From contig CAYWPT010000002.1 in assembly GCA_964460605.1 (NCBI GenBank), positions 1-62,434 on the forward strand: a stretch of DNA of 62,434 nucleotides, in the 5' to 3' direction. Below, in pieces: positions 1-62,434 of the stretch. Positions within the stretch are counted from its first letter, which is position 1. Each line of letters opens with the position of its first letter. The notes beneath the pieces were generated by a model. That model was given only the letters and a program-made list of their open reading frames with translations, was not told the origin of the DNA and did not search any database. Source of the stretch: an uncultured Methanosarcinales archaeon. Its GTDB lineage: Archaea > Nanobdellota > Nanobdellia > Woesearchaeales > GW2011-AR9. Position numbers and translations under genes: made by a program.

Positions 1-126
1 AAAAGAGAATTCTTTTTTTCATTTTGTAAATATAAGTTTAAGTCAGCTAAAACAACTTGTCCTTATTGTGGAAAAAATGATAGGATTATTGAAAGAAATG
101 TGACTGTGGTAGAGTTATTGGGATAA
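1..126 (+). CDS. C-terminal fragment of a zinc-ribbon protein (5' end outside window)
   Basis: Frame 1 is open from the window edge to TAA at 124-126. The peptide KREFFFSFCKYKFKSAKTTCPYCGKND has two Cys knuckles (FCKY, CPYC). Confidence 0.3.
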   Translation, partial: KREFFFSFCKYKFKSAKTTCPYCGKNDRIIERNVTVVELLG

Positions 127-444
127 AAAAAGAAATCAAAAATATAAAAATCTTCTGTTTTATCTATTTGGCCCCCTACTGGTGCCAAATCTAGAAAATA
201 ATTTCTCTATAGCTATACATTAGGTATTGACATAATTAAGCTGGAAAAATGGTGAGAAAATAGGTGAAATAATTTGATTTCAAAGAATATAGCTCTGATT
301 TCATTATTTGATATTTGATTTCAGTAAATATTAAGTTTCTTTTCAACTTATGAAGTAATGAAAATGAAAAACGAATCATTTTCAATAACCTAAAAAAGTT
401 GTTACTTTTTTTTAAGATAATACAAAGATAACGAGGTATAAAAT

Positions 445-813
445 ATGAATTCAAATAAAAAAGTTTTAATTGGCATCTTTGCTTTACTAATAGTTGGAGT
501 TGTTTTTGTTAGTGCAAGTAGCTATCTTAGTATGAATGAATTACATGAAAGAATGATAGCCTCTGAAGGATTTGAAGAGATGCATACTGCAATGATGCAA
601 GGAGACTTTGAAGCAGCAGAGAAATATCATGAAAATCTTGATTTTGAATGTCCAATGCATGAACTAGTAAAAGAAGGAGATGTTTCTCTCGCAGAATTTC
701 AAATAATGCATCAGTGGATGATGACTGGAGATTTTCCAGAAGAAAAACCATCTAGTTTAGGTGAAGCAGCATGGAATTTACATGAAAGCCACCACCTAGA
801 GATCTATGGATAA
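445..813 (+). CDS. small secreted or anchored His/Met-rich protein (possible metal binding)
   Basis: 122-aa ORF with an N-terminal hydrophobic segment (VLIGIFALLIVGVVFVSASS). The remainder is rich in His/Met/Glu (MHTAMMQGDF, HQWMMTGDF, HESHH). A GAGG-like RBS precedes the ATG. Confidence 0.5.
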   Translation: MNSNKKVLIGIFALLIVGVVFVSASSYLSMNELHERMIASEGFEEMHTAMMQGDFEAAEKYHENLDFECPMHELVKEGDVSLAEFQIMHQWMMTGDFPEEKPSSLGEAAWNLHESHHLEIYG

Positions 814-857
814 ATTTATTAACTTCTTTTTTATTCTTTTTTAATAGGGGGGATAAT

Positions 858-1277
858 ATGCAAATAAGGAAAAATAAGGTATTAATTTCATCTGGACTGA
901 TTTTATTATTGGCTATTTTAATCACAACTTTCTCTATGTATCATACAAGACATTTAGGTGGGACATTTTTCCAGTATCCTTTATTCCTTTATGGAACAAC
1001 TATTCTTTCATTAGCAATCGGAGGATATATTGTTTATCTTTTTGAAGATAAGATAAATAAAGTTCAAATTGAAAAATTATTATCTATATTACCTCACGAT
1101 GAAAGAATCATTATGAAATTATTATTAGAGAGGAAAGAAATCGAACAGAAAAAATTAGGAACCCTTTCTGAATTAAATCCTGTAAAAATTTCAAGAGTAG
1201 TTTCAATTCTTGAACAAAGAGGGATAATTGAAAAGAAAAAACATGGATACACAAATCTTATTGTGTTGAAAATATAG
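858..1277 (+). CDS. membrane-anchored winged-helix (MarR/ArsR-like) transcriptional regulator
   Basis: 139-aa ORF with two hydrophobic helices followed by a wHTH-like segment (LSELNPVKISRVVSILEQRGIIEKKKHGYTNLIVL). A GGGGGGA RBS lies upstream. Confidence 0.5.
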   Translation: MQIRKNKVLISSGLILLLAILITTFSMYHTRHLGGTFFQYPLFLYGTTILSLAIGGYIVYLFEDKINKVQIEKLLSILPHDERIIMKLLLERKEIEQKKLGTLSELNPVKISRVVSILEQRGIIEKKKHGYTNLIVLKI

Positions 1278-1678
1278 GGCTTTTTCGCTAAAGATTACTA
1301 TAGTTGAGTTAATTTCTATTCAAGAAACAATAACCCTTACATAATTACTATACTAAATACGAATGAAATGAACTGTATTAATGAAGTTTTCAATTTGATT
1401 TTTTCCAGTAATATTTTAGGTGTTAAATTATCCTGCAATAGAAATAAATGCTCCTGCAGCAAATGGTATAATAAATGCCATAAACATTTCTGAATTTGAA
1501 CCAATGAGCAGACCAATTACTCCTCCAAGAAATAATCTATTTAAGTTTCATAGACTTTCTATGGCCATGCTTTTGAGAACTTATACTAAGCCATAACTTT
1601 AGGGAAGGGCGCTTACAAATTGGTGTAAGTTTGCACCAACAAAAAAAAGCCATTTTTTGCTACAACGCTATACTAAAA

Positions 1679-1695
1679 AGAAAGCGCCAACGCCC
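1679..1695. repeat. attL-like direct repeat (displaced copy of the tRNA-Ser 3' end)
   Basis: agaaagcgccaacgccc is identical to 9018-9034, which covers the last 11 nt of tRNA-Ser plus 6 nt downstream. Confidence 0.6.
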
Positions 1696-1908
1696 AAGAT
1701 CTGTGAATGGTCTAAGTCCGATAAGCCAACAAATTTTTTTACTGGCTTTTAACAGACTATCTCTTTAATTTTTACTTTTAGTAGTACTTTAATGTATATA
1801 ATTCTTTTCATGCTTTGGGCCATAGGTGGTCCCAGAGACTTAAATACTTCTTTTCACAGAATAATCCATAGAAGTGGCCACTTCAAAGCTAGATGGAAGG
1901 TGATCTAA

Positions 1909-2052
1909 TTGAAGTGTATATTATGTGAAAAAGAATGTCAGCGTAAGCTTTGCTCTACCTGCTACAGGTTCCTCAAAAAGAAGTATCTGAACTGGGATGT
2001 AGAAAAAATTGCTGAGCATTATGAAGAGCAAAGGGGTGAGAAAAATGGATGA
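1909..2052 (+). CDS. small zinc-ribbon protein (TTG start, below the ORF-track cutoff)
   Basis: 47 codons: (M)KCILCEKECQRKLCSTCYRFLKKKYLNWDVEKIAEHYEEQRGEKNG, with CxxC...CxxC spacing. Its stop overlaps the next ATG (ATGGATGA), which suggests translational coupling. Confidence 0.3.
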   Translation: MKCILCEKECQRKLCSTCYRFLKKKYLNWDVEKIAEHYEEQRGEKNG

Positions 2053-2260
2053 GTACATTACCCTGCTCTTGAGCTTTAATTTGATGTTTGGAATTTTGTT
2101 CTTTGTAGTTCTTACGTATTTGCCAAGGCAAAGAAAGAAGCTCAAGAAAAAAATTGTCAAGGAAGAGCCAACAAAACCTGAACCAGTAAAGAAGCAACCA
2201 TTCTCTGCACTTGATGCAGTGTTTAAGAAAAACTTTGGCCATAGCCAGGAGGTAATCTAA
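2045..2260 (+). CDS. small single-pass membrane protein with a Lys-rich tail
   Basis: An internal ATG of ORF 2009-2260 is preceded by GGGGTGAG. The product MDEYITLLLSFNLMFGILFFVVLTYL is followed by RQRKKLKKK. It is the first gene of a tightly packed operon. Confidence 0.45.
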   Translation: MDEYITLLLSFNLMFGILFFVVLTYLPRQRKKLKKKIVKEEPTKPEPVKKQPFSALDAVFKKNFGHSQEVI

Positions 2261-2587
2261 ATGAAAAAATTACTAGCCATACTATTATTACTCTGCTTAG
2301 CGACCCCTTTCGCTTTAGCAGAGATAGATTTTAGCCAAGATCTTACAGCAGATGAACAAGCAACTGTAGATAGTATTCTCGCACCTGTTATGAGTATCTA
2401 TAATGCAATTAAGTATGCTATGAGTGTTGTTGCTGTATTGGCATTAATGTTTGCAGGAGTAACTTTTGTTACTGCTGGTGGAGAGACTGCAAAGAAAGAT
2501 CGTGCTAAGAATATGATTGCAGGAGTTGTAATTGGCCTTGTAATTATCTGGGTAGCACCATTAGTGGTACAATTTGTGTTCTCATGA
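2261..2587 (+). CDS. VirB2/TrbC-type (T4SS pilin-like) protein
   Basis: 108 aa. A signal peptide (LLLLCLATPFALA) is followed by two hydrophobic helices separated by a basic loop (FAGVTFVTAGGETAKKDRAKNMIAGVVIGLVII). This is the topology and AGG..AK..I..G motif of T4SS pilins. The gene overlaps the next gene by 4 nt. Confidence 0.55.
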   Translation: MKKLLAILLLLCLATPFALAEIDFSQDLTADEQATVDSILAPVMSIYNAIKYAMSVVAVLALMFAGVTFVTAGGETAKKDRAKNMIAGVVIGLVIIWVAPLVVQFVFS

Positions 2588-4602
2588 AACACGTGTATTT
2601 GTGGGTTGTTGTACTGCTGTTAGCTGTTCCTTTTGTTTTTTCTTTTAATTGTAACAGCGTAAGCGATAGCTCTTATTGCTTAGAAGTACAGCAATCTTCC
2701 TTGAGTTCGCAAGAGAAAGATGTAGTGTATGCTAGTCTCTTGTATCAAGATGTTAATTATCCCAATCATGAATTCGTGCGAGAGTATAACCAAGGTTTGA
2801 ATTTTTGGGGTGCTCCTGATGGTGTTACAACATACAATGCTCAATTTATCAAAAATGCTTGGTTTGCTCTAGCTTGGCTTACCCCTTCAGTGTATAATGG
2901 TTCTTTGCTTGTGCCATCTGAATTTACAGCGCAGGGAGTGTATCATTACACGGTAGATCTTCCAGAGAACTATCACGCTGGGAGTTATCCTACGCAGAGT
3001 CAAGGTGATTGCAAGCGTACCTATCAATTACAGAACCAGCAAACTAACATAGTGTATTACGTCAATGGCGCACAGCAAAGCAATCCATTAAGAGTTACTG
3101 GAGACTCTACTATCTCTTCTGAGTTAAATATCTTAGTTGAGGTGTTAGTGAAACATTACCACTGGCAAGAATACAGCAGAGGGAGGTATCGCTGTGTATA
3201 CCATCATAGCGACACAGAACGTGGTACATCGAGTCTTAGTGATGAGAAAGATGTGGTGCTATATGATGTTGAACCTTCTGTGAATGTAGAAAAAGAGCTT
3301 GTCTATGGCAACACCACGCAACTTCATGTTGATGCACAAGACTATAGTTCTTTTACCTTAGCGTTTGATAATGGTTACTACACAGAGCGTGCGCAATCGT
3401 ATGGCGTAACCTTTTCTTTGCAACCTTATCATGTGGCACAACTCACTGCATATGATACACGGACACAGCGTAGTCAAAATGTCTATGTGGATGACACTAC
3501 GCTCTATGTCTTACGGGGCACCGATTGTTTGATTGATTCCTATAACCATTTCTATAACATAAAAGAAGATTGTAACTTAGATGAGAATGAGAGCGAGATT
3601 GCAAATTTATCTATTGAGAAGAAAGACCTTGACTTCTCTGTGCTGATGCAATTCTTAGTATTTTTGGGGATTATTTATCTGATTTACAAAGCACTCAAAT
3701 CACAATGGAAGAAAGTTGTGCCTATGTTATTCTCAGTCTTACTCTTCATGCCAGGAGTTCTGGCAGCAGACGATACTTCTTGTGGATTAACTAATCTCTC
3801 AGCATGTTTACCTGACATCCTTTACCAATTTATCCTAGCACTTATCAATGCTCCCTTAGCTCCCTTGTTGATATTTGTTGAAAAGTTGCTCACAGGTAAC
3901 GTAGGCATAGAGATATTTTTCTCATTATGGTCAATTGTTCGTATCTTACTTAGCGTCTTTTACTTGTTCTTCTTACTCTACGCAGGATATACTTTAGTAG
4001 TGTCTGGTGCTAATCCTATCAAAAGAGCACAGGCAAAAGAAATGCTCAAGAATGCCCTACTTATGATTATCTTAATTCAAGGATCTTATTATCTCTATGG
4101 TTTGCTTATTAATCTCAGTAGCGTAATGAGTTCTTCGATCATTCAATTAGTGCCACCGGAATTCTTTCTGCTCACTGCAAATAATTTCACCAATATCGGT
4201 TTAGAATTTGCTATGAGTAGTCTGTATTTTGGCACATTACTTGCAACTACAGTAATGCTAGTGATACGATATATCATTGTTGCAACTGGTGTAGTGGTCT
4301 TGCCAATAGGATTGTTTTGTTATTTTGTTCCGCCCTTGCGTGGCTATGGCAAGTTCATCATTAGTGTACTTGGTTTAATGCTATTCATTCCATTTTTGAA
4401 TCTGTTGATTATCTTAGGGTGTTCTATGCTCATTAACGATCCTTTGTTTGCGAGTATGGAAATCATTGTGATGGTAGTTTGTTTTAGTATAGTGAACTTG
4501 ACATTGTGGATTGCTGTGAAGTTTGCATTGAAAGGTGCAGCAACAAGCTCTGTAAAAGATGATCTCAATCAAGCAGTGAAATACTTAGCATTATTGGCTT
4601 AA
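2584..4602 (+). CDS. large polytopic membrane protein, VirB6/TrbL-like candidate
   Basis: 672 aa. It has a signal peptide, an extracytoplasmic domain of about 340 aa with Cys pairs, then at least 7 hydrophobic helices. It is positioned directly after the pilin-like gene, as in T4SS-like clusters. Confidence 0.45.
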   Translation: MKHVYLWVVVLLLAVPFVFSFNCNSVSDSSYCLEVQQSSLSSQEKDVVYASLLYQDVNYPNHEFVREYNQGLNFWGAPDGVTTYNAQFIKNAWFALAWLTPSVYNGSLLVPSEFTAQGVYHYTVDLPENYHAGSYPTQSQGDCKRTYQLQNQQTNIVYYVNGAQQSNPLRVTGDSTISSELNILVEVLVKHYHWQEYSRGRYRCVYHHSDTERGTSSLSDEKDVVLYDVEPSVNVEKELVYGNTTQLHVDAQDYSSFTLAFDNGYYTERAQSYGVTFSLQPYHVAQLTAYDTRTQRSQNVYVDDTTLYVLRGTDCLIDSYNHFYNIKEDCNLDENESEIANLSIEKKDLDFSVLMQFLVFLGIIYLIYKALKSQWKKVVPMLFSVLLFMPGVLAADDTSCGLTNLSACLPDILYQFILALINAPLAPLLIFVEKLLTGNVGIEIFFSLWSIVRILLSVFYLFFLLYAGYTLVVSGANPIKRAQAKEMLKNALLMIILIQGSYYLYGLLINLSSVMSSSIIQLVPPEFFLLTANNFTNIGLEFAMSSLYFGTLLATTVMLVIRYIIVATGVVVLPIGLFCYFVPPLRGYGKFIISVLGLMLFIPFLNLLIILGCSMLINDPLFASMEIIVMVVCFSIVNLTLWIAVKFALKGAATSSVKDDLNQAVKYLALLA

Positions 4603-4605
4603 TAT

Positions 4606-4674
4606 CAGAAAAGCCATAGTTTTTCTGGAACTTTCCAGACAAGCTAAAAAGGTTAGCTAGGCGCAAACTAGCTA
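4606..4674. terminator. cluster of hairpins between convergent genes
   Basis: Three stems: CAGAAAA/TTTTCTG (4606-4627), CTGGAA/TTCCAG (4625-4638) and TAGCTAG/CTAGCTA (4654-4674). They lie between the stops of the 2584-4602 gene and the RT gene. Confidence 0.3.
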
Positions 4675-4678
4675 GTCT

Positions 4679-6415
4679 TTAGAATGGTGGGGAGCTAACA
4701 ACTCCTTTTTTTCTTTTCTCCTTCATGTACCTTTTCATTAGCAAGACGCTTTTCCATGGGAGAATCATTCTTTTCTCATTCTCAGGAAGAACACAAATTG
4801 TAAGATGATCATTAAACAGATTAATAAAATCATGACGTTTTAGCAAAAGGTCTGCATTTCCTGAGATGAATATTTTGAACTTTTCTGAACATAGCTCACG
4901 CTGGTATTTGTTCAGATAACATTTACGCATACAATGAAGTTTTTTGTACCACTGTACGTGAAACTGAACATTCTTTTTTCTGTTTTTCGCCTTCAAATAT
5001 GCACGCACACACTCAATCTCATCAAATGATATTCTAGGATTAAACAATTTAGCTTTGATATCAGAAAGAGTCTCATTTTCTGAAGAGATCTGTTGAAGTA
5101 TCTCTTGTGCTTTTTCACGACCAATAATCTTCCACATAGAAGTTTGGTTGTACTCAATAAGGTTGACAATATGCTTCCAAATGGTCCCTACCCCCATATT
5201 TCTGATTTCTGCAATCTCAGAGGTATTCTTTCCCTCATTCAATAGCTGCAATGTTTTTTGAACACTAAATTGTAACTCGGCGTTTGTTGATTTTTGTAAA
5301 AAATTTCTGTGTTTAGTTATGTCTTCTTTTTTGATCTCTTTCTCAAGAGGGAAGAAATGATTAAATTGTCTAACAAGATGTTTTCTGTATTTGAATGTGT
5401 TTGCGTTTGTTATGTAGGCTAACCAACCTTCAAAATGTTCCACAACCTTTTCTCTGTCAATTTTCCCTACATTATGTTTATAGCGTAATTTGAGTAACTT
5501 GCGTTCAAAGCGGCGAACATTTTTCTTCTTAATTCTTCGATGCTGTTCAAATAGCCGAAACCCAAGAAAACCAACACCCTGATTCAAATTATGAACTTTT
5601 GATTTGTCCGGATGCAATTTTAATTTTAGAGAGTCCAAAAGAAAATGCTCAATTTTCAGCTTATAATCTTCAAGAACCGCCCTATTTGAATGCACTATCA
5701 CAAAATCGTCAACATATCTTATGTAATATTTCGCTCTGAGCGTATGTTTTACAAACTGATCTAACTCATTCAAGTAGACATTTGCAAAAAATTGAGATGT
5801 GAGATTGCCAAGCGGCATACCAACAGAAGCTTCTTTGGTTTTGTGGTTTTTCAAGATAATCTTAATCAATCTCAAAACTCTCTTGTCTGAAATTTTCTTA
5901 GACAATATTGATTGAAGAATGTCATGATTAACAGTATCAAAATAGTGTCTGATGTCTGCTTTAAGGACGTAACATTTTTTTGAATATGATTCTGATGCCT
6001 TGCGTGTGAAGGACTCAAACCGTGCAATAGCGTTCAGTGATCCTTTACCTTTTCTATTCGCAAAAGAGTCAAAGATAAAACGATTTTCAAACAGAGATTC
6101 AATAACATTAAATGTTGCATGATGTACTACACGATCACGAAATGCCGATTTGCTAATTTTGCGAGTTTTTGGATCTCGAAGGATAAACGTCTCTAATGGT
6201 TTTGGTCTATAAGACTGCAGTAATAATTCAGAACGAAGTAATTCTAAATTCTCTTCAAGCTTTGCTTCAAAGTCAATGACATAATGTTTTGTTGTTTTTT
6301 TCTTGCGTGCATTCTTGAATGCGAGTTCAAGGTTTTCTTTTGAACATAACTCATCAAAAAGGTTTCGGAGGTCGTTGTCCCCCCCCCCTTCGTAGTGAAT
6401 TTTTGCATTTTTCAT
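4679..6415 (-). CDS. diversity-generating retroelement reverse transcriptase with a C-terminal extension
   Basis: RT motifs present: ADIRHYFDTVNH, GMPLGNLTSQFFANVYLNELD (DGR-type [LI]GxxxSQ), IRYVDDFVIV (YxDD), LHPDKSKV and GFLGFRL. The start is set at Met46 of the tracked ORF (ATG 6415-6413), because codons 1-45 are the TR. About 190 extra residues follow the thumb, with an HTH-like segment (TSEIAEIRNMGVGTIWKHIVNLIE) and a Cys-containing tail. Confidence 0.85.
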   Translation of the reverse strand: MKNAKIHYEGGGDNDLRNLFDELCSKENLELAFKNARKKKTTKHYVIDFEAKLEENLELLRSELLLQSYRPKPLETFILRDPKTRKISKSAFRDRVVHHATFNVIESLFENRFIFDSFANRKGKGSLNAIARFESFTRKASESYSKKCYVLKADIRHYFDTVNHDILQSILSKKISDKRVLRLIKIILKNHKTKEASVGMPLGNLTSQFFANVYLNELDQFVKHTLRAKYYIRYVDDFVIVHSNRAVLEDYKLKIEHFLLDSLKLKLHPDKSKVHNLNQGVGFLGFRLFEQHRRIKKKNVRRFERKLLKLRYKHNVGKIDREKVVEHFEGWLAYITNANTFKYRKHLVRQFNHFFPLEKEIKKEDITKHRNFLQKSTNAELQFSVQKTLQLLNEGKNTSEIAEIRNMGVGTIWKHIVNLIEYNQTSMWKIIGREKAQEILQQISSENETLSDIKAKLFNPRISFDEIECVRAYLKAKNRKKNVQFHVQWYKKLHCMRKCYLNKYQRELCSEKFKIFISGNADLLLKRHDFINLFNDHLTICVLPENEKRMILPWKSVLLMKRYMKEKRKKGVVSSPPF

Positions 6416-6450
6416 TGTCAAAATAAAGATGTCCCAGCACAAGAGCTTGT

Positions 6451-6538
6451 CTATTCCGATAGAGCGACCATTATTGTTAAGATTGTTATTACCATTAACA
6501 CCATTGTTATTATTGTTAAGCACAACGGCACGGCCGCT
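6451..6538 (-). repeat. DGR template repeat (TR)
   Basis: 88 nt aligning without gaps to 6907-6994. It encodes SGRAVVLNNNNNGVNGNNNLNNNGRSIGI with 12 AAY codons. It lies between the target gene and the RT, on the same strand. Confidence 0.85.
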
Positions 6539-6709
6539 CAAAGTAGCCATTTCACCTTTTAAAGATCACCACCCCTTCAGTGCAGAGCATCAAGTTGGAG
6601 TTGAATTTTATAACAGCAAGCTGCCATGGTGAAACGGCATGTAGGCCAGCTCTTTACATTATACCTAACATGTGCTAGGTGAGCTGGGACAAAGAAAAAA
6701 GAAACAAAG

Positions 6710-7741
6710 TTATTCATATAGTTTTCGTAATCCTTCCTCAAAATCTTGAAGGCCATGCTCTGAAACAAACGGCCGGGAAAACACTAATACTTGTTCTAAT
6801 GATGGATGTGTACTTTCTACTCCTAGATCAGCAGCTGATTTAGCTGGATTAACTTCTGAAGGTACAGGGCCAACAATGCGTGCGCGCGCTTCAAGCGCCT
6901 CCGGCGCTACCCCGATAGAGCGACCAAGATAGTCAAGATTGTACTTACCACCAACACCAAACTCATTATCGCCAAGCACAACGGCACGGCCGCTATTTTT
7001 ATTCCCATAGCCATCTGAGTGTGAACCAAACTGAGTCCATCCAAAGGACTGTGCTCTCTCAAGCATTCCTTTCAGTGGTTCTTTTCCACCAGACCTGATC
7101 TGTAAGCGTGGATTATTCATCTGTTCAGAAATTGCTTTGTAACCTCTTGATTCTGCTTGTGCAGCTTCAGAAGGAGTGATCACAACATATCCTGGTGTGT
7201 TACGTAAAAAACCATCTACATTAGAAGCTTCTGTAAATTCTCCAACATCATTGAAGATATAATTGTCTCCATCTGGGCCTTGCAACCATCCTTTTTGAAC
7301 AAGTGCGGCAACATCTCCATCCCTAACATATGTTAGAAATTCGTTCACTTCATCTTGATCTAGTGGCATTGCACCATTTTGCAATCTGCCTTCTGTAATT
7401 GTATCGTGAACCCTATTTGGATCGTTTACAAAGATTCCACCACGTTGAAAATCTACAACATAAAGTTTCCCTGCTTCACCAAGGATTCCGTCTTCATCAA
7501 GCATAGTATCAACTTCAGCGTTGGTATCATTCCACTTTGACCATGTTGGATCTGTCTTTTCTGCTGTAGCCCTTGCAAGAGCAAACATATAAGTTGGAGC
7601 TCTCTGTAAACCAGCTTCCTGCGCAGCACTAACAGAATCAGCAAAGCCCGTTCTACCTTTCCTATAAAGTGGGGTCCCTACTACCTCAATAACGTTTCCT
7701 TCATCATCTACGCCTCTTTCAAAAACATAATTATCTGACAT
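6710..7741 (-). CDS. DGR target (variable) protein
   Basis: 343 aa from the ATG at 7741, which is preceded by AAGGTGAT; the tracked start at 7750 is a GTG inside that RBS. It contains VR at about aa 250-279 (SGRAVVLGDNEFGVGGKYNLDYLGRSIGV). No signal peptide or TM segment is visible. Confidence 0.8.
   Translation of the reverse strand: MSDNYVFERGVDDEGNVIEVVGTPLYRKGRTGFADSVSAAQEAGLQRAPTYMFALARATAEKTDPTWSKWNDTNAEVDTMLDEDGILGEAGKLYVVDFQRGGIFVNDPNRVHDTITEGRLQNGAMPLDQDEVNEFLTYVRDGDVAALVQKGWLQGPDGDNYIFNDVGEFTEASNVDGFLRNTPGYVVITPSEAAQAESRGYKAISEQMNNPRLQIRSGGKEPLKGMLERAQSFGWTQFGSHSDGYGNKNSGRAVVLGDNEFGVGGKYNLDYLGRSIGVAPEALEARARIVGPVPSEVNPAKSAADLGVESTHPSLEQVLVFSRPFVSEHGLQDFEEGLRKLYE
6894..6908 (-). promoter_or_regulatory. 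GC-rich hairpin immediately 3' of VR (candidate retrohoming-enhancing structure)
   Basis: On the minus strand, AGCGCC-GGA-GGCGCT forms a perfect 6-bp GC stem with a 3-nt loop, starting at the last 2 nt of VR. The TR copy lacks this sequence. Confidence 0.45.
6907..6994 (-). repeat. DGR variable repeat (VR)
   Basis: 88 nt with 17 mismatches to TR. Fifteen are at TR adenines (T on the + strand) and two are not (at about 6943 and 6961). The flanking A-poor blocks are identical (21 nt and 15 nt). Confidence 0.85.
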
Positions 7742-7830
7742 TAAGATCACCTTAAATTTTATTTATATACCTAGGTGAATCCCCATTTATAAATCTTTTG
7801 TTTAAATACTGACTATCAAGTGATAACAAA

Positions 7831-8052
7831 ATGGCCTACGACATACCCCCACCACTACAGCATAAAGAGAAGATCATCTTCGGATTGACCTTCTCGCAGC
7901 TAGCGATAGCTACACCAGCACTGCTTCTGAGCGTCATCAACATTCTTCCCATTCATATGAACATAGGTAGCAGCCATTTTACTCCCTTGAATCCAACCAA
8001 AGAACTGATTCATTTGAAATTCTGTAAGAAAACCAGCATAATAGGATGCTAA
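7831..8052 (+). pseudogene. PrgI/VirB3-like N-terminal fragment (probably truncated)
   Basis: MAYDIPPPLQHKEKIIFGLTFSQLAIATPALLL resembles the PrgI-family N-terminal motif (VP..i..e.KI.fGLT..Q). From 7900 onward the ORF overlaps the integrase 3' end on the opposite strand and loses any family-like sequence. Confidence 0.3.
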
Positions 8053-8853
8053 AGAATGTCTAAATAGGTGTGGGTGTATTTTCTTATTGAGTTTTGCTCT
8101 TTTTCCAGCACTAATAAGTACTTTTCTTATAGCTGAATAACTAATCGGCTTATCCTTATTTTTGCCAGATGTATGAACCCAAAGGGTAGCCTCTCTATCT
8201 TTACCAAACGGATGATTGTTTAACCAATTAGTGAGGTATGGTACACTCCAGATTAATCTAACTGTCCTTGAACCGGTTTTACCATGTACAGAAAGCAAAA
8301 CTCCATATTCATCAAAATGGACATTTTTAATGAGCAAGTTTCCTAATTCACTTACTCTAGCTCCAGATTCTGCAAGAGTTGCTATAATCGCCTTATCTCT
8401 ACTATGGTCTGTAGATTTAATCAAGGACTTAATTTCTTCTTGTGTGATCATATCTCCAATTTGTTTAGTTTTTGATTCTGATCTACTAATCCTAATACAG
8501 ATCCAATCTGCAATAGATGGAACATTATTCTCTTCTGCAATCCATTGAAAGAACTTACGTATAATCACTTTGTACGTTTGTTTAGTCCAAGAAGTAAATT
8601 CGCTTTGTTGAAGGTTGCTGATATATTTCTTTAGCTTACTCTCTTTTAGCTTGGTTATATCATCTTCTTTAAGTTCTTCAATAACAATTATTAGGTATTG
8701 GAGATATCTTATAATTCTTGACTTTGAAAGACTTTTTAGAACTAAGTTGTCCTTAAATGTCATTAGAATCTCTTTATTTTTCTCTGATATCTCAGACTTT
8801 TTTATTCTTGCAAGTGTTTGTTCCAACTTTTTATCGTAGTTGTGAATTCCCAT
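7900..8853 (-). CDS. tyrosine recombinase / integrase (XerC/D-like)
   Basis: Catalytic motifs present: ESGARVSEL, HGKTGSRTV, HPHLFRHSLAS and GWIQGSKMAATYVHM. The start is set at Met39 (ATG 8853), which is preceded by GGAGGATATACT. The gene is adjacent to the tRNA-Ser 3' end. Confidence 0.85.
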   Translation of the reverse strand: MGIHNYDKKLEQTLARIKKSEISEKNKEILMTFKDNLVLKSLSKSRIIRYLQYLIIVIEELKEDDITKLKESKLKKYISNLQQSEFTSWTKQTYKVIIRKFFQWIAEENNVPSIADWICIRISRSESKTKQIGDMITQEEIKSLIKSTDHSRDKAIIATLAESGARVSELGNLLIKNVHFDEYGVLLSVHGKTGSRTVRLIWSVPYLTNWLNNHPFGKDREATLWVHTSGKNKDKPISYSAIRKVLISAGKRAKLNKKIHPHLFRHSLASYYAGFLTEFQMNQFFGWIQGSKMAATYVHMNGKNVDDAQKQCWCSYR

Positions 8854-9017
8854 AGTATATCCTCCAAGAAATAGACTATTTAAACCTCTGGGCCCTCTTA
8901 TGACCCATGGATTTTGGACTTGGACTAATTCACAACTCCTTGTTGCGGCGCTTATTCTTTGGTGCAAGTCCGCACCTCAAAAACAGGGCCAAATTCAACA
9001 CCGGCGTTTAACTAAGT

Positions 9018-9034
9018 AGAAAGCGCCAACGCCC
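9018..9034. repeat. attR-like direct repeat overlapping the tRNA-Ser 3' end
   Basis: agaaagcgccaacgccc is identical to 1679-1695. Confidence 0.6.
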
Positions 9035-9188
9035 GGATTTGAACCGGGATATCCAAAGGAAACTGGTTAACTCGACTTGCGTCGTGGACTTGCCATGAGC
9101 AAGTTTCAAGACCAGCGCAATATTCTCCGGCGCAGCTGGAGAGTTCAGTAGCTCTCTGCTACTCGCCACCAGATTATGCGACGTTGGC
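9024..9188 (-). tRNA. tRNA-Ser(UGA) with two intervening sequences
   Basis: Acceptor stem GCCAACG/CGTTGGC. T arm CCCGG-TTCAAAT-CCGGG. Anticodon arm CTGGT-CTTGAA[about 36 nt]A-ACCAG. Variable arm TCC-TTT-GGA. D stem GCA/TGC, with about 43 extra nt in the D loop. The 165-nt genomic length compares with about 85 nt expected for the mature tRNA. No CCA is encoded. Confidence 0.75.
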
Positions 9189-9233
9189 AAACTTAAATAA
9201 AAAATAAAGAACTTATTTATAAAGATTTAGCCA

Positions 9234-11123
9234 TTATTTCAACCTAATGGTCTCAAGATTCTTTGGGGCAATAGTCTCAATTCTAAACTGTTTATGTATT
9301 GATGAAGCTAAATCTAAACATCGTGAAGCTTCACCGTGCTGTACAATTACACGTCTAGGCTGTGGATTACATCTTTTTACATAGTTTATTAATTGCCTAC
9401 GATCAGAATGGTTAGTAATCTCAACTTTATGTACTTGTAAGTTAATGTTCATCGCTTGCATTTTACCATTTTCTCTAAATTGAATTTGTTTCTCCCCTTC
9501 TCTAATACGATGACCAAGACTACCTTTCGGCTGATAACATGAGAAGATCAAAGAATGTTTTTTACCTTCAGCAAAACCTTTCAAGTATTCAACTGATGGT
9601 CCACCAGTAAGCATACCTGAGGTTGCAAGAACTAAACAAGGTCCTTCAGAGGAAATAACCTCTTTACGTTCTTTATTAGATCCAACCCTGGTAAAAATTT
9701 CACTTAAGAAAGGATTGTTTTCTTTCTTAAAAATTTGATTTCTAATATTTCTATTAAGATATTCTGGATAAGCTGTATGAATCGCTGTAATATCCCATAA
9801 CATTCCATCAATGTATACAGGTACTTTTGGAATTTTACCTTCGCGCATTAAACGCTCACAAGTGATCATCATCTCTTGCGCACGACCTGAACCTAGTACT
9901 GGCATTAAAACCTTACCACCACGCTCAAAAGTATCTTTGATAACTTGCGCTGTGTATTCATCTGCTTCTTGCTCAGCCATTACATTACTTCTCCCACCAT
10001 AAGTACTCTCAACAATAAGAGTCTCTACTCGTGGAAATTGTGTGTTAGCTGGCTCGAGTACATTTGTTTTACCATACTTCATATCTGCAGTGTAAACTAA
10101 GTTATGTAATCCATTTCCAATATTAAGGTGAGTAATACAACTTCCTAAGATGTGTCCACTATTATAGAATGTAAGACGAACATCAGGTGTAATATCTGTT
10201 ACGGTATCCCAATCAATACAAACTGCGTGTAAAACAAAGTTCTTTACATCTTCACTAGTATAAATTGGATCTTTACCTTCGTTTCTTTGAATTTTAGCCA
10301 TATCTAATTGTAACAGAGCACTAACATCTCTTGTAGGTGCTGTACAATATACTGGTCCTTTGTATCCATACTTGAATAAGTAAGGAACGAGCCCACTATG
10401 GTCTAAATGTGAATGTGATAAAATCACTGCATCAATTTCTGAGATATTAAACTCAGGAGCATCCAAGAATGGATAAGATTCTGAACCATCTTGACTCGGA
10501 TCAATACCACAATCCATTATGATACGTGATTCAGGAGTTTGTAATAATAAACATGATCTTCCTACTTGGCGCGCAGCTCCTAAAAAGCTTAAGCGTACCC
10601 ATTGGTGTTTTTTAGATCTTGTCCAACCATCGTATACTCTGTGTCCAGCTTTTGCTAAGAACTTTTTACGATAATCAGCATTTTCATAGAGTACTGATCG
10701 AATACTCTCAATTAATTTTGATTTAATTGGCGGGTTTCTTTTAACTAATGGTACCCACATAGTTTGTTTCTTTAATTCTCTTAATAACTCGCCTCTTTTA
10801 CCAATGATTAATCCTGGTTTATCAGCATGAATAATAACTTGTGACCTTGGTGGATCAAAAATAAGATCTTCAACACCAGCTTCTTTTGGGATTAATTCTC
10901 TGATTGTAGCTTCTGCTTTTTCTTGTACCATACAAAGGCTAGGGTCTGGACGAAGCTCAATTCTTTTCTTGAAGTTTTTTACTGCATCTTTGATAGTTCC
11001 TTTATTATCAAGGAAGAAATCTTTATCTTTAGTATAAAGGACGATGTTTGCTGCTTCAAATGTAGCTTCTGCTACCTTCCCTTCCGGGAGAATTTTTACA
11101 ATTTCTTTTAGAATGTCTGCCAT
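9234..11123 (-). CDS. aCPSF1-type beta-CASP ribonuclease (KH domains + metallo-beta-lactamase; archaeal termination factor family)
   Basis: N-terminal KH-like region, an HSHLDHSG metallo-beta-lactamase motif and a beta-CASP C-terminal region (ITNHSDRRQL). The start is chosen at ATG 11123 (MADILKEI), which has an upstream GGAG; the tracked start is a TTG. Confidence 0.85.
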   Translation of the reverse strand: MADILKEIVKILPEGKVAEATFEAANIVLYTKDKDFFLDNKGTIKDAVKNFKKRIELRPDPSLCMVQEKAEATIRELIPKEAGVEDLIFDPPRSQVIIHADKPGLIIGKRGELLRELKKQTMWVPLVKRNPPIKSKLIESIRSVLYENADYRKKFLAKAGHRVYDGWTRSKKHQWVRLSFLGAARQVGRSCLLLQTPESRIIMDCGIDPSQDGSESYPFLDAPEFNISEIDAVILSHSHLDHSGLVPYLFKYGYKGPVYCTAPTRDVSALLQLDMAKIQRNEGKDPIYTSEDVKNFVLHAVCIDWDTVTDITPDVRLTFYNSGHILGSCITHLNIGNGLHNLVYTADMKYGKTNVLEPANTQFPRVETLIVESTYGGRSNVMAEQEADEYTAQVIKDTFERGGKVLMPVLGSGRAQEMMITCERLMREGKIPKVPVYIDGMLWDITAIHTAYPEYLNRNIRNQIFKKENNPFLSEIFTRVGSNKERKEVISSEGPCLVLATSGMLTGGPSVEYLKGFAEGKKHSLIFSCYQPKGSLGHRIREGEKQIQFRENGKMQAMNINLQVHKVEITNHSDRRQLINYVKRCNPQPRRVIVQHGEASRCLDLASSIHKQFRIETIAPKNLETIRLK

Positions 11124-11298
11124 TTTATCGGTTTTCTCCATAAAGTGCAGGCTCAAAAATTTTCAATTTTTTTATGTCTGCCATTTTATTTAATGTAATT
11201 AAATTTTCTTAGAACTCGATGAACTATATCTTCGTAATTTGTTTTACTACCCCACATAATTAATTTTAAAAAAATAAATATAAACTTCTAAGAATGTT

Positions 11299-11931
11299 CT
11301 ATAAGCTATAAACCAGCTCCTTTTTTAAAACTTTCTCTACTTTTTCAGAAGTAACAACTGCAATTTCAATCCCGTTTCCTGATGCACTATCTCTTTGTAG
11401 TGCAGCATTTACAGCTTTAAGAGCAAGTTCTTTTCCTTCTTCAATACTTAAGTTTGCATTCCAGTGGCTTTCTAATACACCATAAGCAAATACTGAACCT
11501 GATCCTGAACTTACATAATCTGGAATTCTAGTAACGCTTCCGTCTGGGAATAAATCGTAAAGATGTGAACCTGTATCATCTTTTCCACCCATTATAAAGT
11601 GAGCTACTGCTGGGAACATTGACATTCTTCTCAATGTGCTATAGAGTAATCCACCCAATAGGTTAGCTGATTCTTTGATGGTAGGCATCTTTTTTGTTCG
11701 TACTTCTTTTAATTTTAATTCTGCACGAATAAGTTTAATTAATAATTGTGCTTCAGAGACAGAACCTGCGATAGTTACTGCTACATTATCATTGATAATA
11801 TGTAATTTTTCAGCCCTTTTATCCACGATCATATGACCTGCTGTTGCTCTTGTATCTGTTGCAAGTACAACGCCACCTTTACATACAATACCTAAAGTTG
11901 TAGTCCCTGTTTTTAACATTTTAGTTTCCAT
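11299..11931 (-). CDS. psmB: proteasome beta subunit
   Basis: LKTG/TTTLGIVCKGGVVLATDTRAT shows the propeptide cleavage site and the active-site Thr. Typical 20S beta length. Confidence 0.9.
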   Translation of the reverse strand: METKMLKTGTTTLGIVCKGGVVLATDTRATAGHMIVDKRAEKLHIINDNVAVTIAGSVSEAQLLIKLIRAELKLKEVRTKKMPTIKESANLLGGLLYSTLRRMSMFPAVAHFIMGGKDDTGSHLYDLFPDGSVTRIPDYVSSGSGSVFAYGVLESHWNANLSIEEGKELALKAVNAALQRDSASGNGIEIAVVTSEKVEKVLKKELVYSL

Positions 11932-12133
11932 ATATAACACCTGTATAATTTTGAGATAGAATAGTAGTTATCCTCACCAATTGAAAAGGAGAGGAATTAT
12001 ACTTTTAAAGCTTTCGGAACTTCAAAAGTAACTCTAGGCAATGATTAAACAAAATAATCATTGCTCACGTCGTCTTTTTCCTGGGGTGAAGAAAGTTTAT
12101 ATTCTAATTGGTATATCATATAATTACCCATAT

Positions 12134-12415
12134 CGGGAGGCATAGCTTAGCTCCCTGTGAGCATTAAGCGCCCTCCAAGTGAGAGGCCATCGAAAGATAA
12201 CAGCTCCCCTACCGGTGTGGGCCTTTTCTACAGCAATATTTATAAGGAGATTAGGATTTTTCTCATTGTTCAACTTGGGCATAGCTCAGCCCTGCATTTA
12301 TTTGCACACCGAAAGCTTATGGTTTTTTGTGTCGTGGCATCTTATCCTCCTTTGTGGGAGGCCAAACGGATACTATAGCTCACCTGAGTTGGACGCCTTT
12401 GAAAAATATAGTTAA
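12134..12415 (+). ncRNA. structured ncRNA candidate (class unresolved; weak SRP helix-8-like motif)
   Basis: A GC-rich block of about 280 nt in AT-rich intergenic DNA. Several stems are visible: GGGAG..CTCCC (12136-12155), GGGC..GCCC (12277-12292) and CCTCC..GGAGG (12346-12361). It also has two GAAA-capped hairpins, including AGGCCATC-GAAA-GATAACAGC. The overlapping tracked ORFs look spurious. Confidence 0.35.
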
Positions 12416-12476
12416 CTAGTGTGCTTGAACAAAGTGAAACACACACTTTTTAATCAAATTTTTGGAGAAAAAATTT

Positions 12477-12549
12477 GCCTCAGTAGCTCAGTGGCTAGAG
12501 CACTTGACTTGTAATCAAGAGGTCGGGAGTTCAAATCTCCCCTGGGGCT
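12477..12549 (+). tRNA. tRNA-Thr(UGU)
   Basis: Full cloverleaf: GCCTCAG-TA-GCTC-AGTGGCTA-GAGC-A-CTTGA-CTTGTAA-TCAAG-AGGTC-GGGAG-TTCAAAT-CTCCC-CTGGGGC-T. Length 73 nt, no intron. Confidence 0.9.
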
Positions 12550-12595
12550 CTTTTCTTTCATAAACTGATTAAACAAACCATTAAATTATTTTTCT

Positions 12596-13006
12596 ATGAG
12601 ATATTTTTTACCTGGGACAGATTATAAAACACCTGATACTTTAGATATCTTTTATGGTAGCAAGGGTATGCTAGATGAGGGAATGACAACTAATGCAGAT
12701 GAATTTGCAGCTGGAAGAGCACCCGTTGGTGTTTTAGAGCGAGCAACTATGTCTTGGACTAGGTTTCCCGATGGAGAAAGAACTACAATAGATGATTGGT
12801 ATAATCCTAAAGAGTTAGGTGGTGATTTATTATCACTTGTTATGTCTACAGATAGTTTAGAAAGATCAGGCTTAGAAAAAAGAAGAACACCTTGCTATTT
12901 AACAGAATTAGGGAATTACCACACAATCCATGCAGCAACTGTAGAACAAGCACAAATGTTTTTAGATAAACATTACAAAGATTCTGGATTTAGAATTGAT
13001 TTTTAA
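12596..13006 (+). CDS. hypothetical protein
   Basis: 136-aa ORF with no motif I recognise. Confidence 0.45.
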   Translation: MRYFLPGTDYKTPDTLDIFYGSKGMLDEGMTTNADEFAAGRAPVGVLERATMSWTRFPDGERTTIDDWYNPKELGGDLLSLVMSTDSLERSGLEKRRTPCYLTELGNYHTIHAATVEQAQMFLDKHYKDSGFRIDF

Positions 13007-13548
13007 TTTTTCCATTCTTTTCGCAACATTCCAAATTTAATCAGATTTTGCCATTTCCCATCTCTAAAATGAGCATTACGTGCAACACCTTCTTCAACAA
13101 AGCCTAAGTTACGAATAATTTTTCCAGAACCAATATTTTCTTCAACATAACAGACACTTATTCTATGCATCTTTTTCTCAACAAATCCAAAATTAACAAC
13201 AGCTTTTACAACCTTGCTCATAATACCTTTACGCCAATATTTACGACCAAGCCAATAACCTAAATCACTATAATGCTCTTTACCTTTCTTGTATACATTA
13301 TCAAGCCCACAAATACCAACAACTTTTCCATCAACTACAATAGCAAAACGATAAGCAGAACCTTTCTTCCATTGTTTAAGAGAATCATCAACAAACCACT
13401 TAGCATCTTTCAAAGTATATGGGCTAGGTAATCTTTCTAAGTACATTGCTACCTTTTTATCATTAGCATGTTTAGCTAAACTTTTTTCATCGCCTTTTTT
13501 CAAAGGCCGTATATAGAAATCGCCAAAATTAATCTTCATAAATCTCAT
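13003..13548 (-). CDS. GNAT family N-acetyltransferase (RimJ/RimL-like)
   Basis: IRPLKKGD, then a GYWLGRKYWRKGIMSK acetyl-CoA-binding-type motif. 181 aa. Confidence 0.75.
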   Translation of the reverse strand: MRFMKINFGDFYIRPLKKGDEKSLAKHANDKKVAMYLERLPSPYTLKDAKWFVDDSLKQWKKGSAYRFAIVVDGKVVGICGLDNVYKKGKEHYSDLGYWLGRKYWRKGIMSKVVKAVVNFGFVEKKMHRISVCYVEENIGSGKIIRNLGFVEEGVARNAHFRDGKWQNLIKFGMLRKEWKN

Positions 13549-14222
13549 TTCTCCCTATGGTGGCTAGGCCAAGCAGAACTTGGATAGAATGATTTTGTTT
13601 CTTCGTAAGGTAGATACCTTTTTAATTTGAACCACTGCTTGATAAAATTTTGGAAAACATAAACTTCTCGATACAATTCCCTTTTTCTTTGATCGATGGT
13701 ACTTTTGTAAATACGCTTGTTAAAAATATCTTGAATTGGTTTGAACCATCTTTTTCCACCTAATTCGCTTTTATATTTTTCTTCGATATAAGCGACCATT
13801 TCCATACCAATTTCTCCTTTATTTGCTTTGATTTTATTACCATCTCTAATAATCTCTGTATTTCCTAAAGCGATAATCTGTACGTTAAAATCAAAATGAT
13901 AATGGAGCATACTCCCATCTGGTGCAGGTTTTTGTAATCTCCAATAGTAAGTGATGTTTTTTACTCCTCCTGGAAGATGTTGTTCGAAATAATGTGTTTC
14001 ATACGCTTCATTGTATGTGTGCGCATCATCATCAGGACTCCCTGTTGTTGCATACCAGCCATATTCACGTAAAAAATAGAAACAAGCTTCATAAAATGCA
14101 CTTAAATCAAAGATATCTTTGTACTTTAATTTAATTGGAGCATCTGGTACTTTAATGAGATTTTTTGTTTTTCTAGCTGGCACATGATTTACGAAGAATT
14201 TTTTGTATATAAAGTTTCGCAA
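13545..14222 (-). CDS. hypothetical protein
   Basis: 225-aa ORF whose stop overlaps the GNAT start by 4 nt (operon). No recognised motif. Confidence 0.5.
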   Translation of the reverse strand: MRNFIYKKFFVNHVPARKTKNLIKVPDAPIKLKYKDIFDLSAFYEACFYFLREYGWYATTGSPDDDAHTYNEAYETHYFEQHLPGGVKNITYYWRLQKPAPDGSMLHYHFDFNVQIIALGNTEIIRDGNKIKANKGEIGMEMVAYIEEKYKSELGGKRWFKPIQDIFNKRIYKSTIDQRKRELYREVYVFQNFIKQWFKLKRYLPYEETKSFYPSSAWPSHHREK

Positions 14223-14285
14223 AAAGAGCTTATTTTTGTGAACGTAAAAAAAGTATGCTTTTTTGTAAATCTTAAGCAGTAAGAA

Positions 14286-14861
14286 CTAAAATTTAAGCTT
14301 CTTTTTCCACCAGAGATAAAATATAAATGCTGTTCCCAAAGCCATATCAAGAACAGACCTCCGAATTAAAGTAATTAATTCTAATTTATTTCTAATTTCT
14401 AACTGTCCGTATTTAGGCATGTACTCTAATCCATAAATAGAAAAGTACGTCTGCCATGGCCATAACCAAGGTGTTCCTGGATGCATTAAGCTATCTAAGA
14501 AAATGTGGATAAACATTCCTGCAACTAAAGCAAAACTATAACGATAGGCGTGTTTATTTTTAATAAAATAAAATATCAAATAAACAATTATTCCAGCAAG
14601 AAGTACAGCTAGAAAACTATGACTATATGTCCTGTGCAAGTGAATATCAAATATCTTATCCACAACATAATCTGCATCTGGCAAAATACCACCTAAAATA
14701 AGAAAAAACCATGAATAATGTCCTAAAGGAACATCTCTTACTTTTTCAGCAAATTTCCCGAAAAGCCAGGTTCCTACAATGTGTCCAGATGCAAATGGCA
14801 TAGAAGGAAAAGCAAGCATTTTACTTTTAATACTTATGTAATATAGTGCAAATTTGTGCAA
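14286..14861 (-). CDS. membrane-bound metal-dependent hydrolase (YdjM/DUF457-like)
   Basis: Multi-TM protein with H..G, DADY and HRTYSHS motifs typical of the family. Confidence 0.6.
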   Translation of the reverse strand: MHKFALYYISIKSKMLAFPSMPFASGHIVGTWLFGKFAEKVRDVPLGHYSWFFLILGGILPDADYVVDKIFDIHLHRTYSHSFLAVLLAGIIVYLIFYFIKNKHAYRYSFALVAGMFIHIFLDSLMHPGTPWLWPWQTYFSIYGLEYMPKYGQLEIRNKLELITLIRRSVLDMALGTAFIFYLWWKKKLKF

Positions 14862-14870
14862 TATTTATAA

Positions 14871-16094
14871 ATGAGCTCTTTCCCCAAACTTTCTATGCAA
14901 ATTGGAGTAGTAGGAAAACCAAATGTAGGAAAAAGCACTTTTTTCAAAGCAGCAACCTTAGCTGAAGTAGAGATAGCTAATTATCCCTTCGCTACAATCA
15001 AACCAAATGTTGGTGTAGGTTATGTAAAAAAGGAAGACCCTGCTAAACAATTTGACAAAAAATCAAACCCAAGAGATGGTTACGTGCTAGGGGACTACAG
15101 ATTTATTCCTGTACAAATGATTGATGTAGCTGGCCTTGTTCCTGGTGCTTACGAAGGAAAAGGTATGGGGAACCAATTCTTAGATGACTTAAGACAAGCA
15201 GACGTTCTTATCCATGTTATTGATGTTTCAGGTTCAACAAACGAAAAAGGAGAATCAGTTGATCCAAACACTTACGATCCAGCAGAAGATATCAAATTCT
15301 TAAAAACAGAATTGGACATGTGGTACTTAGGAATTCTAAGCAAAGGTTGGACAAAATTCGCTAGAACTGTGCAACAAGAGAAACAAAAAATTGCAGTAGC
15401 TTTAGGAAAACAACTCTCTGGACTTATGGTAACTGAAGAAATTGTTGAAGATGCTATTCGAAAATTAAACCTGAGCGAAGAAAATCCTAACTCTTGGACA
15501 GAAGAAAATCTTAAACAATTAGCAACTCAATTAAGGTTAGTGACCAAACCTATGGTTATCGCTTGTAATAAAGTAGATATGCCTGGCGCTTGGGAAAATT
15601 TTCAAAGACTAAAATCTGAATTTCCCGACGAACTTTTAATCCCTACAAGTGCAGATGCAGAATTAGCACTCAGAGAAGCAGGAAAACACAACTTGATTGA
15701 ATATATTTCAGGAGAGAAGACTTTTAATATCAAAGAATCAGAAAAATTAAACGAAAAACAGCTTACAGCTTTAAATTTCATTAAAGAAAACGTGCTTGAA
15801 AAATTTCCTGAAGGAACTGGAGTACAAGCAACATTAAACGCAGCTGTATTTGATAAGCTTAAATGCATTGCAATTTATCCGGGTGGGGAAAAGTTGGCTG
15901 ATAAAGATGGTAATGTAATCCCTGATTGTTTTATTATGCCTGAAGGGAGTACAGCCTTACAATTTGCTTACAAATTACACACAGATTTGGGAAAAAATTT
16001 CATTAGAGCTAAAGATATCAAAACAAAGCAAACTGTAGGTAAAGAACATAAGCTCAAAGATCAAGATATAGTAGAAATCGTTGCAGGAAAATAA
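14871..16094 (+). CDS. Obg-family GTPase (YchF/OLA1-like) with a C-terminal TGS domain
   Basis: G1 motif GKPNVGKST, then YPFATIKPNVG, DVAGLV and NKVD. TGS-like C-terminus (EGSTALQFAYKLHTDLGKNFIRA). Confidence 0.85.
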   Translation: MSSFPKLSMQIGVVGKPNVGKSTFFKAATLAEVEIANYPFATIKPNVGVGYVKKEDPAKQFDKKSNPRDGYVLGDYRFIPVQMIDVAGLVPGAYEGKGMGNQFLDDLRQADVLIHVIDVSGSTNEKGESVDPNTYDPAEDIKFLKTELDMWYLGILSKGWTKFARTVQQEKQKIAVALGKQLSGLMVTEEIVEDAIRKLNLSEENPNSWTEENLKQLATQLRLVTKPMVIACNKVDMPGAWENFQRLKSEFPDELLIPTSADAELALREAGKHNLIEYISGEKTFNIKESEKLNEKQLTALNFIKENVLEKFPEGTGVQATLNAAVFDKLKCIAIYPGGEKLADKDGNVIPDCFIMPEGSTALQFAYKLHTDLGKNFIRAKDIKTKQTVGKEHKLKDQDIVEIVAGK

Positions 16095-16116
16095 AGAAAA
16101 AAGAAGGGGCGGACAG

Positions 16117-17595
16117 ATGTTAGTACAAAATATTATTGCTAAGTTTACAAATTTCTTTAGATCAAACACTAGAATAAAAAAAGTAGTATTTCTTCATGAA
16201 GTACCTGCTTGGCTAGGAACTAAAAGAAAAACAATCTATGAAAAGAAACATCTGGCTGAGCTTCTTGATCTTACTGCACTCTCATTAGCAAGAAACAGAC
16301 AAAGTCTTGCTAGCCTTTTAGACATTTTAGAGTCAAAAGAAAATGCTTTTAATTTCTTAGATGAGGGTAAAATTTTAGCAATCTTTTCAACTGCAAGAAA
16401 CATTCTAACAAAATTACAAGTACACGAAAAAATGAAACTTGATCAATTAAGTTATGTAATTGAATCATTTGAAGATGAACTGGGGGAATTATTATTATCC
16501 TTGATTGAAGCGAGGAAAAAGTTAAGTTCTGCAATGATATCTCAAGAACAAAGAAACGAAGTAGAAAAACACTTACAATCTTTTTCAGAACTCGTAGTGA
16601 GTCTTAAAAGAATTATTGACAATTATACTGAAAAATTACAAGAGTGTTCTTGGAACTCCTTAACTCAGTTAGAGAGAATTAGTAAAGAACTCGATCGATT
16701 ACTCAATAAAGAAATTGAATTAAAAGAAAAAGAAACTTTTCAAACAGCAAGATCAAGACGTGTAAAAGAACAAATTGAAGAAAAAAACCTTGAACTTCTT
16801 AAAATTAAAGATAGTCATGATTACCAATTATTAGCAAATACAAAAACTGAAGAAAAACTGATGAAAAAACGTTTAGATGAATTAGAAGACGAAATGTTTG
16901 TCTATCTAACAAAACTAAAAAACAGTCTTTCTGATTTAGTTGATTTCAATTCAAATTATCGTCTTTTAGATATTATCCAAAGATTACGCTCTTTCCAAGA
17001 AAATCTTAACTTTCTATTTGATTTAGACAAATTTAATCATTTTGTCCATTCTTTGACTTGGGTAGAATCACAAATAAAATCGGGTAATCTTCAAGAGAAA
17101 GAAAGCTCTGAATATGGTTTTTCAAGAGCTTTTTATGATTTACATGAAGGTTCAATGAAACAATTAATGGATGAGTACGAAAAAACAAGAATCAAGTTAC
17201 AAGTACTCCCACAAAAAAGGTTAGAAAGTTCTGCTCAAGATAAGGTGAATGATGCTTCCTATCGTCTTGAACATTTCAAAAACCAAAAATCAATGTTGGA
17301 TGGAAATTTAAGAAACATAGAAATTGCTTTGGCTAAAAATAAAGCAAGCCAAGAACAAAAAAAACGCTTGTTTGAAAACTTGTTACACATTAGTTTTGAT
17401 GTTTATGTAGAACTCTCTTTAATTCGACCAGAACCCGAAGTAAAAGTTCCTATAAAAGCTCTAGTAATAAAAAAGGAAGTCCCTCAAGAATTAAAAACTC
17501 AAGAAGAAAAGAAAGTTTTAGAAAGCACAATTGAAGAGACTATTAGAAAAGTACACGAAAGAACCCCCTCTTTTTCATCTCCTGAACAAGAATGA
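16117..17595 (+). CDS. coiled-coil protein of unknown function
   Basis: Long, heptad-rich, Glu/Lys/Leu-biased ORF. The start is taken at the ATG at 16117; the tracked start is a TTG that overlaps the upstream gene. Confidence 0.5.
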   Translation: MLVQNIIAKFTNFFRSNTRIKKVVFLHEVPAWLGTKRKTIYEKKHLAELLDLTALSLARNRQSLASLLDILESKENAFNFLDEGKILAIFSTARNILTKLQVHEKMKLDQLSYVIESFEDELGELLLSLIEARKKLSSAMISQEQRNEVEKHLQSFSELVVSLKRIIDNYTEKLQECSWNSLTQLERISKELDRLLNKEIELKEKETFQTARSRRVKEQIEEKNLELLKIKDSHDYQLLANTKTEEKLMKKRLDELEDEMFVYLTKLKNSLSDLVDFNSNYRLLDIIQRLRSFQENLNFLFDLDKFNHFVHSLTWVESQIKSGNLQEKESSEYGFSRAFYDLHEGSMKQLMDEYEKTRIKLQVLPQKRLESSAQDKVNDASYRLEHFKNQKSMLDGNLRNIEIALAKNKASQEQKKRLFENLLHISFDVYVELSLIRPEPEVKVPIKALVIKKEVPQELKTQEEKKVLESTIEETIRKVHERTPSFSSPEQE

Positions 17596-18768
17596 TCTTT
17601 TTCTTTTAATTCGAAGCGCTTCAAGCGCGGGCAATTTTTCTCCAGAAAGATAAGTGAGTGCTGCACCACCACCAGTAGATACATGACTAATCTTTTTAGA
17701 TAATTTAAATTTAAAAATCATCTCTGCACTCTCCCCACCACCACATAAACTAAACCCATTATTTTTTGCAATAGCCTTTGCAATATCTTTGCTCCCTTTT
17801 TGATATTTCGCCCATTCAGTGTAACCGAGTGGACCATTCCATACAACAGTTTCTGCTTTTTTAATATAATGGGAAAACAATTCTACTGTTTTAGGCCCAA
17901 TATCGAGTGCTATTTCTTTGTGTTCAATTGCATCAAATTCTTTGATATGGGCACTTCCTTGAGTAGAAAAACTCTCTGAACAAACATAATCTAATGGAAA
18001 TACAAACTTTTTCGCATTCCTACTTTTTAATAATCTTTTTGCAACTTTAACTGAAGCATCATTACAAATGGAATATCCAATTTGGTACCCTTGCGCTTTT
18101 AGGAATGGAAAAACAATGGCTCCACCTAATAAAATTTTATCTGCTTTTTTCAGTGCACTCTCTATTAGTTTTATTTTATTGAGTTTAGCGCCACCAAATA
18201 TCCATACACTTGGTCTTTTTCCGTGTAGTGCTTTATTCAAGTTAAGAATTTCTGTCTCAACTAAAAAACCGCTCGCTGAAGGAAGAAAATGGGTGATAGC
18301 ATCAAGTGATGCATGTTTTCTATGACTCACGCCAAAAGCATCATTAACATAAGCATCTGCTAAACTTGCTAAACTATGTGCAAAGGCTTTATCGTTTTCT
18401 TTCTCTTCAGAATAAAACCTAAGGTTTTCTAAAAGAAATATCTCTTTGTCCCTAGCATTTGCTATTCTTTTACGCACATCTTTTCCTATACAATTTTTGA
18501 GAAAAACAACTCTATATTCTGGAAGAAACTTTCCTAACTCTTTTGCAAGTGGTGCTAGACTAAACTTTTTGTTTTTTCTTCCATTTGGTCTTCCTAAGTG
18601 ACTTGCTATTACAAGAGTGCAATGTTTTTCAAGAAGATATTTAATTGTAGTAAGACTTTGTTTTATCTTATAATTATCTACTACTTTCTTTTTTTTAATA
18701 GGGACATTAAAATCTACTCTAAGAAAAACAGTTTTGTGCTGCAAGGGAATCTCAGTGAGTGAATACAT
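17575..18768 (-). CDS. pgk: phosphoglycerate kinase
   Basis: RVDFNVP, ASHLGRPNG and STGGGA motifs. 397 aa. Confidence 0.85.
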   Translation of the reverse strand: MYSLTEIPLQHKTVFLRVDFNVPIKKKKVVDNYKIKQSLTTIKYLLEKHCTLVIASHLGRPNGRKNKKFSLAPLAKELGKFLPEYRVVFLKNCIGKDVRKRIANARDKEIFLLENLRFYSEEKENDKAFAHSLASLADAYVNDAFGVSHRKHASLDAITHFLPSASGFLVETEILNLNKALHGKRPSVWIFGGAKLNKIKLIESALKKADKILLGGAIVFPFLKAQGYQIGYSICNDASVKVAKRLLKSRNAKKFVFPLDYVCSESFSTQGSAHIKEFDAIEHKEIALDIGPKTVELFSHYIKKAETVVWNGPLGYTEWAKYQKGSKDIAKAIAKNNGFSLCGGGESAEMIFKFKLSKKISHVSTGGGAALTYLSGEKLPALEALRIKRKRSFLFRR

Positions 18769-18887
18769 AAAGAAAAATATAATCTTAAGCTTTTTAATTT
18801 TTGCTAATAATTAACAGCGTGTATTTTGCTATCACTTTAAAATAGTCAACTAAATTTAAAAAGGAAAAAATAAGCTTTTTTCTCATC

Positions 18888-20015
18888 ATGGCGAAAAAGA
18901 GGGGCTCCGACTTATTCAAGGTAGATCACTTATCAAAATTGTATGGTGATCGTTACATCTTCAATGACGTTAACTTCACAGTAAAATCTGGAGAGATCTT
19001 AGGTGTTATCGCAAGAAGTGGTAGTGGAAAAACAACTTTCTTAAACATGCTTGTTGGTTTAATTCAACCAGAAAAAGGTGGTGTGTATTTTAAAGATAGT
19101 CACCTAGTACAATCTGGTGATCACCAAGGAATGCGCAGAGTACAACGTTATAACAAATCTTTGAAAAGAATTTATGGTTTCGCAGCTCAAAATCCAAGTT
19201 TCTATCCGAGTTTAACTGCTTGGGAAAATTTAATGTATTTTGGATCACTCTATAATATCCCAAAAGAGAACCTAAAATCTCAAGCAGAAAACCTTCTTAA
19301 ATTAGTTGATTTATCACAAGCTAAAAATATGTTGGCAAAAAACATGTCCGGTGGTATGAAAAGACGATTAGACATTGCTTGCTCATTAGTACATGATCCT
19401 AAAATTTTGATTTTAGACGAGCCAACTGCAGATTTAGACCCTGTTCTCTCTAATAAAATTTGGAACATTTTACGTGTAGTGAACCAAAAAGGAACCACTG
19501 TTATTTTAGCAAGTCACCATATCATTGAATTAGAACATTTATGTGATAGGATTATTATTTTTAAAGATGGTAGGATTGCAGCTTTAGGTAAACCTTCTGA
19601 ATTAAAATCAAAGAACCTAGTTGAAGAGAGCATTTATGTGATGACTTCTCCTGGGGATTATGATACTGTTATAAAAAAGCTGAGTGCAAATGTAATGAAA
19701 AACATTGAAAAACACAAAGTTGTAGATAAAATGCTTGTAGTAGATGCAAGGAATACTAATCTAGTAATTAAGGAATTAATTAAAACCTTAGAGGCTAATG
19801 GAGAGAAAATTATTGATATTGAATTTAGAAAACCAACATTGGACAAAGTTTTCATCCAAATTGATGAAGGAAAGGTTGCTCCAAAGAAAACTAAAAAGAA
19901 AGCTACAAGAAAAAAGTCTGCTAAAAAAAGAACAGCAAAAAAGAAAGTTGTTAAAAAAACAGAAACTGAAAACGAAGAAGAGTCTAATGAGGAAGAAAAT
20001 GAGGAAGAACAATGA
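18888..20015 (+). CDS. ABC transporter ATP-binding protein with a Lys/Glu-rich tail
   Basis: Walker A GSGKTT, signature MSGGMKRR, Walker B ILILDEP. The C-terminal tail is KKTKKKATRKKSAKKR...EEENEEEQ. Confidence 0.85.
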   Translation: MAKKRGSDLFKVDHLSKLYGDRYIFNDVNFTVKSGEILGVIARSGSGKTTFLNMLVGLIQPEKGGVYFKDSHLVQSGDHQGMRRVQRYNKSLKRIYGFAAQNPSFYPSLTAWENLMYFGSLYNIPKENLKSQAENLLKLVDLSQAKNMLAKNMSGGMKRRLDIACSLVHDPKILILDEPTADLDPVLSNKIWNILRVVNQKGTTVILASHHIIELEHLCDRIIIFKDGRIAALGKPSELKSKNLVEESIYVMTSPGDYDTVIKKLSANVMKNIEKHKVVDKMLVVDARNTNLVIKELIKTLEANGEKIIDIEFRKPTLDKVFIQIDEGKVAPKKTKKKATRKKSAKKRTAKKKVVKKTETENEEESNEEENEEEQ

Positions 20016-22015
20016 AACTATTTACTATCTTAAGAAAGAATTTTAAGTTATTATTCCGTTCTAAATCTTCGGCTTTCGTGGTATTTGTAGGACCACTTCT
20101 TATTATTGCACTTATTTTAATTACATTCTCATTTTCGCATGATGCAGCATTAACTGTTGGTCTGTCAAATGCTGATCAGGCTGGAACAAGTGATTTTATT
20201 GACTCTTTAGCAAATAGTGGTTATGATACTGTAACTTATTTTAACCTTGATCAATGTGTTGAAGATGTTAAATTGGGTACAATTAATCTTTGTTTAAGCT
20301 TCCAAGATGGTTTTGCTCAAGTAGATGGAACAACTAAACAAGTCGAATTTTTTATTGATCAATCACGTATTAATATTGTAGAATCAATTATTTTTGCAAT
20401 TAGTACTAATATAGATACTAAATCAGAAGAAATTACTTTATCAAAAACAAAAAACATTCTTAATTCTATTGGCGCTAGTGCTGATCTTATTATTGAGGAA
20501 CAAGAAGTAAGTATAGGTAATATTGATGGTGGTATCCGTTCTGGGACAGCAAGCATTACCGCAAGTTCAGGAAAAATTTCAGAGAGTGTTGGTGAAATTA
20601 CTATTGACCAAAGTAACATGGCAGGTGAGGTTGTTATCTTACAAGAAAAAACAAAGGAATTGGAAAGCAAAACTAAAGAACTTAAGAATGCTGCAGAAGA
20701 TGCAGGCTGTTGTTCAAGTCAATTATCTGCATTAGATGACATTTTTAATGATGATAATGAATTAATTGAAGATTCTCTTGCAAATTTAGAAACAGCAATT
20801 GATGAATTAAAAGATGCTAACGAAGCTTTAGATTTATCAAGTGCAGAATCTGCATTAATTGAAGAAAAGATTTTATCGGTGACTGGCCTTATTGCAGAGA
20901 TGAAAACTAGTTTAGAAAACATTAATGCTGAAGCTTTATCTATTAAGGACCTAAGTCAAGAAAGTGTAGAAAATCCTTTTGAGATTACTGTTAATGAAGT
21001 TGTAGCTAATTCAAACAGATCTTTATTCATCTTCCCTTACTATCTTATGCTTATGATCTTATTTGTAGGTATGATGTTATCAAGTAACTTAGTTGTAATG
21101 GAAAAAGAATCCTTGGCATTCTTTAGAAACTTCTCTTCACCTACAAGTGAGGGTGCTCATATCTTTGCAAGATTCTTATCAAACTTTACTATTGTAGCAG
21201 TACAACTATTTGCAGTATTATTAGCCGTATATTTCTTCATCAAAATTCCAATTTTAAACAACGTTTTCGTGAGCATTACCATTTTATTACTAAGTATAAC
21301 TTTCTTTATATTCTTAGGTTATCTCTTAGGGTATATTTTTAAGACGCAGGAAGGAATTACTATTGGATTTATCTCATTGGGTGGATTGTTTGCATTTTTA
21401 TCGAACTTGATTCTACCTGTGGAGAGTTTCCCTCTTTTTGCACAAAAGATGTTATTATTCAATCCTTACATGCTTGCTTCAGAAATGTTAAAAAAATCAA
21501 TTTTATTTAGTGCAGGTTTTGGAATATTAAAAGCTGAATTTTTACTTTTGTTTGCTTACACAATTATCACGGTGTTACTTGGATTTACTCTACAACGTTT
21601 ATCCTTTAACAGGTTCTTTATCAATTCAAAAACAAGAAATGCTATGAAGAGACCTCATATTACTAAGGACAAATTTTTCAGACTAGAAAATGATACTATC
21701 CTGAAGAGTTTACCTGATTTAGTTAAAGCTTTAAGAAAAATGAGTCAAGAGGATTTAAACACTTATGTAAGCCCTAAGAACAACGAATTTTCAATTTGGG
21801 TTTCAGATGCTTTCAAAAAGAAAAAGCTTGCACGAGCATTAAGAAAGTGTGCTGGTAAAGAATCTATGATTGATACTCTTGAGTATTTCTTATCTCAGAA
21901 AACTATAGCTCATGAACCTTTAATGACAAAAAGATGGTTTAAGATTGCTTTAATCTCAACTGTTACTGCTGTGATTATTGGTCTGATTATTACTATTCTT
22001 ATTTTGATTTTCTAA
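20012..22015 (+). CDS. ABC-2 type permease with a large extracytoplasmic coiled-coil domain and an extra C-terminal domain
   Basis: ATGA overlap with the ATPase gene. It has an N-terminal TM, about 300 aa of coiled-coil-like sequence, a multi-TM core, then a soluble segment (LENDTILKSLPDLVKAL..NNEFSIWVSDAF) and a final TM. Confidence 0.65.
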   Translation: MKLFTILRKNFKLLFRSKSSAFVVFVGPLLIIALILITFSFSHDAALTVGLSNADQAGTSDFIDSLANSGYDTVTYFNLDQCVEDVKLGTINLCLSFQDGFAQVDGTTKQVEFFIDQSRINIVESIIFAISTNIDTKSEEITLSKTKNILNSIGASADLIIEEQEVSIGNIDGGIRSGTASITASSGKISESVGEITIDQSNMAGEVVILQEKTKELESKTKELKNAAEDAGCCSSQLSALDDIFNDDNELIEDSLANLETAIDELKDANEALDLSSAESALIEEKILSVTGLIAEMKTSLENINAEALSIKDLSQESVENPFEITVNEVVANSNRSLFIFPYYLMLMILFVGMMLSSNLVVMEKESLAFFRNFSSPTSEGAHIFARFLSNFTIVAVQLFAVLLAVYFFIKIPILNNVFVSITILLLSITFFIFLGYLLGYIFKTQEGITIGFISLGGLFAFLSNLILPVESFPLFAQKMLLFNPYMLASEMLKKSILFSAGFGILKAEFLLLFAYTIITVLLGFTLQRLSFNRFFINSKTRNAMKRPHITKDKFFRLENDTILKSLPDLVKALRKMSQEDLNTYVSPKNNEFSIWVSDAFKKKKLARALRKCAGKESMIDTLEYFLSQKTIAHEPLMTKRWFKIALISTVTAVIIGLIITILILIF

Positions 22016-23239
22016 GAGAATGTTAAGTTCTTGTTTTATTCTTGTCTGAAAATCATAAGACTTTTCTCCTTCAATTTTCTTTGTATTTAATGCTTTCAAC
22101 AATTCTTTGCTTAAATTAAGTTCTACACCCTTGGAGAACAAGTTTAATTGCTGTAGGTGCTCTTTGATGATATCTTCTTCTACCTGCTCAGGACTAGTAC
22201 CCTCAACATTAACCATGATTTGTTCAAACTCTTTGCTACTCAGTTTAGTTGTGTTTTTCATAACAAAGTAGGCCCCTTTTTCATAAAACTCTTTGAAGAT
22301 CTCTTGAAAATTAATATCGCTTGTTTTTCCTTTAGCTAACTTTCCTTTGATACGGATTGTTATAAGGGAGTTATTTAAGTCTTCATTGAAATAATTGAGA
22401 ATTTCACTTTTTACTTGTTCTGGTAACTTTTCATTTGCATCAATGATACACTTTTTGTGTTCTTTGATCTTGATATCTATGAAATTAATTTTATGATCAA
22501 ATGAATCATTCACATCAATGATATAAAAACCACCGTGGCTATATTTCTCTAACTCTGCAAAATTGTTCGGGAACAATGCTCCTGTGTAGGTGAGAGTTCC
22601 GTATTCTGGGATTTCAATCAAGTTTCTATGGTGAATATGTCCACCTGCATAATAATTAAAGTGTTTAGGTAAGAAAGATGAAGGTTGTGAATCAAGCATT
22701 TCTAGGTGTTTTGGTTTAAGTTCTGTTAAAGTGGTGTGGAACATAAAGATTTTGTAACCTTCTTCTTGTTCTAATGATATTCTGTTCAAGTTTTCATAAT
22801 AAGATTTGTCCAGCATTCCTCTTCTTCCAATAATGCCTGTTATTTTTGCTCCTGTTTTTTCATCTTTAGTGATTTTCAATTCTAATTGTTTAGTCTCTGG
22901 ATTTACTGAACCTTTGCATACGTTAATGAGTAACCCTGCATTTTCTAGCACATCAAGCATCGTCTTTCCTGATGGTGAGAAATCATGGCTTCCTGCTATT
23001 GCGTAAAGTGGGATATCTCTTTTATTGAGTTCTTTGAGTTTTTTGGTAACGATTTTGAGTGTATCAACAGCTGGCATACTGGTGTTGAATAAATCTCCAG
23101 CGAATAAAACAAAATCAACATTTTCTTCTATACACCTATCAATAGCATTCAAAAATACTTGGGTTGAAACTGCTCTCATTTTTGGTTCACGCCATGATCC
23201 TAAATGTAAATCTGCTAAATGAGCGTATCGAAAAGCCAT
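21956..23239 (-). CDS. mre11: Mre11/SbcD-type metallophosphoesterase nuclease
   Basis: DLHLG, GDLFN, GSHD and GGHIHH phosphoesterase motifs. The 3' end overlaps the convergent permease gene by 60 nt. No adjacent rad50 is seen. Confidence 0.7.
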   Translation of the reverse strand: MAFRYAHLADLHLGSWREPKMRAVSTQVFLNAIDRCIEENVDFVLFAGDLFNTSMPAVDTLKIVTKKLKELNKRDIPLYAIAGSHDFSPSGKTMLDVLENAGLLINVCKGSVNPETKQLELKITKDEKTGAKITGIIGRRGMLDKSYYENLNRISLEQEEGYKIFMFHTTLTELKPKHLEMLDSQPSSFLPKHFNYYAGGHIHHRNLIEIPEYGTLTYTGALFPNNFAELEKYSHGGFYIIDVNDSFDHKINFIDIKIKEHKKCIIDANEKLPEQVKSEILNYFNEDLNNSLITIRIKGKLAKGKTSDINFQEIFKEFYEKGAYFVMKNTTKLSSKEFEQIMVNVEGTSPEQVEEDIIKEHLQQLNLFSKGVELNLSKELLKALNTKKIEGEKSYDFQTRIKQELNILLENQNKNSNNQTNNHSSNS

Positions 23240-23328
23240 AACTTTTTGTTCTGAATTGTGTTTTAAATGATTGTTGTAATGCAGACTCTAAACAATAGCT
23301 TAATTAAGGATAAAATATTGTTTTAGTT

Positions 23329-24207
23329 GTGGCAAAGAAAAAAGAAGCTATGACTAAGTATTACATTTTTATGTTCTTAGCAGCTATGTGTATAGGAACT
23401 ATTGGTGTTTTTGTAAAATTGATTGGTTCTGCACTTCCAGCAATGTCACTCAATTTCTTAAGGATCTTCATTGCAATGCTATTCTTATTTGTTACGATAC
23501 CTTTCTTAGATAAAAAATGGTATAAGGTTGATAAACAAACCCTCAAAGAATATGCTTTTATTGGATTTCTCTATGCACTAGCACTTTCATTATTTAATAT
23601 GGCTAATTTGCATGCGCCTGTACAAAATGTAGTATTGATTTTCTCAAGCTTTCCCTTCTTTGTTTTAATTTTTGCTTACTTTATGTTGGGTGAGAAAATA
23701 ACCTCGACAAAACTAGGTTTATTGGCTATAGCTTTTGTGGCTTTAGCAATCATTAATCCATTTAATTCTGGTGCTAGTTTATTAGGTAACATTTTTGCAG
23801 TAGCTAATGCAATAGTTTTTGCTTTTTTAGTAGTACAAATGCGTATGCAAAATAAGAAACACAATATTGGTGATGTTTTGTGGTTTATGATATTTGCGAG
23901 TGTTTTCCTATTACCATTTCCATTCATCTATGGTTTAGGAGAAATAGTCTCTATCTTGCCTTATTTGTTAGTTTTAGGTATAGTATCAACAGGTTTGGCT
24001 TATCTCTTCTATAATTTAGCCTTGGAGAGATTAGAAGCAGAGGTAAGTTCGATTATTGTTATTTTAGTAAACCCTCTAATTGCAATTACTTTGGCTTATG
24101 TGATCTTAGGTGAGATGCTTAGTGTTCGTTTGATTGTTGGTGGTTCAATATTATTGGCAGCATCATTGTACTTAGCTTTGCATACTAAGAACATAGAAAA
24201 AGAATAA
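23329..24207 (+). CDS. EamA/DMT-family transporter
   Basis: Ten hydrophobic helices in two EamA-like halves. Alternative ATG start at 23350. Confidence 0.75.
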   Translation: MAKKKEAMTKYYIFMFLAAMCIGTIGVFVKLIGSALPAMSLNFLRIFIAMLFLFVTIPFLDKKWYKVDKQTLKEYAFIGFLYALALSLFNMANLHAPVQNVVLIFSSFPFFVLIFAYFMLGEKITSTKLGLLAIAFVALAIINPFNSGASLLGNIFAVANAIVFAFLVVQMRMQNKKHNIGDVLWFMIFASVFLLPFPFIYGLGEIVSILPYLLVLGIVSTGLAYLFYNLALERLEAEVSSIIVILVNPLIAITLAYVILGEMLSVRLIVGGSILLAASLYLALHTKNIEKE

Positions 24208-24208
24208 A

Positions 24209-24619
24209 TTAAACTAACTTACTCTTCAAACCAGAAATACGTGTAACCAAACTCTGCGCAGCACCTTTACTCACAGTCTGCCTTTTCTCCAAATCTTGAA
24301 TTGCACCTTGTAATAATATTACAACACTTCTATGACTCTCGGGTAATAATGGACTCAACCTTTGCACAGACTTTTTAATTTTAGCTAGCTCAATTTTTAT
24401 GCTATTGCCATACCTGTGCTGTTGATTACGTGAATCATCACTTCTTCTCTCTTCTAGAAGTCGCGCTAAATCGAGAACTCTGCGAGCATCATCTTCTAAA
24501 AAACCTAACTTTGCTTTGAGAACCCGTTTTTCTTCAGCATCCTTCTCTTGTTTAGCCATAAAATCCATAAGATAAAGAAAAGTAAAAGAAGTATTTATAC
24601 TTTTAGATACTTTATTCAA
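24209..24619 (-). CDS. hypothetical helical protein
   Basis: 136-aa ORF that overlaps the glmS stop by 8 nt. No recognised motif. Confidence 0.4.
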   Translation of the reverse strand: MNKVSKSINTSFTFLYLMDFMAKQEKDAEEKRVLKAKLGFLEDDARRVLDLARLLEERRSDDSRNQQHRYGNSIKIELAKIKKSVQRLSPLLPESHRSVVILLQGAIQDLEKRQTVSKGAAQSLVTRISGLKSKLV

Positions 24620-26447
24620 CAGTCACTGACTTAGCCAAGTTACGTGGTTGATCAATTTCACATCCACGAGCTAAAGCGGTATAATAAGCAAGAAGCTGTA
24701 AAGGAATAGAAAAGACAATAGCTTGTAGATAATCAGGAACTTCGGGAACTCGAATAACATGATCTACAAAGTTAGCAACCTCATGATCATTTCTTTGTAC
24801 TAAAGCCACTACTTTAGCACTACGGGCCTTCACTTCTTGCACATTACTCAATATTTTTTCATAAATGGGATCATTTTTAGGGATAATGGTCACTACTGGA
24901 AAACCATCTTCAAGCAAAGCAATAGGACCATGCTTCATCTCTGCTGCAGGAAAAGCTTCTGAATGAATATAAGAAATCTCTTTCATTTTCAAAGAACCTT
25001 CTAAAGCAGTAGGCACATTTATTCCACGACCTAAGAAAAAACAGCTTTTAGCATCTTTAAACTCCTGAGCAATTTTTTTGATATTTTCTTCTTCTTCATA
25101 ACATTCCTTCACTAATTCTGGAACGGTAGTTAAAGAATCTAATTTTTTCTCCGTCTCTTCTCTTGACAAAGCACCTTTAATATAACCTAAAGTGAAAGCA
25201 AATTTTAAGATACTCAGCACTTGACCTGTAAAGGCTTTTGTTGATGCAACTCCAATCTCTGGTCCTGCACGGATATAAGTCCCTGCTGCAACTTCTCGCG
25301 CAATACTACTTCCTACAACATTGACAAAAGCAAAAGTTTTTGCACCATTTTTTTTTGCTTCATCTAAAGCAGCTAATGTATCTGCTGTCTCTCCACTTTG
25401 TGAGATAACTATAAATAAATCTTTAGGCCCAATAATTGGTTTTTTGTACCTAAACTCTGATGCATACTCCACATCTACTGGAATTCTACAATACTTTTCA
25501 ATAACTGTTTTCGCAACTAATGCAGCATGCCAAGAAGTTCCACAAGCAGCAAAAACAATACGGTCTAATTTCTTTACAAAATCTTCAGGCAATTTTCTTT
25601 GTAATTTTTCAACTGCATGGTTTAAATTTGTTCTTCCTGCGATACAATTACGCAAACTCTCAGGTTGCTCATAAATCTCTTTGAGCATAAAATGGTCATA
25701 ACCATTTTTTTCCATAGCGCTTAAATCCCATTCAATGTGTGTTTCATTTCTATCTAGACATTTATCGTGCCCTTCACAAAGGTTATGTAAATCATAGCTA
25801 GTACTACTCACAACTAAAACATCATCATCTTCTAAATATAACACTCTACGTGTATGTTCTAAAAATGCAGCAGGATCTGAAGCTATAAAATACTCTCCAT
25901 CACCAATTCCTAAACAAAGTGGACTCCCTTTTCTAGCAGCATACAATTTATTCTCCGCTTTATTTAAAATCACGATTCCATAGGCACCGACAACTTCATG
26001 CAGGGCGTCCATAACTGCTTTTTGAAAATCACTTTGGCCATTTTTCTTATAGAAATAATCAACTACTTTGGTTAAAACCTCTGAATCTGTTTGAGAATAA
26101 AATTGGTAGCCTTTCTCTTGCATTTTTTTCTTTAATGAAGCATAATTTTCAATAATCCCATTGTGTACAAGAGCAATACTTTTTTCCTTATTCTGATGTG
26201 GGTGCGCGTTCGCTTCTGTTGGACTTCCATGTGTTGCCCAACGGGTGTGCGCAATACCAATAGAACCCGGTAAAACCTTATGTTTTAAATTAATTACTTT
26301 ACCAACAGCTTTATTGATGTGTAGTTCATCATCAGAAAAAGTTGACACGCCAGCAGAATCGTAACCTCTATACTCCAATCTTTCTAAACCATTTACAAGG
26401 ATTGGAAAGGCTTCTTTCCAACCTATATACGCTGTTATGCCACACAT
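24612..26447 (-). CDS. glmS: glutamine--fructose-6-phosphate aminotransferase
   Basis: MCGITAYIG provides the N-terminal catalytic Cys, so the start is set at ATG 26447. Two SIS domains are present, with the C-terminal NLAKSVTVE. Confidence 0.9.
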   Translation of the reverse strand: MCGITAYIGWKEAFPILVNGLERLEYRGYDSAGVSTFSDDELHINKAVGKVINLKHKVLPGSIGIAHTRWATHGSPTEANAHPHQNKEKSIALVHNGIIENYASLKKKMQEKGYQFYSQTDSEVLTKVVDYFYKKNGQSDFQKAVMDALHEVVGAYGIVILNKAENKLYAARKGSPLCLGIGDGEYFIASDPAAFLEHTRRVLYLEDDDVLVVSSTSYDLHNLCEGHDKCLDRNETHIEWDLSAMEKNGYDHFMLKEIYEQPESLRNCIAGRTNLNHAVEKLQRKLPEDFVKKLDRIVFAACGTSWHAALVAKTVIEKYCRIPVDVEYASEFRYKKPIIGPKDLFIVISQSGETADTLAALDEAKKNGAKTFAFVNVVGSSIAREVAAGTYIRAGPEIGVASTKAFTGQVLSILKFAFTLGYIKGALSREETEKKLDSLTTVPELVKECYEEEENIKKIAQEFKDAKSCFFLGRGINVPTALEGSLKMKEISYIHSEAFPAAEMKHGPIALLEDGFPVVTIIPKNDPIYEKILSNVQEVKARSAKVVALVQRNDHEVANFVDHVIRVPEVPDYLQAIVFSIPLQLLAYYTALARGCEIDQPRNLAKSVTVE

Positions 26448-26684
26448 TTCAATGTAAAGAAACAAGAAAATACTTTAAGAATTTTATGGAAGTAGGGATT
26501 AGTCACTCTTAGAGACTAAAGATTTATAAATAAACTACATTCTAACTTTAATATTGCCAATGACTTGTTACTCGGTGACTTGGAGGCGAAACGAAATGTT
26601 TCATCTTCTAAATTGAGTAAATAATCAAGTTCTAGCAAAAATCAAACTAATTAAACTATAATTTAGTTTAGGGGTAAATATAAA

Positions 26685-27005
26685 ATGGTTGATGAAGCAA
26701 AAGTATTAGAAGCTGTGGAAATCGCAAGAAACACAGGAAAAATTAGAAAAGGGTCCAACGAAGCTACCAAAGCTTTAGAAAAAGGGATCGCAAAATTAGT
26801 TGTATATGCAAGCGACGTAAGTCCTAAAGAAGTTGTAATGCACTTACCCTTACTTAGTAAAGAAAAAGGCGTAACATGCATTGAGATTAGCAAAAAAGAA
26901 GATCTTGGCGCAGCAGCAGGCTTACCAGTAAGCACAGCAGCAGTAGCAGTTGTAAAAGAAGGAGACGCAAAAGCAATTATCGAATCTTTAGCTAGCGAAG
27001 AATAG
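26685..27005 (+). CDS. rpl7ae: ribosomal protein L7Ae
   Basis: IRKGSNEATKALEKGIAKLVVYASDV is the typical L7Ae/L30e fold signature. Confidence 0.9.
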   Translation: MVDEAKVLEAVEIARNTGKIRKGSNEATKALEKGIAKLVVYASDVSPKEVVMHLPLLSKEKGVTCIEISKKEDLGAAAGLPVSTAAVAVVKEGDAKAIIESLASEE

Positions 27006-27014
27006 GTGCATAAG

Positions 27015-27302
27015 ATGGCTAAAAAAGATAACAAAAAAGGCGGAAAAAAGGATGCTGGTAAATCAGATGGAAACACAATCCATTTTGCACAAGCATTCCC
27101 TGCAGAAGTAAAGGAAATTATCGCTCGTGCAGGTAGCCGTGGCGGATTAACTCAAGTAATGGCTTTAATTCTTGACGGTAGAGATAAGAATAAAGCAATC
27201 CGAAGGAACGTAAAAGGTCCAGTACGAAAAGGCGACATAATCATGTTACTTGATACTGAGATTGAAGCGCAACGTCTTGGTGGACGTAAGCGTAAGAAAT
27301 GA
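27015..27302 (+). CDS. rps28e: ribosomal protein S28e (with a basic N-terminal extension)
   Basis: AEVKEIIARAGSRGGLTQVMALILDG..RNVKGPVRKGDIIMLLDTE. Start at the ATG at 27015; the tracked start is a GTG. Confidence 0.85.
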   Translation: MAKKDNKKGGKKDAGKSDGNTIHFAQAFPAEVKEIIARAGSRGGLTQVMALILDGRDKNKAIRRNVKGPVRKGDIIMLLDTEIEAQRLGGRKRKK

Positions 27303-27313
27303 GGTAACTAAAG

Positions 27314-27517
27314 ATGGCAAAATGCAGTTTTTGTGGAAAAAACATTGAAAAAGGAACCGGAAAGATCTACGCTTACACCAGTGGTAAAGTTGATAACTTT
27401 TGTAGTAACAAATGTGAAAAAAACAAATTGAAACTCGGAAGAAAAAACTTAGTTACCAAATGGACAGAAGCATTCCGTTCAGAAAAGAGCAAAAAGGCTG
27501 GATCTTCAAAAAAATAG
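27314..27517 (+). CDS. rpl24e: ribosomal protein L24e
   Basis: MAKCSFCGKNIEKGTGKIY...FCSNKCEKN is the L24e zinc ribbon. Confidence 0.9.
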   Translation: MAKCSFCGKNIEKGTGKIYAYTSGKVDNFCSNKCEKNKLKLGRKNLVTKWTEAFRSEKSKKAGSSKK

Positions 27518-27562
27518 ATCTTTTATTTTTATTTAGCTTTATATTTAACGGGGTATCATAAA

Positions 27563-28054
27563 ATGATCGAAAGAAGTTTAGTATTATTAAAACCAGACGC
27601 TGTACAGCGTGGATTCATGGGAAAAATCATCATGCGTTTTGAAGATGCAGGAATGAAAATTGTTGGCGCTAAAATGGTCTGGATGGACAAAGATTTTGGT
27701 AAAAAACATTATTTTGATGTTGCTGACAGAAGAGGAGAAAAAGTATTAGAAGTTCTTCTCGGATTTATGACTCAAGGTCCAGTAATGGCACTCTGTGTTG
27801 AAGGAATTAATGCAGTAGAAAATGTAAGGAAAATGGTTGGTGGAACTGAACCAAAAGGAGCTGCACCTGGAACAATCAGAGGAGACTTTGCTCACGTAAG
27901 TTTTGCTTATGCTGACGAAAAAGGAATTGGTGTTAAGAATTTAATCCATGCTTCAGGAAATGTTGAAGAAGCAAAAATGGAAGTTGGATTATGGTTCAAA
28001 AATGAAGAATTACACACATACAAAACTGTGCATGATATGCACATCTTAGAATAA
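27563..28054 (+). CDS. ndk: nucleoside diphosphate kinase
   Basis: ERSLVLLKPDAVQRG, GTIRGDF and NLIHASG (active-site His). Confidence 0.9.
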   Translation: MIERSLVLLKPDAVQRGFMGKIIMRFEDAGMKIVGAKMVWMDKDFGKKHYFDVADRRGEKVLEVLLGFMTQGPVMALCVEGINAVENVRKMVGGTEPKGAAPGTIRGDFAHVSFAYADEKGIGVKNLIHASGNVEEAKMEVGLWFKNEELHTYKTVHDMHILE

Positions 28055-28076
28055 ATTTCACGAGGATATAAAAAAA

Positions 28077-30260
28077 ATGGCAGAAAAAATGGTGGATCAA
28101 GTAACCAGAATTATGGAAGATCCAAAACATATAAGAAATATTGCTATCTGTGCACATATTGATCATGGAAAGACAACATTTTCAGACAACTTACTCTCTG
28201 GAGCAGGTATGATGAGTGAAGCTTTAGCTGGTAAAGCAAGGCAATTAGATTTCCACGATGATGAAGCAGAAAGAGGAATTACAATTGATTCAGCTGCAGT
28301 ATCTATGGTACACAAAGTTGAGGAAGAAGAATATTTAATTAATTTAATTGATACTCCTGGTCACGTAGATTTTGGTGGTGATGTAACACGAGCTATGAGG
28401 GCAGTAGATGGTGCAATTGTACTTATCTGTGCTTCAGAAGGAGCAATGCCTCAGACTGAAACTGTTCTTAGACAAGCTTTACGTGAAAAAGTAAAACCTG
28501 TTTTATTCATTAACAAAGTTGACAGATTAATCAAAGAGTTACAATTAACCCCACAGCAAATGCAAGAACGTTTTGTAAAACAAATTGCAGAGATTAACAG
28601 AATCATCAAAGGTCTTTTACCAGAAGGTAAAGCTGACGATTGGTTAGTTAACGTTGCAAACGGAACTGTGGCTTTTGGTTCAGCTTTCCATAATTGGGCT
28701 TTAAGCGTACCTTACATGCAGAAAAATGGAATATCTTTCGCAGATATTATTGCTGCTTACCAAGGTGAAGATGAAGCTTACAAAGAGTTAGCTAAAAAAG
28801 CTCCTCTGCACGAAGTTGTATTAGATATGGTAGTAGGACATCACCCTAACCCTGTAACTGCGCAAGCTTACAGAGTACCTAACTTATGGCATGGAGATTT
28901 AGAAAGTGTTGATGGAAAAGCTCTAACTACTTGTGATCCTAACGGTAAATCTTACTTTGTAGTCACTAAAGTTGTAGTAGATCCTCAAGCAGGAGAAATC
29001 GCAGCTGGTCGTCTTTTCAGTGGTAAACTGAAAAAAGGAGACGAAGTATTCTTGAACAGAGCAAATGTTCCTGGAAGAGTTCAACAAGTATACATCTATA
29101 ATGGTGCGAAAAGAGAAATTGTAGATCATGCAGTCTCTGGTAACATCATTGGTGTAAGTGGACTTAAAGGCGGTATGCCTGGGGAAACAGCAACTGCTGG
29201 CGGACCTGCAGAACCTTTTGATGCAATCTCACACATTTTCGATCCGGTAGTAAGTAAAGCTATCGAAGCGAAAAGACCTGCTGACTTACCTAAATTAATT
29301 GAAGTACTTCACCAAGTACAAAAAGAAGATCCAACCATTAAAGTTGAGATTAACGAAGAAACTGGTGAGCATTTAATGCACGGTATGGGTGAATTACATC
29401 TAGAAATCATCGAGAACAGAATTAAAACTGAAAAAGGTGTAGAAGTAAAAACTTCACCACCTATCGTAACTTACAGAGAAGCTATTACTAAAACTTCATC
29501 TGAAGCTGAAGGGAAATCTCCTAACAAGCACAACAGGTTATACTTTACAGTTGAACCAATGCCTGAAGGAATTGCTAAAGGCATCAATGATGGTGAAATG
29601 CCTTCTGGAAGATTTAAGAAGAAAGATGCAGCAGTAACCGAATTCTTAAGAGAACAAGGATGGGATGCTAAGGCTTCAAGCAAAGTTCGAGCTGTTTTCG
29701 AAGGAAACATGTTCATTGATGATACTCGTGGTATTGTACACATTAACGAGATCATGGAAATGGTCTTAGATATGTTCCAGGATGTAATGAAGGCTGGTCC
29801 TTTAGCTAAAGATCCAATGATTAATGTAATGGTACGATTAAAAGATTGTAAACTACACGAAGATGCAATCCACAGAGGTCCTGCTCAGATGTATCCTGCA
29901 GTACGTGAAGGTATCCGTGCAGCAGTTATGCAAGCTGGCCCTGTATTGTATGAACCATTACAAGTTACAAGAATTGAAGGTCCTACCGAATACATGGGTG
30001 AGATGTCAAAACTTGTAAGTTCTCGTAGAGGACAATTATTGGACATGCAACAAGAAGGAGATTTAACTATTATCAAGGCGAGAATGCCAGTAGGAGAGCT
30101 TTTCGGATGGAGTAATGCACTTCGTTCAGCTACTGGTGGTCGTGGTAGTTCCTCATTAGTTTCACAAGATTTCGAGAAACTTCCAATGGAATTACAGGAT
30201 AAGGTTAGGCAGCAAATTATCCAAAGAAAAGGTTTAAGCTCAGGAAGTTTAGGCGCTTAA
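28077..30260 (+). CDS. fusA: translation elongation factor aEF-2
   Basis: IRNIAICAHIDHGKTT, DTPGHVDF, NKVDR, and the diphthamide-region HEDAIHRGPAQ. Confidence 0.95.
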   Translation: MAEKMVDQVTRIMEDPKHIRNIAICAHIDHGKTTFSDNLLSGAGMMSEALAGKARQLDFHDDEAERGITIDSAAVSMVHKVEEEEYLINLIDTPGHVDFGGDVTRAMRAVDGAIVLICASEGAMPQTETVLRQALREKVKPVLFINKVDRLIKELQLTPQQMQERFVKQIAEINRIIKGLLPEGKADDWLVNVANGTVAFGSAFHNWALSVPYMQKNGISFADIIAAYQGEDEAYKELAKKAPLHEVVLDMVVGHHPNPVTAQAYRVPNLWHGDLESVDGKALTTCDPNGKSYFVVTKVVVDPQAGEIAAGRLFSGKLKKGDEVFLNRANVPGRVQQVYIYNGAKREIVDHAVSGNIIGVSGLKGGMPGETATAGGPAEPFDAISHIFDPVVSKAIEAKRPADLPKLIEVLHQVQKEDPTIKVEINEETGEHLMHGMGELHLEIIENRIKTEKGVEVKTSPPIVTYREAITKTSSEAEGKSPNKHNRLYFTVEPMPEGIAKGINDGEMPSGRFKKKDAAVTEFLREQGWDAKASSKVRAVFEGNMFIDDTRGIVHINEIMEMVLDMFQDVMKAGPLAKDPMINVMVRLKDCKLHEDAIHRGPAQMYPAVREGIRAAVMQAGPVLYEPLQVTRIEGPTEYMGEMSKLVSSRRGQLLDMQQEGDLTIIKARMPVGELFGWSNALRSATGGRGSSSLVSQDFEKLPMELQDKVRQQIIQRKGLSSGSLGA

Positions 30261-30388
30261 TTCTTTTTTATTTTTTAATAAGTTAGAATTATGTTAATAC
30301 ATTGCAAATAGAAAGTAATGTGAATAGAAGTTGATTTTTCTATTAGTGTAGCCTCAATCTTTTTAACTTATTAGGTATTCCTCTTATT

Positions 30389-31771
30389 TTAATCATTTTT
30401 AGTGCTTATCAAACTATATCTTTCTAAAATCTCTCCGTAGTCTCTTTTTTGTTCATTTCTCATCAACCACACATCAGTCATAAGAGATTTGCTTCCATCC
30501 TTCCACATTGGGTCTATACCAAAAGATTTTTGATAAAGTTTTTTTGCAATTCTTTTTCTTCTTCTTTGTTCTCTTTTATCTCCTTCGAGAAGACTAATTT
30601 CGTACTCAAATTCAGCTTGAACATATCTTTTAAATCCAGGATTAATTATCTCAATTATATGATTCAGTGTTTCATAATATGGTCTAATTTTTATCTCCTT
30701 GTATTTAGTGCCCATAATCCCATTTAATGCATCTCTAAAAAATCCGTCCGCATATCCCCCTCTTAAAACTTCTAATAATTCTTGAATTACTTGTTCATGT
30801 GTTTCACTCAATTTTTTAATTTTTTCAACTTTTTCACTTTGAACATAAGCTGATAAAATATCGTTTTGGATTATTTTTGAAAATAAACCAAAACAAATAG
30901 CTCCAAGATCATTTTTAGAATAATCTTTGCCGCTTATTTGTGATGATTCAAATTCTTCTTTAAATTCTTCGTCTTTACTAACATCATGAATTGATAAAAC
31001 ATAAGCATCAATAAATTTTCCAAAAATATTTCTAAGAACGAAATAATCTTTAAACAATTCTTTGTCTGTAATTGTCTCTAAATTTGGTCCATTATCTCTT
31101 ACAACATAAACACCTTTTCGTAGATTTGATTCAATTTTTTCGCTTCTTCTTTTATTCCTTCTATCTCTTTTTCCCTCTTTAATATCTTTGACACCTATAA
31201 CCTTTACTGGTTGATATTTTTCTTCAATTATATTCCCAAAATGTTCTCTAAGAATAAGCTCAACTTCATCTTTAATTGAAATATGTCTATCTGAACCATT
31301 TATCTTTTCCCTTTTTTTTTCTTTTTCACAAGTTTTTCCATTAGAAAAATAATTTGAAACTGCTTGTCTTAATGTAACGTAAACTTTATAACTATGATGA
31401 AATCCTTCTTCCTCTCCAAAACTATCATAAATTCCTTGAAACTCTGGATTAATTTCTGTGAGCACTTTAAAAATGTCCCAATTACTTGGTGCTAATGTTT
31501 CTCCTTTTAACCAACTATCAATACTTTGTCTTGATCGTTTTAAATCCTCTTCATTTTCAAGAATTTCACTAATAAGCTCATTCATTGTTCTATATTCTAC
31601 TGTATCAAAGTCTTCTTCTTCTCCTAAAGCAATCTCTTTTAATCTTTCCTTGAAATCACTTTCAAAACCAGTGACTAAGAGGTGGCGCATTCTTGTAACT
31701 GGGTATTCAGCATCAACAATTTCATGAAGACCCCTTTCAGCTTCCTTGTACCTTTCACTGCTTTGTAACAT
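30389..31771 (-). CDS. hypothetical protein (orphan, Lys/Glu-rich)
   Basis: 460-aa ORF with no recognised motif. The same frame stays open upstream to a TAA at 31850-31852 and then to an ATG at 31957 (see findings). Confidence 0.5.
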   Translation of the reverse strand: MLQSSERYKEAERGLHEIVDAEYPVTRMRHLLVTGFESDFKERLKEIALGEEEDFDTVEYRTMNELISEILENEEDLKRSRQSIDSWLKGETLAPSNWDIFKVLTEINPEFQGIYDSFGEEEGFHHSYKVYVTLRQAVSNYFSNGKTCEKEKKREKINGSDRHISIKDEVELILREHFGNIIEEKYQPVKVIGVKDIKEGKRDRRNKRRSEKIESNLRKGVYVVRDNGPNLETITDKELFKDYFVLRNIFGKFIDAYVLSIHDVSKDEEFKEEFESSQISGKDYSKNDLGAICFGLFSKIIQNDILSAYVQSEKVEKIKKLSETHEQVIQELLEVLRGGYADGFFRDALNGIMGTKYKEIKIRPYYETLNHIIEIINPGFKRYVQAEFEYEISLLEGDKREQRRRKRIAKKLYQKSFGIDPMWKDGSKSLMTDVWLMRNEQKRDYGEILERYSLISTKND

Positions 31772-32240
31772 TTCAAGAGTAAAATCTCCTTTAATGTGAT
31801 TCCTTTCATATAAAACCAGGTCTTCTTTCCTTACCTCTTTTGCTGGAATTTAGTGATAAAATCCATCTCTTAATTGGACAAGAACATTAGCATTAGGCGG
31901 AAGAAGTGTTTGACCAAAATGTGTGTCAATTAATACACCTAATGTTCTTTTTTTCATAATACTTTATTTTTTTCTTTCATATTTATAAATATATTGTTGG
32001 TTTTTATCACTGCCCAGTAATATTTAATATCTGTTGGTAGAATTTTAGTGATAGAACTTTGATTTCATTAATTTCAGTACTTTTTTTAACAATTTTTTTC
32101 CTCATTTTGGCATATTTCAGCTATTTTACTAACTAATTAACTAAAAACAAGCATACTCTATCTTCTAACGTTTATTTGCCATTTAGTGACTAACGCTAAA
32201 ATCCTAAAGGTTTATATGATTTAAATTTTATTTTTCTTAA

Positions 32241-33224
32241 ATGAAGAAAATTTATATTATTTTTTCAGTACTTCTTTTTTTTCTTTTCACGGCGTGTACT
32301 ATTACTCCAAATCAAGAAGAGATTCTTAGTTTAGAAGCTTATGGAGAAGATTTTGATATTAGTTCAATTAATATTGTTGATTATAAAGCAGAAACAAAAG
32401 ATGGGATTACTATTTACAAAGATATTCCTTATGGAGAAGATGATCATTTTAGTTTTGATTTATACACTAATAAAGAATTTAAAGGAAAACCAGTTGTTTT
32501 TGTTGTGCATGGTGGAAGTACAGAAGTTGGGAAAAAAAGTAAAATGAAAGAAAGGGCTTTACTTTATGCACAAGAAGGTTATGTTGTTGTAAGTCCAGAT
32601 TATAAATGGGGGTTTGAGTTTTATTCTTTAGGGATTTCAGGGTCACATTCAGTTGCCTGTTCAATTGCAAGTTTTAAAAAATTAGCAAGGCCTTTTGGTG
32701 TAGACATTGATAATTTAGTTGTACATGGCTACAGTTTTGGTGGATACATTAGCAGTTTAATGGTTTTTAATCAGGAAAATGAATGGCTTAAAGGATGTTC
32801 AGTACAAGACGAATTAATAACTCCTGTAGCTTATATAGGTGAAAGCTCAAATTATGGAAATATTCTTCCTACTGGTTTTACACCTGAGCTTGGTAAAGAT
32901 GGACTTTTTATTATGGGACCTGAAAAATTATTAGAATTAATAGATATTTATAGTGATACTCGTGATCCAAGATTAGGTGCGATTAATTTTGTTGATCAAA
33001 CTGATCCACCTTCATTGTTCTTTCATGGTACTGCTGATCCTAAATTTAATGAACAAAGATCTATTGATATGGTCGAAACTTTAGAAGATAATGGTGTAGA
33101 ATCTCAAGTATTCATTGAACAAGATGCTGGTCACTCCATTGGTATTTCTCAAGGAACAAATGAAGATGTAATTGAACTTCTTTTAACCTTTGTAGCTCAG
33201 AATACTGAATCTGCTCAGGAATGA
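32241..33224 (+). CDS. secreted lipoprotein, alpha/beta-hydrolase (esterase/peptidase-like)
   Basis: Lipobox-like signal (LLFFLFTAC), an HGGS oxyanion motif, a GYSFGG nucleophile elbow and a C-terminal DAGHS. Confidence 0.7.
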   Translation: MKKIYIIFSVLLFFLFTACTITPNQEEILSLEAYGEDFDISSINIVDYKAETKDGITIYKDIPYGEDDHFSFDLYTNKEFKGKPVVFVVHGGSTEVGKKSKMKERALLYAQEGYVVVSPDYKWGFEFYSLGISGSHSVACSIASFKKLARPFGVDIDNLVVHGYSFGGYISSLMVFNQENEWLKGCSVQDELITPVAYIGESSNYGNILPTGFTPELGKDGLFIMGPEKLLELIDIYSDTRDPRLGAINFVDQTDPPSLFFHGTADPKFNEQRSIDMVETLEDNGVESQVFIEQDAGHSIGISQGTNEDVIELLLTFVAQNTESAQE

Positions 33225-33390
33225 TTATTTTAAGACTATTCTTTCTCTACAATTCAATAGAAATATTTATAAAGAAACTGCGTTGTCACCAGATTAACTG
33301 AAACTCAAGCTAATTAAGCTAAAAAAGAGGATTTTGGGGTTAAAAATCAATCTTATTCAATGTTAATCAAGATTGGGAGAAATATAAAGA

Positions 33391-34683
33391 ATGGCAAGTG
33401 AAAAAGAACACATTAATTTAGTATTCATCGGTCACGTAGATCACGGTAAATCAACCACTGTAGGTAGATTACTTTTTGACGCTGGTAACATTGATGAACA
33501 AACTATGAGAAAGTTAAAAGAAAAAGCAGCTTTACTAGGTAAATCTGGTTTCGAATTCGCTTTCGTTATGGACAACTTAAAAGAAGAGCAAGAAAGAGGA
33601 GTAACCATCGATTTAGCTCACAAACAGTTCCATACTGACAAATATTACTTTACTGTAATTGACGCACCAGGCCACAGAGACTTCATTAAGAACATGATCA
33701 CTGGAGCTTCTCAAGCTGACTGTGCTGTATTAGTTGTAGCGGCTAACGATGGTGTTAACGCACAAACTATCGAGCATTTAAGATTATCAAAAATCTTTGG
33801 TGTAGGTCAATTAGTTGTTGCTGTAAACAAAATGGATATCTCTGGTGTAGACTGGAAAGAAGCAAGATACAACGAAGTTGTAGAAGAAGTTAAGAAACAT
33901 GCTGCTCAAGCAGGATGGAACCCTGAAGAAATCAGATTCTTACCTATCGCTTCATTACCTGGTGAAAACATTACTAAAGCAAGTGAAAGCATGCCTTGGT
34001 GGACAGGAGATAACTTACTGAGCGCAATTAATCAGTTTAATGTACCTCAAAAACCAACTGACTTACCTTTAAGACTACCTATCCAAGATGTATACAACAT
34101 TACTGGTATTGGAGTGGTTCCTGTAGGAAGAGTAGAAACTGGTATCATGAAAGTTGGCCAAAAAGTTACTGCTGTACCTGGTAGAGAAGGTAAAGGTATC
34201 ACTGGTGAAGTTAAAACAATCGAGATGCATCACGAACAGCACCAACAAGCTGGACCTGGTGACAACGTAGGATTTTCAGTTAAAGGCTTTGGTAAAAAAG
34301 ACTTAGCTAGAGGAGATGTTTTAGGTGACGCTGGTAATGTACCAACTGTAGCTAAAGAATTCACTGCACAAATTGTAATTATGCAACACCCTAGCGTTGT
34401 AACTGTAGGATACACTCCTGTATTCCACATCCACACTGCTCAAGTTGCTTGTCAATTTGTAGAAATTGTGAAAAAGATGAACCCAGCTACTGGTGAAGAA
34501 ATTACTGAGAACAAAGATATCTTGAAAAATGGTGACGCAGCAATCGTAAGGTTAAGACCTGTACAACCTTTAGTTATCGAGAAAAACTCAGAAATTCCAC
34601 AAATGTCCAGGTTTGCTATCCGTGACTCAGGTGTTACTGTAGCAGCTGGTATGTGTACCGAAGTTGTTAAGAAAGAGATGTAA
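33391..34683 (+). CDS. tuf: translation elongation factor aEF-1 alpha
   Basis: [17 protein letters not shown] and NKMD motifs. 430 aa. Confidence 0.95.
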
Positions 34684-34846
34684 ATCTCTTAATTATTTTT
34701 TTTAATTATCTTTATAACAAAAACAGAATACAAACATTTAAAAATAAATAACAAACCAAATAGTTTGTTAGTGCCCAAAAAACAAAAAGTTTCTTTGGGT
34801 GACATGGTGAGCAAAGCTTACTGTGTATAGATAAGGTAGGAAAACA

Positions 34847-35161
34847 ATGGCACAAAGAGCAAGAATCAAATTAGCATCCACTGAAATCGGAAAGATTAAT
34901 CAAATCTGTGCGAGCATCAAGGAAATTGTTGATAAGACTGGTGTAGGTATGAGAGGTCCAATCCCATTGCCTACTAAGAAATTAAAAGTAACCACTCGTA
35001 GATCACCTGATGGTGAAGGAAAAGCTTCTTGGGAACGTTATGAAATGCGTGTCCATAAAAGATTAATCGATATTGGAACTGATGAAAGAACCCTTCGTTT
35101 AGTAATGAGGGTACCTATCCCTGAGGGATTGAACATCGAAATAGAGATGGTAAACGCTTAA
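34847..35161 (+). CDS. rps10: ribosomal protein S10
   Basis: ARIKLAST, PLPTKKLKVTTRRSPDGEG and HKRLIDI. It follows tuf, as is usual in archaea. Confidence 0.9.
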   Translation: MAQRARIKLASTEIGKINQICASIKEIVDKTGVGMRGPIPLPTKKLKVTTRRSPDGEGKASWERYEMRVHKRLIDIGTDERTLRLVMRVPIPEGLNIEIEMVNA

Positions 35162-35200
35162 ATCATCGCGAAGGCGTCAAAAATTTCTGATTTTTCTAAG

Positions 35201-35242
35201 CCAGAAGGTCTAAATATTGAGATAGAAATGGTCAATGCTTAG
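35201..35242 (+). pseudogene. diverged duplicate of the last 13 codons + stop of rps10
   Basis: It encodes PEGLNIEIEMVNA*, identical to the rps10 C-terminus (35120-35161). Ten of the 13 codons differ synonymously and none non-synonymously. It is in frame with rps10, 13 codons after its TAA. Confidence 0.6.
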
Positions 35243-35416
35243 TTTTTTTATTTTCTTTAACTTCTTAAACTTTTAAACACATAATCTCTTTTATTCTTTA
35301 TTTTATTCTTGTAACAAGCGAATATATTTATACAGATAAAAATAGTATTAGACCAGATACATTTTCAGTAAAAGGAATATTTAGGCCAACAAGTGCAATT
35401 GCTTTAGTTCTCTTAA

Positions 35417-35548
35417 AATTTGTTCAGTCATCCTTATTTATGGACGCAGTATGGTGATAAAGGACTAGAAGAAATCGCTGCTGTAAAAAAAGTACTAGAT
35501 CCTCAAGGAAGACTCAATCCAGGGAATATGATAAAATACAAAATCTAA
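35417..35548 (+). pseudogene. C-terminal remnant of a FAD-linked oxidase (GlcD/D-lactate dehydrogenase-like)
   Basis: A 43-codon open stretch without a start codon: ..YLWTQYGDKGLEEIAAVKKVLDPQGRLNPGNMIKYKI*. This matches the conserved ..yG..g...m..iK..lDP.g.lNPGk.. tail of that family. Confidence 0.45.
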
Positions 35549-35802
35549 TATTTCCAAGTAGAATGTCCAAATGCCACGAATAAATCAAAACCTTTGATAT
35601 CTGGTGTATCACATGCTCCAAAACAATTTCCCGCCCAGAAAGTAATTTTTAAATCAGGATATTTTTCTAATAAATGAATTTGGATATCTTTTGCTTTTGG
35701 CTTTAGACCTGCTGGTAGTTGTATGATCACTTTTTTATGTCCATTTAAAGCAATCTCTTTTTCTACTTTGTCCAATTCTAAATCGTATCCAAATACATCC
35801 AT
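35545..35802 (-). CDS. dph2: Dph2 (diphthamide synthesis radical SAM enzyme) N-terminal domain only
   Basis: 85 aa: YDLELDKV..KKVIIQLPAGLK...GNCFGACD...FVAFGHS. This corresponds to domain 1 of archaeal Dph2, including its cluster-ligand Cys. Confidence 0.6.
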   Translation of the reverse strand: MDVFGYDLELDKVEKEIALNGHKKVIIQLPAGLKPKAKDIQIHLLEKYPDLKITFWAGNCFGACDTPDIKGFDLFVAFGHSTWKY

Positions 35803-35837
35803 TTGTATTAATTAAGGTAATCCTTTTAAAAAACTTA

Positions 35838-36398
35838 TTGAATTTAATGTTAATGAAGGCTTATCATTATACTAATCCACATAAATGGGAATCAGTACAA
35901 TTAGGTTTAGATCATTGTCTGAAGGCATTATTACCTTTAAGAAGGGTTGTTCTTCCATCTTGTGCTTCAGGTTTAGAAGCTAAGGCTTATAGGACAAATG
36001 CACTATTTTGTCTCTTAGAAGCTCAACCAAGTTCTTGGTTTGCCAATAAAGAATTTCCTTTAATATGGAAAAATTTATTGGAAAATATTCGTTCTTTTCA
36101 GGGAGATGTAACTCTTCTTAGCTTTAATTTAACTTCTGAAGACACTGCTTATGTTCTTGACAGGGCTCATGTTGAAAGATACCTTAATAAGAGTTATATA
36201 AATGATGACGTAAATAATTTTAAGAGAACTAAAGCTTATGGTGATTATTGGAGTTCTAGAGTTTCTTTTTCTGAATACAGTGGAGAATATTGCCTTCCTG
36301 AGCTAATTGTTCTAAATGAAATCCCTATTAAAAGAATTTCTGTCGAATGGTCTGGGCCAAAGATATCAGTTCTTGAAGATATGCTTTTTAAGCAATAG
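35838..36398 (+). CDS. hypothetical protein
   Basis: 186-aa ORF with a non-ATG start in the track. No recognised motif. Confidence 0.4.
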   Translation: MNLMLMKAYHYTNPHKWESVQLGLDHCLKALLPLRRVVLPSCASGLEAKAYRTNALFCLLEAQPSSWFANKEFPLIWKNLLENIRSFQGDVTLLSFNLTSEDTAYVLDRAHVERYLNKSYINDDVNNFKRTKAYGDYWSSRVSFSEYSGEYCLPELIVLNEIPIKRISVEWSGPKISVLEDMLFKQ

Positions 36399-36433
36399 AA
36401 AAAGTTAAAAAGTCACTTAAATAAACTAGTGCT

Positions 36434-36796
36434 ATGGAAGAAAGGGTGGTTTTAGGACTTACTGAGGAAGTAGTCTTTAAAGGAAAGAATGGAGAAGAAC
36501 TTAAAATAATTGCAAGAATTGATTCTGGAGCAACAAGTTCTTCCTTGGATGAAGATTTAGTGGATAAATTAGGACTTGGACCTGTTATTAAACAGAAACT
36601 GATTAAATCTGCAAGTGGACAATCAATGAGAGATATTATTGAAGTAGTGGTTAGTGTAAGGGGAGAGGGGTATACTGGTGAGTTTTCAATAGCAGATAGG
36701 GATGGTATGAGTTATCAAGTTCTTATTGGTCAAAATATTCTCAAACAAGGAAAATTTCTTATAGACCCGTTGTTAGAAACTCAAAAGGGAAAATAA
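36434..36796 (+). CDS. RimK-associated retropepsin-like protease (putative ATP-dependent zinc protease family)
   Basis: ARIDSGATSSSLD and VLIGQNIL..FLIDP motifs. It abuts the rimK-like gene with no intergenic gap. Confidence 0.65.
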   Translation: MEERVVLGLTEEVVFKGKNGEELKIIARIDSGATSSSLDEDLVDKLGLGPVIKQKLIKSASGQSMRDIIEVVVSVRGEGYTGEFSIADRDGMSYQVLIGQNILKQGKFLIDPLLETQKGK

Positions 36797-37912
36797 ATGA
36801 GAGCAGCAATAATAAGTTTAGGTAGTAAAAGTTCATTAATGACAGCTGAAGCTATGGAAAAATATTTTACAACTGTCGATATGATTAATCTTAAAGAAGT
36901 AGAAGTTTCTTTAGGCAAAGATGCTGGAGTGCTCTATCAAGGAAGACCATTTCCCCAATATGATTGTGTTTATGTAAAAGGGTCTTTTAGATACGCTAAC
37001 TTGCTAAGGAGTATCACTAGTATGCTCGATAAAAAAGTAGCATATCTTCCTCTTCCAAGTGATTCATTTACCATTGTGCATAATAAATTATTAACACATT
37101 TAGAATTAGAACGTCATAACATTCCAATGCCAAGAACATATATTGGCCCAAGCATTGAGAGTGCTAAAAAACTTTTAAAGACAATGAATTATCCTATTAT
37201 AATGAAGTTTCCAGAAGGAACACAAGGTAAAGGTGTACTTTTTGGTGACTCTTATTCTTCAGCATCTTCAATGCTTGATGCTCTAGGGGCTTTAAACCAA
37301 CCTTTTATCATTCAAGAATATGTTGAGAGTGGCGGAAGCGATTTAAGAGTTATTGTTATTGGTGATAAAGCTATAGCTGCTATGAGAAGAACTGCAAGTA
37401 GTGAAGAAAAAAGAGCAAACCTGCATGCTGGTGGAAAAGCAGAACCTGTACTTATCAACAGGGAAGTTGCAAACTTAGCTATTAGAACTGCAAAAGCCTT
37501 GAACTCAGATGTTTGTGGTGTTGATATTTTAGAAGGTCCTTTTGGTCCTGTAGTAATTGAAGCAAATATATCTCCTGGGCTACAAGGTATTACAGCAGCA
37601 ACAACAGTTGATGTGCCTATGGAAATAGCAAAACACTTTGCGCAAATGACGCAGCAAATTCTTTTAGAAAAAAATAAAATCCAAGGTCGTTCTTTAATGA
37701 ATGAACTCAATATAAATAGTATACGTGCTCCAGTTACATCTGGAGAAAAATTATTAAGTTCTGGTAAAGAGTTTATAACTAATTTAACTTTTAAAGGAGA
37801 ACGTGTTGTTTTACCTTCTTTAGTTACAAGAATCACTGGATTTAGTGATTTAAAAAACTATAAAATTGTGGCAAAAAAAGGACAATTACATGTAGAAGAG
37901 TTTATAATCTAA
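36797..37912 (+). CDS. rimK: RimK-type ATP-grasp ligase with a C-terminal extension
   Basis: ATP-grasp motifs: PIIMKFPEGTQGKGV, IIQEYVE..G.DLRVIVIG and GVDILE..GP.VIEANISPG. Confidence 0.8.
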   Translation: MRAAIISLGSKSSLMTAEAMEKYFTTVDMINLKEVEVSLGKDAGVLYQGRPFPQYDCVYVKGSFRYANLLRSITSMLDKKVAYLPLPSDSFTIVHNKLLTHLELERHNIPMPRTYIGPSIESAKKLLKTMNYPIIMKFPEGTQGKGVLFGDSYSSASSMLDALGALNQPFIIQEYVESGGSDLRVIVIGDKAIAAMRRTASSEEKRANLHAGGKAEPVLINREVANLAIRTAKALNSDVCGVDILEGPFGPVVIEANISPGLQGITAATTVDVPMEIAKHFAQMTQQILLEKNKIQGRSLMNELNINSIRAPVTSGEKLLSSGKEFITNLTFKGERVVLPSLVTRITGFSDLKNYKIVAKKGQLHVEEFII

Positions 37913-38104
37913 ATTTTTTATTTTACATAAGATTCAATAGTAAATCTGTGTATTCCTTTTTTAGCATTAATAAGAGCATTTTTAGAAACAAAATCTAAAA
38001 GATAATTTATGGCTTTGTATCCTTCAAGGATCATTTCATTTTTATTTAACATGTTTTCTCAGAAACCTTCTTTTTTAAAAAAGTAATATCTAAAAAAACC
38101 AAAA

Positions 38105-38743
38105 TTAGTATTCAATCCCTCTTCTGGCCATTATACCCTTATCAAAATAATGTTTCTTCAATTTCATTTCAGTCACTAAATCTGCGGCTTCTATAATCTC
38201 ATCAGGAACTCCCCGACCTGTTAAAATTAATTCAACATGTCCTGGTTTCTCACTAATCATTTTAAGAACATCTGCAATTGACAAATACCCTAGCTGCATA
38301 GCTACATTAATCTCATCTAAGACAACCATTTGATAATTACCACTCATAACAACTTCAAGTGTTTTTTTGAAAGCTTTAGAGATATAATCACCTTGGATGG
38401 CATCGTTTAGAAAACAATAACGACAAGTGCCACATTCAATATCGTCACGAATGTAATCAAATAACTTTCTGTTTTGATCTTCAGCACTCAATTTATGAAA
38501 GCCTTGTAATTTTAATTGCTTCTGTTGTTTAATACAAGGTCTTCCGAATTGAACAATTTCAAAATTAGGTAAATGGTTTTTTGCAGCAACATATTCTCCT
38601 GTATACGCTCCACCTTTCATGTATTGGACCATAAACACAGAAAATCCTTGTCCTACAGCGCGCATACTCAAACCAAGTGATGCAGTAGTTTTACCTTTAC
38701 CATCTCCTGTATATACATGTACTAAACCTTTTCTCTCTTTCAT
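38105..38743 (-). CDS. cobA: cob(I)alamin adenosyltransferase (CobA/BtuR type)
   Basis: GLVHVYTGDGKGKTTASLGLSMRAVGQG P-loop and VVLDEIN. It has an internal Cys-containing insert (ECGTCRYC). Confidence 0.8.
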   Translation of the reverse strand: MKERKGLVHVYTGDGKGKTTASLGLSMRAVGQGFSVFMVQYMKGGAYTGEYVAAKNHLPNFEIVQFGRPCIKQQKQLKLQGFHKLSAEDQNRKLFDYIRDDIECGTCRYCFLNDAIQGDYISKAFKKTLEVVMSGNYQMVVLDEINVAMQLGYLSIADVLKMISEKPGHVELILTGRGVPDEIIEAADLVTEMKLKKHYFDKGIMARRGIEY

Positions 38744-38766
38744 TAAACCAAACCCCTTTGATCTAT

Positions 38767-40923
38767 TTAATCATATAAATGTGTGTTTTTACTCATGTGC
38801 GGATGTACTTGGGTTTCTTTCTGAGTACTCTCACTACTTTCTTCTTTTTCTTCAACACTTTTCAAATTCATTGGTCGAGCCATCATTGAAGTTAAAACTT
38901 GTCTTTCATGACTTCCATCTCGATAAATGGTAATACCTTTACAACCTAAATCATAAGCCATTTTAAAGACATCCATTACATCTTCTACTGTTGCATAATA
39001 AGGGAAATTTACTGTTTTTGAAATTGCATTATCTACATGCTTTTGAAAAGCAGCTTGCATACGTACATGGTCTTCTGGACTCAAATCCATTGCAGTAACA
39101 AAGACATCTCGAATATGTTTTGGTATTTCTTCTATGTGTTGTACACTACCACGCCTTGCAATCTTACGCAATAATTCTTCACTATAAAATCCCCCCTCTT
39201 TAGCAATCTCTTCAAACAAGGGATTTACTTCTAGCATTTCAAATTGTTGGGTTTTACGTAGATAAGATAAAGCATAATGAGGTTCAACACTCTGTGAACA
39301 AGAAGCAATTAAAGAAATTGTTCCTGTTGGACTAATAGTAGTACGGCTAGCATTTCTCATGAGGTGGAATTCATTATTTGTATCATACAATGAAGAATAA
39401 AAGTTTGGAAAAACACCCCTCCTTTTAGCTAACTCTCGTGAAGCATCTTGCGCTTCACTATTGATAAAACCCATAACTGCATCAGCAGTAGCGAGTGCAG
39501 CTTCAGAGTTGTAAGGTTGACGCAATTTAATCAGAAGATCAGCAAAACCCATTAATCCAAGTCCAATTTTTCTATTAGCTTTTACTAACCTTTCAGTCTC
39601 TTCGAGTGGAAAAGCATTAATCTCTGTTGCATTATCTAAAAAGTGTACAGCTGAATGAATGGTGTTTTTCAATTTGTTCCAATCAATGACATACCTTTTA
39701 CTTTCAAGATCTTTTACTGTATGATTACTAATATTGATAGAACCTAAAATAACGGCTTCATAAGGAAGTAATGCTTCTTCACCGCAAGGAGAAGTAGTCT
39801 CAACACGACCAACATTTGGTGTGGGATTACTTTGCTGATTATTCAATCTATCTAGGAATACAATCCCTGGATCACCATTTTTCCAAGCCATGGTTGCAAT
39901 CAAATCGAAGGTTCGTTTAGCATTTAATTGTCCAATAATATCACCGTTTCTAGGATTAATTAAATTATAATTTTCATTTTTCTCAACAGCGTCCATAAAC
40001 TCCTGTGTAATACCAACAGATAAGTTAAAGTTTTGAATAATATCTCTTCTTTCTTTACAGGTTATGAAATCTAAAATGTCTGGGTGATCAATACGTAAGA
40101 TTGCCATGTTTGATCCCGGTCTTCTTCCACCTTGCTTGATCTCTCCGAGAGCCTTATCAAATATTTTCAAATAAGCAAGTGGCCCTGGGGCAACACCAAA
40201 AGTATTGTTTACTACATCTCCACGTGGTCTAATTTTAGAAAATGAAAATCCTGTGCCACTTCCACGCTTATGATAAATTGCAGCATCACGAAGTGCTGAA
40301 AAAATACTCTCTATACTATCTTCTAAAGGAAGCGCTACAATTGATGATAATAATCTTTCTTTTGTTCCTGCATTCATCAATAATGGTGAATTAGGCAAAA
40401 AATCTAATGAACATAATAATTGAAAAAACTTCTCACGGGCTTCTTCAACATTTCCTTTAAACTTTTCTTCAGCTGAAGCCACATGACTTGAAACGCGTTC
40501 AAGCAATTCTTTTGGACTCTCAATAATTTTTCCAGTATTGTCACGGGCTAAATATCTCTGTTGAAGAATCTTTAAAGCATTCAGACTCAATTTCCAATCA
40601 TCTATAATCCCAGCAAAGGATTTTGCTTCACGAATCTCTTTTCTTTTGTGTCTGTAAAGAATAAAACTTTTTGCAGTTTTTGCATGCCCATCTTCAATGA
40701 GAACTTTTTCAATAAGATCAAGAATTGTTTCAACATGAATACTCTCTTTATCCATTAAGTAAAGATAATCTTGTACAAGACCAGAGAGAGCCTTAGCCAT
40801 TTCATAATCTTCGCCGCCAACGGATTTAGCAGCTTCAAAAATAGCTTTAGTAATTTTTTCAGGATTATAATCCTCTAATTCTTCTGTTCTTTTTTTTACT
40901 TTGAATACCATTAATCTACTCAC
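38767..40923 (-). CDS. nrdJ: class II (adenosylcobalamin-dependent) ribonucleotide reductase with an ATP-cone
   Basis: N-terminal ATP-cone (VKKRTEELEDYNPEKITKAI) and an active-site region (SNPTPNVGRVETTSPCGEE). 718 aa. Confidence 0.9.
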   Translation of the reverse strand: MSRLMVFKVKKRTEELEDYNPEKITKAIFEAAKSVGGEDYEMAKALSGLVQDYLYLMDKESIHVETILDLIEKVLIEDGHAKTAKSFILYRHKRKEIREAKSFAGIIDDWKLSLNALKILQQRYLARDNTGKIIESPKELLERVSSHVASAEEKFKGNVEEAREKFFQLLCSLDFLPNSPLLMNAGTKERLLSSIVALPLEDSIESIFSALRDAAIYHKRGSGTGFSFSKIRPRGDVVNNTFGVAPGPLAYLKIFDKALGEIKQGGRRPGSNMAILRIDHPDILDFITCKERRDIIQNFNLSVGITQEFMDAVEKNENYNLINPRNGDIIGQLNAKRTFDLIATMAWKNGDPGIVFLDRLNNQQSNPTPNVGRVETTSPCGEEALLPYEAVILGSINISNHTVKDLESKRYVIDWNKLKNTIHSAVHFLDNATEINAFPLEETERLVKANRKIGLGLMGFADLLIKLRQPYNSEAALATADAVMGFINSEAQDASRELAKRRGVFPNFYSSLYDTNNEFHLMRNASRTTISPTGTISLIASCSQSVEPHYALSYLRKTQQFEMLEVNPLFEEIAKEGGFYSEELLRKIARRGSVQHIEEIPKHIRDVFVTAMDLSPEDHVRMQAAFQKHVDNAISKTVNFPYYATVEDVMDVFKMAYDLGCKGITIYRDGSHERQVLTSMMARPMNLKSVEEKEESSESTQKETQVHPHMSKNTHLYD

Positions 40924-41021
40924 AACCCTCTAACTTTAAATGAGGCTCTTTTTATATAAATATTTAGTGATCTGAAGGGATAATAGGCAGATTTAAAAAG
41001 TAATTTTTCATCCTAGAATAA

Positions 41022-41540
41022 ATGATTGAGATTTTTTTACAGGCACTTTACTTTTTCTTGCCAGCATACTTTGCGAACATGGCACCAGTTATGTTTAAGA
41101 AACTCCCAATCTTAGAAAAATCTATTAACAAGAAAGCTTTGGGAAAAAATAAAACTTGGAGGGGACTAATTCTAGGAATTTTTTTCGGAACATTTGTATT
41201 TTATTTACAACAATTGCTCTATGCAAAAGAGATTCTTATCTCATTAGCACTCATTGATTATAATGGACACCCATTATTATTAGGTTTAGCCCTAGCGATT
41301 GGAGCTTTACTGGGTGATTTAATTGAAAGCTATTTTAAAAGAAAAAATAAGATTAAACCAGGAAAACCTTGGATACCTTATGACCAATTAGATTTTGTAG
41401 TTGGGGCATTATTATTATCAAGTCTTTTTTATGTTCCAAGGGTTGAAGCTATTCTTATTATTCTAATGGCAAGTCCTTTACTTCATGTCTTAGTAAACCA
41501 CATTGGTTTTTATTTAGGAATAAGAAAAGCTAAATTTTAA
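41022..41540 (+). CDS. carS: CDP-archaeol synthase
   Basis: 172-aa polytopic protein with LPAYFANMAPV, KTWRG and GDLIESYFKR motifs. Confidence 0.8.
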   Translation: MIEIFLQALYFFLPAYFANMAPVMFKKLPILEKSINKKALGKNKTWRGLILGIFFGTFVFYLQQLLYAKEILISLALIDYNGHPLLLGLALAIGALLGDLIESYFKRKNKIKPGKPWIPYDQLDFVVGALLLSSLFYVPRVEAILIILMASPLLHVLVNHIGFYLGIRKAKF

Positions 41541-42127
41541 ATTTTTCTTCCCAACAGATATTGTATTTGTAAAATAATAATATACAGGGAGAATGACCCA
41601 TGTACAAGGTATGTGAGAGTTAGTGCAAGCTTATAGGACAAAATAAATGGAACCAAGGAAGTTACAGGTGGGATAAGAAATAAGGTAATTCCTAACCAAG
41701 TTCTTGAAAAAACCATTGGTGTTTTTGTCTTGCATGAAAAAAATACTAACTGAACTAGGATAAAAAGTCCAAGAATTATGATGACATAATAATCTAAAAG
41801 TACAAAGTAGATAGCAATGAGCAAAAAAAACTCTGCAAGTCTATCTGCTATAAGATCAAAATATTCTCCGAATACATTTTCTTTCTTAGTAGCACGAGCA
41901 AGAGTGCCATCTAAACTATCTGCTAAAAAGTGAAGGAGGATGAATATTGCAAAGAGATAATAGTGTTGAGCAAAATAATATGAAGCAAGAAATGCAAAGA
42001 TAATCCCTAAAAAAGTAACCGCGTTTGGATGTACTTTTAATCTCACAAGAAGATTTGTGAGTGGTCTTAACTTTTCATCTCTCCACTTACGAGAATTATT
42101 TACATTTCTCCAAGTTAATTTATCCAT
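41537..42127 (-). CDS. CDP-alcohol phosphatidyltransferase (archaeal polar-lipid headgroup transferase)
   Basis: DSLDGTLARATKKENVFGEYFDLIADRLAE matches D..DG..AR..G...D...D. Start set at ATG 42127 (MDKLTWRN). Confidence 0.8.
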   Translation of the reverse strand: MDKLTWRNVNNSRKWRDEKLRPLTNLLVRLKVHPNAVTFLGIIFAFLASYYFAQHYYLFAIFILLHFLADSLDGTLARATKKENVFGEYFDLIADRLAEFFLLIAIYFVLLDYYVIIILGLFILVQLVFFSCKTKTPMVFSRTWLGITLFLIPPVTSLVPFILSYKLALTLTYLVHGSFSLYIIILQIQYLLGRKI

Positions 42128-42167
42128 GGTAAGATATATAAAGAAACAGTATAAAAAACTTCTTACT

Positions 42168-42857
42168 ATGAAGCACTTGTTTTTAGAGGTACAGTACAAA
42201 GGAGAATTAGCATTCCCTAAAGAACTTTTAGAGAAAACTCCTAAAACATTAGTTCTAGCTGGAAGTATTCAATATTTAGATTACTTACCTCAACTAAAAA
42301 CATTCTTAGAAGAAGCAGGAAAAGAAGTCTTTATGTTTTCAAGCAGACATGGACAACATCCTGGACAGATCCTAGGCTGTGATATCTTCACTTTCAAAAC
42401 AGAAAAAGATTTTGACGCTTTTATCTATCTTGGTGATGGTATGTTTCATCCAACTGCATTATTATTTGGAAATGAAAAAGATGTTATTATCTACAATCCA
42501 ATGTCTGAGAAGATAGAAACTTTAGATAAGGATATTTTAGATAGAACAAAAAAGAAGAAAAACGCATTATTAGCAAAATTTATCCAAAGTGAGAATATTG
42601 GAATGTTAGTTACTAGAAAACCAGGACAAAACCAATCAAAAGCTGTAGACCATTTTAGAAAAGAGATGGAAGGGAAAGGAAAGAATATCTTTGTTTTCTT
42701 AGCAGATCATATTGATACTGACGCTTTAGAAGATTTCAACTTTGTAGATGTTTGGATTAATACTGCTTGTCCAAGAATCGTACAAGACTTTACTTGTTTA
42801 AACTTAAGAGACTTACAAGAGATTAATTTTTTCTCTGGGACGTGTGCTCAATTTTAG
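42168..42857 (+). CDS. dph2: Dph2 domains 2-3 only (C-terminal part of a split dph2)
   Basis: GQILGCD, GDGMFHPTAL and INTACPRIVQD correspond to the second and third Cys-bearing domains of archaeal Dph2. The start is chosen at MKHLFLEVQY to avoid overlap with the divergent gene. Confidence 0.65.
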   Translation: MKHLFLEVQYKGELAFPKELLEKTPKTLVLAGSIQYLDYLPQLKTFLEEAGKEVFMFSSRHGQHPGQILGCDIFTFKTEKDFDAFIYLGDGMFHPTALLFGNEKDVIIYNPMSEKIETLDKDILDRTKKKKNALLAKFIQSENIGMLVTRKPGQNQSKAVDHFRKEMEGKGKNIFVFLADHIDTDALEDFNFVDVWINTACPRIVQDFTCLNLRDLQEINFFSGTCAQF

Positions 42858-43010
42858 GTTTGCTTAAAACTTCTAATCATCTCTCGTCGAGAAACCTTTG
42901 TCCCTTCGACGATAGAAGAAAGCTTTAAATACTCAAAAATTCTATTTTGCTTCAGTAGTCATTCACGATTACAAAATTCAAAAGAAAAAAACACTGAGGT
43001 GGTAGTAAAT

Positions 43011-43460
43011 ATGGCAAAAGTTGTTGCAAAAGTTGGAATTAAAAAAGAATCAGGTTACCTCTACTTCGTAGACAAAGATGGAGACATCTCCGCTGCGAAA
43101 ATGAGTCGTGCTGGAAGAAAGAAAGGAAAAAGTAGAACCAAAAAAGTTGCTAAAGTTGGTCTTAAGAAAGAATCAGGTTACCTTTACTTTATCGATAAGA
43201 AAGGAAACATCTCCGCTGCTAAAATGGCTCGTGGAAGAAAAAAGAGTAAAAAGAAAAAAGCAACTAAGAAAAAACCTGCTAAGCGTAAAGCTGCTAAAAA
43301 GAAAACAAGCAAAAGAAAAGCAGCAAAAAGAAAACCTGCTAAGAAAAGGAAAGCGGCTAAGAAAAAACCAGCTAAGCGTAAAAAGGTTGCTAAGAAAAAG
43401 AAAGTGGCTAAGAAAAAGCCTGCTAAACGTAAAGCAGCTAAAAAGAAAAGAAGAAGATAA
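43011..43460 (+). CDS. highly basic protein: two tandem repeats of about 40 aa plus a Lys/Ala-rich tail (chromatin-protein candidate)
   Basis: VAKVG[IL]KKESGYLYF[VI]DK.G.ISAAKM occurs twice, followed by KKKATKKKPAKRKAAKKK... A GAGGTGG RBS precedes the ATG at 43011. Confidence 0.6.
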   Translation: MAKVVAKVGIKKESGYLYFVDKDGDISAAKMSRAGRKKGKSRTKKVAKVGLKKESGYLYFIDKKGNISAAKMARGRKKSKKKKATKKKPAKRKAAKKKTSKRKAAKRKPAKKRKAAKKKPAKRKKVAKKKKVAKKKPAKRKAAKKKRRR

Positions 43461-43564
43461 GTTCCTCACATTTTTATTTTTTTATCTTTATTTCTAAATC
43501 ATATGCTCAAGACTAGAGTTCTTCTAAGCAAAGACTTTTTAAGCAGTGATTTTCTCCAAATTGT

Positions 43565-44266
43565 ATGGATTTCCCAACTCAGTCAAGCGAAAAGAAACTT
43601 CTTTCTACAAGTTCTTGGTTTCAAGTGGAACGTTTCTCAACAAAAGAGAAAATTAACCTGAAAAAAGAACTTTTACTAGCATTTTCTGAAGAAGGAGACA
43701 TTGTCTTTGATCCATTTTTAGAGAAAGGAGAAACTGTATTTGCTTGTCACAAATCTGAGAGAAATGGTATTAGTATGAGCAGTGATGGTGAAGCGATTAA
43801 AGAAGTTGAAGAAAAGATAAAACCAATGGAGGGCCAATTACATCTGAGTGAATATGGTGCAAAGCAAAGCTCTAAACAATTATTATTGTATGGAAAATTA
43901 AAAGATTTGGATTATGTTTGGCAACAATATTCATTACCTGAATTAGATGTTGTTCTCACTTTCTTACCAAGTTATCAAGAGTTAGAAAAAAATTATGTTG
44001 AAGGTTTAGGAGTGATTGAGTATTTAGAAAAAGTTTTTTTCTTATTAAAAAACAGAGTTAAATTTGGTTCTTATATTCTTATTATGGCAGAGAATACAAA
44101 GAATTCCCCCAATTTTGCATGGGATTTAGCAAAAGCTTTAGAAAATGTTTTTCAATTTAAAGGAGAAAAGATTTGTTGTGTTTCAAGCACACCTCAGCAT
44201 GAAAACCTTGAGGATTTCTTAGTAACACACAAATATTTATTGATTTTTAGAAAGATAGAAATTTAG
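43565..44266 (+). CDS. methyltransferase-like protein with a degenerate SAM-binding motif
   Basis: SSWF..ER..K...L.KELLLAFSEEGDIVFDPFLEKGET resembles the DNA-methylase D.VLDPF.GSGTT region, but the glycines are replaced. No DPPY-type motif is seen. Confidence 0.4.
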   Translation: MDFPTQSSEKKLLSTSSWFQVERFSTKEKINLKKELLLAFSEEGDIVFDPFLEKGETVFACHKSERNGISMSSDGEAIKEVEEKIKPMEGQLHLSEYGAKQSSKQLLLYGKLKDLDYVWQQYSLPELDVVLTFLPSYQELEKNYVEGLGVIEYLEKVFFLLKNRVKFGSYILIMAENTKNSPNFAWDLAKALENVFQFKGEKICCVSSTPQHENLEDFLVTHKYLLIFRKIEI

Positions 44267-44293
44267 AAAGATTCAAATATTACTAAATTTACA

Positions 44294-45079
44294 ATGAAAC
44301 TTATGAAAAATAAACTACGCATCATTTCTTGGAATGTAAATGGAATCCGAGCAGCTGCAAGAAAGAATTTTCATGCATGGCTCTTAGATGAAAACCCAGA
44401 CATCCTTTGCGTACAAGAGACTAAAGCGCATCCTGATCAATTAGATGAACATTTATTGAACGTTCATGATTATTTGTCTTTCTGGTCTTCAGCAGAAAAG
44501 AAAGGATATAGTGGTACTGCAATTTTCACCAAAGAAAAACCACTCTCAGTTGAGACTAAAGTTGGTATAGAAGCTTTAGATAAAGAAGGTCGTATGGTTT
44601 GTTTGGAATATGAAAAATTCTTTATTGTCAATGTTTACTTTCCAAACGGAAAAATGAATGAAACTCGTCTAAAATACAAGATGGATTATTATGGTGCTCA
44701 TCAAAAATTTGTAGCTAAACTACGTAAAACTGGTAAAGCAGTTGTTGTTTGTGGTGATTATAATACAGCTCATAAGGAAATTGATTTAGCACGACCAAAA
44801 GCTAATGAAAAAATATCTGGATTTTTACCTGTAGAAAGAGCTTGGATTGATGGCTATGTTGAATTTGGTATGTTAGACACTTTCAGAGAGTTTTCTGATA
44901 AAGCTGCTATGTATACTTGGTGGTCCATGCGAAGTGGAGCACGTTCAAGAAATGTTGGCTGGCGAATTGATTACTTCTTTATTGATAAAGATCATAAAGA
45001 TATCCTAAAAGATGCTTTTATTTTAACAGATGTTATGGGTAGTGATCATTGTCCTCTTGGTGTAGAGATAGAACATTAG
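44294..45079 (+). CDS. xth: exodeoxyribonuclease III (AP endonuclease)
   Basis: RIISWNVNGIRAA, LCVQETK, GDYNTAH and SDHCP motifs. Confidence 0.9.
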   Translation: MKLMKNKLRIISWNVNGIRAAARKNFHAWLLDENPDILCVQETKAHPDQLDEHLLNVHDYLSFWSSAEKKGYSGTAIFTKEKPLSVETKVGIEALDKEGRMVCLEYEKFFIVNVYFPNGKMNETRLKYKMDYYGAHQKFVAKLRKTGKAVVVCGDYNTAHKEIDLARPKANEKISGFLPVERAWIDGYVEFGMLDTFREFSDKAAMYTWWSMRSGARSRNVGWRIDYFFIDKDHKDILKDAFILTDVMGSDHCPLGVEIEH

Positions 45080-45876
45080 TTTTTTATCATTAATTTATTC
45101 TTATCAATTTTAATCAAACCTTCCTTTTCCATCCTTTCTATAATCTTCTTTAAGAAAGATTCTTCTTTTTTCCATTCTTTAATTAAATTAGAAATTTCTA
45201 ATTCTTCTCCAACAACAAGTCTTTTCAATATTTGTCCACGATACCAACGGTTACTTCCTTTAAATTTACTCTGTTTTGTACGTGCTTTAATTCCGGTTTT
45301 ACGACTAGTAAGAATCTTTGATCCATAATCCATGAGAGCATTATGCCAATCCCCACTTTGGCCATAAGGCAAGACTTCTTCAGCTAATGCAAATAATTCT
45401 TTATCATTGGTTTTTTCATCTAGGGAAAATTCGTGAATGAATATCCGGCGAATGTTAGTATCAACAGTTGCTACATTTTCATTAAAAGCAAATATCAAAA
45501 TACTACGGGCTGTATAAGGTCCAATGCCAGGAAGCTTCAACAAAGCATCCACGTGTGCTGGAAACTTTCCATCATAAATCTTCATAATCGTCTGACAAGA
45601 CTTTTGTAAACGTAATGCACGGTTATTATAACCCAAACCTGACCACAACTTAAGTAAATCTGCAGTGTTTCCATCTGCAAGTGATTTAATGTCAGGAAAC
45701 TTCTCTAAAAAAGCAAGATATTTTGGAATTACCCTATCAACCTGTGTTTGTTGAAGCATAATCTCAGAGACCATAATAGCATAAGGATCTTGAGTTTCTC
45801 TCCAAGGCAAAGATCTTCCATTCTCTTTGTAAAAGTTAAGCACTCTTTGCTGAAATTCTTTAAGATTCTTTTTCAT
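45076..45876 (-). CDS. HhH-GPD base-excision glycosylase (MutY/Nth-like)
   Basis: LPWRETQDPYAIMVSEIMLQQTQV and LPGIGPYTA (HhH), with a catalytic Asp region (VDTNIRR). 4-nt overlap with xth. Confidence 0.8.
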   Translation of the reverse strand: MKKNLKEFQQRVLNFYKENGRSLPWRETQDPYAIMVSEIMLQQTQVDRVIPKYLAFLEKFPDIKSLADGNTADLLKLWSGLGYNNRALRLQKSCQTIMKIYDGKFPAHVDALLKLPGIGPYTARSILIFAFNENVATVDTNIRRIFIHEFSLDEKTNDKELFALAEEVLPYGQSGDWHNALMDYGSKILTSRKTGIKARTKQSKFKGSNRWYRGQILKRLVVGEELEISNLIKEWKKEESFLKKIIERMEKEGLIKIDKNKLMIKN

Positions 45877-46221
45877 ATATTGAGAAATGCGGAAATGTTT
45901 ATAAATTTTGTAATTCTCTCTTCTCTATGACATATAAATTAGTAGTTCCACCTTATTCTAATATGTGTGCTAATAGTTATTTAAAAGATTCATCATAGAG
46001 AAGAGAATTTTTAGTAGAGGGTTTGAAAGGATTTGCTGAAAATCCACAAGACTATTTGTTTAATCCTGAAGCTAATGAGTCTAAAACAAGATTAAGAAAA
46101 CATCTTGTTAATGGTGGAGTAGATCAAAAAGGAATTCAAACACTTTCTAATCTTCTCAAAAATTCTTAAATTAATTATCTTTAAAATAAAATTTTGATGG
46201 CTATAAGGAAAGAAATAATTT

Positions 46222-46878
46222 TTATTCTTTCCAAGCAAGAGTTCCAGGTCCTCTACGACCAACCTTAGGCCCATCAACATAAGATAAACCTGCTTTAACC
46301 ATATTCTCACGAACTACCCTAGCACAGCTGTAAGTGGCTAATTTAGCTCCAGAACGCATTGTAGAAGCAACATGCCTAAAAAACTCTTCAGACCACATTT
46401 CAGGCTGTGTTTTAGGAGAAAAAGGGTCAAAAAATACTAAGTTGAAATAGTCTTGATAAAGTTCCTTCACTTTCTTCTTAGCATCACCTACAATAAGCTT
46501 AATTTTCACATTCCCTTCAGAGATTTCAAGCTTATTCTCACTCAAGCCCTTCAAAAGAGCAAATGCCTTGATTTTAGGCTCAACATCTTGAATCTTCTTT
46601 ACTATTTCAATATCACTTTCAAGCCCAACGATTTCAATCACACAATCAGGATTAGCAGCCAAAGCCACATCAATAGCCATAGCAGAATTATAACCCATGC
46701 CAAAACATACATCAAGCAATTTTAGAACTCCCTTTTCACGAGCAAGCTCAGCCACACCAGAAGGCTCACAAAATTTCTTCAAAGCTTCTTCTACAGCTCC
46801 AGTAAAGGAATGATAAGACTCGTTGTACTTCTCATTATGAAATGTTTCTGATCCATCTGCAGTGCTTACTTTCTCCAT
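46222..46878 (-). CDS. MnmC-like SAM-dependent methyltransferase (DUF752 type)
   Basis: ETFHNEKYNESYHS, LDVCFGMGYN and FFDPFSPKTQPEMWSEEFF motifs. Confidence 0.65.
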   Translation of the reverse strand: MEKVSTADGSETFHNEKYNESYHSFTGAVEEALKKFCEPSGVAELAREKGVLKLLDVCFGMGYNSAMAIDVALAANPDCVIEIVGLESDIEIVKKIQDVEPKIKAFALLKGLSENKLEISEGNVKIKLIVGDAKKKVKELYQDYFNLVFFDPFSPKTQPEMWSEEFFRHVASTMRSGAKLATYSCARVVRENMVKAGLSYVDGPKVGRRGPGTLAWKE

Positions 46879-46913
46879 AAGTCTCTTAATTTAGATTTTA
46901 ATTAAAAATCTAT

Positions 46914-47705
46914 CTATACTTTTTCAGCACGTCCTTTACGGACTAACAAATCTGCAATCTCTGGAAAAATTTCACTCTCTTGACCTTGTTTAAATGGCCC
47001 ATACTCTTTCATATCTTTCCAAATAAATTTTGGTACTGCATGTAAGAAGCGTACTTTTGCCATATCTATTGGATCTAATTCCTTCTTCTCTTCAGAAACT
47101 GCCTTTTTCACATCATTTGTTTTTTCAGCACTCACAGTTGGAGCATCAACGTTTGAAAACTTTTTCATTAGTTCTTTACTTTTAACTCCCTTCTCTTCAA
47201 CAGGCATCTCTTCTTTTGGAATTGCATCATAATCTTCAGAATAATTTGTTAAATGTTCTTTTTTATGTGGTGTAAAGCTCTCATCAACTAAAGGAAGATC
47301 CCCTTTGAATAATTGCACAAGAACTCCTTTACGATAGGCATCTAAATGTCCAATTATTTCTTTGTAAAATTCTTTTTCTTCACGAAGCATTGCAGAGGTA
47401 TCAATAATGTCAGATTTTGTTCTACTTTTGTTCAAAGCAATATCAATAATTTTTTTCTCACGCTTTTCATATATCTCTTTTAAGATTCTTTTAATACTAC
47501 GTAATTCATATTCTAATTTATCTTTTTCAGAACTTGCAAAAATTTCATCTTCACTACTTTGAGCTTCTAAAAGGGCTTTTTTTTCTCGTAGATAGGAAAC
47601 AACATCCAAGAAGAAAGTACTCTCTAGCTTCTGTAAATCTTCGCGTTTTTTTTCATTTCGAAGAATATCATACAATGTTCCTAATGTTATCTTTACCTCT
47701 GACAT
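46914..47705 (-). CDS. GINS51-like replication protein with an internal insertion
   Basis: N-terminus LYDILRNEKKREDLQKLESTFFLDVVSYL and C-terminus DMKEYGPFKQGQESEIFPEIADLLVRKGRAEKV match the archaeal Gins51 A and B domain patterns. Confidence 0.6.
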   Translation of the reverse strand: MSEVKITLGTLYDILRNEKKREDLQKLESTFFLDVVSYLREKKALLEAQSSEDEIFASSEKDKLEYELRSIKRILKEIYEKREKKIIDIALNKSRTKSDIIDTSAMLREEKEFYKEIIGHLDAYRKGVLVQLFKGDLPLVDESFTPHKKEHLTNYSEDYDAIPKEEMPVEEKGVKSKELMKKFSNVDAPTVSAEKTNDVKKAVSEEKKELDPIDMAKVRFLHAVPKFIWKDMKEYGPFKQGQESEIFPEIADLLVRKGRAEKV

Positions 47706-47826
47706 CTTAACCCAATAATTTTAAATGAGAGCTTAAGCTATTTCTCATTACCTATGTACCCCTAAACTCAAATAAAAAGATTTCTTACTTAAAAAACATA
47801 CTATTCAGAAAAAGCTATGTTTGAGA

Positions 47827-48006
47827 TTATTTTATCTCATTCATAAAATCACTTGGATAAGTCATTCTCCTATTGGCTTTATCTTTTTCAACTTTTATTC
47901 TAAAAACACCTACTTTATAAATCTCATCAATAGACTGAGAAAGTACTACTTTATCATATTCTAGTGCAGGCACTGTTTCTACTAATTGTATGTTTTGTGC
48001 ATTCAT
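47827..48006 (-). CDS. small hypothetical protein (59 aa, below the track cutoff)
   Basis: An ATG...TAA ORF (MNAQNIQLVETVPALEYDKVV...) upstream of, and co-directional with, the GINS-like gene. Confidence 0.25.
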   Translation of the reverse strand: MNAQNIQLVETVPALEYDKVVLSQSIDEIYKVGVFRIKVEKDKANRRMTYPSDFMNEIK

Positions 48007-48076
48007 ATTTTTTTTGTAATTCTTTTATAAACTTTATGTCAAGAACATTTAAATATGAACCACATGTTTTCTCACC

Positions 48077-49297
48077 ATGGCAGAACTTAGCTACGAGACT
48101 TTATCCTTCATGCAGAAAGGTGAAAATGTACAAATTACTCTATTAAACCTCTTCTTAGCAGAACTTCCAATACAAGAATTTAATTCAATTGGTCCGTTCA
48201 AAATTTTAGATCCCCATACCTTAGAATTTACAGGAACTTTCCAGAAGAAAGCAGAAGTAAAATTTGCGGGATTATTACATAAAGCATTTGAAAATCTAAC
48301 AAACAAATTAACTGGTAATAAGGCAAAATATATTCATAGAAATACTGGTATCCCATTGTATGGTAATGTGGCTTTTGGAATCATTAACCGTGGAAGTTCT
48401 ATCATTGAAATTAAACCAGTAACCTCTTGTAACTTAGATTGTGTCTATTGTAGTATTTCTGAAGGCCTGAGTAGCAAGAAAAATGATTTTGTCATTGAAG
48501 AAGCTTATTTAATCGAAGAATTAGAAAAATTATTAGATTTTATAGAAAAACCAGTGGAGATTCATATCGGTGTACAAGGAGAACCTTTCCTCTATGCTGA
48601 CATGGAATTATTAATTGAAGATTTACAAAAGATGGAACAAGTGCATACTATCTCAATTGATACTAATGGTACTTTACTCAATGAAGCTAAAATTGATAGA
48701 TTAGCTAAGAATGATAAATTACAAATGAATATGAGTCTTGATGCAATCGATGAAGATATTGCACGAAAAGTAGCTGGTACAAAAACTTATAATGTAAAAC
48801 ATGTAAAAAAAATGATCGCTTATGCTTCTGAAAAATTAAATAAAGTAATCTTAGCACCTGTTCTTACACTCGGATTTAATGAGGAAGAGATGGAAAAAAT
48901 AATCTTATTCATTAAATCATTAGAACACAAACCAATTCTGGGTATTCAAAATTTCTTAAGATATAAAACTGGGAGAAATCCTGGAAAAGAAATGTCTTGG
49001 GAAAACTTTTACACACTTTTAGATAAGTTAGAGAAAAAACATGATATTAAATTAAAACTACAAAAAGAAGATTTTAATATTAAACCAATTAAAGAGTTAA
49101 AAAAACCATTTGTTGAAGGTGATGAAGTAAGTGCAATGCTAAAATGTGAAGACCGATTTCCTGGCTCTTCAATTGCTGTTGCAAAAAGTAGAACAATTTC
49201 TGTGCCTGGTATGCCTTTTAGATGGGGTAAAAAAGTAAGATTAAAGATCACAAGAGATAAACACAACATTTTTGTGGGTAAATTAGTTTCTAGATAA
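48077..49297 (+). CDS. radical SAM protein
   Basis: CNLDCVYCS CxxxCxxC motif. 406 aa with a C-terminal beta-rich domain. Confidence 0.7.
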   Translation: MAELSYETLSFMQKGENVQITLLNLFLAELPIQEFNSIGPFKILDPHTLEFTGTFQKKAEVKFAGLLHKAFENLTNKLTGNKAKYIHRNTGIPLYGNVAFGIINRGSSIIEIKPVTSCNLDCVYCSISEGLSSKKNDFVIEEAYLIEELEKLLDFIEKPVEIHIGVQGEPFLYADMELLIEDLQKMEQVHTISIDTNGTLLNEAKIDRLAKNDKLQMNMSLDAIDEDIARKVAGTKTYNVKHVKKMIAYASEKLNKVILAPVLTLGFNEEEMEKIILFIKSLEHKPILGIQNFLRYKTGRNPGKEMSWENFYTLLDKLEKKHDIKLKLQKEDFNIKPIKELKKPFVEGDEVSAMLKCEDRFPGSSIAVAKSRTISVPGMPFRWGKKVRLKITRDKHNIFVGKLVSR

Positions 49298-49383
49298 CAA
49301 AAATGGTGGGTGGCTCATCTATATTAATGGATAATGGTCTAAATGACTCAATTTAACCACACCATTTTTGGAATGAAAAAATG

Positions 49384-49409
49384 CTAAAAACAAGTTTTTA
49401 GTGTTTTTT
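49384..49409 (+). terminator. hairpin + T-run downstream of the radical SAM gene
   Basis: CTAAAAAC-AA-GTTTTTAG followed by TGTTTTTT. Confidence 0.3.
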
Positions 49410-49555
49410 CTTAAACAAAACTTATATACAATTATTCATTACTTTTCTTTGTGAGACAATCATTAGCAGCTTTGATACAAGCTTATGAGTCTTAGTCACT
49501 AATTGGGGATTAATGTGGGTAAGATTTATAAAGGTTTTTGAAAAATACTATCTAT

Positions 49556-50311
49556 ATGGCATCACAAAGGGAAAAAAAAAGTGCTGTACAATACATAACA
49601 GACCGTTTAGAAGATTCTGGACTTTACCTAGTGCAAACCCAGAGTCCTTTTGGTGTTGAAGTAATTAGTAAAAATAGTGGTAAAAAAGCAGAAGTTCTTA
49701 TTCCAAACTTTCTTGGTCCAGTAAGAAGATTTAATGAAGAGTACAGGGCTAATATTAGAGAAGAAACCCATACAGTTCCAATTTTATACAAAGATAGAAA
49801 AACAGCTTTTGTAAGAATGGCTGATAGAAACCTTTCTTTGAGAGCAGAAAAAAGTCTGAAAAGATATTCTTTAAAAGATATCAATTCCATGCTTCATCTA
49901 AGAGCAATAGAAAAAATTGTTTTAGGTTTAAATAGTGGAGGAACATTATTTTATATGCAACCAGAAAGTGATCGTTTACCTGAAGCTTTAGTTGAATTTG
50001 GTTTAGGGGATGTTACTCTAGATTATTCACATATCTCTCAAGATGATAGAAGATTTGATTTTGTAGAAGATAGGACGTCTATTGATTACAAATTGCCTAC
50101 AAAAGTAGGAAACTTAGGACCTGCAATTAGAATAATGGAAAGACCTGGAAGAGCCTTAATTGCCCAAGCTCAATCTACTGAAATTGGAGATGATTTTGAC
50201 TTAGAGAATTTTATTGAAAAATGTGCAAGGGAAAATCGAGAAACCGCTAGATCTATCTTTCCAGACTTTTCTGAAGATGAGGCTTTAGCAGCCCTTCATG
50301 GTACTTATTGA
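49556..50311 (+). CDS. hypothetical protein
   Basis: An ATG at 49556 lies within the tracked TTG-start ORF. No recognised motif. Confidence 0.45.
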   Translation: MASQREKKSAVQYITDRLEDSGLYLVQTQSPFGVEVISKNSGKKAEVLIPNFLGPVRRFNEEYRANIREETHTVPILYKDRKTAFVRMADRNLSLRAEKSLKRYSLKDINSMLHLRAIEKIVLGLNSGGTLFYMQPESDRLPEALVEFGLGDVTLDYSHISQDDRRFDFVEDRTSIDYKLPTKVGNLGPAIRIMERPGRALIAQAQSTEIGDDFDLENFIEKCARENRETARSIFPDFSEDEALAALHGTY

Positions 50312-50439
50312 TTTTTCTCTTTCTAAAAAACAAGTCATTAAAAATTATAAATTTTTAGGGCTTCCTTGAAATAAGACTTGATTTCCGGAAGCTTTTTAAA
50401 CACTAAGGCCAGACTATCCTCTGTAAAGAGGGACTCATT

Positions 50440-53400
50440 GTGACAAAGATTAATCGATTAACCATTCATGGTTTCAAAAGTTTTGCCCACAAAACAGACG
50501 TGGAATTCGGTTCTAAATATAATTGTATACTTGGACCTAACGGTTCTGGTAAATCTAATGTAGGGGACGCTCTTTGTTTCGTACTTGGGAGAATTTCTGC
50601 AAAATCAATGCGTGCAGAGAAAGGTTCTAATTTAATTTTTAATGGTGGGAAAAAACACAAGCCTGCTAAAGAGGGAACAGTAGAGATAGAATTTGATAAT
50701 TCTGGTGGGGATTTTCCAGTTGATGCTAAACACGTTGCAGTATCAAGAACAATCTCAAAAAAAGGTTCTAGTGTCTACAGAATCAATGGGAAAAAATCAA
50801 CTCGAACAGAAATTGTAGAACTATTATCCCACGCACAAGTAAAACAAAATGGTTACAATATTATTTTACAAGGTGACATTACTCGATTTGTAGACATGCC
50901 CTCTGTTGAGAGAAGAAGAATTATTGAACAAATCAGTGATATCTCTCATTATGAAGATAAAAAACATAAAGCTCTATTAGAATTAGGAAAAGTTGATGAA
51001 AAATTAAATTCAGCTTCTATTATTATGAAAGAACGTAAAGCTTACTTACGTGAACTAAAAAAGGATCGTGACCAAGCTTTAAAGTTCAAAGAAGTAAAAG
51101 ATAAAATTGATTCTTACAAAGCAGGATATATCAATATCAAAATGCAAGCTCGTCTTAAAGAAAAAGAGGACTATGAAGGCAAAATTGCTAACCTTACTGA
51201 CAAAGTAAAAAAAGCAGATGCTGATGTGGATGCACTCAAAGTTAAAATTGAAGAAAAAAGAAATGCTATCAAAGAATTAAACAAAGAAATTGAACATAGT
51301 GGAGATACAGGACAAATCGCTATGCAAAAGGATATTGAAGCTCTAAAGACAGAATTAATCCAAAAGAAAACAAGGGTTTCTACTCTCAAAGATGAGATTA
51401 ATAAAATTGAAGTAAGAAAGGTACAGTTTGAAAAAGAAATTGAAGACTTACGTGGCAAAAACTCAGACTCAGCAAATGATATCAAAGAAATCACTAAAGA
51501 AGTAGCTTACAAAAAAAGAGAATTGAGCGACTTTGAAAACAAAATAACTGAATTTAGAAAGAAACACAAGATTGGTTTGAGTGGTGATCTAGAAACTTCT
51601 TTGGCTGATAAAGATAAGTTTATTGAAGAGCAACAAGAAGCAGTACAAAAAGTAAGACTACAACAACAAGAGCTTTTAAGAGAAAAAGATCGTATTGAAT
51701 TCCAATTAGAAAATATTGATGAGCAAATGAAAAAGGTAGCTCTTGTTCAAAAAGAGCATAAAGACCAAATTAAAGTACTCAAAAGCAATAAAGATTCTTT
51801 CAAAAATGCAAGTTTAAAATTAAGCAAATGTATTGAACAAGATTCTTCTTATGCTTCACAATTAGCTAATGCAAGAAAAAAGTTATTCACTTTGCAAGAA
51901 GAGCAAGCAAAAATTCACGCAAAGACACAAAGCATTCAAGCAAACATGTCACAAAACAACGCTATTAATTATTTACTCAAAAACAAAAACAAATTTGGTG
52001 GAATTCACGGGACTATTGCACAATTAGGTCAAGTAAAGAAGAAGTATGCTCAAGCTTTAGAAGCAGCTGCTGGTGCGAGAACCAACTTTTTAGTGGTTGA
52101 CGATGATAAAATTGCAGCAGATTGTATTGCACATTTGAAATCAAACAAATTAGGTCGGGCTTCATTTATTCCATTAAATAAAATTAGGGCAAACTCTGTT
52201 TCAATTAATCAAAAATCTATGATTAACAAAAATGGTGTACATGATTTCGCTATTAATTTAATCTCATATAGATCAGAATACAAAAAAGCATTTGAATTTG
52301 TTTTCGGTAGCACTTTAATTGTTGAAGATTTAAGCTCAGCACGTTCAGTAGGTATTGGTAGAGCTAAGATGGTTACATTAGACGGAAACATTGCTGAAGC
52401 TTCAGGAGTTATGAAAGGCGGTTTTGCTGGGACTCGTAGAGGTGCATCATTCCAAGAGAAAGGTTCATTAGAATCCTTAGAGAAAATTGATGCAGAAATG
52501 TCTGATCATCAAAGCGTCATTTCAAAATTAGAATCTAAAAGAGCAGATAATGATTCATTAATAACTCAACTTCGTAAAGAGAAAGGTGAATTAGAAGGAG
52601 AGATTGTGAAATTAGAAAAAACTCTACACTTAGATGGCTCAGATTTAGACGTCTCTAAAGATGTGAAAAAAGATTTGGGTGTTAGATTAAAAGAAGTCGA
52701 TACTGAATTAGGTGCAGTTGCTAAAAACATTGCTACTATTAACAGAAGTTTGGCTCAGGTTAAATCAGAAAAACAAATCTTAAGAAGTAAATTGACTGAT
52801 GTAAACAATCCAAGATTATTAGCACAATTGCAGGCTTTTGAAGAAGGTAAACAAAAAGCTAGAGAACGTATTATTCGTGGAGAAAATGATTTGAAAAACT
52901 TAACATCTCAACAAGACAAATTAATCGCTCCTGAGATTGAAAAAATTAATGAGATTATTAAACAGCACGATAAAGAATTTAACACTTTCAAGAAAGAAAT
53001 CGCTGATTTATCAACAGATATCACTGCAAAAGACAAAATCTTAGCTGTTAAGGAAAAAGATGCACAGGCTTTCTATGCAAAGTATAAAGGATTATTCAAG
53101 AAACGTGAAGAACTCAATTCATTTATTTCTAATAATGAACATAAAATTGAAAGAATTAGAGATGCTAATAGAACTGCAGAGAGGGAAATGAATTTACACT
53201 CATTAAAGTATGCTGAAATTAAAGCAAAATTGTCTGTACTTCAAGATGAATTTGAAAAGTATAAAGATGTTGAAATGGTAACTGGCAAGACTGAAAAAGA
53301 ATTATATGCAGAAGTAAGTAAATTTGAAGCAATTTTATCACAAATGTCAGCAGTAAATATGAAGGCTTTAGAGGTTTATGATAAAGTTGAAAGAGAGTTT

Positions 53401-53931
53401 AATCAATTAGTTGAAAAGAAAGATTCTCTACATAATGAGAAAGGTGAGATTTTAGTCCTTATGAACGAGATTGAGACCATGAAAAAGGAACACTTTATGA
53501 AAACCTTTGATGAAGCAAACAAACATTTCCAAGTTATCTTTTCACAATTATTCAAGAAGGGTGATGCTTTCTTAGAGCTTGAGAACAAAGATAAACCTTT
53601 TGATGGTGGTCTAGGTATTAAAGTTAAGTTGACTGGCAAAAGGCATATGGACATCAAAAGTCTTTCAGGCGGTGAAAAAACTTTAACTGCATTATCCTTT
53701 ATTTTCGCTATCCAAGAATATCAACCTGCTCGATTCTATATTCTTGATGAGATTGACGCAGCATTAGACAAAAACAATGCTGAGAAATTGGCTAAATTAA
53801 TTGGTTCTTATTGTGATAAAGCACAATATATTGTAATTAGTCACAATGATTCTGTAATTTCAGAAGCTGACAATTTATATGGTGTTTCAATGCAAAACGG
53901 TATTTCTAAAGTAACTAGTTTGAAGATTTAA
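50440..53931 (+). CDS. smc: SMC chromosome segregation ATPase
   Basis: Walker A GPNGSGKSN, long coiled coils, a hinge (GIHGTIAQLGQV..YAQALEAAAG), signature LSGGEKT and Walker B FYILDEIDAALD. Confidence 0.9.
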   Translation: MTKINRLTIHGFKSFAHKTDVEFGSKYNCILGPNGSGKSNVGDALCFVLGRISAKSMRAEKGSNLIFNGGKKHKPAKEGTVEIEFDNSGGDFPVDAKHVAVSRTISKKGSSVYRINGKKSTRTEIVELLSHAQVKQNGYNIILQGDITRFVDMPSVERRRIIEQISDISHYEDKKHKALLELGKVDEKLNSASIIMKERKAYLRELKKDRDQALKFKEVKDKIDSYKAGYINIKMQARLKEKEDYEGKIANLTDKVKKADADVDALKVKIEEKRNAIKELNKEIEHSGDTGQIAMQKDIEALKTELIQKKTRVSTLKDEINKIEVRKVQFEKEIEDLRGKNSDSANDIKEITKEVAYKKRELSDFENKITEFRKKHKIGLSGDLETSLADKDKFIEEQQEAVQKVRLQQQELLREKDRIEFQLENIDEQMKKVALVQKEHKDQIKVLKSNKDSFKNASLKLSKCIEQDSSYASQLANARKKLFTLQEEQAKIHAKTQSIQANMSQNNAINYLLKNKNKFGGIHGTIAQLGQVKKKYAQALEAAAGARTNFLVVDDDKIAADCIAHLKSNKLGRASFIPLNKIRANSVSINQKSMINKNGVHDFAINLISYRSEYKKAFEFVFGSTLIVEDLSSARSVGIGRAKMVTLDGNIAEASGVMKGGFAGTRRGASFQEKGSLESLEKIDAEMSDHQSVISKLESKRADNDSLITQLRKEKGELEGEIVKLEKTLHLDGSDLDVSKDVKKDLGVRLKEVDTELGAVAKNIATINRSLAQVKSEKQILRSKLTDVNNPRLLAQLQAFEEGKQKARERIIRGENDLKNLTSQQDKLIAPEIEKINEIIKQHDKEFNTFKKEIADLSTDITAKDKILAVKEKDAQAFYAKYKGLFKKREELNSFISNNEHKIERIRDANRTAEREMNLHSLKYAEIKAKLSVLQDEFEKYKDVEMVTGKTEKELYAEVSKFEAILSQMSAVNMKALEVYDKVEREFNQLVEKKDSLHNEKGEILVLMNEIETMKKEHFMKTFDEANKHFQVIFSQLFKKGDAFLELENKDKPFDGGLGIKVKLTGKRHMDIKSLSGGEKTLTALSFIFAIQEYQPARFYILDEIDAALDKNNAEKLAKLIGSYCDKAQYIVISHNDSVISEADNLYGVSMQNGISKVTSLKI

Positions 53932-53994
53932 GCTTATATTTAGCTTTATTCATAGCAAAACCTTTATAAAGAGTTCGGGTTCTTTTAGTCTAAG

Positions 53995-54183
53995 ATGGAA
54001 GTTACACAAACCAAATCCCAAAAAATGAAGAGATTTTGGAAAGAAACTCTTAGAGTTATGAGAATTACCAAAAGACCTAATAGGGAAGAGTTTACTACAA
54101 CTGTAAAAGTTACAGGGTTAGGTATCTCAGTAATTGGTATTGTAGGATTTTTAATCTTTTTAATAAAACAATTATTTTTTTAA
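53995..54183 (+). CDS. secE: preprotein translocase subunit SecE (Sec61 gamma)
   Basis: 62 aa: RITKRPNREEF followed by a single TM. It precedes spt5, as is usual. Confidence 0.8.
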   Translation: MEVTQTKSQKMKRFWKETLRVMRITKRPNREEFTTTVKVTGLGISVIGIVGFLIFLIKQLFF

Positions 54184-54242
54184 AATGGTATCAAAAATCA
54201 GAGATTTTTGGGACCATAAAAAAATCAAAGGAGATTTTTTGA

Positions 54243-54728
54243 ATGGCAAGCGAAATTTATGCAGTAAGAACAGCAGCGAACAGAGAAGATCAAGTAGTTG
54301 ATTTTTTAATTCCAAAGCTGGAGAAAGAAGGACAGTTAGAAGTATATTCAGTAATCAGACCACATGGTATGCGTGGTTACATTTTTGTAGAAGCTGGTAG
54401 TAAAACTGATGTTGAGATGGCTATCCAGCGTGTTCCTTACGCAAGAGGTATCTTGAAAGGAGAAATCCCTTACCCAGAAATTGAACATATGCTTGAGCAA
54501 GTAAAAGTGGAAATGAATATCCGTAAAGGAGATATTGTAGAATTGATTTCAGGACCATTCAAACGGGAAAACGCAAAAGTTATAAGGATCAACAAAGGTA
54601 AAGAAGAAATCGTTGTTGAGTTACTTGAAGCAGCTGTTCCAATCCCGATTACTATAGCTCAAGACGCAGTAAAAGTAATTCGTAGAGATTCAGATGATGA
54701 TGAAGACGAAATTGAGTTAAAACTTTAG
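54243..54728 (+). CDS. spt5: transcription elongation factor Spt5 (NusG)
   Basis: An NGN domain (IYAVRTAANREDQV) and a KOW motif (KGDIVELISGPFKRENAKV). Confidence 0.9.
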   Translation: MASEIYAVRTAANREDQVVDFLIPKLEKEGQLEVYSVIRPHGMRGYIFVEAGSKTDVEMAIQRVPYARGILKGEIPYPEIEHMLEQVKVEMNIRKGDIVELISGPFKRENAKVIRINKGKEEIVVELLEAAVPIPITIAQDAVKVIRRDSDDDEDEIELKL

Positions 54729-54747
54729 TTTTAATTTTTAATATTTT

Positions 54748-54852
54748 GCCCCTGTGGTGTAGATGGTGGAGCTTAGTTGCTTGCCAACACATTCCGGACT
54801 ATCATTCTGCCCTTTCGAGGCAGCGACTCGGGTTCAAATCCCGGCGGGGGCA
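54748..54852 (+). tRNA. tRNA-Glu(UUC) with an intron of about 30 nt in the D loop
   Basis: Acceptor stem GCCCCTG/CGGGGGC. Anticodon arm CTGCC-CTTTCGA-GGCAG. T arm TCGGG-TTCAAAT-CCCGG. Removing atggtggagcttagttgcttgccaacacat after GTGTAG restores the canonical archaeal tRNA-Glu D arm (GGTGTAGTCCGGACTATCAT). 105 nt genomic versus 75 nt mature. Confidence 0.75.
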
Positions 54853-55662
54853 CTTTCTTATCAACCTTTAGTTATTAATTTAGACGAACATTTAGTGAGT
54901 TTTATAGACGAGATAAGGGCTAGAAATTATTCTACTCATCATGAATGGAAAATTATTTGTTATGCCAAAAAATTGAGTAAATATACACACTTTTTTAATT
55001 ACAAAGAGATCTATAAGATCAAAGATGTTCTAAGAGGTTCAGATGGTTATTATAAGGCAATAAGAAGCCTCTGTGCTTATTTTGAAGAGATGTTCCTAGA
55101 TAATGATGATGTTCTAAAAGATCTTTCTAGGATAAGTAAATTGGTTAAGAAGCCAACATCTAAACCTGATATATATTGTCCTACAGATGAAGAAATTCAA
55201 GAGACTTTAGAGAAGTTGAAGTATTTGAATAAGAATATATATCATTTCTATATAGGTCTTATACATTCTGGTGTGCGTATACGTGAATTTGCTTACTATT
55301 TAGAAGATCCTTCAAGGTTTAAAGTAATTGAAAAGAAAGGGTTCAAGAAAGTTTTGCTTAATTACAAGAGAGGGAATAAATATTGCCAATACATCTATTT
55401 GCCTCTAGAATATTCTGAGGGGAAGTATGTATCTCCCAAGTATCTGAGTAAATTTCTATCTAAACATAAAGATTTGTTAAGGCCGAAATATATCCGGAAT
55501 TGGTTTTATTCAAAGTGTCTAAGCTCAGGGATTCCTTCTCCTGTTGCTGATTTTTACCAAGGGAGATCTGCAGTTACTGTTGGTGATAGACATTATCTGG
55601 ATAAGGAGAAAATGGCGGACGAGATGTATCTAAAGATTTGTGTCATAGATTTTATAAAATAG
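54763..55662 (+). CDS. tyrosine recombinase / integrase (start uncertain; ORF opens inside tRNA-Glu)
   Basis: HSGVRIREF (Arg I), KYIRNWF (Arg II region) and FYQGRSAVTVGDRHY (C-terminal Tyr). The first 30 or so codons of the tracked ORF are tRNA sequence. No ATG occurs before residue 110. Confidence 0.6.
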   Translation: MVELSCLPTHSGLSFCPFEAATRVQIPAGALSYQPLVINLDEHLVSFIDEIRARNYSTHHEWKIICYAKKLSKYTHFFNYKEIYKIKDVLRGSDGYYKAIRSLCAYFEEMFLDNDDVLKDLSRISKLVKKPTSKPDIYCPTDEEIQETLEKLKYLNKNIYHFYIGLIHSGVRIREFAYYLEDPSRFKVIEKKGFKKVLLNYKRGNKYCQYIYLPLEYSEGKYVSPKYLSKFLSKHKDLLRPKYIRNWFYSKCLSSGIPSPVADFYQGRSAVTVGDRHYLDKEKMADEMYLKICVIDFIK

Positions 55663-55679
55663 CTTCAATAATAAGGTGC

Positions 55680-56723
55680 ATGAGAAAAGGGACCGTAGTA
55701 ACAGGACTTGTTGCATTATTAGCTTCAACACCAGTTTCAGCTACGACAACTCCTTGTGTTACTCCTGTTGATGGGATGAGCATTACTCAAGACACAACTT
55801 TCTGCCCTGGAAGTTATTCTGTTCCTAATGGAATATCAATTGATGCAGATGGTGTAACGCTTGAATGTGATGGTACTGAACTTGTCGGTGATTATTCCTC
55901 TAATCCAGGACAAGGACCATCTGGGATATCAGTAATTGGTGTTGATGATGTATTCATTAAAGGGTGTACAGTTGATGATTTCTATAGGTCAATATTTATT
56001 GATCAATCAGATGCGTCCAGAGTTAGATTAAATGATTTGAATCCCACAGAAGGTAATACTGCTTTGTATTTAAGGGATTCAACAAATTCAAGAATTACTG
56101 CTAATACACTCAGAGGGACAACTTATGTTCCTGGAGATAGCTATGGGAATTTGATTCAGAATAATGAATTCCTTGAAAGCCCAGGTGCTGCGGTATTTCT
56201 TTTGAATGGTTCTCATCACAACATGGTGCGAAGGAATACTTTCTTGGGTACCACCGATGGAGTAGATTTACAATATGGATCACACCACAATAGAGTTGTG
56301 GATAATGATTTTTTAGATATTCAAAGATATGGTGTTGTTATTGTTAATGCAACTAATAGCCTTGTTTTTCATAACACTCTTGATGGAGTGGGTTCAGATG
56401 CTGTACGTGTTGCAGGAGAAGATACTGATGGCAACATGGTTGTAGTCAACAGGATTTATGATGCTGGCGGTGATTGTATCAGTGTTCAAGAATCAAGCAG
56501 GAACTTATTTGCTAATAATAGTCTAATTGGATGTGCTAATCCGGTTAGTGATGAACTCTCAAGCTTCTGGAACACCAGAAGAAGAGGTGGGAACCATTAT
56601 GAGGAATATGATCAGCCTTCAGAAGGATGTCATGATACAAATTTAGATGGTTTTTGTGATGCACCTTATGTAATTGATGCTGATAGTCAAGATAACAAAC
56701 CATTAGTTAGTCCTGTTTTCTGA
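55680..56723 (+). CDS. secreted right-handed beta-helix repeat protein (NosD/PbH1-like)
   Basis: AAGGTG RBS + ATG at 55680. It has a signal peptide (VVTGLVALLASTPVSA) and repeated ..N.I..N.. beta-helix turns (NRVVDNDFL, SLVFHNTLDG, NLFANNSLIG). Confidence 0.65.
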   Translation: MRKGTVVTGLVALLASTPVSATTTPCVTPVDGMSITQDTTFCPGSYSVPNGISIDADGVTLECDGTELVGDYSSNPGQGPSGISVIGVDDVFIKGCTVDDFYRSIFIDQSDASRVRLNDLNPTEGNTALYLRDSTNSRITANTLRGTTYVPGDSYGNLIQNNEFLESPGAAVFLLNGSHHNMVRRNTFLGTTDGVDLQYGSHHNRVVDNDFLDIQRYGVVIVNATNSLVFHNTLDGVGSDAVRVAGEDTDGNMVVVNRIYDAGGDCISVQESSRNLFANNSLIGCANPVSDELSSFWNTRRRGGNHYEEYDQPSEGCHDTNLDGFCDAPYVIDADSQDNKPLVSPVF

Positions 56724-56763
56724 GTTACTAAGATTTATTAAGAGTAGTTGCTTTTGTGACACA

Positions 56764-57378
56764 ATGCGAAAAAGAAAGAAGCCTACATACTATTACATTG
56801 AAATTAGGTATTTTGGTAAAGCAAAACACCATATTAGAAGAATAATAAATGATGTGAACAAAACATTTGGTATTCGCACCAAGAAAAGAGCAATCCCGCA
56901 CATTACACTTGTACAACCATTTACTACAAACAATCAAAAAAGAGTAGTCTCAGATTTCAAAAGGATTTGTTCTAAGTACAAAGGACTGATGAAGTTCACT
57001 GTTGATGGTTGGGGCGTGTTCCCATTCTTTGTTGTGTTTGCAAAAGTTAATCCCGATAAGAAGATAGTTAAACTTAGACACCACCTCTTGAACTGTTACC
57101 GCAAGTATGCGAGAGTTAAAGATGTAGATAGGGCATACCATCCACATACAACTATAGCGCTTAAGATGGGGCTTATTAAGTTCTTTAGGATCTGGTTCTA
57201 CTTGAAAAGGAAACATAGGTTAGTGTTTACCAATCACGTTCTTAGGATAACTTTGCTGAAGGGGCAGAAGATCTTGTATGAATATGATATGATGACTGGC
57301 AGAATGCTTAACAGGTCTAAGGCAAAGAGCAGGAAGCAGCTGGCAAAGACTTTTAGAACTTTGAAGAAAAAGAAGTAG
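56764..57378 (+). CDS. 2H phosphoesterase superfamily protein (LigT/2'-5' RNA ligase-like) with basic termini
   Basis: Two HxTx motifs (PHITLVQPF and HPHTTIALK). Lys/Arg-rich N- and C-termini. Confidence 0.6.
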   Translation: MRKRKKPTYYYIEIRYFGKAKHHIRRIINDVNKTFGIRTKKRAIPHITLVQPFTTNNQKRVVSDFKRICSKYKGLMKFTVDGWGVFPFFVVFAKVNPDKKIVKLRHHLLNCYRKYARVKDVDRAYHPHTTIALKMGLIKFFRIWFYLKRKHRLVFTNHVLRITLLKGQKILYEYDMMTGRMLNRSKAKSRKQLAKTFRTLKKKK

Positions 57379-57392
57379 CCTCAGAAGGGCAC

Positions 57393-58262
57393 TTATTTGC
57401 AGTAAATCCTTCTTTCAGATTGTTCTCCTTTCTCAAAAGAGAATTCAACACCACCTAGAGAAAGTGTTCTCTTTTCATCCGAAGGCGTGGATTGTGCAAA
57501 CATTCTTTCATACACTTGCCATGTTGGCATTGAAGCATCAGAAAATAATTCATCTAACATCCTTGAGACAGGTTGCCAATCGCCAGCTCTTGTATTACCG
57601 GAAATGATAATCAATGGTGTTTCCGGATCTGATGCAGGGGAACCTCTATCTCCATGGTCTCCAACCATTACAGTTCTTAATTGCTCATAGCCCGTTGGTG
57701 AGATTAATCTTCTAGCCAGATGTAGGTCTTTAATAAAGGAGCCACTATCAATATTTGGATTTTGATAGATATTACTGTCATCAAATGGTTTTCTCGTTTC
57801 GTTGTGTAATAATTGATGCCAGTGGTGAAACCATGCTTGTATCTCTGTTTGTAATGCTTTCTTCTCATCACTCCCAAAAGGAAGTTCTCTCAGGCGGTCA
57901 CTACGTTCCAAGGATTCAGCATCTAATGCTTCTCTTCGTTCTTCAGATTCAAAACTAATTCTCGTATCGTAATCATCGCGGATGCCCCTAATAACTCCAT
58001 CTTCTCTAACATATAACACTACATTCCCAGCATCAATTTGTTGCCTACCAAAATATCCTTCAAATAAACTATCTATATCTGCTAAATGTGCTCTGCCTCC
58101 ATCTCCTGCAGTTGTAGCAACGTATAATCTTCTTCCAGTTTCACGTTGGGCTTCAAGAAAAGTGGGTACGTTTGGATATAAACCAACGTTATCTCTAAAT
58201 GATTCAAATTCTCCTAATGTACTGTCTTTGTCAAAGAATATAATATCGTTATCAATTGTCAT
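57393..58262 (-). CDS. HAD-superfamily hydrolase-like protein
   Basis: Motif I FFDKDSTL (DxDxT) lies near the N-terminus when the start is set at ATG 58262. Motif IV-like VGDHGDRGSPASD. It has a large cap insertion. Confidence 0.55.
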   Translation of the reverse strand: MTIDNDIIFFDKDSTLGEFESFRDNVGLYPNVPTFLEAQRETGRRLYVATTAGDGGRAHLADIDSLFEGYFGRQQIDAGNVVLYVREDGVIRGIRDDYDTRISFESEERREALDAESLERSDRLRELPFGSDEKKALQTEIQAWFHHWHQLLHNETRKPFDDSNIYQNPNIDSGSFIKDLHLARRLISPTGYEQLRTVMVGDHGDRGSPASDPETPLIIISGNTRAGDWQPVSRMLDELFSDASMPTWQVYERMFAQSTPSDEKRTLSLGGVEFSFEKGEQSERRIYCK

Positions 58263-58318
58263 TGTTATTCCATTACCAGGCCCACTTTTAAAGTTTATCA
58301 AGAAAATGTTCAAGAGGG

Positions 58319-58474
58319 TTACTTCAACCTCTTAACCCAATAAGCAAGACCGCCGTCTGGTTTACTATACCTCAGTTCAAATAAGCAATCGCTGCACTTG
58401 AGCCTGAACTGCCATCTAGTGTTCTTGTAAAACATATCAGCAGAACGGCAGAGTGGACAAGTGATCCAGACCAT
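58319..58474 (-). CDS. small zinc-ribbon protein (51 aa, below the track cutoff)
   Basis: MVWITCPLCRSADMFYKNTRWQFRLKCSDCLFELRYSKPDGGLAYWVKRLK has CPLC...CSDC. It lies directly upstream of the HAD-like gene on the same strand. Confidence 0.4.
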   Translation of the reverse strand: MVWITCPLCRSADMFYKNTRWQFRLKCSDCLFELRYSKPDGGLAYWVKRLK

Positions 58475-58554
58475 TGTATACAGGGCTTATAACTTTCTTA
58501 TATACATTGTCCGTGGTTGGCCAGTGAAAGAGGGGCAAAATGCCCCAACAAGTT

Positions 58555-58713
58555 TTATCTCTTACGTTTAAAGTAAAGATACAAAACCTGTAACCCTACG
58601 CCAGATGAAAAAATCCATCCAGAGTAAGGCATTTGTGCAATCAAGCCAGCTCCGCCAATTGTCATTGCAATTGCAGGAGGAGTTGATGCAATAATTTTTG
58701 CTGTTGTATTCAT
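58555..58713 (-). CDS. small membrane protein (52 aa)
   Basis: MNTTAKIIASTPPAIAMTIGGAGLIAQMPYSGWIFSSGVGLQVLYLYFKRKR. It is followed by the hairpin GGGGCA-AA-TGCCCC at 58531-58544. Confidence 0.3.
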   Translation of the reverse strand: MNTTAKIIASTPPAIAMTIGGAGLIAQMPYSGWIFSSGVGLQVLYLYFKRKR

Positions 58714-58987
58714 GTTTCAGTCCTCTCACCAAACATTTAAGAATGATTAATCATTATTTACCTATAACGCGAGGTAGACCCTACTGATCGATCACTCTTT
58801 TGGTTTGGTTTACTTTTTTTTAATCAACCGAGAATTAGAGAATCGATAGGGTTATCAATTCATCTAACCTCTACCGATAAAGAATAAAAATATTTTGGGT
58901 TTTTAAAAGTTATTCAACCATCTCCTTACTACGTCGAGGGGGTAAGGAGAAACCAAGATTTAAATATACCAAAGAATATGTCTAACC

Positions 58988-59233
58988 ATGGCAAAGAAAA
59001 AGGGCTTAGCATCATTTGGCTTTAACTGGTGGCAGTGGTTATTCTATGTGATTGGATGGTTTACTGGAGTTCTTAACCTTTTGTTCTGGGTAATAATGGT
59101 TATAGCCCATATCAAATCTGATTGGGGTGAAAAATTCTTTAACAAAAAGTTCCATAGAAGAGTCTACATCTGGGGAATTGCAGCTACTGTTGTTTACGCT
59201 ATAGCACAATTGATATTATTACTTACGAGTTAA
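58988..59233 (+). CDS. small two-TM membrane protein
   Basis: 81-aa ORF with two hydrophobic helices. Confidence 0.45.
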   Translation: MAKKKGLASFGFNWWQWLFYVIGWFTGVLNLLFWVIMVIAHIKSDWGEKFFNKKFHRRVYIWGIAATVVYAIAQLILLLTS

Positions 59234-59393
59234 ATCTTTCAGGAAATTTCTCCTTCTTCAACTTCTCTGCTTCCTCACTCAAAGGTAAGTTCATGAACAG
59301 CAGGTTCCAGTCAGAACCATCAAAGTGAGAGAAGAGGCCTAAAGACATGTCAAGGCAAAGCTTGTCATAGCGCTCCTGTTCCTTCTTATTCAT
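59223..59393 (-). CDS. small hypothetical protein (56 aa), translationally coupled to the upstream gene
   Basis: MNKKEQERYDKLCLDMSLGLFSHFDGSDWNLLF... Its ATG lies inside the ATGAATAA overlap with the stop of the 59386-59784 gene. Confidence 0.35.
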   Translation of the reverse strand: MNKKEQERYDKLCLDMSLGLFSHFDGSDWNLLFMNLPLSEEAEKLKKEKFPERFNS

Positions 59394-59784
59394 TCTCATC
59401 ACCTGCTAGTTGAAGTATTTGGTCCAACTGTTCGTCCGTAACCGTTTGCATCACGGCGTCCCGGAAACGTTCGTACTTGTGCAGCGGCACCGTCCGCGCG
59501 TCCGAGTTAAGGTTAAGATTCACATTAGGCAACATCTTCTGTAGCTGATCTATAAGACGTGCTCTAGCCTTGACAGAATCAGCTTCACTGAGGTTCCTGC
59601 CAATGAGTTCTTTAATTAATTCAATAAACTTAGAATCCTTGAGCAAAATGTAAAGGTGCTTTTCCTCAGGTGAAATGTTTGGATTACCAAGTAGCAGATT
59701 AATCGTAGATTTATGGAGCTTCCTAGGCGATCGACTTCTTCCACCTTTCGCACTTAATTCCAAATGATCGGGCCTCTTACTCAA
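59386..59784 (-). CDS. hypothetical protein (basic N-terminus, helical)
   Basis: 132-aa ORF, locally GC-rich, with no recognised motif. Confidence 0.45.
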   Translation of the reverse strand: MSKRPDHLELSAKGGRSRSPRKLHKSTINLLLGNPNISPEEKHLYILLKDSKFIELIKELIGRNLSEADSVKARARLIDQLQKMLPNVNLNLNSDARTVPLHKYERFRDAVMQTVTDEQLDQILQLAGDENE

Positions 59785-59834
59785 ATCATGAAAGACTTAC
59801 TAAAAACCCCAAAGAATGGGAACAGTACCACGCA

Positions 59835-60314
59835 TTGTACAGAAAAGCAAGAGAAGAGTGGGAGGTAGTACCTTTCAAAGAGATGATTAAATGGTGTAAA
59901 GCAAGACCAGACTTAGTTGTTGGGGATTTTGGTTGTGGTGAAGCAAAAATTGCTGAAGAATTAGATAACACGGTTCATTCATTTGATCATATTGCGATAA
60001 ATGATCAAGTTATTGCTTGTGATATGTCAAAAGTTCCTTTAGATGATGATGATCTAGATGTTGCTATCTTTTCTTTATCATTGATGGGGAAGAATTTTGT
60101 TGATTATCTAAAAGAAGCTCATAGATGTCTTAAACTAGATGGTCACTTACATATCATAGAGCCAACTTCGAGGTTTAGTGATTTAAAGGGCTTTACCAGA
60201 AATCTGGAAAAGATAGGTTTTGACATTGTAACTGTTAAAGAAAAATACAAATTCACTTTTATTCGGGCCATTAAGAGTGAAAGAGTAGTAGTTGATACGG
60301 AGATTAAATTCTAA
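59835..60314 (+). CDS. Rrp8-like (Methyltransf_8 family) SAM-dependent methyltransferase, 5' end unclear
   Basis: VVGDFGCGEAKIA, VHSFDHIA..VIACDMSKVPLDDDDLDVAIFSLSLMGKNFVDYLKEAHRCLKLDGHLHIIEPTSRF closely parallels the eukaryotic Rrp8 methyltransferase domain. Family-like sequence (NPKEWEQYHALY) continues upstream of the tracked TTG start, with no in-frame ATG. Confidence 0.65.
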   Translation: MYRKAREEWEVVPFKEMIKWCKARPDLVVGDFGCGEAKIAEELDNTVHSFDHIAINDQVIACDMSKVPLDDDDLDVAIFSLSLMGKNFVDYLKEAHRCLKLDGHLHIIEPTSRFSDLKGFTRNLEKIGFDIVTVKEKYKFTFIRAIKSERVVVDTEIKF

Positions 60315-60320
60315 AGATAA

Positions 60321-60497
60321 CTAATTCACCTTTTTGGAAATCCTCGAGCTTATCTCGTGCTTATGGTCTGAATTCCTCACTGTAGTCTCATTGTTATGCT
60401 TCATTGCTGGTGCATTGCTTTTCCACTGCTTATCCACCGCTTGTGCACCTGTTATGTTATTTTTAAGTCTCATATTCTCTTCTATATGACACGCCAT
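60321..60497 (-). CDS. small ORF downstream of the radical SAM/SPASM gene (58 aa)
   Basis: MACHIEENMRLKNNITGAQAVDKQWKSNAPAMKHNNETTVRNSDHKHEISSRISKKVN. Same strand as the rSAM gene. No homology is recognised. Confidence 0.2.
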   Translation of the reverse strand: MACHIEENMRLKNNITGAQAVDKQWKSNAPAMKHNNETTVRNSDHKHEISSRISKKVN

Positions 60498-60660
60498 ATC
60501 TTACGGTGTCAAATAGGTGGGAAATTGAGAATAAACTTATAATGTGGTTACTCTATGCCAGAAACAGTCCGGAACTGTCTAAGAAATCTATTTAAGTATA
60601 ATAATTTAGAAGTAATCATGGAAGAAATAAAAGTAGAGTTACATAAAATAGTGGTCCTTC

Positions 60661-61917
60661 TTAAGGAGATACGTGTGTTGATTGATGATTCAATACCTTA
60701 AGCTTCAGGGGCGCAATTCCATCCTTATCGCTCACGTAATTATTTTTAAAAAGTCCTGGAAATTGAGCATTCACAAGACAGAAATTATTCTTTGAAATAT
60801 TTTCTCTCATCTTAGCAACTTCCATCTCAAAATTTAATCCAGCACATCTTTTCTTGTACTCTTTACAATTCTTGCAAACACTGATTAAATCTCTATACCA
60901 TTGTCTTAAGCCATCTAACTTTTTGGAACCTTGCCATATATCCTTTAAATCATCCTCAAGCAAGTTTCCTAGCTTAAATCGAGTATCTTGATAAATAGTA
61001 TATCCATGAGGCCAAACTGAACCGTCAGAAGCTAAGTTCAATGTTGTATTCCCATAAGGCACTCCACTTCTTATCTTATCTAAGTCAGACTTATCCTTAA
61101 TAGACTGTTCATTGTAAGCCTGTTCAAAATGCATGATGTGTAAATTAGGATATTTTTCTCTCAAGTTAATTGCAGTCATAGCTGATTCAAAATGTTCTTC
61201 AAAATCAAGAGACATCTTCTCATGATGATAGATTGCCCTCCCAATAGGTCTCATGTAAAAGAAATTAATTTCTTTAACATATTTTGATGCAATGTCAATA
61301 ATTGCTGGAATATCTCCATTATTCCTCTTAGTAATCACAGTATTGAACCTAAGTTTTATCCCCTTTTCAGACATTAATTTTATTGCTGTCATGCTTTTGT
61401 CAAATGTGCCTTTTCCCCTCATGAAATCGTGGTTCTCTCTTAGACCATCAATGCTGATTGTAACTTGATTAAGGTCAAGAATCTTTAATTTGTCGGTAAT
61501 TTCTTCAGGGTTATCATAGACTCCATTTGTATTTACAGAAACCACAAAACCTAATCTTTTTGCATATGAGAGAATTTCAAACCAATCGTCTCTTGTAGTA
61601 AGTTCTCCACCAGTAAATCTTACATCAATCACACCATTTCTTTGGAGGTCATCTAAAATTTTTAAAATTGGCTCAGTAGTTAAATCATGCTTTAGTTTAG
61701 GATGAGAAGAAACAAAACAATGTTTACAGGCAAGATTACATTTCTTTGTGAGCTCAAAGTAGACTCTTACTGGTGCAGAAATTATGTCTGTTCTATTGCT
61801 TAACTGATTTTTAACTTGAATATCAAAATCCTTTGCTCCTTCTTTATCAAAGTGGAACTTTAATGTCTCAGAGTTATAATAAATCCCCCCAAAGTGTTCT
61901 TTCCTAAAGATTATCAT
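60661..61917 (-). CDS. radical SAM enzyme with a SPASM-type C-terminal Cys cluster
   Basis: CNLACKHC (CxxxCxxC) near residue 60. C-terminal CKNCKEYKKRC plus further Cys. 418 aa. Confidence 0.8.
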   Translation of the reverse strand: MIIFRKEHFGGIYYNSETLKFHFDKEGAKDFDIQVKNQLSNRTDIISAPVRVYFELTKKCNLACKHCFVSSHPKLKHDLTTEPILKILDDLQRNGVIDVRFTGGELTTRDDWFEILSYAKRLGFVVSVNTNGVYDNPEEITDKLKILDLNQVTISIDGLRENHDFMRGKGTFDKSMTAIKLMSEKGIKLRFNTVITKRNNGDIPAIIDIASKYVKEINFFYMRPIGRAIYHHEKMSLDFEEHFESAMTAINLREKYPNLHIMHFEQAYNEQSIKDKSDLDKIRSGVPYGNTTLNLASDGSVWPHGYTIYQDTRFKLGNLLEDDLKDIWQGSKKLDGLRQWYRDLISVCKNCKEYKKRCAGLNFEMEVAKMRENISKNNFCLVNAQFPGLFKNNYVSDKDGIAPLKLKVLNHQSTHVSP

Positions 61918-62022
61918 ACAAGCTTAAACTATCAATTTTTTATAAATTTAATGAGGCATTTTATGGAAGATATACGAAATATAGGCGGAAAACATTATAA
62001 ATCCGGTTTAGATTTTAACTGT

Positions 62023-62434
62023 ATGAAAGTAGTGATTCTTGCAGGGGGAAAAGGTACCAGGCTTATGGAGGAAACTCGATTTACCCCTAAACCAATGATA
62101 TTAATTGGTGGAAAGCCTATAATCTGGCACATCATGAAATATTATGCTAGTTTTGGCTTTAATGAGTTCATAATTTGTGCTGGCTATAAGAAGGAGAAAG
62201 TTAAAGAGTTTTTTTCCAGCAAGAACTCAGGGAAAAAGTATCCAAAATCATGGAAAATTCAGACAGTTGACACTGGGTTAGATACTTTCACTGGTGGAAG
62301 AATTAAGAAAATTCAGAGATACATAAACAATGAAACTTTTTTAGTTACTTATGGGGATGGCCTATCAGATGTAGACCTTAAAGATTTAATCTCTTTTCAT
62401 AAAAAAGAAAATTCTTTGGTAACTTTGACTGCAG
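62023..62434 (+). CDS. rfbF: sugar-1-phosphate nucleotidylyltransferase (glucose-1-phosphate cytidylyltransferase-like), 3' end outside window
   Basis: MKVVILAGGKGTRLMEETRFTPKPMILIGGKPIIWHIMKYY is the typical N-terminal nucleotidyltransferase motif. The ORF runs to the window edge. Confidence 0.8.
   Translation, partial: MKVVILAGGKGTRLMEETRFTPKPMILIGGKPIIWHIMKYYASFGFNEFIICAGYKKEKVKEFFSSKNSGKKYPKSWKIQTVDTGLDTFTGGRIKKIQRYINNETFLVTYGDGLSDVDLKDLISFHKKENSLVTLTA

Follow-up and report, generated by a model that had tools for sequence, protein, structure and literature searches.

The window analysed here, the whole stretch of 62,434 nt, carries on its minus strand a target gene with a variable repeat (VR), a template repeat (TR) and a reverse transcriptase (RT) gene. 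These are the parts of a diversity-generating retroelement (DGR), and several RNA and homing signals lie in and between them. The features to which we refer are the following, in the order in which they would be transcribed.

7900..8967, minus strand: tyrosine recombinase, maximal ORF (Pfam Phage_integrase), directly upstream of the target gene
6710..7741, minus strand: target gene, 343-aa variable protein of the AvpA family (C-type-lectin fold), from ORF, profile and fold
6907..6994, minus strand: VR, inside the target gene, with the A-templated variable core at ~6927-6973
6907-6925, minus strand: IMH-like 3' end of VR, 19 nt, invariant, GGTCGCTCTATCGGGGTAG, with the motif GGGGT
6894..6908, minus strand: hairpin AGCGCC-gga-GGCGCT with a GRA trinucleotide loop, directly 3' of IMH and within the target ORF
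6683..6690, minus strand: 5' strand of a predicted long-range duplex, GTCCCAGC, upstream of RT-16
6538..6679, minus strand: RT-16 RNA motif (RF03019 in Rfam), structured leader that scores 70.1 bits where the gathering score is 50
6451..6538, minus strand: TR, with 29 A in 88 nt and 12 AAY codons
6451-6469, minus strand: IMH* at the TR 3' end, GGTCGCTCTATCGGAATAG, with the motif GGAAT
6431..6438, minus strand: 3' strand of the predicted long-range duplex, GCTGGGAC, between TR (12 nt away) and the start codon of the RT (15 nt away)
4679..6415, minus strand: DGR reverse transcriptase, 578 aa (Pfam RVT_1 2.7e-22, HTH_40 1.8e-16)
6379..6388, minus strand: G10 homopolymer in RT codons 10-13 (E-G-G-G-D), a candidate slipped-strand switch
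~5552-6169, minus strand: RT domain
~5003-5266, minus strand: HTH_40 domain of the RT
~4793-4951, minus strand: conserved 4-Cys tail of the RT, with invariant C495, C499, C509 and C541

TR and VR are ungapped 88-nt repeats at an offset of 456 nt, exactly as an earlier reading of this DNA from sequence alone (the sequence-only reading) had described them. A recount returned the same 17 mismatches, 15 at TR adenines and two elsewhere (C>G at repeat position 32 and T>G at position 50). The chance of at least 15 of the 17 falling on A, with 29 A in 88 nt, is P = 2.2e-7, and the bias persists without the terminal AA>GG pair (P = 1.7e-6). The pair also lies within the mismatch rule of Paul 2015, which asks per 100 bp for 10 or more mismatches at A and tolerates no more than 2 elsewhere (PMC4372165). 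TR encodes SGRAVVL-NNNNN-GV-N-G-NNN-L-NNN-GRSIGI, as had been read, and 10 of its 12 AAY codons are recoded in VR. The A-poor flanks of 21 nt and 15 nt are indeed identical in TR and VR; each occurs exactly twice in the window where 0 occurrences are expected, and hence there is a single VR. Variation between orthologues has the same bias. Outside VR, three orthologous targets share 70.5% identity with the window gene; inside it, identity is 83% at sites that are not A-templated and only 39.5% at A-templated sites. An open frame runs upstream of the RT to an ATG at 6550, giving a 623-aa ORF with TR in frame with the RT, but such an extension is found in ~9% of homologous gene calls, which is chance level.

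The AA of TR opposite the GG of VR just beyond the 3' block, also noted earlier and confirmed here, is the published nanoarchaeal IMH*/IMH motif (GGAAT versus GGGGT); Paul 2015 gives TGGGGT for the nanoarchaeal IMH and TGGAAT for IMH* (PMC4372165). The GGGGT of VR is conserved in the window and in the related loci L012, L018, L032, L045 and L029. GGAAT recurs at the end of TR, and the same related loci have an IMH/IMH* pair of the CGGGGT/CGGAAT type. The hairpin that follows IMH has an equivalent in L012, placed identically but built on another stem (GCGGC-gga-GCCGC), so that the stem covaries. Such a hairpin is present in L029, L001 and L005 as well, the random expectation being 0.6% per 72 nt. 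Its folding energy is no better than that of shuffled sequence, and the energy z-score is not significant.

VR corresponds to residues ~250-278 of the target, in the 3' part of the gene, and is followed by ~65 residues. The target ORF has no match in Pfam, NCBIfam or PHROG. Compared with AvpA as a single sequence, without a profile, it reaches merely E = 0.3. When a profile of the 75-sequence family is compared with PDB, AvpA (5ioo_A) is matched over its full length, with both halves aligned, at E = 5.2e-47. The AF2 model of the target (pLDDT 95, pTM 0.84) has 5ioo_A as its sole significant Foldseek match in PDB (E = 4e-10, TM 0.80, rmsd 3.0 A). Profile and fold alike make the target a member of the AvpA family, which comprises C-type-lectin variable proteins of Nanoarchaeota. 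The suggestion that it might be uncharacterised does not hold, since the fold of this family is represented by the crystal structure 5IOO. The close subfamily is rare: a word-indexed search of 5.8 billion proteins found 6 members at E <= 1e-3, and an exhaustive profile search found 112. Neither an RT nor a TR lies beside the three closest orthologues within the DNA available for them, which means that the family can persist without a local DGR.

The RT ORF contains the motifs that had been pointed out in it, LGNLTSQ (of the IGxxxSQ type, [LIV]GxxxSQ motif 4) and YVDD. Its best relative in PDB is the Bordetella phage bRT (8ub7_A, E = 5e-39, 137.7 bits); group II RTs come behind bRT, with at most 97 bits and E of 1e-26 or weaker. 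The equivalent of bRT R74 is conserved and that of I181 is Leu. In PHROG the RT matches phrog_1423 (2e-112), and its best phage relatives are those of known DGR phages (Vibrio VP585, Bordetella phages and ANMV-1). Judged by these matches, the RT is of the DGR type and nearest to the Bordetella phage DGR RT. Models of other RT classes in NCBIfam stayed below their cut-offs: group II RT/maturase (TIGR04416) gave 166 bits against 300, retron St85 59 against 235, and the defence RTs Drt3a and Drt2 73 against 200 and 53 against 390. Rfam finds no intron RNA in the window, whereas L046, a true group II intron, has one. The RT architecture had also been thought possibly new; RT plus HTH_40 is, however, standard in thousands of DPANN RTs. 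Between the stop codon of the target and the RT no ORF is present, and the neighbouring ORFs have no Avd-like Pfam match. Avd beside TR and RT is common in DGRs, but not universal, and the best-studied DGR requires it. By analogy, the C-terminal HTH_40 and 4-Cys extension of the RT is an obvious candidate for a nucleic-acid-binding cofactor role.

RT-16 is matched over the full model (1-158). It lies upstream of the RT gene and on the same strand, and its 3' end, base 6538, is at the same time the first base of TR. A scan of 30 related DPANN RT loci found the motif in 20. Wherever a VR could be found, TR starts between -3 and +1 nt from the end of RT-16, except in L013; there the repeat is broken up by an indel, and its first segment starts at +1. 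The predicted long-range duplex encloses RT-16 and TR. Equivalent pairs of other sequence, and so covarying, occur in related loci (Fisher combined P = 1.2e-5 over 17 loci). The whole architecture of VR, RT-16, TR and RT with HTH_40 is found also in L012, L018, L032, L045, L029, L034, L035, L037 and L013.

That the host is an archaeon stands: FttA/aCPSF1 is 74-86% identical to Woesearchaeota and Nanoarchaeota proteins, which places the host among DPANN archaea. The description of the region as an integrated element is only suggestive. In its favour, a tyrosine recombinase is adjacent, and the block is missing from the syntenic site after FttA in two relatives (L047 and L048). Against it, there is no flanking direct repeat of at least 16 nt that could represent att, and no viral or plasmid hallmark genes were found. 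Gene callers start the recombinase at ~8853. Its best NCBIfam match is the archaeal XerA, with 115 bits under a cut-off of 220, and it is 42% identical to the recombinase that adjoins the orthologous target in L001. A T4SS pilin gene also adjoins.

We consider it very probable that the locus is a complete DGR of the Nanoarchaeota/Woesearchaeota (DPANN) type. The earlier claim of a complete DGR on the minus strand, with target and VR, TR and RT and the signature of adenine-directed mutagenic retrohoming, is borne out by the adenine-specific mismatches, the bRT-like RT, and IMH and IMH* with the hairpin. What was observed directly is the anatomy, the families to which the parts belong and the adenine-specific variation, both between TR and VR and between orthologues. 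What can be said of the RNA boundaries, of priming, of the roles of RT-16, duplex and RT extension and of present-day activity is drawn by analogy with the Bordetella phage DGR. An RNA would be made with RT-16 as a structured leader and TR directly after it, and this RNA is probably closed by pairing between the strand upstream of RT-16 and the strand just downstream of TR. The RT, encoded immediately downstream, would make a cDNA of TR that is accurate at C, G and U but has random misincorporations opposite A. This cDNA would then take the place of VR, its 88-nt homologue within the 3' part of the AvpA-like target gene. The difference between IMH (GGGGT, in VR) and IMH* (GGAAT, in TR), together with the adjacent GGA-loop hairpin, would set the direction and the end-point. 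The outcome would be the recoding of up to 12 Asn (AAY) codons, which would make up the C-type-lectin fold's ligand-binding face.

Counted against the DGR reading were the two non-adenine mismatches, the invariance of VR, the absence of Avd, the folding energy of the hairpin and the orthologues without RT or TR. One could suppose that TR and VR arose by ordinary duplication, followed by diversifying selection on Asn codons, and that the RT is an unrelated group II intron, retron or defence RT. The 166 bits against the group II model argue weakly for this, but they are far under the cut-off; Rfam gives only RT-16 in the region and no intron or retron RNA, and the genuine group II intron of L046 is only 30% identical and carries intron RNA domains. 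With the A-directed mismatch bias (P = 2e-7) and the same architecture in more than 10 independent loci also against it, we regard such an origin as extremely improbable. Another possibility is that the locus is a DGR by descent that is now quiescent or rarely active, its VR written once and then fixed and its cassette on the way to becoming a relic. The sequence-only reading had named an invariant VR in deep read data, or variation there that bears no relation to TR adenines, as evidence against a DGR. The outcome is divided. At least four independent assemblies (L007, L008, which represents three samples, and L009) agree in the consensus VR at 100% identity, with no diversification to be seen between samples, and the whole 4.8-kb cassette is likewise identical in assemblies from different samples, whereas orthologues vary specifically at A-templated positions. 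Quiescence would fit this identity, and likewise the two non-adenine differences, which suggest ordinary point mutation after the last homing, the close target orthologues without a nearby RT or TR, and the RTs of L012 and L043, frameshifted at G tracts. It fits less well with an intact RT ORF that has all catalytic motifs, with a TR that retains 12 AAY codons and perfect A-poor flanks, and with the intact state of IMH, IMH*, hairpin and RT-16. Moreover, assemblies give consensus sequence, so that minority VR variants would be hidden in them. On balance we think quiescence rather unlikely, though a real possibility.

The G10 tract near the 5' end of the RT gene is the only G/C run of at least 7 nt in the window. 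Its length decides the reading frame: with G10 the ATG at 6415 is in frame, with G11 the ATG at 6408, and with G9 there is no full-length RT. L007 has G11 in otherwise identical DNA, and in three pairs of otherwise identical sequences the sole difference is one nucleotide of tract length. A G/C run of at least 9 nt lies inside the DGR core in 7 of 31 unique related loci, where 0.045 would be expected; A/T runs of that length are absent from the compared stretches of these AT-rich loci. Recurrent G/C tracts of varying length in DGR cores suggest, as far as sequence comparison goes, phase variation of the RT. A more general speculation would be that Avd-less DPANN DGRs combine an RNA unit (closing duplex, RT-16 and TR) with stochastic ON/OFF switching by hypermutable G/C homopolymers. 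The sites proposed for such homopolymers are the 5' end of the RT, a surface loop of the RT or the upstream region of the RNA. We put this forward tentatively, as something that is probably not correct in full.

The tract may instead be no switch at all, but either an artefact of homopolymer sequencing or assembly, or else a structural part of the RNA, paired with the pyrimidine tract 6689-6707. Errors are frequent in long G runs on Illumina, and two assemblies break at or beside the tract (a scaffold gap in L007, a contig end in L009). A 19-bp duplex, G.U pairs included, between 6689-6707 and 6375-6393 is better than in shuffled sequences (P = 0.002), and a full-length RT is available in two of the three tract phases through alternative ATGs. 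On the other side, independent assemblies have the tract internally and in frame, the excess of G/C runs has no A/T equivalent, and some related loci have a poly-C tract in the RNA, which cannot form the same pairing. We give the absence of a switch a substantial chance, somewhat short of even. If the phase-variation proposal is correct, the DGR would be a phase-variable hypermutation machine, the first under contingency-locus control and a rare archaeal case of homopolymer phase variation. A G/C homopolymer of varying length in these cassettes suggests that these minimal cells may gate their mutator stochastically.

Comparable tracts are known from simple-sequence contingency loci, where poly-G/C tracts cause phase variation in Campylobacter, Neisseria and Bordetella. 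As in those loci, G/C runs are 9-11 nt long and sit either in the 5' end of an ORF or ahead of the transcript, otherwise identical sequences differ by 1 nt in their length, and the integrity of the ORF depends on the frame. Unlike them, the present tracts are known from assemblies, two of the three phases would stay ON via other ATGs, the cells are archaeal, and the gene that would be controlled is a mutator RT and not a surface protein. A literature search found no report of homopolymer phase variation for DGRs.

As a cassette, the locus is one more among thousands of DPANN DGRs, and the fold of the family it diversifies is already solved. It is nevertheless a clean and complete case, in which RT-16, long-range duplex and G/C homopolymer can be read together. 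AvpA (PDB 5IOO; Handa et al. 2016, PMC5006420) is homologous to the target over its full length, including the C-terminal helical extension, and is of the same C-type-lectin subclass; both have a VR of ~27-29 residues with 12 variable positions, and in both IMH codes for the beta5 motif (RFxGV in AvpA, PMC5006420; RSIGV here). The two share only ~16% identity in structural alignment, and the window target, with 343 aa, has extra insertions relative to the 256 aa of AvpA. The DUSEL4 Nanoarchaeota DGRs (Paul et al. 2015, PMC4372165) likewise have a DPANN host, IMH and IMH* of the form xGGGGT and xGGAAT, a GRA trinucleotide-loop hairpin within the target ORF, an internal VR that is not at the target C-terminus, and ~12 variable codons, mostly AAY. 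They differ in having TGGGGT/TGGAAT where the window has CGGGGT/CGGAAT, and in the small Avd-like ORF between target and RT that the window lacks. The DPANN/CPR groundwater DGRs of Paul et al. 2017, as cited in PMC5758913, are also among the closest known systems. In the literature examined, which leaves Paul et al. 2017 aside, no mention was found of a link between DGRs and RT-16 or G/C homopolymers. For RT-16 (RF03019), the main text of Weinberg et al. 2017 assigns only RT-10 to DGR and treats the other RT motifs as speculation (PMC5737381); here TR begins precisely at the 3' end of RT-16. This orphan Rfam family can be placed exactly in the locus, and it probably serves DGRs that lack Avd as the leader on the 5' side of their TR RNA.

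The Bordetella phage BPP-1 DGR (bRT-Avd-RNA; Handa et al. 2018, PMC6182149) has in common with the window adenine mutagenesis, the order of TR and then RT, and the logic of IMH and IMH*. The differences are several. BPP-1 has Avd and the window DGR does not, while the window RT carries a 230-aa HTH_40 and 4-Cys extension not seen in BPP-1; TR is only ~36 nt from the RT start, compared with a 140-nt spacer in BPP-1; and the loop of the VR hairpin, unlike that of BPP-1, is 3 nt. The predicted pairing around RT-16 and TR resembles the long-range duplex that recent work found indispensable in BPP-1 (PMC6182149; bioRxiv 10.1101/2023.10.23.563531), which appears to have a counterpart here. Its topology would be different, in that the duplex encloses the large structured RNA, RT-16, on the 5' side of TR, whereas that of BPP-1 lies 3' of TR.

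The locus is a genuine and complete diversity-generating retroelement (DGR), of a type known in DPANN archaea and with a target of known fold. The sequence-only reading had proposed a complete DGR with an adenine-directed signature, and this is supported by the A-biased mismatches between its repeats, a reverse transcriptase (RT) resembling that of Bordetella phage BPP-1 (bRT), a target resembling the Nanoarchaeota variable protein AvpA, and the homing signals IMH (in VR) and IMH* (in TR). The main features are these:

6710-7741, minus strand: target gene
6907-6994, minus strand: variable repeat (VR)
6894-6908, minus strand: hairpin AGCGCC-gga-GGCGCT, which begins 2 nt before the repeat end
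6538-6679, minus strand: RT-16 RNA (Rfam RF03019), scoring 70.1 bits (gathering score 50)
6451-6538, minus strand: template repeat (TR)
4679-6415, minus strand: RT
2584-4602, plus strand: 672-aa protein without a family match; it carries a signal peptide, and its C-terminal half is a polytopic membrane region
2261-2587, plus strand: T4SS pilin of 108 aa (PF18895, 42 bits; TrbC/VirB2 matches weakly too)

Alignment reproduced exactly the repeat pair that had been described by hand: TR and VR run without gaps over 88 nt at an offset of 456 nt and differ at 17 positions, of which 15 are TR adenines and the other two a C and a T. With 29 A among the 88 TR positions, the probability that at least 15 of 17 mismatches fall on A is 2.2e-7. 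The 12 AAY codons of TR, 10 of them recoded in VR, were recovered too, and so were the identical A-poor flanks. A search of the whole window finds both flanks at TR and VR alone, and hence there is a single VR.

Two time scales bear on activity. The entire cassette, VR included, is 100% identical in at least four assemblies (L007, L009 and L008, the last being one contig from three samples), so that the consensus VR is stable across samples. Three target orthologues share 70.5% identity with the window gene outside the VR; within it, identity is 83% at non-A-templated sites versus 39.5% at A-templated sites. On the longer scale the signature of diversification is clear from these comparisons.

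At its 3' end TR reads GGAAT and VR reads GGGGT, in the window as in the related loci L012, L018, L032, L045 and L029, and GGGGT is present in 4/4 orthologous VRs. The pair recurs across related loci, and the AA/GG difference is not a product of random mutagenesis. Paul et al. 2015 (PMC4372165) described IMH TGGGGT versus IMH* TGGAAT in nanoarchaeal DGRs, with GRA-triloop hairpins sitting within the target gene. The window hairpin has counterparts at the same place in L012 (GCGGC-gga-GCCGC) and in L029 (GCGCC-gga-GGCGC), and the chance of such a hairpin in a random 72-nt stretch is 0.6%. Folded as DNA it is no stabler than shuffled sequences (z = +1.05), and the case for it is therefore built on position and conservation, not on energy.

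The RT open reading frame does contain the DGR-type LGNLTSQ motif and the YVDD first read from the sequence. Pfam places RVT_1 in it, followed by a C-terminal HTH_40. The Bordetella phage DGR RT is its nearest counterpart of known structure (8ub7_A, E = 5e-39, 137.7 bits), and group II intron RTs rank next at no more than 97 bits; aligned to bRT, the equivalent of R74 is conserved and the I181 position is Leu. Group II RT/maturase, retron, Drt3a and Drt2 were considered as identities and rejected, their NCBIfam scores all being far under the cut-offs. A PHROG of phage RTs matches at 2e-112. The closest phage relatives, those of Vibrio VP585, Bordetella phages and the archaeal virus ANMV-1 among them, come from DGR phages, and all leave the C-terminal 230 residues uncovered. 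The pairing of RVT_1 with HTH_40 is standard for DPANN and not unusual: in a protein search, thousands of Woesearchaeota and Nanoarchaeota proteins share it, with lengths of 545-610 aa and identities of 50-62%. Behind HTH_40 lies a four-cysteine segment (window 4793-4951, RT residues ~489-541); C495, C499, C509 and C541 are invariant in an alignment of 22 DPANN RTs, and the segment, which has no family assignment, may be a zinc-binding module. An open frame on the minus strand also runs from ATG 6550 via TR into the RT (4679-6550, 623 aa), and gene callers annotate it in L008. We dismissed this continuity as not meaningful because 10 of 119 homologous RT calls open with an Asn-rich peptide encoded by TR, about as many as expected by chance.

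The 343-aa target matches nothing in Pfam, NCBIfam or PHROG. A word-indexed search of 5.8 billion proteins gave only five close relatives, and an exhaustive profile search gave 112. A profile built from 75 members of the family matches AvpA (PDB 5IOO) over its entire length at E = 5.2e-47. A first AlphaFold (AF2) model from a 6-sequence alignment was poor (pLDDT 59), with AvpA nonetheless ranked top by Foldseek at a non-significant E = 0.95. It was superseded by a model from 74 sequences (pLDDT 95, pTM 0.84), for which AvpA is the sole significant PDB match (E = 4e-10, TM 0.80). According to the AvpA paper (PMC5006420), the VR of that protein is internal, with ~27 residues and 12 variable positions, the IMH encodes strand beta5, and the DNA of the C-terminal extension holds a hairpin. 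The layout of the target is the same, with beta5 from the IMH reading RFxGV in AvpA and RSIGV in the target. Profile, fold and layout together make the target a distant member of a characterised family. The suggestion that target and RT architecture might both be uncharacterised is accordingly withdrawn, the one being of the AvpA family and the other standard for DPANN. In the closest target orthologues (L001:4898-9032, L004 and L005; 64-70% identical) the VR is diversified, the IMH is conserved and the hairpin is present; no RT or TR is found within their available flanks.

The host is, judging by FttA/aCPSF1, a proteasome subunit and neighbouring genes, a member of Woesearchaeota/Nanoarchaeota. 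Two relatives (L047 and L048) keep the order PGK, proteasome subunit, FttA, with FttA 86% and 83% identical; synteny with both stops directly past FttA, and the recombinase, target, RT and adjacent membrane genes are absent after FttA in both. The recombinase is XerA-like, yet under the XerA family cut-off, and is 42% identical to a recombinase that L001 carries 2 kb from its orthologous target. There, a Pol-beta nucleotidyltransferase/HEPN pair stands between the two genes. The pilin and the 672-aa protein, convergent with the RT, are likewise missing from the syntenic site in the two relatives; an exact-sequence look-up of the 672-aa protein, aimed beyond the window start, gave no match. No att-like direct repeats flanking the block were found in window 1-14000, and the slight rise in GC content over 2-8 kb does not decide for or against an island. 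In IMG/VR the single RT sequence found no match; the RT family alignment found two DPANN-type RTs on predicted viral contigs of ~33 kb each, one (L049) 54% identical, C-terminal extension included, the other (L050) 51% identical with RT-16 upstream. Of the integrated element originally proposed, the recombinase and the absence of the block from two syntenic sites stand in favour and the lack of att repeats against; integration is unproven, and a lineage-specific island, possibly mobile, is the furthest supported reading. Elsewhere in the window, Rfam calls a 105-nt tRNA at 54748-54852 (plus strand, 45.9 bits) that ARAGORN does not; it is probably an intron-containing archaeal tRNA.

The DGR itself is modestly notable; the placement of RT-16 and a candidate phase-variable tract add somewhat to it. 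The tract, G10 at 6379-6388 (minus strand; RT codons 10-13), is the sole G/C homopolymer of at least 7 nt in the 62,434-nt window (34% GC). G/C runs of 9-11 nt occur in 6 of 30 unique related loci, every one within the DGR core, against 0.045 runs expected in 160 kb; A/T runs of equal length are absent from the compared stretches. The tracts in related loci are at:

L012:4532-4542
L043:419-428
L021:3976-3985
L027:465-474
L039:922-930
L015:3610-3618
L017:3637-3645
L033:2636-2645

Each falls at the 5' end of the RT, in a loop of the enzyme around residue 180 or upstream of RT-16, and GGG or PPP occurs at the same two sites in 7/120 homologous proteins. Three pairs of otherwise identical sequences differ solely by one tract base: L021 and L039 (C10/C9, 2,040 nt compared), L017 and L033 (G9/G10, 7,029 nt), and L008 and L007 (G10/G11, 11.4 kb, plus one mismatch beside an L007 scaffold gap). 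In the window, the usable start codon depends on tract length: ATG 6415 is in frame with G10 and ATG 6408 with G11, while G9 leaves no full-length RT; the RT of L012 (G11) is frameshifted, and G10 would repair it. Upstream of the tract, the window and L021/L039 each have two ATGs, not in the same frame. These length differences make the tract a candidate for phase variation. They could also be sequencing errors at long G runs, a possibility kept alive by two assemblies that break at the window tract. We found no report in the literature of homopolymer switching in a DGR.

RT-16 fills the stretch from the target stop codon to TR, and its last base is also the first of TR. Of 30 related DPANN RT loci, drawn from genomes and metagenomes, 20 have it, and wherever a VR is findable TR starts -3 to +1 nt from the RT-16 3' end; the single exception is L013, in which the repeat is split by an indel and the first segment begins at +1. 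Weinberg et al. 2017 (PMC5737381) link only RT-10 to a DGR and treat the rest as speculative; the RT-16 or HTH_40 association may already be described in the supplements of that paper or in Paul et al. 2017. L031 has a copy at 4201-4378 (minus strand), shortly downstream of the RT match but on the other strand, which suggests a second, convergently oriented DGR RNA or cassette. No TATA box placement was consistent across loci, and a sigma-70 promoter scan was set aside because the host is archaeal.

GTCCCAGC (6683-6690), just 5' of RT-16, and GCTGGGAC (6431-6438), 12 nt past TR, are reverse complements, and the minimum-energy fold of 6380-6710 includes this pairing (z = -3.4). Related loci have pairs of different sequence at equivalent positions: GTCCCAGCTA / TAGCTGGGAT; GTCTTAGGGAGT / ACTCTCTAAGAC; TGCCCTAGAGGGCT / AGCTCTCTAGGGCA; GTCCTAG / CTAGGAC; and TTGTCTCT / AGAGACAA. 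Wide-window energies were noisy, so a contiguous-helix test was used in their place; across 17 unique loci the combined P for the duplex is 1.2e-5. For the window that test chose another pairing over GTCCCAGC/GCTGGGAC, that of a pyrimidine tract with the G tract. The target stop codon is followed directly by the pyrimidine-rich tract TTGTTTCTTTTTTCTTTGT (6689-6707, minus strand), for which a pairing of 19 bp including G.U with the G-tract region at 6375-6393 is possible (P = 0.002 versus shuffles). This pyrimidine tract also resembles an archaeal oligo-T terminator of the target gene. The GTCCCAGC/GCTGGGAC duplex resembles the avd:Sp duplex of the Bordetella DGR ('cPRT Stop'), which its authors predicted in 207 Avd-containing DGRs. 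The window differs from that system in having a structured RNA 5' of TR, within the duplex, in a spacer of only ~36 nt before the RT, and in having no Avd.
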